Assembly: GCA_963815455.1 (NCBI GenBank)
Contig: CAWFGO010000003.1
Coordinates: 704,001 to 768,000 of the forward strand
Length of the DNA stretch: 64,000 nucleotides
Reading direction: 5' to 3'
Source of the DNA: an uncultured Verrucomicrobiae bacterium
Lineage (GTDB): Bacteria; Verrucomicrobiota; Verrucomicrobiia; Chthoniobacterales; UBA10450
The notes under the pieces were generated by a model. That model worked only from the letters and a program-made list of their open reading frames with translations, searched no databases and was not told where the DNA came from. Position numbers and translations under genes: made by a program. The stretch's first letter is position 1, and each line of letters begins with the position of its first letter. This document shows positions 1-64,000 of this stretch, piece by piece.

Positions 1-426
1 GGCTGTTGGGCGGCGTATGGCGAAGTGCTGGCCCGGGAATACAGCGATCCGGCCTACGCCCCAAACCATCGCCTCAGTGTCGATGCTTACGCGGTTCAAC
101 ATCCCGGCCGTCCTTCGCCGCAAAGCATTCAATCCGTGGCGGTCCATCTGATTCGGCTTTGTCTGTTGCTTGAATGCGGGTTGGAAATGGGCCGGGCCAA
201 CGAAGCGATCCTAAAAGCGAGCGAGTCCAAGAAACAATTTGTGTGGCTGGAACCACCGCCCTCGCGCGGGACCGTGACCGTGGCCGAAGTCCGGCGCGCG
301 ACCAATCCGGAAGAGCACATCATCCTGGTTCGACAATGGGCCGAAAGCGCTTGGCAGGCCTGGAGCTCGCATCATTCCCAGATTCACGCCTGGCTCCCAG
401 CCGGCTTCGGGTCGCCGCAGAGCTGA
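1..426 (+). CDS. DUF5946-like hypothetical protein, 5' end outside the window
   Basis: Frame is open from base 1 (GCWAAYGEVLAREY...); HRLSVDAYAVQHPG motif resembles DUF5946 from memory. Confidence 0.6.
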   Translation, partial: GCWAAYGEVLAREYSDPAYAPNHRLSVDAYAVQHPGRPSPQSIQSVAVHLIRLCLLLECGLEMGRANEAILKASESKKQFVWLEPPPSRGTVTVAEVRRATNPEEHIILVRQWAESAWQAWSSHHSQIHAWLPAGFGSPQS

Positions 427-495
427 ACTTTCGGCTTTCGTCATTGCGCGCGTCTTGTCATTCTGCGCGTCTGCCATAGCAGTGACGCCCGGACC

Positions 496-1236
496 GTGAA
501 AAATTATTTCAAGCTCAACGCGAGTCTGCTCTATTGGGTGTTCGTCGCCCCGTTCACCGGGCAATTCTTCAAGTTTTCGGCAATTTTTCGGCAAATGGTG
601 TTCATCGGGGTGCGGGCGACGCCGATGGTCGCGCTGACCGCATTTAGCGTCGGCGTAACCCTGGCCATGCAAGCGGCGCATTCCCTGAGAGATCTTGGTG
701 CGGAAGTGTACGTGCCCGATCTGGTGATGGTGACTCTCCTGCGCGAGATGGGACCGGTACTGATCGCGGTGATCGTGATCGGCCGGAGCGGTTCGGCGGT
801 GGCGGCGGAATTGGGAACAATGAAAGTGTCGGAGGAGATTGAGGCGCTTGAAGTGATGGCGATTAACCCGGTCCAATACCTTGTCGTGCCCCGTTTTCTG
901 GCCATGCTCGTGATGTTGCCGGCGCTTACCATCATTGGAAATTACGTCGGCGTACTCGGCGGCTGGGCCGTTTGCCGATTTGCCCTTGATTTCAACACCG
1001 CCGGCTATGTCCTGCGCGCCTTGAACAGCGCCGACACATGGGATTTATATTCGGGGATGATCAAGAGCGGCGTCTTCGCCTGGATTGTTATCACGATCGC
1101 ATGCAACGCTGGCCTGCACGTTGAGGGCGGCGCAGAAGGCGTTGGCCAGGCCACGACAGCATCGGTTGTGCAAGCGTTGCTGGCCATGCTGGTTACGAAT
1201 GCGCTGCTCACCGGAATTTTCTTTTTTGCGGGCTAG
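496..1236 (+). CDS. mlaE: MlaE-family ABC transporter permease
   Basis: LREMGPVL..GRSGSAVAAELGTMKVSEEIEALEVMAINP..LVVPR and GAEGVGQATT signatures. Confidence 0.9.
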   Translation: MKNYFKLNASLLYWVFVAPFTGQFFKFSAIFRQMVFIGVRATPMVALTAFSVGVTLAMQAAHSLRDLGAEVYVPDLVMVTLLREMGPVLIAVIVIGRSGSAVAAELGTMKVSEEIEALEVMAINPVQYLVVPRFLAMLVMLPALTIIGNYVGVLGGWAVCRFALDFNTAGYVLRALNSADTWDLYSGMIKSGVFAWIVITIACNAGLHVEGGAEGVGQATTASVVQALLAMLVTNALLTGIFFFAG

Positions 1237-1240
1237 TCAT

Positions 1241-2089
1241 ATGAATGGAGAAACCGTTATCGAGGTTGCCGATCTTGTCCGGCGATTCGGGGATCGCGCG
1301 GTGATCAACGATATTTCGTTCCAGATTCAACGCGGCGAAACGCTGGTGATCATGGGGGGAAGCGGTTGCGGGAAGAGCACGTTGCTGCGCCATATCATCG
1401 GCTCGATGAAGCCGACCTCCGGTTCGGTCAAGATTTTTGGGCAGGAAATCACGACCATGAACGAGCGAGAGATTGCAGGCGTGCGACGGCGCTTCGGAAT
1501 GTTGTTTCAATCGGGCGCATTACTCGCTTCACTAACCGTTGGAGAAAACGTCGCGCTGCCGCTTATGCAGCACACGCGAATGTCCCCGGATGAGATCGAC
1601 CAAATCGTGAAAGAAAAACTTCGAATGGTTGGCCTGAGCGGGTTTGAAAGTCTCAAGCCGGCTGAAATCAGCGGTGGAATGAAGAAACGCGTCGGCCTGG
1701 CGCGAGCACTGGCGCTTGATCCGGAATTACTCTTCAGCGATGAGCCGACTTCCGGGCTCGATCCGATCATGACGGCGGTTGTCGATCAGCTCACGCTCAA
1801 GCTAGGGCGCGGCAGCCACATGACCGCAGTGGTGGTGACGCACGACATGACGAGCGCGTTCCGGATCGCGACGCGCATGATCATGCTGGGTCACGGCTCG
1901 ATTGTAGCGCAGGGCACCCCCGATGAAATTCGTTCGAGCCCAAATCCCGAAGTGCAACAGTTCATCAATGGCGAAGCCGACGGCCCCATCCCGCTGAATC
2001 TTTCCCAGGAAGAACACGAGCATCATCAGTATGTGAAGCCGCGGCCGTTTTTTGGCGCGCGCTTCCGCTTCCACCACAAGACTCAATGA
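1241..2089 (+). CDS. mlaF: MlaF-family ABC ATP-binding protein
   Basis: Walker A GGSGCGKS, ISGGMKKRVGLARA, DEPTSGLDP; ATG at 1241 directly after the mlaE stop. Confidence 0.9.
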   Translation: MNGETVIEVADLVRRFGDRAVINDISFQIQRGETLVIMGGSGCGKSTLLRHIIGSMKPTSGSVKIFGQEITTMNEREIAGVRRRFGMLFQSGALLASLTVGENVALPLMQHTRMSPDEIDQIVKEKLRMVGLSGFESLKPAEISGGMKKRVGLARALALDPELLFSDEPTSGLDPIMTAVVDQLTLKLGRGSHMTAVVVTHDMTSAFRIATRMIMLGHGSIVAQGTPDEIRSSPNPEVQQFINGEADGPIPLNLSQEEHEHHQYVKPRPFFGARFRFHHKTQ

Positions 2090-2967
2090 AGAAAAATCTC
2101 TCCGATTATCTCGTCGCTTTGTCGGTCATCGTTTGCAGCATTGTCTTGCTCGCGGCATTGACGATGGCTCTCTCCGGTTATCAGCTTAACAAGCCAACGC
2201 GAACTTTGCAGATCGATTACGAGGACGTCACAGGCATCAAGGTGCACTCCGAAGTCCGTTACGCAGGCGCACCGGCCGGCCGCGTACTCGCGATGCGCCA
2301 TCTAAGTGCCTCCGAGCGGGACGCATCTGCGAATAAGCGGGACGCTGTCCGGGTGACGATCAGCCTGGATGAAAAAATTCCTCCCTTGCCGAGCGATGTG
2401 ATGGCGACACTCAGCTCAGACACTCTGCTTGCGCCAAAATTTGTCGCACTGTCCGCTGGAACGCCCGGCGGTAAGACGCTGGCCAATCATTCCATTATCG
2501 AAGGCCATCCGGCCTACGGCATCGAACAAATCACCGCAGCGGCGGGGCCGCTGATCGATCACGCCAACGTGTTGATCGACAACCTCAATGGCACAATCAC
2601 GAGCATTAAAGGTAACCTCGGCGAGTTCTTGCCCAAACTAGCGCCTCTGGCCACCTCGCTGAAGACCGATGTAGATGGTTTACAGAAAGTAGTCGCAAGC
2701 CTGGATGAAGTGGCAAAGAGCGCCGATACCGTTCTCAGCAGCGCGGACAAGTTTATTTCCGGGACTGACAAGGGGCTTCAAGATCAACTGAGAGAGCTAC
2801 ACGTTGTCTTGCTCAACCTGAAAGTGATTACGACGCACGCCAAGGCGATTACAACAGAGCTGGGCGAAAAACCGAACCGAATCATATTCAGCGGTAAGGC
2901 AAACAAGCTCACGCCAGAGTCGGAGATCATTAAGAGCCGCGAGCCGTTGCCGGCGAAGAAACCGTAG
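2086..2967 (+). CDS. mlaD: MlaD/MCE-family protein
   Basis: N-terminal TM helix, MCE-like DVTGIKVHSEVRYAGAPAGRV, helical C-terminus; ATGA overlap with mlaF. Confidence 0.8.
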   Translation: MKKNLSDYLVALSVIVCSIVLLAALTMALSGYQLNKPTRTLQIDYEDVTGIKVHSEVRYAGAPAGRVLAMRHLSASERDASANKRDAVRVTISLDEKIPPLPSDVMATLSSDTLLAPKFVALSAGTPGGKTLANHSIIEGHPAYGIEQITAAAGPLIDHANVLIDNLNGTITSIKGNLGEFLPKLAPLATSLKTDVDGLQKVVASLDEVAKSADTVLSSADKFISGTDKGLQDQLRELHVVLLNLKVITTHAKAITTELGEKPNRIIFSGKANKLTPESEIIKSREPLPAKKP

Positions 2968-3029
2968 CGCGTACCGTTGTTGAGAAATTGCCGAATTCGC
3001 TGAGCGTAAAGATCGAAAGGTTATCTTTT

Positions 3030-3431
3030 ATGCATGCGAAACTGCACCTTCAGACGATTGTCGTAATCCTCGCCATGTTTTCCCTGTTTTCTTCGGCCCG
3101 AGGTGATTCGTCGCCGGCGCCCGAGCCTTCAACCGGCATTGAAGGCGTGATCACGATCAGCCCAACGCATGGCGGCCCGATTAGAGAAGATGAGCCGGTT
3201 TCCAAAGGTCTCGCGAATATCGAATTCGAAGCAAGAAGTGAAAAAGGCACGGTGGCATCTTTCACCACGGACGATCAGGGCAGGTTTCGGGTCTCGCTGC
3301 CACCCGGGCATTACAGCGTTTCGCGCAAAGGCGTGAAACACAGAATTGGAAGATTCGGACCGTTCGAGGTGGATGTTGTTGCCGGAAAAATGAGCAAGGT
3401 GCAGTGGAACTGCGATTCCGGCATGCGCTGA
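3030..3431 (+). CDS. secreted protein with carboxypeptidase-regulatory/transthyretin-like domain
   Basis: Signal peptide; TTDDQGRFRVSLPPGHYSV motif. Confidence 0.6.
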   Translation: MHAKLHLQTIVVILAMFSLFSSARGDSSPAPEPSTGIEGVITISPTHGGPIREDEPVSKGLANIEFEARSEKGTVASFTTDDQGRFRVSLPPGHYSVSRKGVKHRIGRFGPFEVDVVAGKMSKVQWNCDSGMR

Positions 3432-3434
3432 TCG

Positions 3435-3923
3435 TTGCCCGAGATGCGCAAGGTCAATATCGACGACATCGCGGAGATGTCCTGGGCTTCACCGAAAGGC
3501 AAATTCGCCGGCGCGGGCAAGGAAGTTTCCGAGGCGCTCGGGAGAAACCCAACCTCGACGGACCTGAGGGACCGCCATCCGTTTGATGTCGAGATTCTCC
3601 GTATTCCGCCGGGCAAAACTCCCTATCCTCATCACTCGCACAGCGTGCAATGGGAATTGTATCATGTCATCGCTGGCAAAGGCGCCGTTCGTCATAAGGA
3701 CGGCACGACGGAGATCGAGCAAGGTGACGCTTTTCTCTTCAAGCCGGACGAGCCTCACCAGCTTTCAAACAACAGCGCGGAAGATCTCGTTCTCTACGTC
3801 ATCGCCGATAATCCGATGGGTGAGTCCAGTTATTATCCCGACAGCAAAAAATGGCTGGTGCGCTCACCCGAACGCAGGATTGTGCGCTCCGACGCGCTCG
3901 ATTACTTCGACGGCGAGGAATAA
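3435..3923 (+). CDS. cupin domain protein
   Basis: PYPHHSH...WELYHVIAG and PDEPHQLSN cupin metal motifs. Confidence 0.8.
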   Translation: MPEMRKVNIDDIAEMSWASPKGKFAGAGKEVSEALGRNPTSTDLRDRHPFDVEILRIPPGKTPYPHHSHSVQWELYHVIAGKGAVRHKDGTTEIEQGDAFLFKPDEPHQLSNNSAEDLVLYVIADNPMGESSYYPDSKKWLVRSPERRIVRSDALDYFDGEE

Positions 3924-3931
3924 TCACAGGC

Positions 3932-4651
3932 GTGGCCAGGATCGACAAAGCGGTGTTACTGGCGGCCGGGCGCGGGACGCGGATGAAAGAAATGACGGCC
4001 GAGCTTCCCAAACCGATGCTCGAAGTGCGGGGTAAACCAGTTTTGCAACACATCGTCGAAGGATTACGCAGTGCCGGCGTCCACCGGTTTTTGATCATTG
4101 TTGGTTACCGGGCCGAGTCGGTGCAGAATTTCTTCGGCGACGGCTCACGTTATAAGATCGAGATCCAATACACCACCCAGGCAGTGCAGGATGGGACAGG
4201 GCGCGTCGTGGATCTTGCCCGCAATTTTACCAGCGACTCTCCATTTGTTTTGAGCTACGGCGACATCCTGGTCGATCCGGCAAATTATGAACGCCTTGTC
4301 GAGCTTCCCGACGATGTCGAAGCAATCGTCAGCGTCAAGCGCAACCAGGACGTCAGCAAAGGCGGAGCGGTTTTCGTTAACGAGAGAATGGAACTTGTCG
4401 ATCTTCGGGAAAAAACGCGCCCGGGCGAAGCGACCAGTCCGTGGTATAACGCCGGAATTTACGCATTCCGGCCGAGCATCTTCGAGTTTACCCAAAAACT
4501 GAAGCCGTCACCACGCGGCGAGTATGAATTGACCGACGCCATTCGTGAACTGGCGCAATCGGGCAGGAAGGTGAAAGTGCTCGAGCTGGCCGGCGAATGG
4601 GCCGATGTGCGCGATCCTAAAATTCTGGCGCAGCTGAATTCCGGCTGCTAA
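3932..4651 (+). CDS. sugar-phosphate nucleotidyltransferase (RmlA/NTP_transferase family)
   Basis: AVLLAAGRGTRM, LPKPML, PSPRGEYELTD; GTG start at 3932. Confidence 0.85.
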   Translation: MARIDKAVLLAAGRGTRMKEMTAELPKPMLEVRGKPVLQHIVEGLRSAGVHRFLIIVGYRAESVQNFFGDGSRYKIEIQYTTQAVQDGTGRVVDLARNFTSDSPFVLSYGDILVDPANYERLVELPDDVEAIVSVKRNQDVSKGGAVFVNERMELVDLREKTRPGEATSPWYNAGIYAFRPSIFEFTQKLKPSPRGEYELTDAIRELAQSGRKVKVLELAGEWADVRDPKILAQLNSGC

Positions 4652-4660
4652 GCCGGCTGA

Positions 4661-5035
4661 TTACGAAGCCCTGGCTCCGGCGCGGGCCTGAGCGCGAAGC
4701 ACAACGATGCGGTCCCTGACTTCCTCGCAGCGTTTTTGCTCGCGCACGGCCTCGAACTCTGGAAGGTGCTGCGCCTTATAGGCAGGCCGCGGCGCGTGGA
4801 GGCATGTCTCGACGAAATCATTGGCGACCGCAACGCTGTCGAGCTTGGCCAAGGTGGGAACTTGCTCTGCCTCGGCCAGCAAGTCGTCGCGAATGGCAAT
4901 GTAGGCATTGATTTCAGCGGAAGCGTGTTGCGAGCAGACCGGCTCCCTCTCCGTTATCGATTGCCGGAAATTTATCGAGGCGCTTTCCTGGATGATTGTA
5001 AGCGGCCGCGGAGGCTGCGGCTGAGTGATCTGCAT
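4661..5035 (-). CDS. hypothetical protein
   Basis: 124-aa ATG ORF filling the gap between flanking genes; no family recognised. Confidence 0.45.
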   Translation of the reverse strand: MQITQPQPPRPLTIIQESASINFRQSITEREPVCSQHASAEINAYIAIRDDLLAEAEQVPTLAKLDSVAVANDFVETCLHAPRPAYKAQHLPEFEAVREQKRCEEVRDRIVVLRAQARAGARAS

Positions 5036-5127
5036 GAACCATAAAGTAGCAGCTCACATGCCGTTACCGGAGAATGGCCGTCCGCACTCAAGATTGGCGA
5101 TCTCGGCCTGGCGCCCTAGCGTAGGCC

Positions 5128-5514
5128 ATGAAAGTTCCATTCACACTCGGGGTCGTTGGTCACTTCGGATTAGCAGTGCGCGATCCAAAAAAGAGCGCGA
5201 AATGGTTTGAGCGCGCGCTTGGTTTGCAGAAACAATTCGAATTCGGTGAAGGCGTTGCCATCGGCAACAAGAACGTGACGATTGCGCTCATGAAGGGCAA
5301 ACCGTCACCGGAAACGCTCGATCACATGTCGTTTCATCTGCCGACGATGTCGATCCTGCACAAAGCGCTGGAGCATTTGAAAGAGCTCGAGGTGGATGTG
5401 GAAGATCCCGGGGACGAAATAGGACCGGAAGCGCCTGGTTCGAGAAATATGGGCCTTTGGTTCCGCGATCCCGACGGATACCGTTGGGAACTGAGCGTGC
5501 AGGGCGGGAAATAG
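5128..5514 (+). CDS. VOC/glyoxalase family protein
   Basis: GHFGLAVRD, DHMSFH, FRDPDGYRWEL. Confidence 0.85.
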   Translation: MKVPFTLGVVGHFGLAVRDPKKSAKWFERALGLQKQFEFGEGVAIGNKNVTIALMKGKPSPETLDHMSFHLPTMSILHKALEHLKELEVDVEDPGDEIGPEAPGSRNMGLWFRDPDGYRWELSVQGGK

Positions 5515-5602
5515 GGCAATTTGGCCCGCCGGCGCTTTCGTAAATTCGAGATTGCATTGTTCGCGCTGAGGCGACAGTCTCGAAAGACGAGACAGTTCCC
5601 AG

Positions 5603-6139
5603 ATGACAACGCCTTCTGATGACGAAGGGCTGCGCATGGTCAGGGATGACAAGCCGCGGCCACGGCTTTTCCAGGAGGGCATATCCGCTTCGGAGCGGGA
5701 TGTTGTTGCTGCGTCAACGACCCAGGGAGGGCGCTTCTTTAACGCTAAGCGCATCGCCGCTACGCTTGGGATCGTCGCGGCAGCGATCATTGTTGGTTTG
5801 GGTGTCATATACTGGAAAGCGTCAGATCGTTACCCGGTAGTCGTGGCCATCGGTTTACCCGATGGCGACGCCCAGGGAGATCCGCTGGCCAACAGAAGCG
5901 GACCGTTGGTCCCGGTCGAGCCGGCCATGCTGCAAGTCACTTCGATTGCTCTGGGCGAACCGCGCTTGGCGATCGTAAACGGAAGACCCCTGGCCGAAGG
6001 CGAATGGATGCTGGTCGACACGCGATTGGGCGCGGCCAGTGTTCGGGTAATTGCAATTCAAGATGGCCTCGTCCGGTTCCGACATGGCGGCGAGACCATC
6101 GACGTCAAACTACAGGCGGCGAAGCAAACGAAGCCTTGA
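5603..6139 (+). CDS. hypothetical single-pass membrane protein
   Basis: One TM segment; C-terminal AIVNG..LAEGE segment reminiscent of T2SS/pilus accessory proteins. Confidence 0.55.
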   Translation: MTTPSDDEGLRMVRDDKPRPRLFQEGISASERDVVAASTTQGGRFFNAKRIAATLGIVAAAIIVGLGVIYWKASDRYPVVVAIGLPDGDAQGDPLANRSGPLVPVEPAMLQVTSIALGEPRLAIVNGRPLAEGEWMLVDTRLGAASVRVIAIQDGLVRFRHGGETIDVKLQAAKQTKP

Positions 6140-6289
6140 TTTGCGAGTGATCGATGAATTGCCCGCAGGTCCAAGCGGTGGCCAAACGCGCCGCCTTCGC
6201 TACTTGATCGACATCGGCCACGGTCTCTGCGACGCGAATCGCTTTATCCTGTTTTATTCCAGGGTCCGCCGCTCGGCTGATGCGTGGAA

Positions 6290-9200
6290 TCAGACCGAAG
6301 CAGGCTCGTGTACTTTGCCGTCACCGGCTGGCGCAAGGGCGGCCTCGTGATGGGTATGGGCGCTGCGCAGGAACGGGACACGATCAAGCACCTGCTCCTG
6401 GAACCACTCGAGAGCGAGATAAATGACGGGCGTGATGTAGAGCGTAATCAATTGTGAAACAATCAAGCCGCCGACGATGACCAGACCGAGCGGCCGGCGC
6501 GAAGAGCCATCCGCGCCGAAGCCGAGCGCAATCGGCAGCGCGCCCATCAGGGCCGCGAGCGTTGTCATGATAATGGGCCGGAAACGTTCGACACTCGCCT
6601 CATGGATGGCGGCGCGGCGATCGTAACCTTCATCCAACCGATGAAGCGCGAAATCGACAATCATGATGCCGTTCTTTTTCACGATACCCATGAGAAGAAA
6701 GAGGCCGATCACGGAATAGAGCGAAAGGGTCGAGCCGAAAAGCCAAAGGGTCATCAACCCGCCGACGACGGCGGGAAAGAGCGTGGAAAGCACGGTGATG
6801 GGGTGCACGTAGCTCTCGTAAAGAATGCCGAGAATTACGTACATGACAAAGACGGCGGCGATGATGAGAAAGGGCAAAGCCTGAAAGAGTTGCTGGAGCA
6901 CGAGGCCTTCGCCCTGCAGCTCACCCTTGACCGTCGGCGGTAACACTTCCGCGGCCGTTTTCTTGATGTAATCGGTCACATCGCCAAGGGCGACGCCCGG
7001 TTTGGTATCGAAACCAAAGGTGACGCTGGTAAATTGGTTCGTGTGATTGACCGATTGCAGGCCCAAAGTTTCCTTCGATGTCGTAAGTGCGCGGATCGGG
7101 ATTAGTTTGGTGCCGTTGTCAGGCTTGACGTAAATTTGCCGAAAATCTTCCGGGCCCACGCGGGCTTTATCGTCCGCTTCGACAATCACCTGGTATTGAT
7201 CGTCGGCTTGTTTAATGAGGTAGACGTAATTCTGCGAGTAGGCGGCACGCAGCAGATTCTCGAGGCTGGCAACGGAGACGCCATATAGGCCGGCCCGGCC
7301 ACGCTCGATATTGATGTCGAGATTGGGCGTGTTGCGGAAAAGATCCGAACGCGGCGGACTGGCGAAACCATCGTAATCGCCCAGTTTCGCCCCCAGTTTG
7401 TCGGCGGCTGCATAAACTTCATCAGGATTGATGCCGCTTAGGACGTAGCTGTAGCGCCCGAAGGAACTGCCGGTCGCTCCGATGTTAATCTGCAGAACGG
7501 GTTGCGGATTAAGCGTCGGGAAAATTCCCGGGATCTCGCTGCACGCTTTTCGGAGTTGCGCCGCTACCGTATCGATATCGGGACGCTGGCTGGCGTCTTT
7601 CAAAAAGAGAACGGTGAAAACACCGGCGCCGAGTCCGGAGCGGCCCGCGACGGTGAAATATTTGTCGACCGCCGGGTTGGCTTGCAGAACGGGATCGAGT
7701 TTTTCCTGGAGCCGGCGTTGCTGATCGGGCGACGCCCCCTCCTGGACGATGAAAAAGCCGCGAATCGTCCCGCTGTCGCCGGTCGGCAGCAAGGTGAATG
7801 GGAGTTGCTTGAAGAAGAATCCGACTCCGAGCGCGCAGGCGAGGATGATCGGCAGGGCGAGCCAGCCGCGGTCGAGAAACCAATCGAGAGAGCGGCCATA
7901 AAACGCGAGGGTGGGTTGAAAGAACCGGCTGAAAAGCCGCTCCGTCCAGGTTTTGACGTGGCTGGGGCCGCGCTCTGCCAGAATCCGCGAACACATCAAT
8001 GGCGTAAGAGTTAATGAAACGAGACCGGAGGCGAGAATGGCGACAATGATGGTGATGGCGAACTCGCGGAAAATTCGTCCCAACAATCCCGGCATGAAAG
8101 CAAGCGGGATGAAGACCGCCGCGAGGGACAGGGTCATCGATAGGATAGTGAAGGAAATTTCGCCCGCGCTGTTGAGAGTGGCTTTGTAAATCGATTCCCC
8201 GGCCTCGGCCCGCCTAACGACATTCTCGAGAAAGACGATGGCGTCGTCGACCAAAAATCCGATGGCCAGGGTCAGCGCCATTAAGGTCAGGTTGTTGATC
8301 GAAAACCCGAACCACCACATGGCGACAAAAGTGATGAGGAACGACATGGGCAACGCGACCATGGGAATGAGGGTGTCGCTGGCGCGGCCGAGGAAGACGA
8401 AGATGACAAAAATGACGAGGACGAAGGCGATGGCGAGCGTGAACTGGACATCGTGCAGAGAATTCACGATTGACTGCGAGCGATCAAAGACCGGGATCAA
8501 ACGGATCGAGCCCGGCAACTCGCGTTGCAGCCCGGGCAATAACGCACGCACCGAACGGGCCACAGCGACGGCATTCGCGCCGGCCTGCCGCGAAACGGCG
8601 AAAACAATCACCGAGGCCGGCGGATTAAAATTGCGAACGAAGAAATGGCGCGACAAACGTTCGTTCTCCACCCCATCAACGACGCGGGCCACATCCCGGA
8701 GGTAAACCGGAGAGGCGTTGGCGTTTTGCTTGATGATGAGATTGCGATAGCCCTCGGCGGTGGCGAGCTGCCCGTTAGGCCGGAGCGTGATCGACTTGTT
8801 TACTCCGTCGAACTGGCCCGCGCCGGAGTAGGCGGTGCCGGCGCGGATCGCGGCCGATATGTCGGCGAAGGTCAGGCCGCGCGACGCCAGGGCCCCGGGA
8901 TCGACCTTGACCCGGATCGCGCTTTGAACGCCGTAAATATTAACCTGTGAGACCCCGGGCAAAATGTTAATCCGCTGCGAGACTTCGGTCGTGCCATAGC
9001 GATAAAGCTCGCCGTCGCTCAGCGTGTAACTCGTTAGGGCGACATACATGACCGGTTGATCGTTCGGATTGGACTTGGTAAAGGTGGGCGGGCTGGGGAG
9101 ATCGCTCGGCAACTGACCGGAAGCCCGTTGAATGGCTGACTGCACATCGGTGGCGGCGGCGTCGATCCCTTTGCTAAGATCAAATTGCAGCGTGATCGAG

Positions 9201-9592
9201 GTGTTGCCCTGCGAGCTGGTGCTCGTCGTAAGCGCGAGCCCGGGAATCTGGGTAAACTGCTTCTCCAGCGGGGTGGCGATCGTGTTCGCCATCGTTTCCG
9301 GGTTCGCCCCCGGATATGAGGCCTTTACCTGGATGACGGGGTAATCGACCGCCGGCAGATCGTTCACCGCCAGTTGATTGTAGGTCAGAACGCCGAAGAC
9401 GATGATCGATGCAGTCAGCAACATGGTCATGACCGGCCGCTGAATGAAAGGCCGCGAAAGACCGGAGGAGAATTGCACTAACTTCTTGGCCGGCGCGTGC
9501 TCACCTCCCAGCCGGCCGCGCTCAGCCGGCTTGTCTTCGCTCGCGCCGTTCGGCTGTTCGTCGTCTTGACCGTTGCCCTGGGAGTTCGCCAT
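6290..9592 (-). CDS. RND efflux transporter permease (AcrB/MdtB-C family)
   Basis: PFIQRPVMT, GFLVDDAIVFLEN, GIVKKNGIM, RFRPIIMTT motifs; 1100 aa. Confidence 0.95.
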   Translation of the reverse strand: MANSQGNGQDDEQPNGASEDKPAERGRLGGEHAPAKKLVQFSSGLSRPFIQRPVMTMLLTASIIVFGVLTYNQLAVNDLPAVDYPVIQVKASYPGANPETMANTIATPLEKQFTQIPGLALTTSTSSQGNTSITLQFDLSKGIDAAATDVQSAIQRASGQLPSDLPSPPTFTKSNPNDQPVMYVALTSYTLSDGELYRYGTTEVSQRINILPGVSQVNIYGVQSAIRVKVDPGALASRGLTFADISAAIRAGTAYSGAGQFDGVNKSITLRPNGQLATAEGYRNLIIKQNANASPVYLRDVARVVDGVENERLSRHFFVRNFNPPASVIVFAVSRQAGANAVAVARSVRALLPGLQRELPGSIRLIPVFDRSQSIVNSLHDVQFTLAIAFVLVIFVIFVFLGRASDTLIPMVALPMSFLITFVAMWWFGFSINNLTLMALTLAIGFLVDDAIVFLENVVRRAEAGESIYKATLNSAGEISFTILSMTLSLAAVFIPLAFMPGLLGRIFREFAITIIVAILASGLVSLTLTPLMCSRILAERGPSHVKTWTERLFSRFFQPTLAFYGRSLDWFLDRGWLALPIILACALGVGFFFKQLPFTLLPTGDSGTIRGFFIVQEGASPDQQRRLQEKLDPVLQANPAVDKYFTVAGRSGLGAGVFTVLFLKDASQRPDIDTVAAQLRKACSEIPGIFPTLNPQPVLQINIGATGSSFGRYSYVLSGINPDEVYAAADKLGAKLGDYDGFASPPRSDLFRNTPNLDINIERGRAGLYGVSVASLENLLRAAYSQNYVYLIKQADDQYQVIVEADDKARVGPEDFRQIYVKPDNGTKLIPIRALTTSKETLGLQSVNHTNQFTSVTFGFDTKPGVALGDVTDYIKKTAAEVLPPTVKGELQGEGLVLQQLFQALPFLIIAAVFVMYVILGILYESYVHPITVLSTLFPAVVGGLMTLWLFGSTLSLYSVIGLFLLMGIVKKNGIMIVDFALHRLDEGYDRRAAIHEASVERFRPIIMTTLAALMGALPIALGFGADGSSRRPLGLVIVGGLIVSQLITLYITPVIYLALEWFQEQVLDRVPFLRSAHTHHEAALAPAGDGKVHEPASV

Positions 9593-9595
9593 AAA

Positions 9596-10780
9596 CTAAA
9601 ACTCCGTTTGGGCGTCGCCTTCGCCGATCCCGTTCCGCAACGGTTTTTCTGTTTCTTTGGCGATCACTTTAGTTCCCGGCGCCAGTTGTAGCTGTCCTTG
9701 GACCACAACCGTTTCACCGGGTTGCACGCCTTTCTGGACCACTGTGAGGTTATCCTGCTTTTGTCCGGGCGTTACCTGTCGCAGATCGAGAGTGGAATCT
9801 TTTTTTACTACGAAAATGTAGGGACCGTTCTGGCCGATCTGCACGGCCCCGTTTGGAACCAGCTTTGCCTCCTTGATGATGTCGAGAATCAACCGGACGT
9901 GGACGAACTGCGAGGGCCAAAGCGCATGATCCGAATTCGGCGTCACGGCGCGCGCCTGCACCGTTCCCGTTCCGGGCTGCAAGGTGTTGGCAATAAAATA
10001 GAGGTCGCCTGCCCGGGCCGGGATGCCGTCGTTCTCGGCATCGGTCAGCACTTTGAGATTCGGATTTCCAAGATATTTCCGAACGAGTGGTAAATCGGGT
10101 TCGGCAACGGTGAAGTCGGTATAGATTGGGTCGAAGTTGTCGATCTGCACCAGCACCGCGCCGCTGCTGCCCGCGGTTACGGTGTTGCCGACGTCGACCT
10201 GGCGTAAACCGACGCGCCCGTCGATCGGCGATCGAATGGAGCAATAGTCGAGATTCACCTGCGCCGCCTCAACCGCTGCCTCGGTCCGCATGGCATTCGC
10301 TTTCGCCGTATCGAGATCCTGCGGCGCCGTGACCTTCTTGGCTTGCAATTCCAACTGTCGCTTCAGATTCGCTTCGGCAAGCACGTTGTCGGCTTTCGCC
10401 GCGTCCAAGGCGGCTTGATATGGCCGCCGATCAATCGTGAAAAGGAGATCGCCTTTCTTCACGTAGGCGCCGTCCTTGAAATCGCGCGAGACGATCTGGC
10501 CACCGACCTGGGACTGGATCTGGACGGTCTCGTTGGCCGCGCAGGTGCCGATCTCATCAAGATAAAGCGGGACATCTTTGGTGATCACTTTGGCAACGGA
10601 GACTGGGCGCGGCGGCGGCCCCGTCTGCTTCTCCGCGGTGCTGCAAGTGCGCACGAGGAAAAGGACTGCGATGAGCCCGATCGCGCCGATACCCAGGTAA
10701 GTCCACTTCCGGCCAAACCGGCGTTCGAGATTCCCGACCGCCTCGCGTCCAGCGATATTCATCTTCTTGGCGGAAATCAT
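9596..10780 (-). CDS. RND periplasmic adaptor (MdtA-like)
   Basis: VKKGDLLFTID, IRSPIDGRVG, TGTVQARA; adjacent to the RND permease. Confidence 0.9.
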   Translation of the reverse strand: MISAKKMNIAGREAVGNLERRFGRKWTYLGIGAIGLIAVLFLVRTCSTAEKQTGPPPRPVSVAKVITKDVPLYLDEIGTCAANETVQIQSQVGGQIVSRDFKDGAYVKKGDLLFTIDRRPYQAALDAAKADNVLAEANLKRQLELQAKKVTAPQDLDTAKANAMRTEAAVEAAQVNLDYCSIRSPIDGRVGLRQVDVGNTVTAGSSGAVLVQIDNFDPIYTDFTVAEPDLPLVRKYLGNPNLKVLTDAENDGIPARAGDLYFIANTLQPGTGTVQARAVTPNSDHALWPSQFVHVRLILDIIKEAKLVPNGAVQIGQNGPYIFVVKKDSTLDLRQVTPGQKQDNLTVVQKGVQPGETVVVQGQLQLAPGTKVIAKETEKPLRNGIGEGDAQTEF

Positions 10781-11259
10781 TGTTTTCGCCTCTTCGTCGG
10801 TTGGTGCCCGTTCCCGGAATGCGCCGCAGCGTTGGCGGCCTTTTGCTGGATCTCAGCCAGAACGCGCATGCAGGTTTGCAATTCGAGAACAGGAATGTCG
10901 GACAGCAACTCATGTCGAAGGTCCGCCGCCGTGGAATTGATCTGCGCAATCACGCGTTGGGCCCGGCGACCGAGATGCACCGTCTTGCATCGGCGGTCAT
11001 GAGAAGCGCTCCGGCGCTCGACCCAACCTTCGTCCTCGAGTCGATGCAGCAACGTCACCAGCGACGGCTCTTCAATTCCAAGCCGGGATGCGATCTCCGC
11101 CTGGGTGAGGACGTCAGGAGAGAGCGACAGGTGCAAGAGTGTTCGCCACTTTGCCTGGCTTAACCCCATCGGCTTGAGCCGTTCGTCCAGTTTTAGCCGC
11201 CAAGCCCGAGCCGTCCCATGCAACAACGGCCCAAACATTTCGTAGTCCGATTCCCCCAT
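10777..11259 (-). CDS. MarR-family (SlyA-like) transcriptional regulator
   Basis: LTQAEIASRLGIEEPSLVTLLHRLE..GWVER...DRRCK. Confidence 0.9.
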   Translation of the reverse strand: MGESDYEMFGPLLHGTARAWRLKLDERLKPMGLSQAKWRTLLHLSLSPDVLTQAEIASRLGIEEPSLVTLLHRLEDEGWVERRSASHDRRCKTVHLGRRAQRVIAQINSTAADLRHELLSDIPVLELQTCMRVLAEIQQKAANAAAHSGNGHQPTKRRKQ

Positions 11260-11264
11260 AACCA

Positions 11265-11306
11265 ATCGTTCGCATGCTAACTATTGCCGATCCGCCTCCC
11301 TGTCAA
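11265..11306 (-). promoter_or_regulatory. putative promoter and MarR operator
   Basis: TTGACA (11306-11301) and imperfect palindrome ATCGTTCGCATGCTAACTAT (11265-11284, 16/20 symmetric) just upstream of the ATG. Confidence 0.55.
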
Positions 11307-11352
11307 CCGCTCCCGGCGTCTCCGCGCCTATGTCGTAAGAGCAGCCCCGAAC

Positions 11353-12820
11353 TCACGGTGCGTCCACCGCGAACAGGAGCGATCTATGCCCCCGATAATC
11401 TTTGATCGATAAGACGCGACGGGGCGAATTTGGACCCCACTGGCGGGCCGTTTCCGCAGCAGTTTCGTTTTCCGGCTGCACTAGAAAATAGCGCGCCTCG
11501 GCGGGCACCTCTTCCACGCGGCTCACATAAACGATCTCGCGATGCACATAAAACAGGAACGGTTGATAATTAGGATCGACAGCGAAAAGCCGTTCCGAAT
11601 CGGGAACGACGGCCTCGATCTGGGCGCCGATCGTCCTCACTTTTTGTCGCGCCTGCAAACGCGGAACAATCACCACCCCATAAATACAAATGCACACGCA
11701 GGTAAGAGTCACCATCCCGATGATGAGTCGTTGACGACCGTGCAGCGAAAAAGATTTCCCGCCGAGCCATCGCGGCCACGCGGCCTTCTCATCGTTCAAG
11801 ATCAACGCCACCAACCAGGCAAAAGGAGCGATGAGTGGCATCGTGTAACGGGGCAACGATCCGGGAATAAGATCGACAATCACCAGTGGAATCGTGATGC
11901 CCCAGATCAGCGCACCCTGTAGCCGGGATCGGTGCTCCCGGCCCCCCGCGAGCGGAACAAGAACCAGCCACGGCGAGAAATAGCCAAGACTACGCGGGAT
12001 ATTCATTGCCCAACTCGCCACATTAAAGCCTTCCGGAGCGAGGCGTCCGGAAAATTGTCGCGACCAAACGAGGGCCGTGTGCCCGCCGCCAGTCATTTGG
12101 GCGAACGGAATCGCCCAGGCCGCGAAGATCGACATCATCACGATCAGCCCGATTGCATGCGGCACGTTCCAAATCGTTCGCAGTTCCCGATCCTTCCATA
12201 GAATTGCGAGCATGATCGCGTAAAAAAAGAAAAGGTGCAGCGGACCTTTGGCGAGCCAGCCGAGGCCGAGAAAAATCCAGGGAACAATCCAGGTGAGCCA
12301 CGCCGATCGTTTGGCTCTCCACCAGCTCAGCCAGCAAATGAACGCAATCGCGAAAAGCGACGCGTAAAGCGCTTCGATCTCGATCAAGCGTCCCTTCTCG
12401 ATGATCCCGAAATTCGTCAGCCAGATCAACGCGGCGATTGTCGATCCTCCGGTGCCGAGACTTGCGCGCGCGACCGTAACGAACACCAGCGCGACGGCGA
12501 GGACACATAATGCCGAAGGCAAACGAGCCGTCCATTCGTTGCGTTGGCCAAGAATCCGAAACGACGCAGCCACGAGCCAGTTGATCAGCGGAGGTTTGCG
12601 CAAGTACAGGATCGCTCCCGACTCTCGGAACTATGTAATCGCCGCTGTCGATCATTTGGATCGCGGGAAATATCCGCCGGCCTTCTTCGCCTTTAATCTC
12701 GAGCGATCCGAGGGCCGGCAAATAGATCGCCGCCCAAACCAGCAGAACAACCACCAGACTGCGCACTTGCGTCACGGTTTGATGTTCACTGTTACGCCTC
12801 ACTCCTTCAAACACAATCAA
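11353..12820 (-). CDS. ArnT/PMT-like GT-C membrane glycosyltransferase, frameshifted near 12610 (likely sequencing error)
   Basis: EEGRR...GDYIVP in one frame, continuing KPPLINWL...EWTARLPS...LAKGP in another. Confidence 0.75.
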
Positions 12821-12829
12821 ACCGGCACC

Positions 12830-12858
12830 TTGACGAGTGGCCGGTTAAAAATTAAGTT
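12830..12858 (+). promoter_or_regulatory. sigma70-like promoter of the nusA operon
   Basis: TTGACG-N17-TAAGTT. Confidence 0.5.
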
Positions 12859-12882
12859 GGGGCTCTAGTCCGCGCGCTGATC

Positions 12883-12912
12883 AGGGTGGGAATTAGTGTC
12901 CCACTCTTTTTA
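12883..12912 (+). promoter_or_regulatory. nusA leader hairpin with U-tract (attenuator-like)
   Basis: AGGGTGGGA..TCCCACTCT followed by TTTT, just upstream of nusA. Confidence 0.6.
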
Positions 12913-12933
12913 GTCTGCGGGCTGAATGCTTTT

Positions 12934-14229
12934 ATGAATGCGGAATTTATAGCGATGCTCGATTACCTGGAGCGGGAGCGCGGGATCAAACGCGAAATCC
13001 TGATCGAGGCGGTCTCGAATGCCTTGCTCTCGGCCTCGAAAAAGAGCGTGGGCGCATCGCGCGATTTACACATCGATATCAACCCGAAGACGGGCGAGAT
13101 TCGGGCTCTGGCAAATCTGGTCGTGGTCGATCAAGTGTCGAACCCTCAGGACGAGATCGACCTTACCAAAGCGCGCCGGGTCAAGGCGGACGCAAAAGTG
13201 GGCGACACGGTGGAAGTGGAGGTAACGCCGCGAAATTTTGGACGCATCGCCGCCCAGACCGCCAAGCAGGCAATGATGCAGCGCATTCGCCAGGTTGAGA
13301 AGGAGATGATTTACGAGGAATTCAAGGATCGCGCCGGTGAAATCGTTAGCGGCACAGTGCGACGCTTCGATCGCTCCGACGTCATTCTCGATCTTGGAAA
13401 ATTCGAAGCGGTGATGCCGCAGCGGGAACGCGTGGTAGTGGAAGATTACAACGTGGGCGACCGGCTCCGGGCTTATGTGGTCGCCGTTGAAAATGGCATA
13501 CGTGGCCCCGAGATCATCGTGTCGCGCAGCCATCCGAATTTTGTTCGCCGCCTTTTCGAACTGGAAGTAAGCGAGATTGCCGATGGCACAGTCGAAATAC
13601 GCGGGATTGCCCGCGAGGCCGGTTACCGAACCAAGATCGCGGTCTGCAGCGCGAACGAGAAAGTCGATCCGGTAGGCGCTTGCGTCGGTATGCGCGGTTC
13701 CCGGGTGAAAAACATCGTGCGCGAGCTGAATAACGAAAAGGTGGACATCATTCGCTGGAGCTCGGATCCGCGCGAATACGTTCTCGAAGCCCTCAAGCCG
13801 GCCAAGATCAAGAACCTCAATTTCGATATCGAGAAAAAGAGCGTCCAAATTTCGGTGGACGAAGATCAGCTTTCGCTCGCCATCGGAAAAAAAGGGCAGA
13901 ACGCGCGACTGACTTCACGGCTGACCGGTTGGGAAATTAACATCGACAAGGACACTTCGGCCACGACCGCGGTTGAACAGAAAGTCGCGCACGCGGCGCA
14001 AACGCTGGCCAGCGCATTGCCGATCACCGAAGGACAGGCGCTCACGCTGGTGAAATCGGGCTTCACCAACCTGGAGGGTTTGCGCGACGCTGACGTAAAA
14101 GATTTTGTAGATATCCTGGACGTGGACGAAACCAAGGCGCAGGAAATCCACGACGCCATTCACGGAGGAAAAGAAGCGCCGAAAAAGGAAGCACCGAAGG
14201 AAGAACCGCAAAAAGCTGGCTCTGCTTAA
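12934..14229 (+). CDS. nusA: transcription termination factor NusA
   Basis: FGRIAAQTAKQ, AREAGYRTKIAV, DPVGACVGMRGSRV, SLAIGKKGQNARL. Confidence 0.97.
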   Translation: MNAEFIAMLDYLERERGIKREILIEAVSNALLSASKKSVGASRDLHIDINPKTGEIRALANLVVVDQVSNPQDEIDLTKARRVKADAKVGDTVEVEVTPRNFGRIAAQTAKQAMMQRIRQVEKEMIYEEFKDRAGEIVSGTVRRFDRSDVILDLGKFEAVMPQRERVVVEDYNVGDRLRAYVVAVENGIRGPEIIVSRSHPNFVRRLFELEVSEIADGTVEIRGIAREAGYRTKIAVCSANEKVDPVGACVGMRGSRVKNIVRELNNEKVDIIRWSSDPREYVLEALKPAKIKNLNFDIEKKSVQISVDEDQLSLAIGKKGQNARLTSRLTGWEINIDKDTSATTAVEQKVAHAAQTLASALPITEGQALTLVKSGFTNLEGLRDADVKDFVDILDVDETKAQEIHDAIHGGKEAPKKEAPKEEPQKAGSA

Positions 14230-14260
14230 AACGCACGAGCCATGAGAAAGATTTTTGACA

Positions 14261-16514
14261 ATGCCAAGCAAGACGACCAGCAAGACCCGGAAACCGGCTG
14301 CGCACAAGCTCGCCACCGCGAGTCCGTCCCGTGGCGGACCGGCGAAGTCGGCCGTCACGCGCAAACCGGCCGCGTCAAAAGCAAAAGCAGCGCCTAAGAA
14401 AACCGAGCCGGAAAAGAAAACGGTTCGCGCTCACGTCGCCGTGCCCGCGAAAACGGAGCGGGAGGCCGCGCCGAAGCCTCATTCGAGACCTGCGCCGGCG
14501 AAAACCGCGCCATCTGTTTCGCTGATCGACAAAGCGCCCGGTCAAAAGGACGGCAAGGATGGACCGGTGAAAACAAAGACCACGGTGCTGCCGCCGATTT
14601 CGAAAATACTCCCGACACTCGGACCTGCGACTGCCGCGAAAATCGAACCACCCGCCGCGCCCAAGCCCGAACCGGTGGAGGCAAAACCGGCTGTGGTAGC
14701 GGGCGATGGCGCCGTCGCAACCGAAGAGGAAGCTCCGCAAAATGTCATTCACATCAAGCCGCCAATCATCGTTAAAGAATTGGCGGCGCAGCTTGGCATA
14801 AAACCGCACCAACTCATTGCCGAGCTAATGGGGTTCAACATTTTCGCGAATATCAATCAAACGATCGAACCCGATATCGCTTCGAAGATCGCGGAGACTC
14901 ACGGTTTCGTTCTGGAAAAGGAGCGGCGGGAAAAAGGAGGCGGCGTTCACAAAGTCGAGCAAGCCGTGGTCGCGCCGCCGCCGCCGGTCATTAAGAAAGC
15001 TGAGGAACTCAAGCCGCGGGGTCCAATCATCACGTTCATGGGACATGTCGATCACGGCAAGACGTCGCTGATGGATGCGATTCGCAAAACGCGGGTTGCG
15101 GCGGGTGAAGCCGGCGGAATCACCCAGCACATCGGCGCCTACAGCCTCGAATACAAGGGCCACAAAATTACGTTTATCGATACGCCCGGCCACGCCGCGT
15201 TCACCGCGATGCGCGCACGAGGCGCAGATGTCACCGACATTGTGGTTCTGGTTATCGCGGCCGATGACGGGATCATGCCGCAAACCATCGAAGCAATTAA
15301 TCACGCCAAAGCCGCGCCGCATGTGAAGATCATGGTTGCGCTTAACAAAATCGATTTGCCGGGCGCGAACATCGACAAGGTAAAAAAACAACTTCAGGAG
15401 AACGGGCTCTCGCCGGAAGATTGGGGCGGCGAAACAATCGTGGCTCCAGTGTCGGCCACGCGAGGCACCGGGATCGATCACCTGCTGGAAATGATGGCGT
15501 TGCAAGCCGAAGTGATGGAACTGAAGGCGTCGCCGACGGCCACGCCGCGCGGCACCGTCATCGAAGCGCAAGTCGAGGCCGGGCGCGGCCCCACCGCCAC
15601 TGTCATCGTGCAAATGGGCACGTTACAAATCGGCGACCCGTTTATTTGCGGCGACTACAGCGGGAAAGTGAAATCGCTTCTCGACGATGAGGGAAAGCCG
15701 GTGAAGGAAGCGGGACCTTCGACGGCGGTAAAAGTGCTCGGCTTCACCGGTCTGCCCAACGCGGGCGACGAACTTTTGGTGATGGAATCCGAGCGCGCGG
15801 CCAAAACATTGAGCGACGAGCGGACTCGAGGCGAAACGCGCTAACAAGTTAAGCGCGCCGCAGCGTGCCACACTGGAGAGCCTGCTCGAAGCCGCTGACG
15901 GCAAGAAAGTTTTGCGAATTGTTTTGAAGTGCGACGCCCAGGGCTCGCTCGAAGCGCTGGTCGGCGCGCTGCGGCAGATCGAAAGCAAGAAGATCGATCT
16001 CGAAATCATTCATTCCGCAGTCGGGCCCATTTCGGAGTCGGACATTTTGCTGGCCAGCGCGTCGAACGCAGTCGTCGTCGGTTTCAATGTCAAAGTCGAG
16101 GCGATGGCGGTTTCGGCCGCGAAACGGGAAGGCGTGCAGGTCAAGCTTTACAGCATTATTTACGAATTGATCGATCAGATCAAAGAAGCGATGGCCGGCA
16201 TGCTCGATCCCGAGCATCGCGAAACTGTCATTGGTCACGCCGAGGTAAAACAAGTTTTCGAGTTGAGCAAGGGAATCGTTGCCGGTTGCCTGGTCACCGA
16301 CGGCCGGATCGCCCGCACCGCGCGCGCCCGGGTTCTGCGGAAACGCCAGCCGGTTTACGACGGCGGCCTCTCGACTCTGCGCCGTTTCCAGGACGACGTG
16401 AAAGAAGTGCGCTCCGGCCTGGAATGCGGCATCAAGCTCGGCGATTTCAGCGAATATCAGGTTGGCGACATGATCGAGTGTTACCAACTCGAGCAGATCG
16501 CGCAGAAATTGTGA
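14261..16514 (+). CDS. infB: translation initiation factor IF-2, frameshift near 15830
   Basis: [32 protein letters not shown]-terminal part continues in ORF 15912-16514 ending [13 protein letters not shown]. Confidence 0.95.
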
Positions 16515-16515
16515 C

Positions 16516-16586
16516 CTGTAGCCACGGCGCTCTGGCGCCGTGAATCTGGACCGAGAGAGCGCCCCGACAGAGCGGGGCGGCTACAG
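16516..16586. repeat. GTAG-type REP-like palindromic element
   Basis: Outer IR CTGTAGCC...GGCTACAG enclosing hairpins CACGGCGC-TCTG-GCGCCGTG and CGCCCCG-ACAGAG-CGGGGCG. Confidence 0.7.
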
Positions 16587-16596
16587 ACAACTAGGA

Positions 16597-16946
16597 ATGA
16601 AACATCGACAATTGCGCGTAAACGAGTTGGTTAAAGCGTGAGCTGAGCAGCATCATCGCGCGTGAAATCAATTTCGAAGGCGCACTGGTCAGCATCAATG
16701 ATGTCGATGTGACGCCCGATCTGAAAAACGCCCACGTGTTCGTGAGCATTCTCGGGCCGAGCCAACGGTGCCAGCGTGATCGACAAACTGGAAGCGAATC
16801 GGCCCGCTCTCCAGGCCGAACTCTCGCGCCACGTGGTGATGAAATACACGCCGCACCTGGTCTTTCATCTCGACAATTCCATCGAGCGCGGCTCGCGCGT
16901 TCTTGAGATCTTGCAGAAAATCGAGAAACCCAGCGAAAACGAGTGA
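16597..16946 (+). CDS. rbfA: ribosome-binding factor A, frameshift near 16770
   Basis: Manual translation MKHRQLRVNELVKRELS...VTPDLKNAHVFVS, then MKYTPHLVFHLDNSIERGSRV; position after infB. Confidence 0.9.
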
Positions 16947-17931
16947 GCGCCAGCAACGTTTGAGCAAATCGGCAAGGCGTTGCGCGACCATCAGCGCTTC
17001 GCGATTTTGAGCCACGTCCGGCCCGATGGCGACGCGCTTGGCAGCCAGCTCGCGCTCGCCCTTTCGCTTGAAAGAGCTCGGCAAAGATGTTCGCGTTTGG
17101 AACGAAGATGGAATGCTCGAAAAATATTCCTTTCATGCCTACGCCGAGTTGATGACCAAACCGCCCGCACGCCGCGAGGATGTCGATGTTGCCATCGCGC
17201 TCGACACCGCGATTCAAAACCGACTCGGCAACCGCGTTCCAGGCGGTTCGCTCCGCCAAAATCTGGATCAACATCGATCATCATCCAAGCAATCCGGGCT
17301 ATGGCGATCTGGTTCATATCGATCCAACCGCGCCGGCGACCGGACAAATTGTTTTCGAACTGATCAAGGATCAAAAACTGCCGATCGATCCGCGACATCG
17401 CCGAGAATCTCTACGTCGCGATTTCGACCGATACCGGCTCGTTCCAATATCCAAACACGACCGCGCGCACATTCGAGATCGCGGCCGAGCTCGTTCGTTG
17501 CGGGGTCGATGTCGGCCGGGTCAGCCAGTTGCTTTACGAGAATTATCCGCGCCGCCGGATCGAGCTGCTTCGGGAATTGCTTCGCACCATGCGATTCGAT
17601 GCTCGACGGCCGGGTGCGCCAGTTTTAGTCTGAGCCTGAAACCGGCAGCCGAACTCGGCGTTCTGCCGGAAGACAACGAAGGACTTGATCGATCATCTTC
17701 GCGCCATTCGCGGGGTGGTCGTCGCGGTTTTTTTCGAGGAGCTGGCCGACGGCAAAGTGCGCGTCAGCATGCGTTCGAAAGATGAAGCGGTCGATGTCTG
17801 CGCAATTTGCCAGAAATTTGGCGGCGGCGGTCACACACTGGCGGCCGGCGCGCGCGTGCGCGGGCCGCTGGCCGAAGTGGAAGAGCGAGTCTTGGAGGCA
17901 ATTTGTGATGTCGTTAAATCGCAACACCTGA
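16943..17931 (+). CDS. nrnA: DHH/DHHA1 phosphoesterase (NrnA-like), several frameshifts
   Basis: HVRPDGDALGS, NIDHHPSN, VRVSMRSK, FGGGGHTLAAGA found across frames. Confidence 0.8.
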
Positions 17932-18636
17932 CGGCGTCTTGCTGGTGGACAAAGCCGAAGGGATGACATCGCACGACGTTGTGGCCCTGGTCCGTCGCCA
18001 ACTCGGGATCAAAAAAGTCGGCCATTGCGGAACGCTCGATCCGATCGCCACCGGTTTGCTTTTGCTGACCATCGGCCGCGGCACAAAAGTCCAGGATCTG
18101 CTCATGAGCGAGGACAAGGAATACGCGGGAACATTCGTCCTGGGAGTAACGCACCAGCACGCAGGATCGAGAAGGCGAAGTAACTCAACAAGCGTCCGGT
18201 TCCCGCGCTCAATGAAAACCAAATCCGCGCCGTCGTTTGAGAAATTTCGCGGCGATTTTTATCAAATGCCGCCAATGGTCTCGGCGAAAAAACATGGAGG
18301 CGTGCCTCTTTACAAACTGGCGCGCCAGGGAAAAGTGGTCGAGCGCGAGCCGCGTCTGGTTCACGTTTATCGTTACACAATCGATCGGATCGCTCTTCCC
18401 GAAATCGATTTCAGCGTCGTTTGCAGCAAAGGCTTTTACGTCCGCACCTACGTGCACGAGATCGGCGAGACTCTCGGTTGCGGCGCGCATTTGAAATCGT
18501 TGCGCCGGAGAAAGTCCGGCCGATTCGATGTCGCGAACGCGATCAGCGTCGACAAATCAGAAACGCGCCGCGCGAAGAAATTGTGCAAGCCGGCTTCTGA
18601 AGCCTGCCGGAAGTTTCGCGGATGCGAGGAGCGTGA
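17908..18636 (+). CDS. truB: tRNA pseudouridine(55) synthase, frameshifted
   Basis: KKVGHCGTLDPIATG, QMPPMVSAKK, CSKGFYVRT; GGAGG RBS at 17894. Confidence 0.92.
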
Positions 18637-18637
18637 G

Positions 18638-18697
18638 GAAAAATGACGAAGCTCGAATGACGAATGACGAAGGAATGACGAAATCGAAGGGCGTCAT
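18638..18697 (+). repeat. AATGACG 7-mer array upstream of the four-helix-bundle gene
   Basis: aaatgacgaagctcgaatgacgaatgacgaaggaatgacgaaatcgaag. Confidence 0.85.
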
Positions 18698-19114
18698 ACG
18701 ATGATGAGTTCATTTTGGCTTGATGACGGGATGCCGCTTGTTCGTGAGGAATCTGACGCGAAACCTGTTTACGACTTGGAGGAGCGGACGGCGCGATTTG
18801 GTGAGGCGTAATCGATTTTGCAAAGACGATTCCGCAAGGACCGACCACCGGACCGAATCATCAGTCAACTGGTCGGTGCTGGAACAAGCGTGGGAGCGAA
18901 CTACGTCGAAGCCGACGATTCGGTGTCAAAGAAGGAATTTCTAAAGTGCATCGGCACGTGCAAGAAAGAGGCACGTGAGACGAAGCATTTCCTGCGCATG
19001 GCGGTTCGAGCTGTGCCAGAATTGAAATCTGAAGCACGAAAACTCTGGCTGGAGGCCAGGGAGTTGCACCTGATCTTCGCGAAGATCTGGAGGAGCGGGC
19101 AACAAGGGAAATGA
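18675..19114 (+). CDS. four helix bundle protein (23S rRNA IVS-protein/Avd-like, TIGR02436-type); start uncertain, frameshifted
   Basis: YDLEERTARFGE, then QLVGAGTSVGANYVEA..SKKEF..KKEARETKHFL...EARELHLIF. Confidence 0.85.
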
Positions 19115-19254
19115 CGAATCTCGAATGACCAAGGAAGCCCAAATTCGAAGTCTGGTCTGGCCACGGTTAATCGGTTCCCTCTTGCTTCGGGCTTCGTCAT
19201 TATTTCGTCATTCGTCATTCGTCATTCGTCATTGGAAGGGCGTCATTCGTCATT
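19108..19254. repeat. direct copy followed by inverted CGTCATT array downstream of the four-helix-bundle gene
   Basis: aaatgacgaatctcgaatgacc (19109-19130), then cttcgggcttcgtcattatttcgtcattcgtcattcgtcattcgtcatt and cgtcattcgtcatt. Confidence 0.85.
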
Positions 19255-19260
19255 GTTTTG

Positions 19261-20251
19261 ATGGAAACGCTGCGATCCATCTCGGATCTATCGCACCTCT
19301 CCGGCCCTCTCTTCCTCGCCATCGGCGTTTTCGACGGCGTCCATCGCGGACATCAGGCGGTCATTTCCACTTCCGCGCGGCACGCCCAGGCAGAAAACGG
19401 AACGCCTGTTGTCGTGACCTTCGATCCTCACCCAATAAAAGTATTGCGTCCGCAGGACGCGCCGCATCTCCTTACCGCGACCCAGCACAAGATCGCTTTG
19501 ATCCGCGACCTCGGCGTGGGCCATCTCCTCATCATCACCTTCGATAAACAATTTGCCGCCACCGAGCCGGAAGATTTCGTGCAGCAACTCGTCGACGCAT
19601 TCAAATCCGCTTCGCGAAATTTGTGTCGGCCATGAATGGTCGTTTGGGAAAAATCGGCGCGGTAATCTCGATCTCCTCAAAAAACTCGGCGCGCGTTCCA
19701 ATTTCAACGTCGTAGGAATTCCGCCGGTCACGATCAATGGCGACATCGTAAGCAGCACGGCGATCCGGCAAGCGGTGGAAAGCGGCAATTTGGCGAAAGC
19801 AGCCGAGATGCTGGGCCGCGAATACACAATTCTCGGAACCGTCGTCCATGGCGATAATCTCGGACAAAAGATCGGGTTCCCCACGGCAAACCTGAGCGCA
19901 CACAGCGAGCAATTTCCGCCCAACGGGGTCTATTTTGCCGAAGCGACCCTGGATGGCGCGAAATATCCGGGCGTCATAAATCTCGGTTATCGGCCAACGA
20001 TCAGCAGCGATCAATCCGAGCGCGTTCTCGAGATTCACCTGCTGGATTTCAAGAGCGAAATTTACGGAAAAGACCTCGAAGTCCGCTTCCTCAAATATCT
20101 CCGACCGGAAAAGAAATTCGAAAACATCGACGCGCTCACCCGTCAGATCGATCTCGATGTTCAACAGGCACGTGAGCTCTACTCGTCGATCGCGGTCTCG
20201 TATCAGGAAAAGACTTCACCGAGTGTCGATAGTAGGCCCGGCCCCCCCTAG
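19261..20251 (+). CDS. ribF: bifunctional riboflavin kinase/FAD synthetase, frameshift near 19600
   Basis: AIGVFDGVHRGHQ, TFDPHP, VSSTAIR, IGFPTANL, YLRPEKKF. Confidence 0.93.
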
Positions 20252-20337
20252 GTTACTGTCCGTCAATTCAATGCAACCCTAGCCTGACCCCTTTTCCTTT
20301 TCCTTTCCAAGATCGTCGAGCATTTCCTGTCATCTGT

Positions 20338-20982
20338 TCAAAAGAGATGCAGCCCTTGTTTCGATCTCTTTCGATTGTTTGGCCGCATCGAGGGAGGAAG
20401 ACTGCAATATGTTATTAGAAGATTTCCGAGCTCTAGGAGAGCGGCGGTTTTTTTCCCAACTTGCTTGGGCAACTCGGCTCCCGATTCCCGGCCGGTCGGG
20501 TCGATAACATAGAACTGCGCGCGCATACCTTCGAACATTATCTCGTCGGAATTCGCTTCGGGCCGCGCATCGCCTATCATTGCTGACCAAGTCTTCTCGA
20601 TTGCACGCGCTGCCGCAGCAGGCAACGAAGCTTCACACTTTTGAACTTTGATATGAGTCGGCACCTTCTTGTCCCGGGCAAAGGGCCAGAGCATTTGGGG
20701 TGGCTCGGCAATGGTCACGCAAAACTGGTTCCGCTTTGAATCGCACCGATGCACTGAGATGACTCTTTCGACACCCCAATAACCAGGTATTTGCACCATT
20801 CGTGCAATTTCGCCTCGCGCTACAAACAATTTACGTCGCACCAGCTTGTCATAACTTGTATCAATGCCGAAGGCAGAGCTGAATGGGACGAGATGATCGT
20901 CTGGGGTCATGCCGGGGCAGCAACTTGCGGCCGCGAAAATTAGACTGCCCACGATGCTCGAAACTAAATATTTCCTCGCCAT
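20338..20982 (-). CDS. secreted/lipoprotein hypothetical, putative orphan immunity protein
   Basis: Signal or lipobox-like N-terminus; resembles the gene at 24711-25347; lies in the Rhs tail. Confidence 0.6.
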   Translation of the reverse strand: MARKYLVSSIVGSLIFAAASCCPGMTPDDHLVPFSSAFGIDTSYDKLVRRKLFVARGEIARMVQIPGYWGVERVISVHRCDSKRNQFCVTIAEPPQMLWPFARDKKVPTHIKVQKCEASLPAAAARAIEKTWSAMIGDARPEANSDEIMFEGMRAQFYVIDPTGRESGAELPKQVGKKTAALLELGNLLITYCSLPPSMRPNNRKRSKQGLHLF

Positions 20983-21155
20983 TTTGGCCTTCCTCCCATC
21001 ATGATGGGATTACTCTCTTAACACATCGCCCATCGCCCGAGTTTGGGTATATTTTCTTTTAAAGCCGATTTGGGCAACACGCCCTATAGATGCGGCCCCA
21101 GCTTCCCCCCAGGCCTGAACTCAGTCCCCCAGCCTGAACTCAGTAATTCCTTAGA

Positions 21156-21647
21156 TCATTGGGATTTTGACAGAATCTCCTTCTTTAGGAATTCTAAACG
21201 TGTGTGGAGGTTTTCGGCATTTTCCAAGCTAGGGGGAACATTGACCGGTATCAGCTGATCGACTGAACGTCCTGCTCTGGCCGCTTCAACCCACTCGCGC
21301 ATCGCCCCAATATAGGCATCTAGAGCGCAAGCCGCGTTTGGAGCATTTTCGGTGGTAATGTAAGCAGGTGGTAAATCTCCCACGATTACCCAAAGCCATT
21401 CGTCTACGTCGCTACGCGAGGGGACGATATGGAATAGAAAAACCCCGACCACACCGCCAACTCCAAGGCCCAGAAAGGACTCACGTATGCCGCGATTCCA
21501 GGCAAACGAAGAAAGAAAAGCTTTCGCCTCAGCTAGCATTCCACGTAACAGCACCGAGTCCTCTTGGTCTTCACCCTGCATTAGATTGGCGGAAGTGAGC
21601 TTTGAGAATTCAATAGCTTCTCTCCTCTTACTACGGTTTGGTTCCAT
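21156..21647 (-). CDS. DUF4826-like putative immunity protein
   Basis: WLWVIVGDLPPAY motif and C-terminal LHTRLEFL; ATG at 21647 (the longer ORF reads through repeats). Confidence 0.6.
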   Translation of the reverse strand: MEPNRSKRREAIEFSKLTSANLMQGEDQEDSVLLRGMLAEAKAFLSSFAWNRGIRESFLGLGVGGVVGVFLFHIVPSRSDVDEWLWVIVGDLPPAYITTENAPNAACALDAYIGAMREWVEAARAGRSVDQLIPVNVPPSLENAENLHTRLEFLKKEILSKSQ

Positions 21648-21653
21648 AAATTC

Positions 21654-22880
21654 GGGGGAAAGGAAAGGGGAAAGGGGAAAGGGGGTCAGAAAGGGGGTCA
21701 GAAAGGGGGTCATGTCTTTATTCTTGTCGGGGAAAGGGGAAAGGGGGTCAGAAAGGGGAAAGGGGGTCATGTCTTTATTCTTGTCGTGCTCGGGCTTCGA
21801 TCTCTTTCAGATGCTTGGAAAGTTGCGCTTGGTTAGCCAGGTCATCAATCCGGCTGCACAGCCGACTGACATGGCTGTCGTTTCCCATTGCCAACTGCTC
21901 TCCTATCCAGCGTAGTGAAACCCCGGTCCGGTTCTTGATTAAGTGACCAATCGCGCGCTTGCGCCAATCGCTCTTTTTAAGTTTGGGCAGGTCTCTCTTC
22001 TCCAGGTTCCACTGCTTCAACCCAGCTCTGAGTAAACGCTCAGCGCTCCATGCCCCGTGATCGCCCCAAGTCTCCACCGGCCCCGATTTTCGCAGCCCGG
22101 CATCGCTCAATCGATCCATTAGCCTCAGCGCCCGATCTCGAAATTGCTCGCCGCCCAAAATCCAGCCCCGCCGCAATTCACCCGGCAATGGACCGAGGCT
22201 GCGGCCCGGCGGGTTTTCTTTGGCGCGCTCTTGCAGCCGCTTTACGTATTGTCGCCGGTGGGAGCCGCGATCACTCCAGCCCAGCTCACCTAAGACCGTT
22301 TTCACTTCCAACCAATTCGGCCGGTTACGAGCCCCCGGCCCGTACCAGTTGAAACTGCTCCAGCGATAGCTGCTTAAAGGTCTCTTGCTCGTCAAATGCG
22401 CCCGGGCCGGATTGAGATGAATGTAGTCCGACACCGTTGCCAGGTAGCCCCGCTCTTCGGGATCGATCAGCAGCGATTTATAACGTCCGGCAAAGAGATG
22501 TCCGCTCAAACGATGCCGGCGATTGTAGCGGGCCGTGTAGGTGGCTTGAAACCAATGCATCCCACGCACCAGATTGGCTTTCGGGGTCTCTACCAGCAGG
22601 TGGTAATGATTGCTCATCAAGACATAGGCGTGCACTCGCCAGCCAGTGCGCTGACAAATCTCGCCCAGTGTAGCCAGGAACATTTCCCGATCCCTGTCAT
22701 CGAGGAAGATCGCTTCCCGCCGATCGCCCCGGCAAAGCAGGTGATAAAGCGCCCCCTCAAATTCTATCCGCGGCATTCTGGCCATCGAACAACCATTAGC
22801 TGATTATCCCACAATGACAAGAATAAAGACATGACCCCTATTTTACTTATTTTACTATTTGACCCCTATTTTACTATTTC
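21654..22880 (-). mobile_element. Y1/RAYT-type HUH transposase element with terminal inverted repeats
   Basis: 23-bp GGGGTCATGTCTTTATTCTTGTC at 21706-21728 and 21763-21785, exact reverse complement at 22816-22838; tandem GGGGTCAG and TATTTTAC stutters outside. Confidence 0.8.
21775..22785 (-). CDS. REP-associated-type tyrosine (Y1 HUH) transposase with C-terminal HTH
   Basis: MARMPRI..YHLLCRG..IF, AYVLMSNHYHLL (HUH), GHLFAGRYKS, YIHLNP (catalytic Tyr); C-terminal SLRWIGEQL..SHVSR HTH. Confidence 0.9.
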   Translation of the reverse strand: MARMPRIEFEGALYHLLCRGDRREAIFLDDRDREMFLATLGEICQRTGWRVHAYVLMSNHYHLLVETPKANLVRGMHWFQATYTARYNRRHRLSGHLFAGRYKSLLIDPEERGYLATVSDYIHLNPARAHLTSKRPLSSYRWSSFNWYGPGARNRPNWLEVKTVLGELGWSDRGSHRRQYVKRLQERAKENPPGRSLGPLPGELRRGWILGGEQFRDRALRLMDRLSDAGLRKSGPVETWGDHGAWSAERLLRAGLKQWNLEKRDLPKLKKSDWRKRAIGHLIKNRTGVSLRWIGEQLAMGNDSHVSRLCSRIDDLANQAQLSKHLKEIEARARQE

Positions 22881-22885
22881 GAGCT

Positions 22886-23302
22886 TCACCGAGATCTAGA
22901 CCGCGCACGAACAGCATCGGGTCTTCGCTCATGAAGCGGCCGATAGTCGGATGATAGGCACGGGCGCGATATTCGTGAGAACCCGAACTGTGGCGCATAC
23001 TCGCGGCCGGTGAAGAGGAAGCGATTATTAATCAGTGACGAGGGATGAGTGATGTGGGACGAGTCGTAAATTGTGGGCGTTCCAAATGCGTCATACCGAT
23101 ATGATTCGAGGATTGTTCCATCGCCGCCAGTGACCACGATCACGCTGCCCTCGTGGTCCTGCATCGGGTATTGGCCAGACCCGTTGTTGCTCCGGGCGAT
23201 GATCTCATCGATCCCGCGCCCGTACACATTGGTCGAGGGCGTGCCGCCGCTGGGATCGAACTCGTAGATCGGACGTTCCCCGTCGTAGATGTAATAGGTC
23301 AA
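22886..23302 (-). pseudogene. orphan Rhs core fragment, cut off before its toxin tip at the transposase element end
   Basis: YYIYDGERP..YGRGIDEI..QDHEGSV..YRYDAFG..RFLFTGREY; ends next to the repeats at ~22880. Confidence 0.75.
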
Positions 23303-23341
23303 GAGGTGATGACTGACACAATTTGAATTAGCTTTTCGCCC

Positions 23342-23668
23342 TCATTCGTCAGTTCTCCATTTCGACCGACTTATTCTGTGAGTATCGATAAAACCATCTA
23401 TCTTGCCTGAACAACGGTTCACGTGCACGCTGTAAACGGGGATTGCCTCACGCCGGTGCGGATCATTATACGACACTGCATACAAGGGAACCTTCGGCCC
23501 GGATTCAGGAACGAAAGTATCTTTGATGACTCGAATCGTGTAGTCCCGCGGCAGGGTGATTTTTCGTCGATTGATCTCGGCATTGGCTATGCCAATTACC
23601 TGTTCGTTGCTCAGGTACGTGCAGCAGCCAGAGAGAAAAAACGCGCACATCAGAAGCAGTGGTTTCAT
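23342..23668 (-). CDS. small lipoprotein, putative immunity to the upstream peptidase toxin
   Basis: Lipobox FLSGC; TGATG-type coupling with the toxin stop at 23668. Confidence 0.65.
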   Translation of the reverse strand: MKPLLLMCAFFLSGCCTYLSNEQVIGIANAEINRRKITLPRDYTIRVIKDTFVPESGPKVPLYAVSYNDPHRREAIPVYSVHVNRCSGKIDGFIDTHRISRSKWRTDE

Positions 23669-24687
23669 CAGTGTCCAGCGTCCCAGCGATTGATGGGAAC
23701 ACCCTTGTAAGATTTGCGATCCTCTAGCTTTAAACCTCGCCTCACAGGATTTTCATTATCGCGCACATTATGACCTCGGTATTCATTTTCGTCTCTTCCT
23801 CCCGCAAAGTGGCCAACCTCGTGAAACACGGTTGTCGCACGCCCTTTGACTCCATCGGGCGGCAATTCTGTCGGATGGTGGTTAAAATCTGCTCGGCTCT
23901 TTGGATCAAGAAAAGCGGGGTCATGGGGATCAAGCCGGAGAATTTTTTCCTTAGGATAGAATCCGGTCGGATGTGTCTTGTCGGTGGCCGCAACTCTCAA
24001 ATCTCCTGGCATATTAGCTAATTCGTTGCCTCGTTTGCTCGTCGACGAACCAAGTTTTATCGCTTCATTAAACTTCGCTTGCGCGGCTGCGCCAAACGAT
24101 TCATCAAAGAAAAATTCAATCAGCCCTAATGGATCAAATCTATCAAGCGGATCGTTAGAGCAGTATCGAAACAGGTTTAGCTCGCCTTGATCAGGAGACT
24201 TCCAGAATGACCATTCCTCTTTCGATTTGCCGCCTTCGGGAGCCTTGGCGTCGGACGAATCTGCGACCGGCTTATCGAGGCCGATCCGCCGCACAAACAG
24301 ATTCGGATCTTCGCTCATGAAGCGGCCAATCGTCGGATGATAAGCCCTCGCGCGGGACCCGTAGAAGCCGAACTGCGGCGTGTACTCGCGGCCAGTGAAG
24401 AGGAAGCGATTGTTGATCGCAGTGGTTGATAGTTGATTGTTCGACGGATCGCGAATGGTCGGCGCGCCGAAGGCGTCGTAGCGGTACCATTCCAGGATAG
24501 AGCCGTCGCCGCCGGTGACCACGATCACGCTGCCTTCATGGTCCTGCATGAAATACTGACCCGAGCCGTTATTGCTGCGATAGAGAATCTCATCGATCCC
24601 GCGCCCGTAAACATTGATCGAAGGCGTGCCGCCGTTCGGATCAAACTCGTAGATCGGCCGTTCCCCGTCGTAGATGTAATAGATCAC
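23668..24687 (-). CDS. orphan Rhs-core plus toxin cassette, HEXXH zinc metallopeptidase (M91-like) tip
   Basis: Rhs core ending NDPLDRFDPLGL; tip contains FHEVGH and ENPVRRGLKLEDRKSY; GTG at 24687. Confidence 0.75.
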   Translation of the reverse strand: MIYYIYDGERPIYEFDPNGGTPSINVYGRGIDEILYRSNNGSGQYFMQDHEGSVIVVTGGDGSILEWYRYDAFGAPTIRDPSNNQLSTTAINNRFLFTGREYTPQFGFYGSRARAYHPTIGRFMSEDPNLFVRRIGLDKPVADSSDAKAPEGGKSKEEWSFWKSPDQGELNLFRYCSNDPLDRFDPLGLIEFFFDESFGAAAQAKFNEAIKLGSSTSKRGNELANMPGDLRVAATDKTHPTGFYPKEKILRLDPHDPAFLDPKSRADFNHHPTELPPDGVKGRATTVFHEVGHFAGGRDENEYRGHNVRDNENPVRRGLKLEDRKSYKGVPINRWDAGH

Positions 24688-24710
24688 CGAACTGGCGCCG
24701 GTGGTTCGCT

Positions 24711-25347
24711 TCACGCACCGGCCCTGATCGCGAAATCTTCTAGCCAGCGCATGAGCTTTTTCCGCTTCTCGGGTCTTTCGGCCTCCGGAGTCTGGCAATA
24801 ATCTGCAAGCGCAAATCCCAAATCTGTAAACTCTTTCGGCAATCCTTTTGTTGGACTCCATATTTGACCGTAAACGCCACCCAAGCCGGTAATCCAAACG
24901 GAAAATTCAACATTCCAGCCATCTCCGCCCTAACTTATTTTGTGGATACCGCGTCTTGAGAAGCATACTTGCCCAAGCGCGCTGAACCGCCACTGCAAAA
25001 TCTGCGTCGATAGGGACGTTAACCTGGCTTTCAGAAATAGGACCGCGCTTGCCACGAGATATCTTAATAAGCGTGATGAAATTGTCTATCGACCGCTCGT
25101 GATCATAGTTCTTGTAACCTTTTCCCCAGACCGAAACCGCGAGATCACCGACTGCCGAACCGTTGCAAATCATATGACCCTTGCCCCATTTATTTCCCAG
25201 TAGTCTCTGCACGGCTGCTTCATATTCACGTCCGTCCGGCGACACTGGAATGAGATATCTCGGTTCCGTCTGATGTTTTTTCAATTGTATCGGTTCCACC
25301 GCAATCACCGATGACGTGAAGAAAACAAGAATGAAAAATCGCTTCAT
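24711..25347 (-). CDS. putative cognate immunity protein of the main Rhs, frameshift near 24935
   Basis: Signal peptide MKRFFILVFF; shifted frame continues GGDGWNVEFSVW...DLGFALADYCQTPEAERP...RAGA* with stop at 24711. Confidence 0.65.
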
Positions 25348-25368
25348 TAGTGATTCCCAAGTGCCGAC

Positions 25369-28300
25369 TTACTTTCGTTGTAGGCCCGGCAGCTTAACAG
25401 CCGGTCTTTTCTCGACTTCTTCCCACTTTCCATTCTTTAACCTTTCGGTGACTGAATCCGCGTGATGATCACGCTGTCGCGCGTCATCAGACTGTCGATA
25501 GCGCTCCGTAATTTTTCCATCTTTTGAAGTCGTGTAAACTGTGGTGTTGGATTTATCCCCATTGTTCTTGTCTGGGGGGCTTGTCAGCGTGCCCCTCGGG
25601 TCCGGTCGCCCTTGTGGGTCGGTTGTGTTGCTATTGGTGTGAACGTGGGCAAATGAGTCCCTCTTGCCGTTTTCGCCGCCGGGAGGATCCGGATACAATA
25701 TCCTTTGGTGAGTCATGTCCCCGTTAACGGGCTCACCGACGCTCGTATCCTTCGAATATTGAATGCGACCATTAAGCGGCCCGATCGTCTTGCCGCGCTC
25801 CAAGCCAACGCCTTTTCCGTCGCTATTATTATTGCTAATATCTCGGACGACTTTGAGGGCTTCGAGTGAAACACGATCCACTTCTGGACTCACCACAGTT
25901 GGAGCCAGCCCCATGGGATCGCTAAGGTCCCACGGATCGTTTTTGACGTACCGATAGAGATTGTAATCGTCCGCATCGAAGAGTTTAGGGTCCTCAGACA
26001 TGAACCGCCCGATGCCGGGATGATAGGCGCGGGCGCGGTATTCATAGAAGCCGAAGAGTGGAATGTATTCCCTGCCGGTGAAGAGAAAGCGATTATTGAT
26101 CTGTGTCGTCGGGAATGAAGTTCCGGCACCGTCCTTGATCGACATCGGCGCGCCGAAGGCATCGTAGCGGTACCATTCCAAGAGCGCGCCGTTGCCCCCC
26201 AGAACGGCAATCACACTTCCCTCGTGGTCCTGCATGAAATGCTGACCCGAGCCGTGATTGCTGCGATAGAGAATTTCATCGATACCGCGCCCGTAAATAT
26301 TCGTCGAAGGTGTGCCGCCGTTTGGATCGAACTCATAGATTGGTTTCTCGCCATCATAAATGTAATACGTGACCGACATTCCCGGCCCATCTCCCCAGGT
26401 GCGCCGCACCAACCGGCCCAGTGCATCGTAGCCCAGCCGGTAGAGATGCAGCCCGCTGGCGTCGGTCATCGACACGCGCGCCAGCCGCGTGTCGTTTAGA
26501 TAAACGTAATTCACACCCTGATAAGCGCTGATCTCGTGATTCGCCCCGTTCTGGATCGACGTGTCCCCGTGAGCGATCGTGTATTGATTCAGGCCATTCG
26601 GCTCGTAATTGAACGGCTCGCCGTCTGCCGTCACGCCCGCTTCGCCGGTCCGATTGCCCGCTTTATCGAGCGCGTAATTCAGACTGCGCCTGGTTGCGGA
26701 CTGCGGCGCTTGGCCACCGCCTTCATTGCTGTACGTTTCCTCAGCAATCGTCGAATCAGCCATGCCGGTTTTGTAAGCAATCGCTCGCACCGTCTTCTCT
26801 CCATTCAGCGGCACTCCCACATTGAAACTCCCACCGGATGAAATCAACATCCCATTGGTGCTGCTGGGAATAGTTCCGTTGGTCGTATAACGGATCGACG
26901 CGCCAGCGGTCGAACAGGTGACGGTGACCGATTGCGAAACCCCGTAGAGATTACACCCCGGGGGATTGAGCACCGGAGTGGCTACTTGATTTCCCGGTGG
27001 CGGCGTGGGCGTGGCGCTCGGCGTTGGCGTCGGGCTCGATACCGGCAACGCGTATTCCGCGCGCTGGAGTTCGCCATCGAGATAATAGCCAAACCAATCG
27101 ATCGCCGCCGTGTCTTCATCGCGGTTAACCGAACTCAGCCGGTTCATCATATCGTAACCGTACACTTCGCGCGTAAACCAATTCCGCGTCGTAGGGGTGC
27201 CGTAGGGCATCGGCATCGCGCTGGGAAGGTTGACTTTCAGCGCCCCGATGCGATTCAGCGCATCCGGCTCGTAGTCGATCCAAGTCCCGTTTGCGAAACT
27301 GTCGCGCCTGGTAACATTTGAGGCTTCATCGTACCCGTATTGATATGAAGGACTCTGGCCACCCGTCGGCAAGATCGTCTTGAGCCGGCCCAAACTGTCG
27401 TAAGTCTGGGTGTAATCGTATCCGACTCCGGGAACCCAAAGATGCCTTACTCGGCCGTCATTATCGTGTTCGTAAGACACGGCTTGCGTTGTGCTTGGAG
27501 GCGGGGAAGCAATGCCTGTTCCTGCGTTCACCGTTGCCACTTTGTTGTCGGCATTATCAATATCTCCAGTGACATTTGCATCGCACCGGAAGTTGCTTGA
27601 GCTAACGGGCTGACCGATCTGCGACTGAATCATGCTGGCATCGCTCGAAGTAACCGAGCCGGTGGCGTTCGCGTCGCCCCATAAAACTCGCATCGGAATT
27701 GCGATCTCGTCAGAAATTCCACCATCACTGACCGAGAGCATCACGACAAGCTTCTGCGCCGTGCTTACGTTCACCAGATCGATAGTGATGGCCGTTCCGC
27801 CCGTTTCTGTAGACGCAGATGTGGTGGCGCTAACAGTGCCGATTCCGGCCGATACGATGGCATTACCGTTGAGGTTCACCAGGTGCTGGAAAGTAGCGAC
27901 GATCTTATAAGTCCCGCCGTTTCGGCTTTCAATTCCCGGGTCTCCCGTTAGTGGCAACGCAATGTCAAAATCACCTGCGCTCCCGTGCGTCCGCCGAGAG
28001 ACGACACTCGGTCGGTCAATCAACGGAACCGGAGTGGGCGCGGCACCGGGCATCGTCTGCTGATCCAGCGTCATCCGTCCGGCATCGTCGTAGCCCCGCA
28101 CGACAGTTGAGTATGGATTCTGAGCAAAAGTCAGCCGCCCGGCCCAATCGTAATCAAAATCGCTGAAATCAATTCCGTTGCTCCAGCGCATCGCGGTCTT
28201 CCGGTTGCGCGAGTCGTAGGCGAACGTCTGGATCGCGCCGCCGGGCGCGCGCCGGGCGATCAGGTTCTTATTGCCATCGTAGGTCCAGGTCTGGGTATCG

Positions 28301-31110
28301 CGGGTTCCTCCCGGTAGAGGCGGTGGATAGGTCATCGTTTCCTTTAACCCTGACGGCTCGTAGGTGAAGTCTGTCTCATTTCCATTCCCGTCTCTGACCT
28401 TCGAGAGCAGGCTCGCGCCGTGAACGCCAGCGGAATGATAGAAAAACTGGGTGATCACATAATCGCTGTCCGGCCCTTCCCCGAGCATCGGCACTTTGTC
28501 CATGGTGATTCGATTCAGCCCATCATAAGTCTTGAACGCGGTGGTGCCGTCCGGGCGAATGATGCGGGTTAGATTCAGCCCGTCCTCATAAAAAAACTGC
28601 GTCCGGTGATTGAGCGGCTCACGGACTTCCGTTTTTCGGTTTCGACTGTCGTAATCCGTTTCGGTCACCCAATGCGAGGGACGTGGATCGATCACTCTGG
28701 TCTGATTGCCAACGGCATCGTAAGCGAAGCTGGTTATCGAAGTGTCGGACCCACTGCCGACAGTTGTGGACAATTTACGGAAGTCGCCATCGTAGTTGTT
28801 TGTAGTGATAATGCTCTGCTCCTTCGCGACGTGCTGGCGGACAGAGTTGGTTGTGTGCGAGTACGAATTATTCTGGCTGGTCGGATCGCCGGTCGTCGGC
28901 TTGTAATCGAACGTTTCGAAATGCCCGAGCGGGTCTGTGATTTTGGTCACCCGGCCATAATCGTCATACTCATATCTCGTTCGCTGGCGTAGCTCATTTT
29001 CCTCCCAAATTTTATCCCCGTAAATATTGAACCCGAACGATTGATATCTGCCGTCGGGATGGGTGATCTTGGTCACCAGCCCGCGCCCGGGGCAAGGCTG
29101 ACCAGTATTTGGCCCTTCCACCGCAATGTCGTACTCATACGTCGTCGTGTTCTGGCGCGGATCGGTTTCCGTCTTGACCCTGTCGATCCACGCATTGCCG
29201 GCAATCGGATCATTCGGCTCGTAATAGCTGTAGGTCGTTTTCGGCTCCGACTCGACCGGCGCTGAACTCCAAGTCGGGTTCCATTTCTTGATTAGCAGGC
29301 CGCGCGAATCGTATTGATAATGCACATAAGCGCCGTTCTTCATCCGGTGCCAACTGACTTGGCCGTGGCCGTTCCCGTCGTCGTAACCGACTTCCTCATA
29401 AGCTAGCAACGTGCTGCCATTAGCCGCCGAATCCTTGTAGTCGGTGCGTGTTATTCGGTGCAGGCCGTCACGCGTGTGCTCTGTTACGCTGCCGCGTTCA
29501 TCGGTGACACGATGCACATAGTGCGGATCGCTTTCGTAATCGTAGTGAATCGTCTTCCCATCGGGATGAATGATGTCGGTGATTTCACCGATCCCCTCGG
29601 TCGCATTGGGTCCCCACGCATGACGCATATAGCGTGTGGTGTAGAGGGGATCACCAAGCCCGCTGCTAGTGCGAGCATCGGTAACGCGATTCACGAAGTT
29701 TTGAGAGTCGTAATCCAGGTAAGTCGTGTGCCCCTCGAAATCCTCGTACGATAACAAGAGCTGTGGGTCGTCGCAGCCGCCGCAGGGCTCGTCTGGCGCG
29801 CAAGGTGGCAGCCGAGTGTACTGAAATGTTCGGGTCAGACTTACCCGCGTTGTCTCCTCCCGAGAGTCCCAGTTCCCGGCAACGCTGGAGATGATGGTAT
29901 TTCCGTCAAAGGTTTCCTCCCGTTTTATCACTCCATGTGGAACACTCGAGACCACTCCATTATGTGGATTCCTGATCGTTCCGCTCTGATACCCGTACTG
30001 GATTCGTCGCATGGCCCCGCCTTGATGCCGCATGTCGTCGGCAGTCTTAAGAAGTGGCCATTCTCTTGGATTTGCTTGGCCGTTGACCCACTCCGCGATG
30101 TTGTCTTCCCGATAAGTGTAGATAGCCGACGTGCCATCGCTGTAATGCACTTCGCTTAGCATCATCTTTTCGCGGCATCCGAAAATGCATCCCCCGCCTG
30201 GATAGATCGGGCAATACTGATAGGTAACATTGTCGATTCGGTTCCCGCGGCCATCAAAAGCCTCCACTTTGATGAGCAAGCGTGGATTCCAATAATCAGT
30301 GCTCCATGGGTTATCGACGTACGTAAATAGCAGAAACCGGCCCCCGGGTTCAGTGACTTTCCAAACTTTGCCATAGTTATCATAGTCGATTGTTGTGGTT
30401 TTTCCGAAAGGATCGGCAATAGCAACTGCACGATGACTGGCCGAATCAAAAATGACTGTCCCACCGTCGGCCATGCGAAAATGAGTAGCGTCCTCCCACT
30501 TTTCTGAAGTCCCTCGATCCCAGCCGCACGTGCCGAGCTCGGCACCGCTGGGCATGAAAACAATACCTGAAAAGTCTGGCCGAGGCGCTTCGCCAAGCCA
30601 CATGTACTCATGAGTCCAACCTGGACAGATGCGAGGCGACCCGTCCTCGGGCGTGGTTCGGCTGTTCCAGTAGCGAGTCATTTTAAGAGGATATGCGCCG
30701 ATGCAGCCCGGCACGACAATGTCGTCGATCACGCGCTTGGCATTCCTGGAAAGAGGGTCGTAATTCCCCCCAGTGGTGATCTGCCCGTTGAAAATTCCGG
30801 CCACACCGGTGGGACTGTTCTGGCCAAAAGCAAGTTGGGGCGACCCTCCATCAGCAGGCGCTTCTTCCATGGGACCCTCCGGCTCCTCGGGTGCTTCTGT
30901 GCAGTTAGTCGCTACGACCTCTTCTTGCGCAAACATCCGCGGCGCAGGCATTGCAACCACGAGCGACCCAACCAGTGCGCTCAGCCAGAGCACTCGGGCA
31001 AGATTTTTCGTGCTGAAGTTAACACTCGCCGCGGCGAGCCCGATGCGGAGGCTTCGCGATATTGGAATCACGGAAGTGCATCTTAAGGCAACGGATAACA
31101 GATATGGCAA
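25369..31110 (-). CDS. Rhs/YD-repeat polymorphic toxin with internal dockerin-like and CHB_HEX_C/FN3-associated domains and a JAB-like (DUF4329-like) tip
   Basis: Many YD repeats; FTGREY..YRARAYHPGIGRFMSEDP..NDPWDLSDPMGL; tip E...AHVHTN...SPPD; hydrophobic N-terminal signal; start uncertain. Confidence 0.9.
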   Translation of the reverse strand: MPYLLSVALRCTSVIPISRSLRIGLAAASVNFSTKNLARVLWLSALVGSLVVAMPAPRMFAQEEVVATNCTEAPEEPEGPMEEAPADGGSPQLAFGQNSPTGVAGIFNGQITTGGNYDPLSRNAKRVIDDIVVPGCIGAYPLKMTRYWNSRTTPEDGSPRICPGWTHEYMWLGEAPRPDFSGIVFMPSGAELGTCGWDRGTSEKWEDATHFRMADGGTVIFDSASHRAVAIADPFGKTTTIDYDNYGKVWKVTEPGGRFLLFTYVDNPWSTDYWNPRLLIKVEAFDGRGNRIDNVTYQYCPIYPGGGCIFGCREKMMLSEVHYSDGTSAIYTYREDNIAEWVNGQANPREWPLLKTADDMRHQGGAMRRIQYGYQSGTIRNPHNGVVSSVPHGVIKREETFDGNTIISSVAGNWDSREETTRVSLTRTFQYTRLPPCAPDEPCGGCDDPQLLLSYEDFEGHTTYLDYDSQNFVNRVTDARTSSGLGDPLYTTRYMRHAWGPNATEGIGEITDIIHPDGKTIHYDYESDPHYVHRVTDERGSVTEHTRDGLHRITRTDYKDSAANGSTLLAYEEVGYDDGNGHGQVSWHRMKNGAYVHYQYDSRGLLIKKWNPTWSSAPVESEPKTTYSYYEPNDPIAGNAWIDRVKTETDPRQNTTTYEYDIAVEGPNTGQPCPGRGLVTKITHPDGRYQSFGFNIYGDKIWEENELRQRTRYEYDDYGRVTKITDPLGHFETFDYKPTTGDPTSQNNSYSHTTNSVRQHVAKEQSIITTNNYDGDFRKLSTTVGSGSDTSITSFAYDAVGNQTRVIDPRPSHWVTETDYDSRNRKTEVREPLNHRTQFFYEDGLNLTRIIRPDGTTAFKTYDGLNRITMDKVPMLGEGPDSDYVITQFFYHSAGVHGASLLSKVRDGNGNETDFTYEPSGLKETMTYPPPLPGGTRDTQTWTYDGNKNLIARRAPGGAIQTFAYDSRNRKTAMRWSNGIDFSDFDYDWAGRLTFAQNPYSTVVRGYDDAGRMTLDQQTMPGAAPTPVPLIDRPSVVSRRTHGSAGDFDIALPLTGDPGIESRNGGTYKIVATFQHLVNLNGNAIVSAGIGTVSATTSASTETGGTAITIDLVNVSTAQKLVVMLSVSDGGISDEIAIPMRVLWGDANATGSVTSSDASMIQSQIGQPVSSSNFRCDANVTGDIDNADNKVATVNAGTGIASPPPSTTQAVSYEHDNDGRVRHLWVPGVGYDYTQTYDSLGRLKTILPTGGQSPSYQYGYDEASNVTRRDSFANGTWIDYEPDALNRIGALKVNLPSAMPMPYGTPTTRNWFTREVYGYDMMNRLSSVNRDEDTAAIDWFGYYLDGELQRAEYALPVSSPTPTPSATPTPPPGNQVATPVLNPPGCNLYGVSQSVTVTCSTAGASIRYTTNGTIPSSTNGMLISSGGSFNVGVPLNGEKTVRAIAYKTGMADSTIAEETYSNEGGGQAPQSATRRSLNYALDKAGNRTGEAGVTADGEPFNYEPNGLNQYTIAHGDTSIQNGANHEISAYQGVNYVYLNDTRLARVSMTDASGLHLYRLGYDALGRLVRRTWGDGPGMSVTYYIYDGEKPIYEFDPNGGTPSTNIYGRGIDEILYRSNHGSGQHFMQDHEGSVIAVLGGNGALLEWYRYDAFGAPMSIKDGAGTSFPTTQINNRFLFTGREYIPLFGFYEYRARAYHPGIGRFMSEDPKLFDADDYNLYRYVKNDPWDLSDPMGLAPTVVSPEVDRVSLEALKVVRDISNNNSDGKGVGLERGKTIGPLNGRIQYSKDTSVGEPVNGDMTHQRILYPDPPGGENGKRDSFAHVHTNSNTTDPQGRPDPRGTLTSPPDKNNGDKSNTTVYTTSKDGKITERYRQSDDARQRDHHADSVTERLKNGKWEEVEKRPAVKLPGLQRK

Positions 31111-31358
31111 GCATTTTCTTGAAACTCCCCTCGGATATTTCTTTAATTCCTGTTGTTTCTCATAACATCTGGAATTTCAATTTCCACAAACATGTCCTGC
31201 CTACGGCGGCTTTGCATCGCAACAAGCGCCCCCGGTTAGCGGCACCTATCGGCCACGATTTGATTTTGGAGCAAATTCGGCACGTTCCCCCGGGCAAAGA
31301 TAGGCTTTGCCACTTGGAGAATTCTTCATAGAGTCGTGCGCTTCATCCCCACGCGTTT

Positions 31359-33433
31359 ATGACTTTTATTGCTTTGAGTATTCTTGATTCCGGTGTGCCG
31401 CTATCGATGGTCTGCGCGGTTGTCGGACTCGCCTTTGCCTTTTTTTGATTGCGAGAGTAAGCCGCTTATCAGCCGGCAATGAGCGGATGCGCCAGATTTC
31501 AGGCAGCGGTTCAAGAGGGAGCTAAAGCCTACCTAAACCGCCAGGTGGTTACCATCAGCGTGATCGCGGTCGATTATTTTTCTCCTGCTCTTTTTCTTCA
31601 AAGACCATCCGACCGCGATCGGATTCGTGGTCGGCGCGTTCTGTTCGCTTTCGGCCGGCTTCATCGGGATGCGGATCGCGGTGATCACGAACGTTCGCAC
31701 GACGCAGGCGGCCATGAGCAGCCTGACAGCGGCCTTGCGGGTAGCGTTTAATGGCGGCGCGGTGACCGGCTTGCTCGTGGTCGGCCTCGCCCTGCTGGCG
31801 GTGTCGATCTTTTACACTTTCGCCAGCGAAAATGGTGGGGCACGACATGGCGGTTCGCAGCCTGATTGGTCTGGCCCTGGGGGCGAGCCTGATCAGCGTA
31901 TTCGCCCGGCTCGGGGGCGGCATTTACACGAAAGCAGCGGACGTGGGCGCCGATCTGGTGGGTAAGATCGAGAGCGGTTTGGAAGAAGACGACCCGCGGA
32001 ATCCAGCCACGATCGCCGACAACGTGGGTGATAACGTGGGCGATTGCGCCGGTATGGCCGCGGACGTTTTTGAGACTTACGCCGTGAGCTTGATCGGGGC
32101 GATTTTGGTCGGGGCCCTCACCTTGGCGAACGAGCCCGCTGCGATCGTCTATCCATTCGTGCTTGGCGGTATCTCAGTTCTGGGCGCAATCCTCGGGGTA
32201 TTGTTTGTCAACGTTGCGCCTGGCAAACCGGCGACTGTGCTTATGGGCGCGGTGGCGGTTAGCGCCCTTGTCTCAGCGGTTCTGTTCTGGCCGGCAACGC
32301 ATCTGCTATTTCCGAGCGGGCTCACCATCAGCGGAATTGTGCGCTCCCCCACCCAACTTTATCTGGCTTCGGTCGTCGGGCTGGTCATGACCGCAGTAGT
32401 CGTTGTGATCACCAATTATTACACGTCGATGCATTATGGGCCGGTGCAAAAAATCGCCCGCGCCTCCGAGACCGGGCATGCCACGAACATCATCGCCGGG
32501 CTCGCCGTCGGGCAACACGCCACTGCGTTACCGGTCGGTTTCATCGGCATTGCCATTCTGCTCAGCTATCATTTTGCCGGTCTCTACGGAATCGCCATTG
32601 CAGTGATGGCGATGCTGTCCCTGGCGGGCATCATCATCTCGCTCGATTCATTCGGCCCGATCACCGACAACGCGGGCGGCATCGCGGTGATGAGTAATTT
32701 GCCCAAGGAAGTTCGGAACGTCACCGATCAACTCGACGCCGTCGGCAACACGATGAAAGCGGTAACCAAAGGCTACGCCATCGCCTCAGCCGGATTGGCG
32801 GCCCTCGTTTTGTTTGGATCGTACGTGGAGGAATTGCGCGATCACCTCAAGTTGCCGGCCGAACAGTTCTTCCAATTTTCGCTGCAAGATCCGAAAGTGA
32901 TCATCGGCCTTTTTCTCGGTGGATTGCTGCCGTTCGTGTTCACCGCGTTTAGCATGGATGCCGTAGGCAAGGCCGCCGGGGCGGTCGTCCGCGAGGTCCG
33001 AAGGCAATTGGAGGCGAAGCCGGGAATTTTGACTGGCCAAGATACGCCCGATTACGGCACCTGCGTGGACATTGTGACAAAGGCAGCGCTGCGCGAAATG
33101 ATCGTCCCCGCGCTGCTGCCTCTTGCTTTTGTTGTTGCCGTGGCGGTAATCAAACCGCTAGGGCCAGTCGTCCTCGGCGGCCTGCTGGTGGGTACGATCG
33201 TGACCGGATTATTCGTTGCTATTTCCATGACATCCGGCGGAGGGGCGTGGGACAACGCGAAGAAATTTATCGAGGAAGGAAACCTTGGGGGCAAGGGTTC
33301 GTTTGCTCACGCTGCGGCTGTGACGGGCGACACCGTGGGCGATCCCTACAAGGACACCGCCGGCCCGGCGATTAATCCGATGATCAAGGTCGTGAACATT
33401 GTCGCGATTTTGATTATCCCGATTTTCTTTTAA
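31359..33433 (+). CDS. hppA: membrane-bound H+-translocating pyrophosphatase, 5' frameshifts
   Basis: [58 protein letters not shown]. Confidence 0.93.
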
Positions 33434-33533
33434 CGGAGCATTTAGCTCTGGCCGGCAGAGAGGACGGCCTGCAGGGCCGAAACTACAGAAAATTTAGCGC
33501 GCAAACGTCTGACCGATCTGGTACAAGATCGAC

Positions 33534-33926
33534 ATGCGAGACGCGCACGATTTCCAGATTGTGGCCAACGAGCAACAGGGGGCAAGGCGCGAGGCTCTGG
33601 CGAAGCCGAATGTTGGGGCGACACCTTTCAAGGTCGTGATCGATCCGAAAGTGCGCCTGGAGCTGAGACGCGCGTTGATTGACCTGATTGATTTCCATGA
33701 CGAAGCCCTGGCGGAACATTTCGCCGAAGGCAAACTGGCGCTCGATTCCTACAAGGAATACATCGAGCTGTTCGCCCGGAGCCTGAAAGAGACAATGGAT
33801 AGCCGCGAAGGCGTTGAGTATTTGCTGCGCTCGGTTGGTTTCGATGTGCCCGCCGAAGAGATCAATCTGAATCCGGAATTACGCTGGAAAAAGGGACCGG
33901 CGCCATTCGGCCCAAGCCTGCTGTGA
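33534..33926 (+). CDS. hypothetical protein
   Basis: 130-aa ATG ORF with protein-like composition, co-directional with neighbours. Confidence 0.6.
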   Translation: MRDAHDFQIVANEQQGARREALAKPNVGATPFKVVIDPKVRLELRRALIDLIDFHDEALAEHFAEGKLALDSYKEYIELFARSLKETMDSREGVEYLLRSVGFDVPAEEINLNPELRWKKGPAPFGPSLL

Positions 33927-34025
33927 CGGTATGAAAGCACCGCTTCATTACTCAATCGGCCAGGCGCCTGCTTTCAAAAACATTTGGTTTCGCGATAGTT
34001 GCGTGCCAAACTCGCCTCGAAATTG

Positions 34026-34955
34026 ATGTCAGCTTCTCCACATTCTACTGTGCGCCTGAAGTTTTGGGGCGTTCGCGGCTCCATCCCGGTTCCGGGCCGG
34101 TCCACACTTCGTTATGGGGGAAACACGACCTGTGCCGAGCTCCGGGCGGACGGCGAGGTCATTGTGCTCGACGCCGGCAGCGGTATTCGTGAGCTCGGTT
34201 GCGCGCTGGAAAAGGAATTTGGATCCGAGCCCATCAAGCTCCATCTGTTGCTCACCCATCTCCATTGGGACCACATCCAGGGATTTCCGTTCTTTCTCCC
34301 CGCTTACAATGACAAGAACGAGATCCAGATCATGGGGTACGACAGCGCGAACGCAGGCCTGCACGAGATTTTAAAAGGACAAATGGCCGCGCCATTTTTC
34401 CCGGTCGCACTGTATGACCTGCCGGGGAAGATCGACATCACGAAGCTGGAAAAGATGGAGTTCAAGATCGGCAAGGTGCGGGTGCATTCAAAATTCATGA
34501 ATCACCCGGGAGTCTGCGTGGGCTATCGGTTTGACACGAGCGCGGGCTCAATCGCCTTTCTGCCGGACAGCGAACCGTACGACGCCTTCAAGCTGCATTC
34601 GTCGAGGTCCGATTTGTTGAGCCCCGAGCAGATTCAAAAACGGGCCACGACGGAGCGGGCCGCGCTGGTGGAATTTCTGAAGGGATGCGACATCCTGGTT
34701 CTCGATGCGCAGTACACCGACGACGAATATCACTCGCACATCGGCTGGGGCCACGGTTCGCTGAGCGGCTGCATCGCCTTTGCAAACGATGCGCAAGTTA
34801 AGAAACTGGTGCTCTTCCACCACGATCCCAATCACGACGATGCGATGCTCGATCAAATGTTAAAACAGGCTCAAGAACTCGCGGCAAAGACGGGGAAGGG
34901 GTTGGAGGTTGTGAGCGCACGTGAAGGCGACGAGTTGGTGCTCGGCAAGGCATAG
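34026..34955 (+). CDS. MBL-fold metallo-hydrolase
   Basis: FWGVRGSIP, YGGNTTC, THLHWDHIQG, GWGH, LFHHDP. Confidence 0.9.
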   Translation: MSASPHSTVRLKFWGVRGSIPVPGRSTLRYGGNTTCAELRADGEVIVLDAGSGIRELGCALEKEFGSEPIKLHLLLTHLHWDHIQGFPFFLPAYNDKNEIQIMGYDSANAGLHEILKGQMAAPFFPVALYDLPGKIDITKLEKMEFKIGKVRVHSKFMNHPGVCVGYRFDTSAGSIAFLPDSEPYDAFKLHSSRSDLLSPEQIQKRATTERAALVEFLKGCDILVLDAQYTDDEYHSHIGWGHGSLSGCIAFANDAQVKKLVLFHHDPNHDDAMLDQMLKQAQELAAKTGKGLEVVSAREGDELVLGKA

Positions 34956-35043
34956 CGCAGTGAGACACGATCGAGCGGCTTGGGGTCCGCATTATCGAAC
35001 GAGTTGCGAAAGCGCCAAACTTCGCCCATTAATCTGGTTCCCT

Positions 35044-35117
35044 TGCCTCGTGGTGTAATGGTAGCACAAAAGATTCTGGATCTTTTTGTCTAGGTTCGAA
35101 TCCTAGCGAGGCAGCCA
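35044..35117 (+). tRNA. tRNA-Gln (CTG)
   Basis: Acceptor TGCCTCG/CGAGGCA, anticodon arm AAAGA-TTCTGGA-TCTTT, GGTTCGAATCC T-arm, encoded CCA. Confidence 0.95.
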
Positions 35118-35195
35118 CGTAAAAGGTCGGACGACCTCACGTGGCAAGACTGAATTCCTTGCATCAAGACCGCGTGAGGCGAAGCCTTTTTACGC

Positions 35196-35219
35196 GGTTC
35201 GAATCCTAGCGAGGCAGCC
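35196..35219 (+). repeat. 24-bp direct repeat of the tRNA-Gln 3' end
   Basis: GGTTCGAATCCTAGCGAGGCAGCC identical at 35093-35116 and 35196-35219. Confidence 0.9.
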
Positions 35220-35235
35220 GACTGTATTTTCGATT

Positions 35236-35709
35236 TCAGATTGTCGATTTTCGATCTCGCTGCAGACGAAAGAAGTCCTGCAAAATGGCGGCGCATTCGT
35301 TTTGCAGCACACCGAGCGTGATGTCGCAACGATGATTCAGGGCAGGCTGCTGGAGCAAATTCACGATTCCACCGGCGCCTCCACTTCGGGGATCGGTGCA
35401 TCCAAAAACGACCCGGCGCATCCGGACGTGCACGAGCGCGCCCGCGCACATCACACAGGGTTCCTTGGTCACGTAAAGATCGCAATCGATCAAACGCCAG
35501 TCTCCGACTGCAGCTTCGGCCTGCGTTATCGCCAGCATTTCCGCGTGGGCGGTCGCGTCCTTCAAGAGTTCAACTTGATTATAAGCGCGGCCAATAATCT
35601 TGCCGGCTCGGACAACAACCGCTCCGACAGGCACCTCCTCCGCTTCCCGAGCCTTCACCGCGAGCCGCAGCGCTTCGCGCATGAAGAATTCGTCATTGTG
35701 CACGTCCAT
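35236..35709 (-). CDS. tadA: tRNA adenosine(34) deaminase
   Basis: EVPVGAV, TAHAEM, TKEPCVMCAGA. Confidence 0.92.
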   Translation of the reverse strand: MDVHNDEFFMREALRLAVKAREAEEVPVGAVVVRAGKIIGRAYNQVELLKDATAHAEMLAITQAEAAVGDWRLIDCDLYVTKEPCVMCAGALVHVRMRRVVFGCTDPRSGGAGGIVNLLQQPALNHRCDITLGVLQNECAAILQDFFRLQRDRKSTI

Positions 35710-35765
35710 GCTAATGCTCATTATCCATGCAACCGGTTTCGGCGACGCAGTATGAACTTAATTTT

Positions 35766-36407
35766 ATGAACAGGTTAGTCCTTATTCCCGCCATTTTATC
35801 GCTCCAATTGACAGCTGTTAGCGCGACCGAGCAAGAGACAGTGGACCGCTGCGCGGTAATCATCGGCGAATTCCGGCACATGCCGGAAAAGGGCATTCCG
35901 GGAGACATTCTGCGCAACGCCAAGGGGATTGCAATTATCAGCGTGGTAAAGGCAGGATTCATTTTCAGCGGAAAAATCGGGCGCGGGGTAGTCCTTGCCC
36001 GAACCGAGGAAGGTTGGACAGGTCCATCGTTCATCGCAACCGGAGGCGCCGGCTGGGGCTTCCAAATTGGCGCGCAGGTGACAGACTACGTTTTCGTTCT
36101 TAATGACACGGCTGCAGTGCGCGCCTTTTCGCGTGGAGGAAACATCACGCTCGGAGGAGATCTCAGCATTGCGGCGGGACCGATGGGTAGAACGGCCGAA
36201 GCCAGTGTGACTCGAGCAGCGGCGATTTATTCCTACAGCCTTAGCAAAGGACTCTTCGCCGGAATTTCCCTGGAAGGTGCCATCATCGCAACGCAAAGCG
36301 GCGCCAATGCCCGCTACTACGGCGAGCCAATAAAAGCCCGCCAAATTCTGTTTGGCGACGTGCCGGCGCCCCCCGGGGCCAGGGCTCTGCACAACGCGCT
36401 CCGATAA
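35766..36407 (+). CDS. lipid-binding SYLF/YSC84 domain protein
   Basis: KAGFIFSG..G.G, GWGFQIGAQ, SIAAGPMGR, YSYSLSKGLFAGISLEG. Confidence 0.88.
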   Translation: MNRLVLIPAILSLQLTAVSATEQETVDRCAVIIGEFRHMPEKGIPGDILRNAKGIAIISVVKAGFIFSGKIGRGVVLARTEEGWTGPSFIATGGAGWGFQIGAQVTDYVFVLNDTAAVRAFSRGGNITLGGDLSIAAGPMGRTAEASVTRAAAIYSYSLSKGLFAGISLEGAIIATQSGANARYYGEPIKARQILFGDVPAPPGARALHNALR

Positions 36408-36457
36408 GATCGACAATTTCCTTTACAACCGGGCGCCAGTTTCGTCAGCCTGAGGAG

Positions 36458-36967
36458 GTGCGGCTTTTCGCAGCGTTTTCCGCCCTTCTTTTTTCCCTGT
36501 CGCTGGCTTATGGCCAGGACCAGGAGGGAAAGCTGATGGATCGTCTCCTCCGGCCAAACACGGAGCTAAAGAACAGCGCTCAGAACAAGAAATTTATCGC
36601 CGATCGCAGGTCGATCCATAAACAGGCGACTGTCCGTTCATATTACGTCCGGAAAACATCGAACTCGAAAGGATTTACCGGGACGCGCGATTTTTCATCC
36701 TGGGAATTCAATGCGCGCTCATTTCGCGGAGGCAAGCGCAAAGCGAATTCCGCTTCGCGCAACCAGATCGTAAACTCGCAGAAAAAGTACTCGCCGGAAA
36801 AAACGGTGGATGTGCGCTCGGCTTACGATGCAAAACGAACGGCGACCAACCGCACGTTTGCCGGAGAGCGCCCGTTTCTGGGCAAAGGAAAGAGCCAGAA
36901 GGCGCTCAGCCAGCACGACACGCCGTTGACGGTCGACCAAGTGCGCGACTTGCTGAACAAAAATTAG
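36458..36967 (+). CDS. secreted basic hypothetical protein
   Basis: Signal peptide; ends LTVDQVRDLLNKN. Confidence 0.6.
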   Translation: MRLFAAFSALLFSLSLAYGQDQEGKLMDRLLRPNTELKNSAQNKKFIADRRSIHKQATVRSYYVRKTSNSKGFTGTRDFSSWEFNARSFRGGKRKANSASRNQIVNSQKKYSPEKTVDVRSAYDAKRTATNRTFAGERPFLGKGKSQKALSQHDTPLTVDQVRDLLNKN

Positions 36968-37006
36968 TAGCGCGCCACCGTTCGGTGCACTATTCGGTGG
37001 GAATCA

Positions 37007-38172
37007 TGCAACCGGATGAAGCTCTCGCCGTCCTTAAGCAGGGCGCCGCGCAAATCATCAGCGAACCCGAGCTGCGCGAAAAACTTGCGCTAGGTCGCCC
37101 GCTGCGGGTCAAGCTCGGGGTCGACCCGACCAGCGCGGACATTCACCTCGGGCACTCGATCGTTCTGCGCAAGCTTCGCCAGTTTCAAGAACTCGGTCAC
37201 CAGGCGGTTTTGATCGTGGGCGATTTCACCGGGATGATCGGCGATCCGAGCGGACGCTCCGCCACGCGCCCGCACCTGACACGCAACGAAGTCATGGCAA
37301 ATGCCGAGACGTATCGGGAACAGGCGCTCAAGATTCTCGATCCAGCGCGGACGGAAACGGTGTTCAACGGCGATTGGTTCCGAAAGATGAACTACGAAGA
37401 TGTGATTCGGTTGAACAGCCGGGTGACGCTGCAACAGATGATGCAACGAGAAGATTTTCGAACAAGAATCGACCAGCAGCAGGCGATTCACGCTCACGAA
37501 ATTCAATATCCCATCATGCAAGGTTGGGATTCGGTGATGGTGAAAGCGGACGTCGAACTTGGGGGCACCGATCAGCTTTTTAATATTCTGGTCGGCCGTG
37601 ATTTTCAAAGAGAAGAAGGCATGGCGCAACAGGTCGTTTTCCTGTTGCCGATCCTCGAGGGGCTGGATGGGTCCAAAAAAATGAGCAAGAGCCTTGGTAA
37701 TTTCGTCGGCGTTAGCGAGGCAGCGCCAACAATGTTTGGCAAGCTCATGAGCATCTCAGACGAGCTAATGGCGCGTTATTATCCGCTGCTGTTGGGACGG
37801 CAGTTGCAGAAAGAGATGCATCCGCTGGAGGCAAAAAAACAGCTCGCCCTCGAGATTGTGCAGACCTATCACTCCGCCGCGGTGGCCAAGCAGACTCTCG
37901 ATGATTGGAACACGCGTTTCGGGCAAAGACGGTTGGAAGATGCCGAACTTCCACTTTTCGGTGCGGATACCGAGACTGCGGTGACACTCGTAGTTACCGC
38001 TTTTGCGGAAGCGTTTGGTATCACCAAATCGCGGGGGGAGGCAAACCGGTTAATCAAGCAAGGCAGTGTGCAGGTGGATGGGGAAAAAATTGTCGATCCT
38101 GCGGCGAAGCTTTCGCTCCAGCCCGGGCAAGTCCTCCGCCTGGATAAAACGCACGCAGTCCGGATCAAATAG
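37007..38172 (+). CDS. tyrS: tyrosine--tRNA ligase
   Basis: GVDPTSADIHLGH, ELGGTDQLFN, KMSKS, C-terminal S4 domain. Confidence 0.95.
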
Positions 38173-38184
38173 TTCGCGTACAAA

Positions 38185-38213
38185 CAAAGAGCACGCCGGA
38201 AGCGTGCTCTTTG
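38185..38213. terminator. bidirectional terminator-like hairpin
   Basis: CAAAGAGCACGC-CGGAA-GCGTGCTCTTTG perfect 12-bp stem between convergent genes. Confidence 0.7.
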
Positions 38214-38231
38214 GCAAATGAGTGTGTGTTC

Positions 38232-38711
38232 TTACGCAGCGGCCGCTGTTTCAAACATCGACAGAATCGGCACGTGCTCGCGGTATGGCGTCGCGGCACG
38301 CTCGAAGTGCGCCCGGATCCCGCGCAGTTCCGCAGTGACAAATGCGTCCACAAAATGCAGCCGCCGGTCGAGCCAGGCGAAAAACTTATTCTTGATCTCG
38401 TAATGGAGCGCCAATGTGACTTCGGTGCAGTCCGACAGGATTTCACTGAAATCGATCAGCCCCATCAACTCGATATTGCCGCCCACGGATTCGAAGGCGA
38501 ACTGATTGGGCGAATCACAATCCACCGCCAGGAGGACGGTGTGGGCCTTGAAACCGAACGGACCCCGGAAACTGAAATCCACAGTCTTTGACGAGGTCAC
38601 GGTGGCCTTGGTCACCATAAAAAACTGCCGCCGGTAGGATTGAATGCTGGAGATGCTCTCCTGGCAGTCTTCCAGCGATTGGTTCATGTGTAGGATCTTT
38701 TGTAACAGCAT
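38232..38711 (-). CDS. hypothetical, possible SRPBCC/START-like fold
   Basis: Composition and TEVTLALHYEI strand followed by a C-terminal helix; start uncertain. Confidence 0.45.
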   Translation of the reverse strand: MLLQKILHMNQSLEDCQESISSIQSYRRQFFMVTKATVTSSKTVDFSFRGPFGFKAHTVLLAVDCDSPNQFAFESVGGNIELMGLIDFSEILSDCTEVTLALHYEIKNKFFAWLDRRLHFVDAFVTAELRGIRAHFERAATPYREHVPILSMFETAAAA

Positions 38712-38862
38712 AAGCGTAGGGTTTTGACTCGAATACCCAAGCAACGGAGGTGCCAGGCCAAATTTCCCTGGGGAGCGGTCAAAAACCGGCCCAGTTTTGT
38801 GTAAATTTTCTTTACACTGCTGTAAACTCGTGGACACCTTGGACCCCTTCCAAGGCGATGTC

Positions 38863-39597
38863 TTAGGCGACCTGTTTTACCGAAGCATCCGATGGTTTTG
38901 CGCGATTCGCCGCTATCGCTTGCATCATCGATCGGAAAATTTTGGCGCCGTCAGTGCTGCCGAGCCGCGCGTCGGACGCGCGATCCGGATGCGGCATCAA
39001 ACCAAAGACGTTGCCCTCGCGATTACAAATACCGGCGATGTTCTCAATCGATCCGTTGGGATTTGCCTCGGCGACGACTTGGCCATTGCTATCAGCATAT
39101 CGCAGGATCACCTGCCGGTTTCTATTGAGATCCTCAAGTGTCTTGGCATCGGCAAAAAAGTAGCCTTCGCCGTGCGCTACGGGGAGTCGCAAAAGCGATC
39201 CTTTGGGAGAGCCGTGTGTAAAGGGTGAATCGTCGACTTCCACGCGCGTGGTGACCATATCGCAGACGAATCGCAACGAGCGATTGCGCACCAGCGCTCC
39301 CGGCAACAGACCAGCCTCGCAAAGAACCTGAAAACCGTTGCAAGTAGCAAGCATGAGTTTGCCGTCCCGGGCATCGCTGATCACTGCCTGCATGATCGGC
39401 GAAAAACGGGCAATCGCGCCGCAGCGCAGATAATCGCCATAGGCAAATCCGCCGGGCAACACGATCGCGTCAAACTCCTGCAGCGAGGTCTCCTTGTGCC
39501 ATACGTATTCGGCCTGCAGTCCTTCGATACCGTCAATCGCGGCGACGCAATCCTGATCGCAGTTTGAGCCGGGAAACTGGATGACAGCGAACTTCAT
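38863..39597 (-). CDS. purQ: phosphoribosylformylglycinamidine synthase I
   Basis: [39 protein letters not shown]. Confidence 0.96.
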
Positions 39598-39677
39598 CCT
39601 TTATCTCTAGCCTGGCTCAGAACAGAACGCCAGGGAGGCGCGTTGTTTGCGTTACTCCGGGCATCCATGCAACCCCG

Positions 39678-39707
39678 CGGCCGTCTGCGCCAGTGCGCAG
39701 ACGGCCG
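39678..39707. terminator. perfect 13-bp hairpin downstream of the Kelch-protein gene
   Basis: CGGCCGTCTGCGC-CAGT-GCGCAGACGGCCG; no clear U-tract. Confidence 0.45.
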
Positions 39708-39718
39708 AAGAGGAAGCA

Positions 39719-42308
39719 TTACGGCAAAGCCGTGCCGAGGTTGGACTTGATCAGTGAAACGTCTGTGCCGTTGATGGCGCCGTTGGCATTCACGTCCGAG
39801 CGGAAGTTAGTCCCATCAACCCCCTGCGCCGAGTCGCCCTTTGGTCTGCGAAACGTCCGCCGAGCTCACCGCTCCATTACCGTTGCTGTCGCCCACGAGA
39901 GCTCCCATCGAAATCATAACGCTACCGAGATTGACTCCATCGCTCACGTTGGATAGCGCGATGCCAAGTCTCTGTGCGTTCGCCACGCCCGTAAGATTGA
40001 GGGTGACTACGTTACCAACCACGGAGGAGCTGCCGATACTCCCCGCTGTCACCGAAGCCGATCCCACCGTGACGGGATTAGCAAAAGTAACCACGACCTG
40101 GTGCGCCCCCGCGCTGTTGCGGTCCTCAACTCCCACTGCGCCGGTGAGCGCCACCTGAGGCAAACCGACATCGAACGTGCCCGCCCCACCGTGAGTCTTT
40201 CGCGACACCGCGGAACTTACGGTCGGCGCGCTGCCGCCGCAGACTGGATTTGCGATTGAGATGTCATCGATCATCACGCCCACGGCAGCGACGCTGTTGT
40301 CGGAGGCCATGCGCCACCGCAATTGCACGTTCATTCCGTTGGCGGCAGGAGGCATGTTGATCACGCTCGTGACGTACCCTCCGGAGTTGCCGTTCCACGC
40401 ATTTCGCCCGGCGATCGGGCTACCAAAAGCGGTGGAGATCGGTCCGGTATATCCTCCACTGACGAAGGTTCCACCCGCCGTGATGATGTCAGCGAAGGCG
40501 CCGCCGGCGATGCTAATCTCCAGCACCTCGCCGTCGAATGTCGACTCCGTGTTGTAGCTATGCTTGAACGTCAGCGTCGCTCCTCCAGCCGGCACGGCAA
40601 AGACTGGCGAGTCCAAATACATGTCTCCGATATTGCTCGGATCGGGAGCAAACGCCTCGTTTGGCGCGCTGTTCGGCGTGGTCGTCGAGGTCACCCATAG
40701 AACTCCGGCAATGTTTGAAGGGCCGAGCGATGTCGTCCATCCAGCCGGCAACGCCGGAGCCACCACCCCATCAAAGTTTTCCGCGAAAGCAGTAGCGGAA
40801 CTGCCGGTGACGAATGTATAGTTGAGATTACCGTAGTCGGTTGCCCCGTCCATCATATGCACCGTGGCGGTCACGGTGCTGCCGCAGGGCAGGGCCGGAT
40901 CGACCGTGAAGGTGAAGCTGCGAAACACTGCCGGGCTACCCGAGCAAACCGCTCCGTAGTTCTGAGGCCCGGACGGCATCGTTACGCCGCCGGTTGCCTG
41001 CAGGGTGCCGGTCAGTGCCGACGTACAGACTACGCCCGGTCCTCCAACGTTCAGCGCACCGAACGAGACAGAGACGCTTTCATTTGGATCGAGGACTCCA
41101 TTGGGGCCCGCCGAGTCAATGGCTTTACCACCATTGCTGATAATATTTGTCGGCGTGTTAAGGCAGAGCAATTTCTGATTGTCGGTCGTGCCTTGAAAGG
41201 CATCGCAAACTCCCACCGACGTGCAGCGTCCACCCACGACGTAGAAACTACTGCCCAACACCGCACCAGTCATACGGGATCGCGCCGCCAACATATTAGG
41301 CAGCATTTGCCAGGTATCGGTCGCCAGGTCATAAGAAATGGCCGTATTGGAAATATTTGCCGTGACACTTCCGTTGACATAGCCGCCGGCCAGGACGGCG
41401 TCTTGATAAAGAGCCGTGGCTGCGCCCCACCGGGTCTGGGGCAGGTCGGCAATGGCCGCGTCGCTCCAGGTATTTGTCGCCGGATCGTAACGATAAGTCT
41501 TCAAGGAGGCGGCTGATCCTACGCTTTGAATACCACCGGCGGAATAAATAAAGCCTCCCTGGGTCCAGCCGCTGGTGAAACTAATCAAAATCGGATAGGC
41601 CGCGCCGCTAGACCAGGTATTGGACCCGACGTCATAAATTTCCAACGCTTGGGCCGAAGCGGTTGAGGGACCGGTGCCGCACCACTTATAGATCTTCCCG
41701 CTCAGATAAACCGCCGAATGGTTCCACGTCCCCACGCTAAATGGAGCCAGCGTCGAATAGGTATTTGACGCGACGTTATATCGCCACAACGTCGTTTGAG
41801 GTGTGCCCGTGCCGGTTAACGCGCCACCCAGAATGTAGCAATCGATTCCGTCGGTCACTGCGGCCGGAAACTCGACGGCCGCCGGTAACGGAGCGATCGG
41901 CGTCCACGTCGTGCCATCAAATTTGAAGGAAGCCGCGGAAATCGCGCCGCCTTGAACGCCACCGAAGAGGTACATATTGCCGCCTACCGTCACCGTCGGG
42001 GCGTCGAGCAACAGAGCCGGCGCCGCTGTTGCGCTGCTCCAGGTGCAATTAAAAAGCGTATCTCCGCCGGCGGATTCCGGGGCTCCCCCCGCAACTTTGC
42101 CAGTCGAAACGGGAGAAACTGGTTGTGCGTTAATGCCTCCTTTTTGAGCTTCGTGTAAGCTGGCAGCGGGCGACACGCTGAGAGCATTCATCTCCTTGGG
42201 TTTCTCGGCGCGCGGTTGCGCCAGCCCAGGCATGGCGTGGAAAAGATAAACGGGCAGAACTATGGAAAGGACAGCCCCCCAAACAAACAGTGTTTTGTGC
42301 TTAGTCAT
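39719..42308 (-). CDS. secreted Kelch-repeat protein with C-terminal SRKTHG/dockerin-like module (frameshift near 39825)
   Basis: Signal peptide; Kelch repeats (MYLFGG, YILGG, YDPATNTW); shifted frame ends NFRSDVNANGAINGTDVSLIKSNLGTALP*. Confidence 0.8.
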
Positions 42309-42600
42309 ATTGATTCTCCTGTGGTTATTGTCTGAGATTGCCGAATGCGCCGGCCTGCACCCGCTGAGGCGCCTTCTCTCCCAAAGAGCCCGCAAAAAGA
42401 AAATGCGTGCATGCAATCTGTTATTGTCACGAATTGTCACGAGGCTATTTGGACTAACCGCCGCGTGTCAATCCTTTTTGTGTGACAAACCGATCGCGGG
42501 AAGAGGCGAAACGCTATCCAAACTACGGGGCGCTTCTTCGGGCTAAACTGCGATTCTAGATCGCACGTTCCGCCAGCAAAAGATCGCGTACCCCGCTGCC

Positions 42601-45600
42601 CTAAGGCAATGCCGTCCCGATATTTGCTTTTACCTGCGCGGTATCCGTGGCGTTGATCGTGCCGTTAGCATTGACGTCGGAACGGAAATTCGTTCCATCG
42701 ATCAATTGACCGATCCGGGATTTGACCTGCGAAACGTCGGCTGAATTTACCGAACCGTTTCCGTTGGAGTCGCCGATCAGCACGCTCATCGGAATCACCA
42801 CATTGCCGGAACCGTTCACGCCAAAGAGCGTAACATTGATTGTTTGGGCATTCGTGACACTGGTGAGCGGCACGGTCACGGTATTTCCGCTGACGGTGAC
42901 CATTCCGCCATTGCCAACACCTCCGCTTCCAATATTGCCGCTGCCAGAGGTGACCTGGGCCTGCGGACTCCCGGTCACACTGACCGAACCAGCGAAAGTA
43001 GCGACGATCTGATAATCGCCAGTTGCACCGCCGTTACGACACTCAATTCCCGGTGTGCCAGACAAGGGAAGATTGACATCGAAATCCCCGGCCGCTCCGT
43101 GAGTTTTGCGCGACACAACGCCGGTTGGCACTGTCACTTGGATCGGACCGGAAGGCAACGGCCAGGCGAAAGCGCCACGCCCGCGGGTCCAGAGCGAAAG
43201 CGCGGTCGAGCCGCGATCGATTTGCATGTCCCAGATCATCACGTTGGGCACACCGTTGTTGAAGCGATACCACGCGGGTGACGCCACCGTGACATCGTCG
43301 GTGTAGTAAAGCCCGAAGTCCGTGCCCGCGAAAACCTGCTGCGGAAAGTTCGGATTCACGATGATCGAATCGACGGGAATATTCGGCAGGTTGCCGGATT
43401 TATCCTGCCAGGTGGACGAAGCGCAGTTGGCGTCGCAGACAACCCGGAAAACGTGGCCCGGGGTCGAAGGCGTGTTCTCGTTGAAGCCGCCTACTGCCGC
43501 ATAGCCGATTGGAGTATTCGCAGCCGCCACCGAAGGATCGAGCGCGATGTTGAGGACGGGGCGGTTGGGCAGGATGGCATTCCCAGCCGTCACGTTTACC
43601 CAGTTGGCTTGGCTCGCAACGCCCGTGCCCAGGTTAAACCCGATCCAGGCATTCCCATCGTTGGTGCCGAGCATCGCCACGCTTTGGTACTTCGGCGAAT
43701 ACTTGATCTGATTGATAAACGAACGGTTCCCAAGCGTCTGCTTGGTCATGTTCTGAGTCGTTGGAGTGTTGGTAACGACCCATGTGTTGGTAGCCGTAGC
43801 GCCGGTGATCGTTTCCCACACTCTGGTTGTTCCGGCAATGAGGTGGCCACAACCCGTCGTCGCACCGGCAGGGCCGCAATCATCGCCGCCTGGAATGCCA
43901 CCGTGAAAAAGGTCCCACGGCAAAATGAAAGACTGGGTGTCACCGGTCCACGAACCTCTTCTGCTGGTCCAAGAAGCGCCGGATGCGGTGCAGTTGCTGG
44001 TGCATCGGCTCAGACCGCCGCTGTTATTGCCTTCCCAAAAGCGCAGACTCGTTCCTGTTCCCACCGGATCGATCCGGGCAAAGAATCCATCGCCGCCCAG
44101 ACCCTCCTGCCACTGCACCGGTCCGGTTGGGCTGCCCGAAAATGAAACTGAGCTGGGGCCGTTATCCTGGGCGCCGCCGACGGCTTGCGGATTAGCCGAT
44201 GTGGCGAAGTTGCCGCTGATGTCTCCGGAATAAAACTCAATCGTGTTTATTCCGTTATCCATGTTGACCCACGTGTTCCTGGTAACTCCGATAACCGCCG
44301 CGTCGGCATTACTGCTTGAAAAAACGCCGCCGTCGCTGCCCTTCAGCAGGATGCTCGACGAGCCGGACACAAACGCGAGCGCGTGCTGGTCAACGTGGAC
44401 GACATTGCCACCGCTATAGCCGCAGGTCAGATCGTAGAAGGCAACGCCGGTGCGGCTGGCCAGCCACACGTCGAAAGTATCGACAAATATTCGATCCGGA
44501 TTGTTCGGATCGACAGCGATTCCCTGGTCGTACCAATTCTGCGGGTAATCACCTGCCCCGCCTGAGCAATTCAGGAGCGAGCCCCCGGCCGAGCCGGTCA
44601 TGAAGCCCCAGGTGGTGCCGCCGTCTGTGGTAGCCCAGACACCAAGCTGGCAACCGTTGGCGCTCCCGCAACCGCTGTCACTGTTAGGGGCAATGGAAGC
44701 CACCTGCGCGTAGATGTAATTTGGATTGCTCGGCGCCACGGCGATGTCGATCCGGCCAAGTTGGGTGCCAGTGCTGGTGCTGACATACGGCGCGCCGCTT
44801 CCCGCGTTCATGTTTGCCCCCGTTGCGTAGGGGCTGCCGCTGGCCATGAGTCCGAACACAAATCCATTGTCATTGCGGCTAATCAAAGTGAAATCGGAGG
44901 GACAACCGCTGGCGGGCACGGTGCCTTTGTAAAGACCGTTCGCTCCGTTCTGATCGAGACCGATCTGCACCGTTGTGGCAAACCCGCGGACACCGACCGC
45001 CGCGACGATGCGTGTCACTCCCCCACCCATGTTGGTCAACTCGAGGCCGGTAATGTCCTGTCGCTGCGTGCTGAAATTATTTGTCGTGCAGGGCCCGGTC
45101 CAGTTATTGCCACCATCGTAGGAAAAATAGAGCCCGGTCTTTGTCCCGGCGACCACTCTGTTGCTGTTGTTCGGATCGACACGCACTTTGCCGACCGCCT
45201 GATATTGCGGGAAGGTCCCCGGCGGCAACGAGAACGATGGACCGAAAACGGTGGCGCCCTGCACAATCCAGGTTGCGCCGCCGTCCGTGGATTTTAATAT
45301 GCCCTGGGAGCCGAACGAAAACGATCCGTAGTTCAAATCGCCCGTGCCAGCGTAGATTGTGTTGTGGTCGTTCGGATCGATCACGATGGTATCGACCGAC
45401 GTGGTGCTGATCAGTGCGTCGTCGGTGAGCACAGTCCAACTGGTATTAACGTTGCAACAGTTCGTCGTTTTCCAAACGCCGCCGCCGTCCGTAGCAATGT
45501 AGGCAACGATTGAGCCATTGGTCGTCGTGGTTGGGTCGACCGCGATAGCGTTCACGCGCCCCTCGGTTTTTCCGTAATCAAAACAGCCACTACAGCCGGT

Positions 45601-45999
45601 CATCCGTTCAGGCTGAGGCCCTAGCGCGGTGAAGGCATTAACATCGAGTTGAAGCGGCGCGTTTTTACCTCGCCTAAGGTTCGCCGCCCTTACCCCAAGC
45701 GGAATTCGCCGCTCAATGCGAGCGTCCTGGGTCGCCGCGCGACGAATCCACTCAGGATTGAAAACGCCGGTCGGATAGGTCACGCGGTTGTGCCATTCCG
45801 CTTCCATGCGATCCAGGTCGTCCACTCTGCCATCCGGGACTGGCATATAGCGCAGGCGCTGATCAACCGGACCAGTTTGGCGTAATGACAGTCCGCCAAA
45901 ACTCAAAATTGCCAGGAGGATGCCGGCCGAACCGACGGCAAGACCGAGCACAAAGCGTAGATTTACGAACGCTGTTCTAGGGACGGATTTCTTCTTCAT
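42601..45999 (-). CDS. secreted BNR/Asp-box beta-propeller protein with dockerin-like C-terminal module
   Basis: KSTDGGATW, SYDGGNNW, TTDGGTTW, HVDQHA, GGAQDNG, GGDG; terminal paired DxNxNG loops. Confidence 0.82.
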   Translation of the reverse strand: MKKKSVPRTAFVNLRFVLGLAVGSAGILLAILSFGGLSLRQTGPVDQRLRYMPVPDGRVDDLDRMEAEWHNRVTYPTGVFNPEWIRRAATQDARIERRIPLGVRAANLRRGKNAPLQLDVNAFTALGPQPERMTGCSGCFDYGKTEGRVNAIAVDPTTTTNGSIVAYIATDGGGVWKTTNCCNVNTSWTVLTDDALISTTSVDTIVIDPNDHNTIYAGTGDLNYGSFSFGSQGILKSTDGGATWIVQGATVFGPSFSLPPGTFPQYQAVGKVRVDPNNSNRVVAGTKTGLYFSYDGGNNWTGPCTTNNFSTQRQDITGLELTNMGGGVTRIVAAVGVRGFATTVQIGLDQNGANGLYKGTVPASGCPSDFTLISRNDNGFVFGLMASGSPYATGANMNAGSGAPYVSTSTGTQLGRIDIAVAPSNPNYIYAQVASIAPNSDSGCGSANGCQLGVWATTDGGTTWGFMTGSAGGSLLNCSGGAGDYPQNWYDQGIAVDPNNPDRIFVDTFDVWLASRTGVAFYDLTCGYSGGNVVHVDQHALAFVSGSSSILLKGSDGGVFSSSNADAAVIGVTRNTWVNMDNGINTIEFYSGDISGNFATSANPQAVGGAQDNGPSSVSFSGSPTGPVQWQEGLGGDGFFARIDPVGTGTSLRFWEGNNSGGLSRCTSNCTASGASWTSRRGSWTGDTQSFILPWDLFHGGIPGGDDCGPAGATTGCGHLIAGTTRVWETITGATATNTWVVTNTPTTQNMTKQTLGNRSFINQIKYSPKYQSVAMLGTNDGNAWIGFNLGTGVASQANWVNVTAGNAILPNRPVLNIALDPSVAAANTPIGYAAVGGFNENTPSTPGHVFRVVCDANCASSTWQDKSGNLPNIPVDSIIVNPNFPQQVFAGTDFGLYYTDDVTVASPAWYRFNNGVPNVMIWDMQIDRGSTALSLWTRGRGAFAWPLPSGPIQVTVPTGVVSRKTHGAAGDFDVNLPLSGTPGIECRNGGATGDYQIVATFAGSVSVTGSPQAQVTSGSGNIGSGGVGNGGMVTVSGNTVTVPLTSVTNAQTINVTLFGVNGSGNVVIPMSVLIGDSNGNGSVNSADVSQVKSRIGQLIDGTNFRSDVNANGTINATDTAQVKANIGTALP

Positions 46000-46208
46000 T
46001 GTGGTGATTGAGTTGTGGCGGCGAGAGATTTTTGCCGGCGCAAATGCTATGGCAAACGACCAGTGAATGTCACGCATTTAGTGAACCAAATGCGGTATCA
46101 ACAAGCCGCGGTCGCGACAGACATCCGGGCATTCGAAAGCCAGATTCGCATTCGTCTGCGTTTCTCGCGCAGACTGGGCATTTCTGGTCCCACGAATCCC
46201 AACGATCC

Positions 46209-46445
46209 TCAGGATTTGATCAGTTTATAATCCTCGATCACCGGGTTCGACAATAAATCGCGGCAAAGATCGTGCAGCCGTTTTTCAAGATCGACATCGT
46301 CCCCCTCGGCCTCGATTTCCATGTATTTGCCGATCCGGACGCTGCGTACTTCGGGCATTCCCAAATGCCGCATCGCATCGCGCACCGCATTCCCCTGCGG
46401 ATCGAGCACTGCAGCTTTCGGCATCACGACCACTTTTGCTTTCAT
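46209..46445 (-). CDS. purS: phosphoribosylformylglycinamidine synthase subunit PurS
   Basis: MKAKVVVMPK..VLDPQG..VRIGKY..LLSNPVIEDY. Confidence 0.93.
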   Translation of the reverse strand: MKAKVVVMPKAAVLDPQGNAVRDAMRHLGMPEVRSVRIGKYMEIEAEGDDVDLEKRLHDLCRDLLSNPVIEDYKLIKS

Positions 46446-46533
46446 TGCTTCACCATATTTGCCGCTTACGGCATGAACAAGCGCAATTCCAGAACCATAA
46501 CACCGTTGATTGTTCAGGGTCGCAATGCGCAAA

Positions 46534-46562
46534 GGGCGGGCAAGGTCTTACCTCGCCCGCCC
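46534..46562 (-). terminator. putative intrinsic terminator
   Basis: GGGCGGGC(G)AGGT-AAG-ACCT(T)GCCCGCCC followed by TTT on the minus strand. Confidence 0.55.
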
Positions 46563-46594
46563 CGCAGTTTCGCAAGGGAAATGTGCGCTGTTTT

Positions 46595-49500
46595 TTAGGG
46601 CAACCCAGTGCCTATCGATGCTTTAACGATCGCCACGTCCGTGGCATTGATCGCGCCATTGGCATTCACGTCCGAACGGAAGTTTGTTTCCGAAACCGGC
46701 TGACCGACCCGTGATTTAGTTTCGGCAAGGTCGCTGGAGGTCACCGTTTTCACCGAGCCACTGCCATTGGTGTCGCCCAAGAGCCGGCTCATGGGAATAA
46801 TCAAATTGCCGGTGGCTTCCGGACTATCGCTGACTCCATTTAGGCTAACGAGGATGGTCTGGGCATTGGCCACATTCGTAAGCGGAATCGTCACGGTGTT
46901 TCCGCTAACGGTCACCATCCCACCATTTGCAACTCCACCGCTTCCCACCACTCCGGCTCCAGAAGAGACCTGGGCTTGCGGACTTCCCGACACCGTAACC
47001 GTACTGCCGAAGGTTACGACTATCGTGTAGTCATTGCTCGCGCCGCCAGTGCGGCATTCGATCCCAGGTGTACCACTGAGAGGGAGCGCAATGTCGAAAT
47101 TGCCCGCTCCGCCGTGCATCTTTCGCGAGACTACACTCGTCGTCGCCGGGGCCGCGCAATTAGTCGAACAGACTCGTTGCGCGATCGCCACATTGTCGAT
47201 CCTCCAGCCAACGTGGGTCACGGAATTATCCGAGCCCATTCTCCAGCGGAACTGCACCGGCATTCCGATGCCTGCAACCGGCAGATTGACGGCGACGCTA
47301 ACGAAGCCACCGGTAATGCCGCTCCAGCATGGCCGGCTCGGCAACAGCGGATTTGAAAAGGCGGTGTTTATCCCGGTATGATCATAACCACCTGTGACGA
47401 AGCTGCCTCCCGCGGTAAGGATGTCTACCCAGCCCCCACCATTAATGTTGATTTCCAGCACACCGGCGTCGTAGGCCGTCGTCGCGCTCTGCGCCTCAAG
47501 ATCGTAGTTCTGTCGGAACATCAGCTGCGATCCTCCCGTGTACATCACGACCGGCGTGTAGATCCGATTATCGAGCAGATTAGCGGGATCCTGCGTGAAA
47601 GCCGCATTTGGCAGACTGTCGGCCACTGGTACGGGACTGCCCGAGTTGGAAGTAACCCAAAACGGGAATCCTCCGGCGTTAACTCCCTGGTCCGCCGTCC
47701 ACCCGGCTGGCAACGCCGGCGCAACAACGCCATCGAAATTCTCCGACAACGTGGCGGCTAACGCCCCCAGGGTGAAACTGTAAGTCTGGGTACCGAGATC
47801 CGTCGCGCCATCCTGGAAGTGAACGCTGGCGGTGACAGTGCCACCGCACGCCCCGCTGGCGGTGAAGGTAAAGGTACGACAAACCGCACTGCCGCCAGCC
47901 ACAACCACACCATAATTCTGCGGACTGCCCGGATTGGTCACTCCTCCCGACGCTTGGAGCGTACCGACCAGGTTAGCGGTGTTCCCTCCACCGGTATTCT
48001 GCACACAGAGGCTCACCGCGACAGTTTCGCCCGGATCAATCGCGCCATTGGGAGGGGAACATCCCTCAGCCTGAATCGCGCTCGTCGTCGCCCCTATCGT
48101 AGGCGCGCCGACAATACACGGCGAAACATTCGTGATGCCGCCATCCGAGACGCTAAAATTTCCTGTCGCTGTGCTGAACGTGTCCTTCGTGACACTGTAA
48201 GTATGCATTCCGGGGGCAAGAACTGCGTCGTAAGTGCCGTTGGCCAGCGTGCCTCCGTACACTGCTCCGTCGATGGAGACGACAGCGCCTCCCAAATTGG
48301 CGCCGCCGCAGATTGTCACGTTGAAGTGGGCCGTGCCTTTGGGCGGCGCGGTGCAGCTTGCGAACTTGAACGCACCGGCTCGCAAGACCCAGCCCCGATC
48401 GCTTGTAGTCGGAACCCACTCGTTGACGTGCCAGAAAGTATAATCGTCCGTCGGGTCAACCGTTGTGCTGGTATAATCGCCCCAACGATTTCCACCACCG
48501 GTCTCTGAACCCGTGCCGACGATAATTGATGCCTCCCCTTGCGGCATCGTGCCGAGTGGGTCGCCAACCAATCTTCCGGTATAGGAAACGCCGGGGAAAA
48601 CCGTGGCACTGGAGACACTATAGCCCAGCGCCATATTGCCTTGATTATCCTCAGTGATACTGCCCATCCAACGATGAATTCCATCTGTTAGTCCGGGCGC
48701 ATACGTCCCCTCCTGGAAGATCACCGGACTGCTGTTCGGGCTGCGCAGTTCCCACCACCGAATCCCGGACACTTCCCCGCCTGGCCCCGTGCCAGCGGAC
48801 ACCGATTGGTTCGTGACGATCGATTCGTAGGAGCCAAAATTACGATAGGCAGCGCGGTGTAACGGACGTTGGCGATAACCGAGATGATCGATCCGGTTCG
48901 CAGTACTCGGCTGCGGAATGCAATTCCGAGAGCCGCCGCACAAAGCGAGGATCGAATTGAATGGAGCTACCGGGACCGTATTGGTTAAGCCGAAACTCGA
49001 CAGACCCGGGTTCACAAAATTGATGACGAACTTCCATAACGTCAGCGCGTCCGATGGCGCGCCGTACGGTCCGTTATCATCCATCGAGCCGACGAAGTAG
49101 GCGGGATTGCCCGCTGGCGGAAGGGTCATACCGTCGAAGTCCACTGGCAGCAACCCGTCGCCGACGTTGGCGCCTGCGCCAACCGGTGGCGCCAGAAACG
49201 AGATGACCTGCGGATTGGGATTGCCGGACAGGACCTGGGCACGATTGATCGCGTATGCCCCGACCCCGGCAAAACTTGAGCCGCCGGCGAATTCGCGCGT
49301 GCTGATCAGATACGCATTCGGCCAAATGCCGTTACTTGGGATAATCCGGAAAGTTGTTTCCCGTGGTAATGGCGTACCGATAATACGATCCAGTGGGATC
49401 GGGAGTCGTCGAAACGGCAACGCAGTTGTAATAGGTCGGTCCGGCCGAGGTAAACTGCGAGAGCAACCAGCGATCGGCCAACTGATCATAGAGAACAACC

Positions 49501-50060
49501 GGATCACCAGAGTTCTCCGTCTGACAGGGACCGCCAAACCCGCCCCAAAGCGTATTGTTGGACGCCGGACCGAACACCGAAGTGCCGGCCTTATTATAGA
49601 TCTGGAAACTTAGGTTCGACATCATCACCACGTGATTGGGTCCGACATCTCCGTTCGGGTCGGGAGGCGCGACGCCGCTGCTATTGCTGGGACCGTTAAA
49701 GGTGACGATCGGAGTGGGTATCGCGAGACCGCGTCCAACCGCTGACTGAACCACCGGATCCTTTTGAAAAATCGCACGCAAAACGCGAGGCACGATGTCG
49801 CGGTCTTCGTTCTCACGCAGTTTGCCTGGACCAGGCGGTATCAGTTGCATATCGCGCAAGGCCGGGGAGACATCAAAGTGCGCAATAGGGGACAAACCGC
49901 GAAACACGGCCACACTGGGTGCGTCGGGTTTGAGTATTCCCTTGGGTCTCGTCTGGGCCGAAGCGAAAAAGACGAGGCCGGCTCCCATAGACAGGAAGGC
50001 GACCGCGATTAGGACACGGAGATTAAAAAATGCGGATTGATTGGCGGATCTCTTTTTCAT
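46595..50060 (-). CDS. large secreted protein: PPD..VGPN/RWGDY domain, CarboxypepD-like and beta-sandwich domains, dockerin-like module (frameshift near 49335)
   Basis: ORF 49332-50060 ends FPDYPK and ORF 46595-49537 resumes GIWPNAY, matching the intact paralogues. Confidence 0.8.
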
Positions 50061-50249
50061 AGGAAGTCTTTCGAACGAGGAGCAAGATCGTCTTGCCTCA
50101 GCGCGAGGCTAGATCAAAGGCCTAATCGATGTCACGCCTTTTTTTTGCGAGAGGCGCCAGGATGCGAACGTCGTTCGCGAGCGACGGCCGAGCACGGGCC
50201 AAGGGTATGGCCGTGCCGGCTCCGCTCTTCCCCGAAGAATTGTTAGGCG

Positions 50250-53200
50250 TTAAGGCGCCAGCGCGCTACCGATATTCGCTTTCACCTGCGACGCATCTGA
50301 GGCGTTAATCGTTCCATTGGCATTTACGTCGGAACGGAAGTTTGAGGCGTCAACCGTTTGGCCGATTCGCGATTTGGTCTGGCTGACATCGGACGCGTTC
50401 ACTATGCGATTGCCGTTCGTGTCACCGACGAGGAAGCCGATGGGCACCGTGGCCGGACTCACAGAACCGCCGCTGGTGCTCAGAGTTAACACTTGTGCAT
50501 TCGACACGCCGGTCAGGTCCACGATCATATCATTCCCGCTGTAGGAAACGCTGTTCACAGTGCCGGTACCAGCTGCCGGGCTATGGGCAATGACACTTGC
50601 AGTCGCCCCTGTTGGATCCGCCGAATGGCTAAGAACAATGGTGTGATTCCCAGCGATACCGCCATTACCCGAGCGGTCCTCCACGCCGGATGGACCGGTA
50701 AGAGGCAGCGGGATCGAGAAGTTGCCCACGCCCCCGTGGGTTTTCCGCGACACTACACTGGGTGCAGGGGCACACGGGCCGGGACCGGCGCCGGTACCGA
50801 TAAGGCCCGAGACGGTGAACTGATATCCCGAGCAACCCGCCAGGCCTGCATTTGCTTCCTGCTGAACTACAACAAGGGTCGCATTTGCGGGAACGTCCAC
50901 CGAGAACGTGTTACCGACGGCGCCCGGGCTGCCGCCTGGATCGCCAAGGTAATTGGTGCACAAGTTGGTTGGATCGTAGCTGGTAAGATACGCGGCCGGG
51001 ATGATATCGTTAGCCGGAGTTGGGCAGCTTTGCGTGGTTGTTATGGTGACGCACGTCGCTGCCGGGCCGTTTGTAAACGTGTATTGATCGTAGAGGCGTG
51101 CACCCGCACCCAACGGGCCGGGACACGCTTTGACCGTGCCGCATGTGCTGGCGACTCCGTTGCGGCCGAGGCGTCCGTTCGGCTGCTGCAGATCTCCGGC
51201 AGTCAGGGCGCCATTGGTCGTGATGGTTGGAACCTGGCAGGTCGGCAGACTGAAGTTCACTACACTGGAACCTCCGCTGAAGCTTACCGTCAGAGTAAAG
51301 TTAATCGTCGTGCCGCACGCGAATACATTGGAAGTGCTGACAAGAAATGGAGACGCATTCACGGCCACGCCATTTTCATTCGTATCCGGATACGGTGAAT
51401 TTGGCTGGGTAATCGTCACGCCCGGAGTAGAAGTCGAAAGCACCGCCGAAACGTTCGCCCCCTTCAAGCAGCCGTCATTCAAGATCGAAATGTTCAACGC
51501 GTTGCACTCATTCGGTTCGAGAATGCCGTTTCCGTTTCCGCCGGCGACGGAGACGGTCGAAGATTGGTAGGCAAACGCGGCCGTGCCGCTAAGGCATCCA
51601 TTCTGAATCGTGGTGTTGCCGTTGGTGATCGTGACATTGAATGGACCGATCGCGACGCACTTGTGCGCCGGATCGCTAATCGTCACTGAATAACTGCCCG
51701 GCGAAAGGTTCATCGAATAAGTGCCATCCGGCTTCGTCGCGCTGGAGAATCCGGTAGACGGGCCCCCTGTAACCTGCACCAGCGCGTCCTTGAGCAACGC
51801 CCCGGTATCGCAAGCCGTAATGGTTCCGGCCAAAGTCCCTTGCTGGGGAGCGACCGTGCCGGCGTATTTGAATTTGCCGATGCGCGTCTGCCAGGCGAAA
51901 CCGGCAGCCGGGCTGGTCGAGTAATACTCGTTCGTAACCCAGAAGGTTGCATCGTCCGACGGGTCCAACGACGCATTGCTGTAGTCCCCCCACCGATTAC
52001 CGGTCCCGATCTGGACTCCTGTTCCGGCAAACATCGTCGCTTCGCCCTGGGCCAATGTCCCGGGTGGATCTCCGAGCAGTCGCCCGGCGTAGCTGATCGA
52101 CGGAAAAACGGAAGAGCTCGATATACTGAATCCAACTGCCAGATTACCGGCATTATCCAGCGCCGTGCTTCCCATCCAGCGCTCGTTGCTGTCGGGCGAA
52201 TAGGTTCCTTGATCTTGAATCGAGTACGGGTTGCCCGGAGAAGTTTTCTGCAAAATAAAATAGCGCGTCCCGGCCTTATATTGCGCGACCGTCGGGAAAA
52301 TTCCTGGTGCTGGGATCGTGCCTGCATTGACTGTGAAGCAGGTCGTCAACATCTCAGAGCCTCCCCGATTGACGTAAAACAGGCGAAGCATCAAACGGTC
52401 CCCAATGGTGTCCACATAATCGGCAGCGGTCGCCGGGGCCGGCTCCTCGATATCCGCTCGCCCGCTTGGATTACGCGTATCGAAGGATGCCAAAGGCAAT
52501 GGACTTTCCGGACGTTCCAAGAACGTGGAGTTCGCGGGCGTCGCGAAATCAACGTGGAAATTGAACAGCCTGACCGCATCCGAGGGATCGCCCGCAAAAG
52601 CATCATCGGTAAAAACCGCGAAAACGTTGGGGGCCCCAGCCGGAGGCGGCGTTAACCCGCTGAAATCCGTCGGGATCATCCCGGACGAAGCATTGCTGAG
52701 ATTCGGGCCGGCGTTGAAATAAACATAGGAAGCGGTGGAATCGCCTACGAGCATCTTCGTCCGGTCGAACGCGAGGCACCCGAAGCCGTTATAAGGACCA
52801 CCGTTGGTAAACTGGCGGTCGGTATAATAGTACGCGTCCGGCCATGCCCCGAGCTTGGGATAATCGGGAAATTCGTTCCCTGGCATTACGAAATCGTAAA
52901 TCCAATACGCGCCAGTCGGGTCGCCGGTTTTCGAAATGGCAATGGCCGTGTGGTACGGCGGCGAGGTTTGGCTCGTGAAAGCGAACTGGCTGATTAGCCA
53001 CCGATTGGCCATTCGATCGTAAAGAACAATCTGGTCACCCGCATCGCCGGCAGCAACAACACCGCCCAGCGGCGCGAAGAGGCTGCTCAGTTTAAAGGCC
53101 GGGCCGCGCGGAACTCCATTCTTGTCCCAAATGCGAACCAGGCTGTTCACTGTTTGCACGTAGTCGTTCGGGCCGACAGCCCCGGTGGTATCCGGCGGCG

Positions 53201-53612
53201 CGGAATTTTGAACAGGAATTCCTTCAAACGTAAGCGACGGAGCCGGGATGCGCGGCGTGAAATCCTTCGGAACTGAAGACTGCAGCGCCCCGTCCTTTTG
53301 CGGCGGCGCCTGCGGATTCGGCGTTCCAAAGTCGCCCGCGTTTTGCTCATTGATTTCCTCGCCTTCTCCGGCCAACTCGAAGTCAACATGCGCCTCTTGC
53401 GCGGCGAGCTCTCTCAATGGCTTGGTCTCAGCGAAGCCAACGGCATGCCCTACGATTGGAACCAGGCGGCCCAGTTTCCCGCTCTGGGGCTGCATCAAGG
53501 GGGCGTGTGTTTCGACTTTCGGCTTTTGAGCCTGACCGAGTCGCACGAAAGACGCGAAACCAATTACGGCTAGAATTGCGACGATGAATAATACTTTGCT
53601 ACGACCCGACAT
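50250..53612 (-). CDS. large secreted protein: PPD..VGPN/RWGDY domain, CarboxypepD-like domain, dockerin-like module
   Basis: Signal peptide; PPDTTGAVGPNDY, FPDYPK, RWGDY; terminal SRKTHG...GDTNGN..SDVNANG. Confidence 0.82.
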   Translation of the reverse strand: MSGRSKVLFIVAILAVIGFASFVRLGQAQKPKVETHAPLMQPQSGKLGRLVPIVGHAVGFAETKPLRELAAQEAHVDFELAGEGEEINEQNAGDFGTPNPQAPPQKDGALQSSVPKDFTPRIPAPSLTFEGIPVQNSAPPDTTGAVGPNDYVQTVNSLVRIWDKNGVPRGPAFKLSSLFAPLGGVVAAGDAGDQIVLYDRMANRWLISQFAFTSQTSPPYHTAIAISKTGDPTGAYWIYDFVMPGNEFPDYPKLGAWPDAYYYTDRQFTNGGPYNGFGCLAFDRTKMLVGDSTASYVYFNAGPNLSNASSGMIPTDFSGLTPPPAGAPNVFAVFTDDAFAGDPSDAVRLFNFHVDFATPANSTFLERPESPLPLASFDTRNPSGRADIEEPAPATAADYVDTIGDRLMLRLFYVNRGGSEMLTTCFTVNAGTIPAPGIFPTVAQYKAGTRYFILQKTSPGNPYSIQDQGTYSPDSNERWMGSTALDNAGNLAVGFSISSSSVFPSISYAGRLLGDPPGTLAQGEATMFAGTGVQIGTGNRWGDYSNASLDPSDDATFWVTNEYYSTSPAAGFAWQTRIGKFKYAGTVAPQQGTLAGTITACDTGALLKDALVQVTGGPSTGFSSATKPDGTYSMNLSPGSYSVTISDPAHKCVAIGPFNVTITNGNTTIQNGCLSGTAAFAYQSSTVSVAGGNGNGILEPNECNALNISILNDGCLKGANVSAVLSTSTPGVTITQPNSPYPDTNENGVAVNASPFLVSTSNVFACGTTINFTLTVSFSGGSSVVNFSLPTCQVPTITTNGALTAGDLQQPNGRLGRNGVASTCGTVKACPGPLGAGARLYDQYTFTNGPAATCVTITTTQSCPTPANDIIPAAYLTSYDPTNLCTNYLGDPGGSPGAVGNTFSVDVPANATLVVVQQEANAGLAGCSGYQFTVSGLIGTGAGPGPCAPAPSVVSRKTHGGVGNFSIPLPLTGPSGVEDRSGNGGIAGNHTIVLSHSADPTGATASVIAHSPAAGTGTVNSVSYSGNDMIVDLTGVSNAQVLTLSTSGGSVSPATVPIGFLVGDTNGNRIVNASDVSQTKSRIGQTVDASNFRSDVNANGTINASDASQVKANIGSALAP

Positions 53613-53855
53613 AATGAACCTCCTGTTGTGTAAATTGAGAACCGAGCGTGCTTTTCCCTCACGTGGCTGTCTCGAACTCCGCGCCTTCATCTAGAAGGGT
53701 CTTGCCAAGAGAGTCAATAATATTCTCTGCTGCTTGCATTAAAATTTCGCAATAAGCTGCCGTGAACTGCGAGTGCGCCGCGCCTACTGCCACTCAATCC
53801 CGAGCCAAACGTTACCCTTTTGCCCGAATCCAAGGCTTCGGTCACATTGATCACA

Positions 53856-55130
53856 ATGGAAGACTTGCAAACTCGCTGTGTCGTTGCAGGTGGCGGCCCG
53901 GCCGGAATGATGCTCGGTTTTCTGCTGGCCCGCGCCGGCGTCCCGGTCATCGTCCTGGAAAAACACGCCGATTTCCTGCGCGATTTCCGCGGTGACACCA
54001 TTCACCCTTCGACTCTCGAGTTGGTGCACGAACTCGGTTTGCTCGATGAGTTTCTCCAACGGCCGCATCAACAAGTGCGCGAGCTGCGCGGGGTGGTCAA
54101 CGGTCACATGGTGCCCATCGCCGATTTCTCCCGACTGCCTACCAAGTGCAAATTCATGGCTTTCATGCCCCAATGGGATTTTCTAAACTTTCTCTCCGGG
54201 CAGGCAAAACGGTTCCCGAGCTTCCAGCTGCGCATGGAGCATGAAGTTGTCGATCTTATTATGGAAGGAGACCGCGTCACGGGCGTCCGAACCAAGACGC
54301 CAGCGGGCGAGATCGACCTGCGGGCAGATCTCGTCATCGGTGCGGATGGCCGCAGTTCCATCGTGCGCGATCGCGCCGGGCTCGGCGTGCGCGAATTGGG
54401 GGTGCCGATCGACGTGCTTTGGATGCGCATTTCCAAACGCGAGGGCGATCCGGAACAAACACTCGGTTTCTTCCGGCATGGCAAACTGCTCGTGCTAATT
54501 GAACGCGGCGACTACTGGCAATGCGGCTACGTGATTCCCAAGGGCGATTTCGATGAAATCAAAGCGCGTGGACTGGCAAGGTTTCACAACGATCTCATCA
54601 GCATGGCTGAATTTCTGCGCGATCGCGTGGCCCAGCTCGACGACTGGTCGAAGATCAGGCTCCTGACCGTCCAGATCAATCGGCTGCGCAAATGGTACCG
54701 CGAAGGGTTGCTCTGCATCGGAGACGCCGCCCATGCCATGTCGCCCGCTGGAGGAGTGGGAATCAATCTCGCCATTCAAGATGCCGTCGCCGCCGCGAAT
54801 CTGTTAGCCGAAAAACTGCGGCACGGTCCGGTATCGGTTGTCGATCTTCGTCAGGTCCAGCGACGGCGGCAATGGCCGGCCGCGTTGATCCAGCGCGTCC
54901 AAGCCTTCATTCATCGTCACGTCGTCACCGGCCGGCAGACGTCCGATAAGGCGTCATTGCCACTTGTCTTGCGTCTATTAAAAGACTTCCCGATTCTGCG
55001 CCGGCTTCCGGCTCGGTTTATCGGCCTAGGCCCGCGTCCGGAACACGTCGCCCCGGCTGTTACGCCAAGCGATGGCGAAGACTCCCACCGAATTGTCCGC
55101 AGGGACGACGACCTCCGTCGTCGTCCCTAA
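53856..55130 (+). CDS. FAD-dependent oxidoreductase (UbiH-like monooxygenase)
   Basis: VAGGGPAG, DFRGDTIHP, GADG, GDAAHAMSPAGGVGINLAIQDA. Confidence 0.9.
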   Translation: MEDLQTRCVVAGGGPAGMMLGFLLARAGVPVIVLEKHADFLRDFRGDTIHPSTLELVHELGLLDEFLQRPHQQVRELRGVVNGHMVPIADFSRLPTKCKFMAFMPQWDFLNFLSGQAKRFPSFQLRMEHEVVDLIMEGDRVTGVRTKTPAGEIDLRADLVIGADGRSSIVRDRAGLGVRELGVPIDVLWMRISKREGDPEQTLGFFRHGKLLVLIERGDYWQCGYVIPKGDFDEIKARGLARFHNDLISMAEFLRDRVAQLDDWSKIRLLTVQINRLRKWYREGLLCIGDAAHAMSPAGGVGINLAIQDAVAAANLLAEKLRHGPVSVVDLRQVQRRRQWPAALIQRVQAFIHRHVVTGRQTSDKASLPLVLRLLKDFPILRRLPARFIGLGPRPEHVAPAVTPSDGEDSHRIVRRDDDLRRRP

Positions 55131-55162
55131 ATCTCGCGGACGAGCAGGGCTTATCCCTGCGG
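55097..55162. repeat. REP-like palindromic element
   Basis: Outer IR CCGCAGGGA...TCCCTGCGG; inner stem GGGACGACGA/TCGTCGTCCC. Confidence 0.55.
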
Positions 55163-58100
55163 TTACCTTTGAATCTTGACCGACGCTTTTCTGAATTTCG
55201 CCTTGTTGGAAAGCACGTATCCAGGTCCGCTGGTCAGATTCATCGTGGCAGTCACTTTCTTCGCGTGCGGATAATTCGCATGCAACGTGACCGTGCCCGT
55301 AGATGACCCCGCCGGGATGAGGACCTCCCCAGGCGTACCGCTCAAGGTGTAATCGCTCCCCAGGATCGCATTGCCGCTCATATAATAATAAACCGTGATT
55401 GGACAAGTGCTCGGTCCATGGATGGCCGAAACGGTGAAGGTCGCGTTCCCCCCTGTCCTCACCGAGGCCGGCGCAGCCGTCGGGTGAACCTCCAGGGTTG
55501 GGCAACAACTTCTGGTCAATGTAAATGAGCCGCTGGCCCCGCCGAAACCGGTGACTATTACATAATAGGTCGTGCCTGCAGTAGTCGGGAAAATGACCTG
55601 CGATTGCAATCCGCAATAATCATCATTCCCGGTCACGCAACTCAACGCGCCGCAGGAACCGGTAAACACCCCAATCTTGGTGTCATAACTCGATCCACAA
55701 AGGCTTAAGATGCTGTTTGTTCCGTCGCCTGTGAATTTGTACCACACTCCCGGCGCAGTATTTAGACTGATCCCACAGGAAGGCACACCCGAATCGACTG
55801 TCGCTCCAACGGTGGTGCCGTTTATGGTCTGACCGCAGGCAATTGGGATGGCTCCTGGGCACAGATCATTGGCCGGAGTCGCAGTAGCGGTCGGTGTCGG
55901 TGTCGGGGTCGGCGTCGGACTCGCGCCAGTCACGCACACGTCGTCCAAGAACCAGAAAGCTGCGTCGTTCCTGAACGCGAAATGCAGATTGCTGCTGGTG
56001 CTGGTGGCGACGACATCCATCGTATAATGGGTGTAATCAAAACCACCCGCATTCACCAGCGACACGATGTTCGTACCGGCGAAGGACGCTGAAAAATCAT
56101 TCGGCCCGCTGCCCTTGTCTGTATTCGCAACCCAAAAGTCCACCGTGTATGTTTGGCCCACCGCGGTCGGGATGGTCTGGTCAAGGAAGCCGTCGCTGCC
56201 TATCGGACCCATGAACGCAGCGAAGCTTCCCGAGTGCGGATTGCCGTCAACACCGGTAAACCCGGTGTTTCCGCTCTGGGTCCAACCTGTGAAGTCCCCG
56301 GTCTCGAAACCTCCATTGGCAACAAGGCAACCCCCGGTGCAGCCAACGATCTGGAATATTTGGTCGGGTGCCCCTTTATCAATAAGACAGTCTGCTCCTC
56401 TTCTTCCCCAGGTAGGACAGACTCCGAAGCCGCCGCCGGGATTCTGCCAGGCCGCGTCCGAGTTCGATGTAACTGTCCGGTCCTCCCAGGCCCACTGGCC
56501 ACCAGCAGCGAAATCCAGATTCGCCTGGACCGAAACCCAGTACGTGCCCGATGCAAGGATCAAGCTCGATGGCAACGGGATGGTGAAACTGCCGTTCGTG
56601 TCTGTTCCTATCGGCACGTTGGTATAGGTACCTCCGGCGACAGCCGCTCCCGGCAGCCCGCTCGAGTCGGAGTAGAAAGTTACGTTGACAGAGGCTGCCG
56701 GCCCACAGCTTGCGCAATTAAAATATTGCCCGTTAACGTTGACCTGACTAACAATCCAGGTCTCGCCCACCGGCACGACGAAATCATCAGCCGCCTCATC
56801 GTCAAACGCGTCACTACCAGCCTCAAAGTTTTGCGAGCCAACTCCACTTCCTGAATCGTTATCCGTCTGGTCATAGAGGACTTCTGTGCAAGAAGGCGTG
56901 GGCGTGACCGTAGGTGTTGGTGTAGGCGTCGGCGTCGGCCCACCCATGTCGAACCGGAAAGTACCGACTCGCGTGGCCCAGGAGGCACTGCTGGTAATCG
57001 TGTAGTACTCGTTGGTGTGCCAGAAGGTAAGACCGTCGGAGTAATCGACGCTCAAATAAGTATAATCCCCCCAGCGACCGCTACTGTGAGTCTGGTGGCC
57101 GCCCCCGGTGGTCATGACGGCTTCCCCTTGCGCTAGGGTGTTTAGCGGGTCGCCCGCGAGACGCCCGGCGTACCTAATGGAGGGTTCTACCGAAGAACTC
57201 GAGGCGGAATAACCAATGGCCATGTTTCCCATCGCATCCACCGAAATGCTGGGCATCCAACGGAACAATCCGTCGGCGCCATTATTAAATGACTGTTGTT
57301 GGACCGGAGTCGCGGGAATGGTGCCGCCGGTGACGTCAAATTGATACCAGCGAACCGCCATTGGACCGGTCATACTCGCCACCGTGTTGTTGTTGACCGT
57401 GTGCGCGGCCCAGAGCGATTCCGTGCCGGCGAGATTCTGATAAACGACCGGGGTCATGATTTTATCACCCAACGTGTCGAGCATCTGAGCCGTCCCAGGC
57501 TGGGGCACGAGATCGGTGCTGGTATTGGTGAATGCGTCAGTGAAAGGCGCGACCGTGATGTTGGCGTTCCAATCATGATTGGCTCCATTAATGCCTAACG
57601 TGGAATTCGCCGGGGTCATAAAATCGACATGGAATCGCCAGACATGGACTGCGGTTCGAAATTGATCGCCGGAAAACGGACTGTCGATCGCCAGCAAATA
57701 TTCGTCTGTACCCGCCGGGGGTGGAAGCCCGGTCCGGAAGGTCGCCGCCACCAGGCTGTAGGATTCGGGGCCCAGGCCGGTTGTAATCGTAAAGGCGATT
57801 ACGTTTGCGGAGCCTCCGGCAACCATACTCGCGCGATCCAAGGCAAAGACGCGAACGCCTTGGAAAGCGAGGTTGGGGCCATTGAACAAATTGACCGTCA
57901 AATAATACGCGTCGGGCCACAAGGCGAACTTGGGATAATCGCCCACGAAGGCTGGATTCGCCGGATCTACTTGCAGAGCGTACAAATACCAAGCACCCGT
58001 CGGATCGGCCGTCTGCGACACGCCGATGCATTGATAGAAAGGTCCGGGCCCAGGAAGCGACGAGAAGGCAAAATCGCTCACCAGCCAGCGGTCAGCGATA

Positions 58101-58816
58101 TGATCGTACAGAACATAACCGTCGCCGTCGTTTTGACCGAGTCCACACGGATTGGCACCCGCCGCGGAAAAGAACGAATTATAAGTGGTCCCGTTGACCC
58201 CGTTCAGCGCCATGCCCGATTTGTCAAAGATCTTGATCGATGAATTGACGGACTGAACGTAATGATTCGGACCCACATCGCCGTCCGTATCGGGCGGCAG
58301 GCAAAAGCATCCGCTCTGGGTCGAATTCAAACCATCAAAGGTCAACAACGGAGCCGGCATCCGGGGCGGTTGCATCAAGCGACTGATCAACGCCGAACCG
58401 GGCGGCTTCACCGGGGCGAATTGTTCCGGCGCTCCCGTTCTTCGCCGCGGAAACCGCATCAATCGCTGTTCCTCAACCTCGGCGTTCGGTGCGATGTAAG
58501 GAAGATCCCGCAGATTTTTGTTTTGAGCGACCGGTGTAAGGGTTCCCACCCACGTAGGCGGGCCGGAAATCGGCTGAGAACTCTGCGGCTTGTAACTCTG
58601 CTGATTCTGGTCCTGCGGAAGGGTACTTTTTGCCGGGAAGCGGCTCTGTGTCCCGGTGGATACCTGCGAATTGGATTTCTTCGTCCTGGGTTGGCCGGAC
58701 CGCGTGCCTGCTGCGCCGAGCGCGATGAACACGCCGGTCAGCAGCATCACGATTGCAATCGTAATGCGAGGATTAATAAAGGCGGATTGGGGTGCGGATT
58801 TGTCTTTCTTTTTCAT
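55163..58816 (-). CDS. large secreted protein: PPD..VGPN/RWGDY domain, PT linkers, beta-sandwich modules, C-terminal Calx-beta-like domain
   Basis: PPDTDGDVGPNHY, DYPK, RWGDY; PTPTPT linkers; TVYY.MSG.A..G.DYTL..V.IPAG. Confidence 0.8.
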   Translation of the reverse strand: MKKKDKSAPQSAFINPRITIAIVMLLTGVFIALGAAGTRSGQPRTKKSNSQVSTGTQSRFPAKSTLPQDQNQQSYKPQSSQPISGPPTWVGTLTPVAQNKNLRDLPYIAPNAEVEEQRLMRFPRRRTGAPEQFAPVKPPGSALISRLMQPPRMPAPLLTFDGLNSTQSGCFCLPPDTDGDVGPNHYVQSVNSSIKIFDKSGMALNGVNGTTYNSFFSAAGANPCGLGQNDGDGYVLYDHIADRWLVSDFAFSSLPGPGPFYQCIGVSQTADPTGAWYLYALQVDPANPAFVGDYPKFALWPDAYYLTVNLFNGPNLAFQGVRVFALDRASMVAGGSANVIAFTITTGLGPESYSLVAATFRTGLPPPAGTDEYLLAIDSPFSGDQFRTAVHVWRFHVDFMTPANSTLGINGANHDWNANITVAPFTDAFTNTSTDLVPQPGTAQMLDTLGDKIMTPVVYQNLAGTESLWAAHTVNNNTVASMTGPMAVRWYQFDVTGGTIPATPVQQQSFNNGADGLFRWMPSISVDAMGNMAIGYSASSSSVEPSIRYAGRLAGDPLNTLAQGEAVMTTGGGHQTHSSGRWGDYTYLSVDYSDGLTFWHTNEYYTITSSASWATRVGTFRFDMGGPTPTPTPTPTVTPTPSCTEVLYDQTDNDSGSGVGSQNFEAGSDAFDDEAADDFVVPVGETWIVSQVNVNGQYFNCASCGPAASVNVTFYSDSSGLPGAAVAGGTYTNVPIGTDTNGSFTIPLPSSLILASGTYWVSVQANLDFAAGGQWAWEDRTVTSNSDAAWQNPGGGFGVCPTWGRRGADCLIDKGAPDQIFQIVGCTGGCLVANGGFETGDFTGWTQSGNTGFTGVDGNPHSGSFAAFMGPIGSDGFLDQTIPTAVGQTYTVDFWVANTDKGSGPNDFSASFAGTNIVSLVNAGGFDYTHYTMDVVATSTSSNLHFAFRNDAAFWFLDDVCVTGASPTPTPTPTPTATATPANDLCPGAIPIACGQTINGTTVGATVDSGVPSCGISLNTAPGVWYKFTGDGTNSILSLCGSSYDTKIGVFTGSCGALSCVTGNDDYCGLQSQVIFPTTAGTTYYVIVTGFGGASGSFTLTRSCCPTLEVHPTAAPASVRTGGNATFTVSAIHGPSTCPITVYYYMSGNAILGSDYTLSGTPGEVLIPAGSSTGTVTLHANYPHAKKVTATMNLTSGPGYVLSNKAKFRKASVKIQR

Positions 58817-58959
58817 GGGGTTTCTCCTGATGGGGTGGGTCGCGAATAGTTTTCGTGTCGCAAACAGAAAATGTCACGTTTTTTCTTGAGAAAATTTCAG
58901 CGCTGCTCTTTGTTCTCCGCGCATTGACGCGACCTCGCGATGGCGATAAACCCTTCGCC

Positions 58960-59931
58960 ATGCAAAGCCGAGCCGCAAAGAACGTAACCTACGGCCCGTG
59001 GCTGGTCGGACTCGGCGCCGCCCTGTGGGGCACCGAAAGCGCCTGGCGCATTCCGCTTAACGAATTGTTCGATGCCAAGGTGATCGTCTTCTGGGAACAC
59101 GTCTTCATCCTGATCATGTTCCTGCCCATTCTTCTCCCGCGCCTCGGCGAGCTGCGTAAGATCGACATCCGCACCTGGTGCTTCCTCATCTTTTCCGGGT
59201 TTGCCGGTTCCGCTGTCGGCACCGTCTTTTTTACTCTCGCGCTCAAACACGGCAACCCGACCGTGGTCAATGTTATCTTAAACATTCAGCCGGTGATCTC
59301 GACCCTCGGCGCGGTCCTCATCTTTGGGGATCGTCTCGGGCCGCGTTTTTTCCTCTATGCCGCAATCGCGATTCTCGCCGGCGTATTTCTTTCCGTCGAA
59401 TATCCAATGCTCATTGGTCAATCGTTCGGACAGGCCGGACTCACCATCGGCACCGGCTACGCGCTCATTTGCGCTTTTTTCTGGGCGGGCTCGACCGTGG
59501 CCGGGCGCGGCGTGATGCTCGGCATGTCGCTAAAGCTGGCTTCCAGCATGCGCATCGTCATCGGGCTGATCTGCATGACTGCAATCCTGCTGGCCTACGG
59601 CAAACTCAACAGCGCTTCGCTCTGGCCGGTTGCGGCCCAAGCGCATCCCACAAAAGCAATGGTCTTGCTCATTCTCCTGGCATCGATCTCCGGCGGCATT
59701 CCACTTCTTATTTATTTCGAGGGACTCAGGCTCACCCGCGCCTCCACCGCCGGTTATTTCGAAATGATGCAAACACTGGCCGCTGTCTGTATTACCTGGG
59801 GATTCTTTCACGCCGCGCTTCGTCCACATCAAATCATCGCCGCCATCGTTCTTGTTGCCGCCGTCACCATGGTGCAGCGCGTCCAGGCAAAAATGGATGT
59901 AGAGGCGGCCGTGCCGGCCGCAAAGTCTTGA
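58960..59931 (+). CDS. DMT/EamA family transporter
   Basis: About 10 hydrophobic segments in two repeats; AALWG, IQPVI, YFEGL. Confidence 0.85.
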   Translation: MQSRAAKNVTYGPWLVGLGAALWGTESAWRIPLNELFDAKVIVFWEHVFILIMFLPILLPRLGELRKIDIRTWCFLIFSGFAGSAVGTVFFTLALKHGNPTVVNVILNIQPVISTLGAVLIFGDRLGPRFFLYAAIAILAGVFLSVEYPMLIGQSFGQAGLTIGTGYALICAFFWAGSTVAGRGVMLGMSLKLASSMRIVIGLICMTAILLAYGKLNSASLWPVAAQAHPTKAMVLLILLASISGGIPLLIYFEGLRLTRASTAGYFEMMQTLAAVCITWGFFHAALRPHQIIAAIVLVAAVTMVQRVQAKMDVEAAVPAAKS

Positions 59932-60040
59932 CTCCTCGTAGCAAGGGCGGCGCGAGAGTCTAATAGCCAGTCGACAAATTACCTGCTTGCTTTCGTTTGG
60001 CCAAACTCCGTAGACTTCCAATTGCCGAAAGGCCATCAAA

Positions 60041-61828
60041 TTGCGCACATCATTTTCTCTGTGGATCGGGGTCTCGCTATTCGCGATTGCTTGCCCGGCG
60101 CCGGCGGCCGTTTTCAACATCGTGAATGGCGACGTGGTTGGACTCAAAAGCGCGATTATGACCTCTAATGGTAATGTTGAGGACGACACCATTGAACTCG
60201 CCGTGAACGGAATTTATACCCTCACGGCCAGAGATAATGCGCTCAACGGCCTGCCCCAGATCGGTCCCGATGCCGGCCACCATCTTACCATCAATGGCAA
60301 TGGCGCAACCATTCAGCGAAGCAGCGCCGGCGGCACCCAGACGTTTCGGATCTTTTATATTCAGAGCGGCGCCAACGGGACTCTTTCCGGCCTGACCATG
60401 ACTAACGGAAACTTGGTCGCGCACGGCGGCGCCATCTACATCGACGCTGAAACTGCCGACGCGAGTCTCATGATTACCAATTGCAGCATAACGGGAAACA
60501 CCGGGGACTACGGCGGCGCTATATATAATGATGGCTATAACGACACGCCGGTGGCTACGACCGCGAGTTTGACCATCATCAACTCGACGATCTCGGCGAA
60601 CTTCGGCAGTCAATACGGCGGCGCCATCTGGAGCGACGGCTCCTTCGGTCACGCCTCGCTGACGATATCCAATTCCACTTTTAGCCAAAACTCCGCCAAT
60701 CTCGACACCGGCGCGGTCCAGCACGACGCCTTTATGGGAAGCGCTACGGGGAGTGTCACGAATTGCACGTTCGATCGTAATTCCGCCGGCCGAAATGGCG
60801 GTGGCATTTACGTCGATGGCGAGGATGGGAGCGCCACGCTGAGCGTCACCAATTGCACATTCAGCCAGAACACGGCGGGAAACGCCGGCGGCGGCATTTA
60901 CAACACCACCGGCGGCAGCGGAAACGCCGTGCTCCAAATCGGCAACACAATTTTCAAGACTGGCACAAACGGGGCGAACATTGTCAATAACGGGGGCACG
61001 GCCACATCGCTCGGCCACAATCTCAGCAACGACAACGGCAGCGGCGTGCTCATCGCAGCCGGCGACCAGATCAATACCGATCCCATGCTCAATGCCGCCG
61101 GCCTGCAAAATAACGGCGGCCCCACTCAAACGATTGCTTTGCTCGGAGGTAGTTCGGCCATCGATGCCGGTGACGATGCCAACGCACCGGCGCGCGACCA
61201 ACGCTATTATTCCCGGAGCGGAACGAGTGATATCGGCGCATTTGAAGTCGGTGGCATGCTGGCGCCCATCAGTGCCGGATCGGGCAAACCACACGGAGCC
61301 GCAGGCATATTTGCCATCGATCTTCCATTGACTGGCGCTGGCGGAGTGGAATGCCGAAGCGGCGGCGGCGGCGGCAATCATCAGATGGTCATACCTTTCG
61401 CCACGCCGGTAACGGTAACGAGCGCCAGCGTCACGACCGGTGTGGGCAGTGTGAGCAGTTCCTCTGTGAGCGGCTCGCAAGTCACCATCAATCTCGCCGG
61501 CGTCGCCAATGCGCAGCGAATCGTCGTCACCCTTTCCGGCGTAAATGACGGAACGCACACGAATAACGTAACCGTGCCGATGCGCGTGCTTTTGGGTGAC
61601 ACCACTGGCAACGGCATTGTCAACGCCTCCGATGTTGGCCAGACCAAAGCGCAGCTCGGGCGGCCCGTAACGAATTCAAACTTCCGCAACGACCCAAACG
61701 TCAACGGCACGATCAACGCCTCCGATGCCGCCCTGATTAAAGCGCAGATAGGAACCTCAATTCCCGCAATCGAACCGGAGCCCGACACCGTTTTCGACGC
61801 GGCACGCACGGCAGGCGTCGCGCGTTAA
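60041..61828 (+). CDS. secreted beta-helix (GGAI-repeat, choice-of-anchor Q type) protein with dockerin-like module
   Basis: GGAIY / NxTFxxNxA repeats; LQNNGGPTQTIALLGGSSAIDAG..DQR..DIGAFE; GDTTGNG..DPNVNG. Confidence 0.85.
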   Translation: MRTSFSLWIGVSLFAIACPAPAAVFNIVNGDVVGLKSAIMTSNGNVEDDTIELAVNGIYTLTARDNALNGLPQIGPDAGHHLTINGNGATIQRSSAGGTQTFRIFYIQSGANGTLSGLTMTNGNLVAHGGAIYIDAETADASLMITNCSITGNTGDYGGAIYNDGYNDTPVATTASLTIINSTISANFGSQYGGAIWSDGSFGHASLTISNSTFSQNSANLDTGAVQHDAFMGSATGSVTNCTFDRNSAGRNGGGIYVDGEDGSATLSVTNCTFSQNTAGNAGGGIYNTTGGSGNAVLQIGNTIFKTGTNGANIVNNGGTATSLGHNLSNDNGSGVLIAAGDQINTDPMLNAAGLQNNGGPTQTIALLGGSSAIDAGDDANAPARDQRYYSRSGTSDIGAFEVGGMLAPISAGSGKPHGAAGIFAIDLPLTGAGGVECRSGGGGGNHQMVIPFATPVTVTSASVTTGVGSVSSSSVSGSQVTINLAGVANAQRIVVTLSGVNDGTHTNNVTVPMRVLLGDTTGNGIVNASDVGQTKAQLGRPVTNSNFRNDPNVNGTINASDAALIKAQIGTSIPAIEPEPDTVFDAARTAGVAR

Positions 61829-61868
61829 TCTTTCCTTCCCCGGCATTTCTTGTCGATCGCCGATCCGC

Positions 61869-63125
61869 CTACAAACCCGTCACGATCGACGCTTTTTTCG
61901 TCTTATCATCGACAGCAACGCTGAACGGTTCACCGTGTTCCGTCTCGTCGGTTATCTTGCGATCATACACGAGCGACCAGGTGCCGGCCGCGCCATTATA
62001 TTCCGGCTTGGGGCGCTCGTAATTATTGAGGTCGTAGCCCGCCGCTCGCGCCGCCGTATCTGCCGCCCCGATCGCGTCCTCTTTTGTTAGTCGCGCGCCC
62101 GTTTCCGATGTCGATGCTGCTGCATCGGATGACGCCCGCAAAGAAGACGGCGGTTGCATCATCGCCCGAACCGAATCATCGACTTCATTCTCTCCGGATT
62201 CGTCTGCCATTGCATTTTGAGCGTTGGGCGTCGTGGCGGGGACGTTTTCCTTTTCCGCTTTCCCTATTGGTTCCTTTGCCTCAGCCGCCTCTTTGTATCC
62301 AACGAGGCCTTTCGCCACCGGAGCTTCCCCCGTTGGATGTTGAGCATCGTCTGCTTGCGTCTCCATTGGGGGCGGCGCGTTTTCCTTTTCTTCCTTGGCC
62401 ACGATCGGTCCCTCGGCGGGCGTCTCCGCCACCGGTTGTTGGACCCCCGCCACGGAGGCGGCCGGGGTGCTTTCCGTTATCTGCTTTTCGCGTCCAGTCT
62501 CCGAAACCTCCTGCCGCGCCGTAACGTTTGTCGATGCTTCTTCTACTTTTGCGCTTCCTGTTGTTGGGAGTGGCGGATTAGGCGCCGGAGATTCAGCGTG
62601 TTGCACTGTTCCCTCCGTCAACGTCCCTGCCTTTGCCGGTTCGGCATTCACCTTTTCGGTTTTGGCCACTCGCTGTCTCGCCGCTTCCAATCGCTTTGCC
62701 ATCGCCTGCGCCGACGGCGCCCGGCCGCTTGTCCACCGGCTGCTCCGTTTGCCGGCAACGAAAATTGCGTGCGCAGTTTTTCCTTTCGAATGGACATTCA
62801 CCGGTCCATCCAATTTGCCGCGAACCATGTTGCCGAAATAGCGCCCGTAAACGGCGGACTTGGCCGTGTACCAGGTCAGGGTTCCGAACCCCGACGCGTA
62901 TCCATCCTCGTCGCGACCGCCGTCCCAGGCCGCAGACTCGCCCGGCTTAGGCGCGTCGTTCCAAACGATCGTCTTGTCGTCCTTAGTGCGTTGATAAGTT
63001 CCCTCGGCTACCGACGCGCCAACGAAAGCGAACACCGCCAAACAACAACAGAGAAAGCGTAGAATCACAGCAGGAGTTTCTGAATACCCATTACAACCAA
63101 ACGTGAAGAGAATGTTAATCCACAC
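61869..63125 (-). CDS. secreted hypothetical protein with low-complexity linker
   Basis: Signal-like segment, WDG..GYASGFGTLTW..YFGNMVRG domain, Pro/Ala/Glu linker; true start probably ~63068. Confidence 0.65.
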   Translation of the reverse strand: MWINILFTFGCNGYSETPAVILRFLCCCLAVFAFVGASVAEGTYQRTKDDKTIVWNDAPKPGESAAWDGGRDEDGYASGFGTLTWYTAKSAVYGRYFGNMVRGKLDGPVNVHSKGKTAHAIFVAGKRSSRWTSGRAPSAQAMAKRLEAARQRVAKTEKVNAEPAKAGTLTEGTVQHAESPAPNPPLPTTGSAKVEEASTNVTARQEVSETGREKQITESTPAASVAGVQQPVAETPAEGPIVAKEEKENAPPPMETQADDAQHPTGEAPVAKGLVGYKEAAEAKEPIGKAEKENVPATTPNAQNAMADESGENEVDDSVRAMMQPPSSLRASSDAAASTSETGARLTKEDAIGAADTAARAAGYDLNNYERPKPEYNGAAGTWSLVYDRKITDETEHGEPFSVAVDDKTKKASIVTGL

Positions 63126-63169
63126 TCACCTTCGAGCAAGAGCCACCAGGTATATCGCCGTGCCTTTTC

Positions 63170-63814
63170 CTAAGGACTGGCCGGCCGCGGCGGCGCGGGT
63201 GGCCGGAACCGCGGCCGTCTACGGCGTTGCTGCTGCTGTCGCGGCCGTTGCGGTGGCGAATCCTGGGTCTTTATTTCGAACGTTCGGAAGAGCCCGGCGA
63301 GATCGATGACCTCGTTCGCCGACGATCGCAATATCTGCCCCAGATTTTGCGTCACCGACGCCACTTCCACCCGGATCCCGTGTCGCCGCAACTTAATGGC
63401 CAGATAAGCGAAATCGGCGTCGCCCGTCACGAGAATCACCACCTCGGGCCGCATCTCCAGGGAAAGCTCGAGCGCGTCGATCGCCATCATCACATCCACG
63501 TTCGCCTTGTAATGGCCTTCATCGGCGGGCGATCCATCCTTGGTCACGACCATGAATCCGTTGGCCCGAAGCCACTGCACAAACTTATTCTTTTTGTCTC
63601 GCTCCTCCTGCCAGACTGGCATGGCCGGAGGCAGCCCGGCATAAACTACCATCTCGATCAGATCGCGTCCGGTACTTGGGCCGGCCAAAAAATCACGCAG
63701 CTTCAACCAATCCAGGCCGCGTCCCGCGGTTCGCACGGAGCTGCCCACATTCGATTCGTCTACCAGGACCAACAATCTAGGTTTCGCCGCGCCGTCGTGG
63801 GTTTTCTTTCGCAT
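63170..63814 (-). CDS. NYN domain (LabA/DUF88) protein
   Basis: VLVDESN, KANVDVMMAID, LVTGDADF..G+RVEV. Confidence 0.88.
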   Translation of the reverse strand: MRKKTHDGAAKPRLLVLVDESNVGSSVRTAGRGLDWLKLRDFLAGPSTGRDLIEMVVYAGLPPAMPVWQEERDKKNKFVQWLRANGFMVVTKDGSPADEGHYKANVDVMMAIDALELSLEMRPEVVILVTGDADFAYLAIKLRRHGIRVEVASVTQNLGQILRSSANEVIDLAGLFRTFEIKTQDSPPQRPRQQQQRRRRPRFRPPAPPRPASP

Positions 63815-64000
63815 GTCGCGCGTCATGTTCGGGGTCGCGAACGCATTTGTCGATCTTGTTGTGGCCGGGGTCGCGCGGTGCGGTCCGAATGTTTTCTGGT
63901 TTCCTAACTCGTCCCTTATCCGCATACTTCTACTTTCGTTCGCATGCCGAAACCAGTTTCAATCCGGGCCGGACAGATCGAGTTCGTTAAACTCAACACT

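Follow-up and report, generated by a model that had tools for sequence, protein, structure and literature searches.

An Rhs toxin of an uncultured, soil-type Verrucomicrobiae bacterium carries two folded foreign domains within the repeats of its YD shell, the first of which is a module that joins an Ig-like domain to a dockerin behind it. Our preferred reading, to which we assign a probability of roughly 0.58, is that this first insert arose as a plug by which the cage, once exported, fastens to a predicted cohesin that a PEP-CTERM tail anchors on the producing cell, a cellulosome-like manner of mounting toxins. Rhs proteins with a dockerin plug do exist and recur, as a variant of the Rhs toxins that is coupled to a probable display system. 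That the dockerin of the particular protein analyzed here (P0001) still binds the cohesin of its own cell is rather more doubtful, and its docking may be weak or lost.

P0001 is encoded on the minus strand of the window (the whole 64,000-nucleotide stretch that was analyzed) by a single, intact open frame of 1913 residues (25369..31110), a full-length gene of the Rhs/YD polymorphic toxin type; all coordinates given here refer to features on this strand. The protein has YD shell repeats, a core with two DP motifs and a variable tip, and the gene is followed by small genes and orphan cassettes, all of them features of Rhs polymorphic toxins. In Pfam and NCBIfam the repeats and the core match PF05593, TIGR01643 and TIGR03696, the last over its cut-off at aa 1649-1735. 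As the original prediction had stated, neither collection places a PAAR, VgrG or WXG family in P0001, and neither returns a canonical trafficking domain at its N-terminus. What is found there is a predicted Sec signal peptide (aa 1-61, counted from a TTG codon; 30928..31110), which ends RMFA/QEE and is recognized from hydropathy and from family-wide N-termini. The hydrophobic stretch that had been noted ahead of MFA/QEE is evident, with an 11-residue Kyte-Doolittle maximum of 2.33 starting near aa 43; the start codon itself is uncertain, since the database gene call is 13 residues shorter than the frame beginning with TTG at 31110.

The conserved shell region starts at about aa 92, some 30 residues past the signal peptide, and aa 92-1022 (28045..30837) hold an N-terminal plug together with the opening portion of the YD shell. 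Insert 1 (187 aa, 18.8 kDa; aa 1023-1209; 27484..28044) comprises a Pro-rich linker, the Ig-like domain, the dockerin and a second linker; the Ig+dockerin module proper occupies aa 1035-1198 (28008-27517), and its dockerin part, with two Ca-loop/helix repeats, aa 1145-1198 (27517..27678). A further portion of shell, placed by homologue alignment and model (aa 1210-1356; 27043..27483), separates it from insert 2 (117 aa, 11.6 kDa; aa 1357-1473; 26692..27042), in which a Pro/Thr linker precedes an Fn3_assoc/CHB_HEX_C_1 domain. Pro/Thr linkers flank both inserts, so the earlier description of YD repeats interrupted twice by foreign domains through such linkers was accurate, as was the resemblance proposed for the second domain, where Pfam finds CHB_HEX_C_1 (E 1e-10) and Fn3_assoc (E 2e-9) at aa 1389-1460. 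In insert 1 the Pfam match to Dockerin_1 is weak and below cut-off (E 0.003, aa 1145-1188). The last shell strands and the Rhs core follow (25906..26691), the core being a predicted autoprotease whose DP motifs lie at D1707 and D1731 (DPMGL), the meaning of which is taken from passages of PMC8636562.

The gene terminates in a variable C-terminal tip of 177 aa (25372..25902) without a Pfam match, for which a pattern E...HxH...S..D and an Atlas feature score of 0.91 to a Toxin-JAB1 cluster hint at a JAB-like domain; the C-terminal tips differ among the homologues compared. Downstream lie a candidate immunity gene whose start resembles a signal peptide and whose frame shifts near 24930 (24714..25347), its function assigned from position, and a first orphan cassette (23668..24897) consisting of an Rhs core and a different tip with HExxH, which has 75% DNA identity to the pre-core region of the main gene. 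This cassette has its own candidate immunity gene, likewise named from its position and with a lipoprotein-like start (23342..23668). A second orphan cassette (22858..23341) retains a broken Rhs core, cut off beside a REP-associated tyrosine transposase-like gene (21775..22785; PF01797, with NF047646 below cut-off).

That this architecture is an assembly chimera is extremely improbable. The assembly does contain frameshifts elsewhere, and its infB gene is split in two; however, the junctions of P0001 recur in 25 other database proteins and, within the 301 family genomes searched, in eight other genomes, so that the homologues refute this explanation, and the G+C content is even over shell and inserts (0.55-0.59). 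Both inserts are natural and not artefacts.

An AlphaFold2 model of aa 565-1740, built from 38 sequences (mean pLDDT 81, pTM 0.69), gives each insert a fold of its own, set between one shell strand and the next, with linkers of low confidence, in keeping with the placement that had been proposed for them. The modeled shell matches the shells of Rhs proteins (Foldseek E 3e-39, with a low TM score of 0.3 for this partial shell), bacterial teneurin-like proteins (TLPs) and teneurins, and a sequence profile does so likewise. Together, the inserts and the tip amount to about 50 kDa, and the cavity of the solved Rhs1 structure is given as <25 kDa in passages of PMC8636562; on this comparison, the inserts would project outward from the shell. 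The shell of P0001 is somewhat longer than that of Rhs1.

The same insertion points were surveyed among homologues by a search with aa 900-1750 of P0001, which returned 515 proteins; the best 120 were taken, and 118 homologues were kept after removal of a duplicate of the window's own database copy and two non-Rhs matches. The database names of these homologues point to Chthoniobacterales and Verrucomicrobiota, and the taxonomy relies on them, since a pattern scan of the genome contigs with the junction region gave 43 pattern matches, none of them confirmed. Site 1 is binary: within this best-scoring set from 515 proteins, 92 of the 118 have a hairpin turn of 3-7 aa and the other 26 an Ig+dockerin module of 180-194 aa. 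Site 2 is a hypervariable loop of 0-437 aa that may include acidic low-complexity stretches; by pattern, and with one truncated protein omitted, its fillings among 117 homologues are roughly 50 of Fn3_assoc type, 39 of other types and 28 short. Every combination of site 1 and site 2 states occurs, and the shares of inserts are enriched in this sample because the search query itself held both of them. In a FastTree phylogeny of shell-only columns, at least four gains or losses of insert 1 and 13 changes for the Fn3 filling are required, and one protein with the insert falls within a group of close relatives that have the site empty; recombination could also be the cause. Across the 301 family genomes, an Rhs protein filled at site 1 is present in nine.

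Judged from these alignments, insert 2 is one filling of a hypervariable loop and not a second fixed handle, and is likely an exchangeable accessory or spacer. An alternative account of both domains is that they are passengers, local domains present in abundance that recombined into permissive loops, the dockerin being, at least in the lineage of P0001, a decaying relic or a partnerless spacer. We regard this as unlikely. It would suit a site 2 that accepts nearly anything, acidic low-complexity sequence included, and the lack of insert 1 in most homologues, a majority which also means that the Rhs family works without it. It accords poorly, however, with the behavior of site 1, which is restricted to one module that never occurs as a fragment (26/26) and in which the motifs of the Ig part are kept in 25-26 of the 26 inserts.

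In the host genome of the window (G000, 90% complete), the module is present in 45 full copies, 42 of them C-terminal (41 at most 30 aa from the end of the open reading frame and one frameshifted), in agreement with the claim that this is its normal place; the remaining three are in P0001, in a second Rhs protein and at the N-terminus of a further protein. A profile of 41 of these copies matches the dockerins of C. thermocellum with an E value of 9e-9 (2ccl_B) and the CipA X-dockerin with 7e-4, which upholds the description of the first insert as dockerin-like; the two main helices of the dockerin repeats are present in the model, and the P0001 copy, taken by itself, falls below the Pfam cut-off. 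Within the Ig part, certain H, G, E, R and Q residues do not vary. Beyond G000, a search made without an index added 145 representatives, in 106 of which the module is C-terminal, and a single genome may have as many as about 70 proteins that bear it. Among its cargoes are subtilases, BNR and kelch propellers, a phosphodiesterase and Rhs cages, and no cellulase family was found among 24 module proteins scanned.

Furthermore, site 1 is not the only position at which Rhs proteins hold the module. In a second Rhs subfamily the module lies within the core (in 26 among the 120 matches listed, and in genomes G183, G253, G022 and G132), and three proteins have it at a third shell position. From these three positions and the minimum of four changes at site 1, Rhs cages appear to have captured the module repeatedly. 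Since the tip of an Rhs protein is cut off and swapped, the plug cannot hold its usual C-terminal place and would have been captured in loops of the shell instead. The original prediction had seen in the module a position-independent docking domain rather than a C-terminal signal; its C-terminal, N-terminal and three Rhs shell positions, the dockerin matches and the predicted cohesin partner described below all favor that view.

The candidate partner is a domain of 160 aa, here called X, which was found in the G000 protein with the N-terminal module. It recurs in three PEP-CTERM genes, one of them frameshifted, and in one more fusion, so that the X set of this genome comprises three X-PEP-CTERM genes and two fusions of X and module; each protein has one X domain only, and no multi-cohesin scaffoldin was seen in G000. 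The model of X (from protein P0122) has a pLDDT of 97, and its best VIA match has a Z-score of 13.8 with an rmsd of 2.3 over 136 aa, the top 17 rows all being cohesins or cohesin complexes; Foldseek agrees (E 7e-7 against cohesins). Searches of other kinds did not identify X as a cohesin: in G000 the Pfam Cohesin family (PF00963) does not match X under a positive control, a profile search of PDB sequences with X returned no cohesin, and in the Atlas the best score of X is 0.84, with cohesin clusters at only 0.78-0.80. X is thus a predicted cohesin-fold protein, identified by fold comparison only, and is not a member of PF00963. Proteins with a PEP-CTERM tail become anchored at the surface when exosortase processes the tail. 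PF07589 is found on P0122, exosortase TIGR02602 is over its cut-off twice in G000, and among the 366 matches of the X family a PEP-CTERM-like tail motif is present in 117 of the 120 listed.

The distributions of X and module are nested. Of 151 genomes searched in the order, 23 have the module, and the 17 that have X all belong to these 23, where X was counted if the match started by model position 61 with E <= 1.2e-10, a threshold set after the table had been seen; the raw X-profile tally of 112/151 is inflated because the A1 profile includes the PEP-CTERM tail. Two borderline X matches occur in module-negative genomes (G108 and G160). In the 301 family genomes, all 80 X-positive genomes are among the 188 matched by a module-plus-flank query, and X was not detected at E 1e-10 in the other 108 of these, with only 10 candidates scored per genome and with Rhs-only matches included in the 188. 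Some of the genomes behind both 301-genome tallies (G344 and others) are marked unpublished, and no other claim depends on those; related genomes in all these co-occurrence counts are not independent. The pairing extends to gene order: of the 21 X genes outside G000, 16 come immediately after a gene that ends in the module and one more lies at a contig start; in G089, G163, G096 and G173, the module gene ahead of X is the sole module match of the genome. Of the 6 module genomes of the order (6/23) that lack X, two have divergent X-like PEP-CTERM genes in the same position, which align to X over 169-181 columns, compared with the 26-31 columns, in the tail only, of two unrelated PEP-CTERM controls. 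X is present in 8 of the 9 genomes with a site-1 Rhs protein, and the flanking sequence retrieved for the site-1 Rhs genes showed no X gene.

Positions 9-18 of the dockerins, at which recognition residues lie, are common within a genome and different between genomes. Profiles were built for 15 hosts from the 2-8 best-scoring copies of each (35 for G000), with 7 unparsed rows dropped, and in a leave-one-out comparison the own host was returned among the 15 for 65 of 94 C-terminal copies. Eleven Rhs-borne dockerins have a host profile: for 6 of them the own host comes out first by at least one repeat, and for 10 it is among the top three. Distinctive host codes, those of G022 and G132 for example, recur in their Rhs-borne repeats, which is difficult to reconcile with partnerless passengers; gene conversion with host copies could also have caused the match. 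On this host matching, self-docking looks like the original use of the plug in the family.

P0001 itself departs from this pattern. Its dockerin is the worst fit to its host, with ranks 5 and 15 of 15, and carries Q and T at position 17, where parsed C-terminal copies of G000 have K in 34/35 and 35/35. Its closest relatives, P0003 and P0022, also lack K17 in both repeats. K or R at position 17 of either repeat is kept by only 9 of 25 parsed site-1 inserts, and some hosts use Q there. In genome G226 (95% complete), the site-1 Rhs protein has the only module, its insert is worn, and X was not found. These copies are evidence for passengers; against it, the first and twelfth Asp of the Ca loop are kept in P0001. 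By its sequence, the P0001 dockerin may be decaying or retargeted, and because its basic residue 17 is lost, the case for tethering is stronger in the family at large than in P0001.

Retargeting would turn the plug into an aiming device: drifted Rhs dockerins such as that of P0001 would have switched from self to the sockets of rival kin, binding the surface cohesins of related competitors and concentrating the cage on them. Recognition codes do vary between genomes, X-like sockets are common in the family (the 80 of 301 genomes above), and the copies of P0001, G002 and G226 either deviate from a host system or have none, with their Ca-loop Asp residues retained. We nevertheless consider such a switch improbable, whether for the drifted copies or as the role of the insert, as Rhs dockerins mostly match self best and P0001 fits no other tested host well, its best scores being 1.8 and -6.1.

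With respect to the export route, the T6SS markers TssC and VgrG were not found in the 90% complete G000 under positive controls, and searches for T9SS markers gave no match with controls that were equally silent. A GspD-like secretin gene adjoins a T2SSE ATPase gene in G000, and export is probably by Sec, followed by passage of the outer membrane through a type II system. Signal-peptide-like N-termini are shared by Rhs homologues with and without inserts: a hydrophobic window of at least 2.0 is present in 47 of the 51 matched by an N-terminal anchor pattern, and many of the unmatched ones look alike by eye. As the signal peptide is family-wide and independent of the inserts, Sec export was not brought by the module. 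The Sec-exported, surface-tethered route of the original prediction therefore stands in part: it gains from the signal peptide and the predicted cohesin partner, and loses in that the former comes without the insert and that residue 17 has changed in P0001.

The presence of the secretin and ATPase, the invariant residues of the Ig part, and fusions of X and module that could serve as adaptors would also be compatible with a module that acts as a folded signal for type II-like outer-membrane export, or that binds an export adaptor, instead of being a lasting tether. We judge this to be slightly less probable still than retargeting, given that the Rhs relatives without a module are the majority and have the same signal peptides, and that the membrane-sorting tail of the partner suits anchoring. 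Under the preferred reading of a plug that tethers, the Rhs protein would be exported with its tip encaged, its looped-out dockerin would bind the PEP-CTERM cohesin in a predicted Ca-dependent manner, and the cage would be displayed on the producer's surface among dozens of other plugged proteins, until autocleavage frees the tip for delivery to neighboring cells. More tentatively, and at a little under even odds, this large Verrucomicrobiota family would possess a general surface-display rack of cellulosome type, built from PEP-CTERM-anchored cohesin and species-coded X-dockerin, on which Rhs cages are mounted.

Compared with the Rhs toxins of type VI secretion systems (Rhs1, RhsA, RhsP, Tse5 and Tse15; 7pq5, 7q97, 8h8a, 8cp6 and 8uy4), P0001 shares the YD shell, the core with paired DP motifs, the variable tip, the immunity-like genes and the orphan cassettes, and differs in having a signal peptide in place of PAAR or VgrG and folded domains inside the shell repeats. 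The bacterial TLPs (9ifo, 9pt5), like P0001, are YD-shell toxins with a predicted Sec signal peptide and surface anchoring. Bacillus WapA is another YD-shell toxin with a predicted Sec signal peptide and surface anchoring, and has wall-binding repeats within its body. It is named in passages of PMC8636562, according to which the secretion mode of Rhs proteins is set by the N-terminal region. Signal-peptide-bearing, surface-anchored YD-shell toxins have already been proposed for the TLPs, where passages of PMC13018210 describe N-terminal anchors and adhesion modules and a TIP domain in 96% of members. By contrast, the proposed anchor of P0001 is inside the shell and not N-terminal, and in Pfam neither the TLP adhesion modules nor the TIP domain or the teneurin superfold was found ahead of its shell.

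The display system, in turn, resembles the cellulosomal pairs (CipA X-module-dockerin and single-cohesin anchors; 2b59, 3ul4, 4dh2 and 6kgc) in its Ig-like domain followed by a two-repeat dockerin, its cohesin-fold partner and its genome-specific recognition residues, whereas the G000 system is that of a diderm, with an anchor of PEP-CTERM/exosortase type, single cohesins and cargoes other than cellulases. Outside cellulolysis, cohesins and dockerins also figure in the 'planctosome' hypothesis for Planctomycetes, of the PVC group (PMC6461901), and one or other of the two domains occurs in the polymorphic PT-TG toxins (PMC13483458), the pertinent passages of which do not include a PEP-CTERM cohesin or a dockerin in an Rhs shell; one PVC member is mentioned in passages of a cellulosome survey (PMC11557425). 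No paper on either a dockerin in an Rhs shell or a PEP-CTERM cohesin was found in the open-access literature.

For the TLPs, passages of PMC13018210 call it an open question by what means Rhs-type cages that lack an injection machine get to their targets and select them. If the display rack is real and drifted copies have turned to rival kin, the plug would provide a route for the display of Rhs toxins and for target choice that is independent of a type VI secretion system. The analysis also suggests a candidate function both for an unannotated PEP-CTERM family of 366 matches and for the module. The Rhs shell, for its part, tolerates folded domains at several defined hairpins, and as the proposed contact involves two small soluble domains, the hypothesis is testable as a two-protein pair.

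In addition to P0001, the Rhs toxin-type protein of the window, the same genome (G000) encodes a second Rhs protein of a different subfamily (L051, G000:C1:591614-596535), which is split over two frames and carries the Ig-like domain and dockerin, together the module, within its Rhs core. This core site is also module-filled in members of the subfamily from four other genomes, G183 (three times, one of these modules belonging to a short core-tip cassette), G253, G022 and G132, and in 26 of the 120 database matches listed. Within the core-site modules the first dockerin repeat is worn, and the second carries recognition residues of the host type. The window's infB (14255-16514) is broken into two frames, and the assembly therefore contains indels.

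Three proteins (P0387, P0400 and P0402) carry the module at a third Rhs site, which lies late in the shell, in the hairpin that leads into the 'YxYDGW' strand. The hypervariable shell loop (site 2) is filled in other homologues of P0001 by FN3, paired Ig or three Fn3_assoc domains, and in one clade, made up of a subset of P0081-P0121, acidic Asp/Glu/Pro-rich stretches of 50-100 aa replace the folded domain. Directly before the shell, the homologues conserve a D-[D/H]-N-P-x-G motif (aa 97-100 in P0001, where the sequence is QNSPTG), similar to the D|P site described for autocleavage near the N-terminus of Rhs1 (PMC8636562).

Internal modules also occur in four non-Rhs proteins of G162, from another family (L179, L183, L187 and L190), where the repeats deviate from the host code. 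Five large proteins of the window end in the module: a kelch protein with a shortened module and three more consecutively (39816-53690, minus strand), and a fifth at 60014-61825 (plus strand). Two secreted fusions of the module with X, the predicted cohesin-fold domain, look like adaptor proteins: X-module (L047, G000:C3:75296-76450) and module-X-InlB-2x Fn3_assoc (L048, G000:C1:1028689-1030635).

Similar Y1/REP-type transposase genes lie downstream of both module-bearing G000 Rhs loci (window 21775-22785, the copy covered by the Pfam check, and G000:C1:597243-598208). Candidate immunity genes in the window (24714-25347, 23342-23668 and 20338-20982) have signal-peptide-like or lipoprotein-like starts, as do those following other G000 Rhs tips; these starts suggest that protection is periplasmic.
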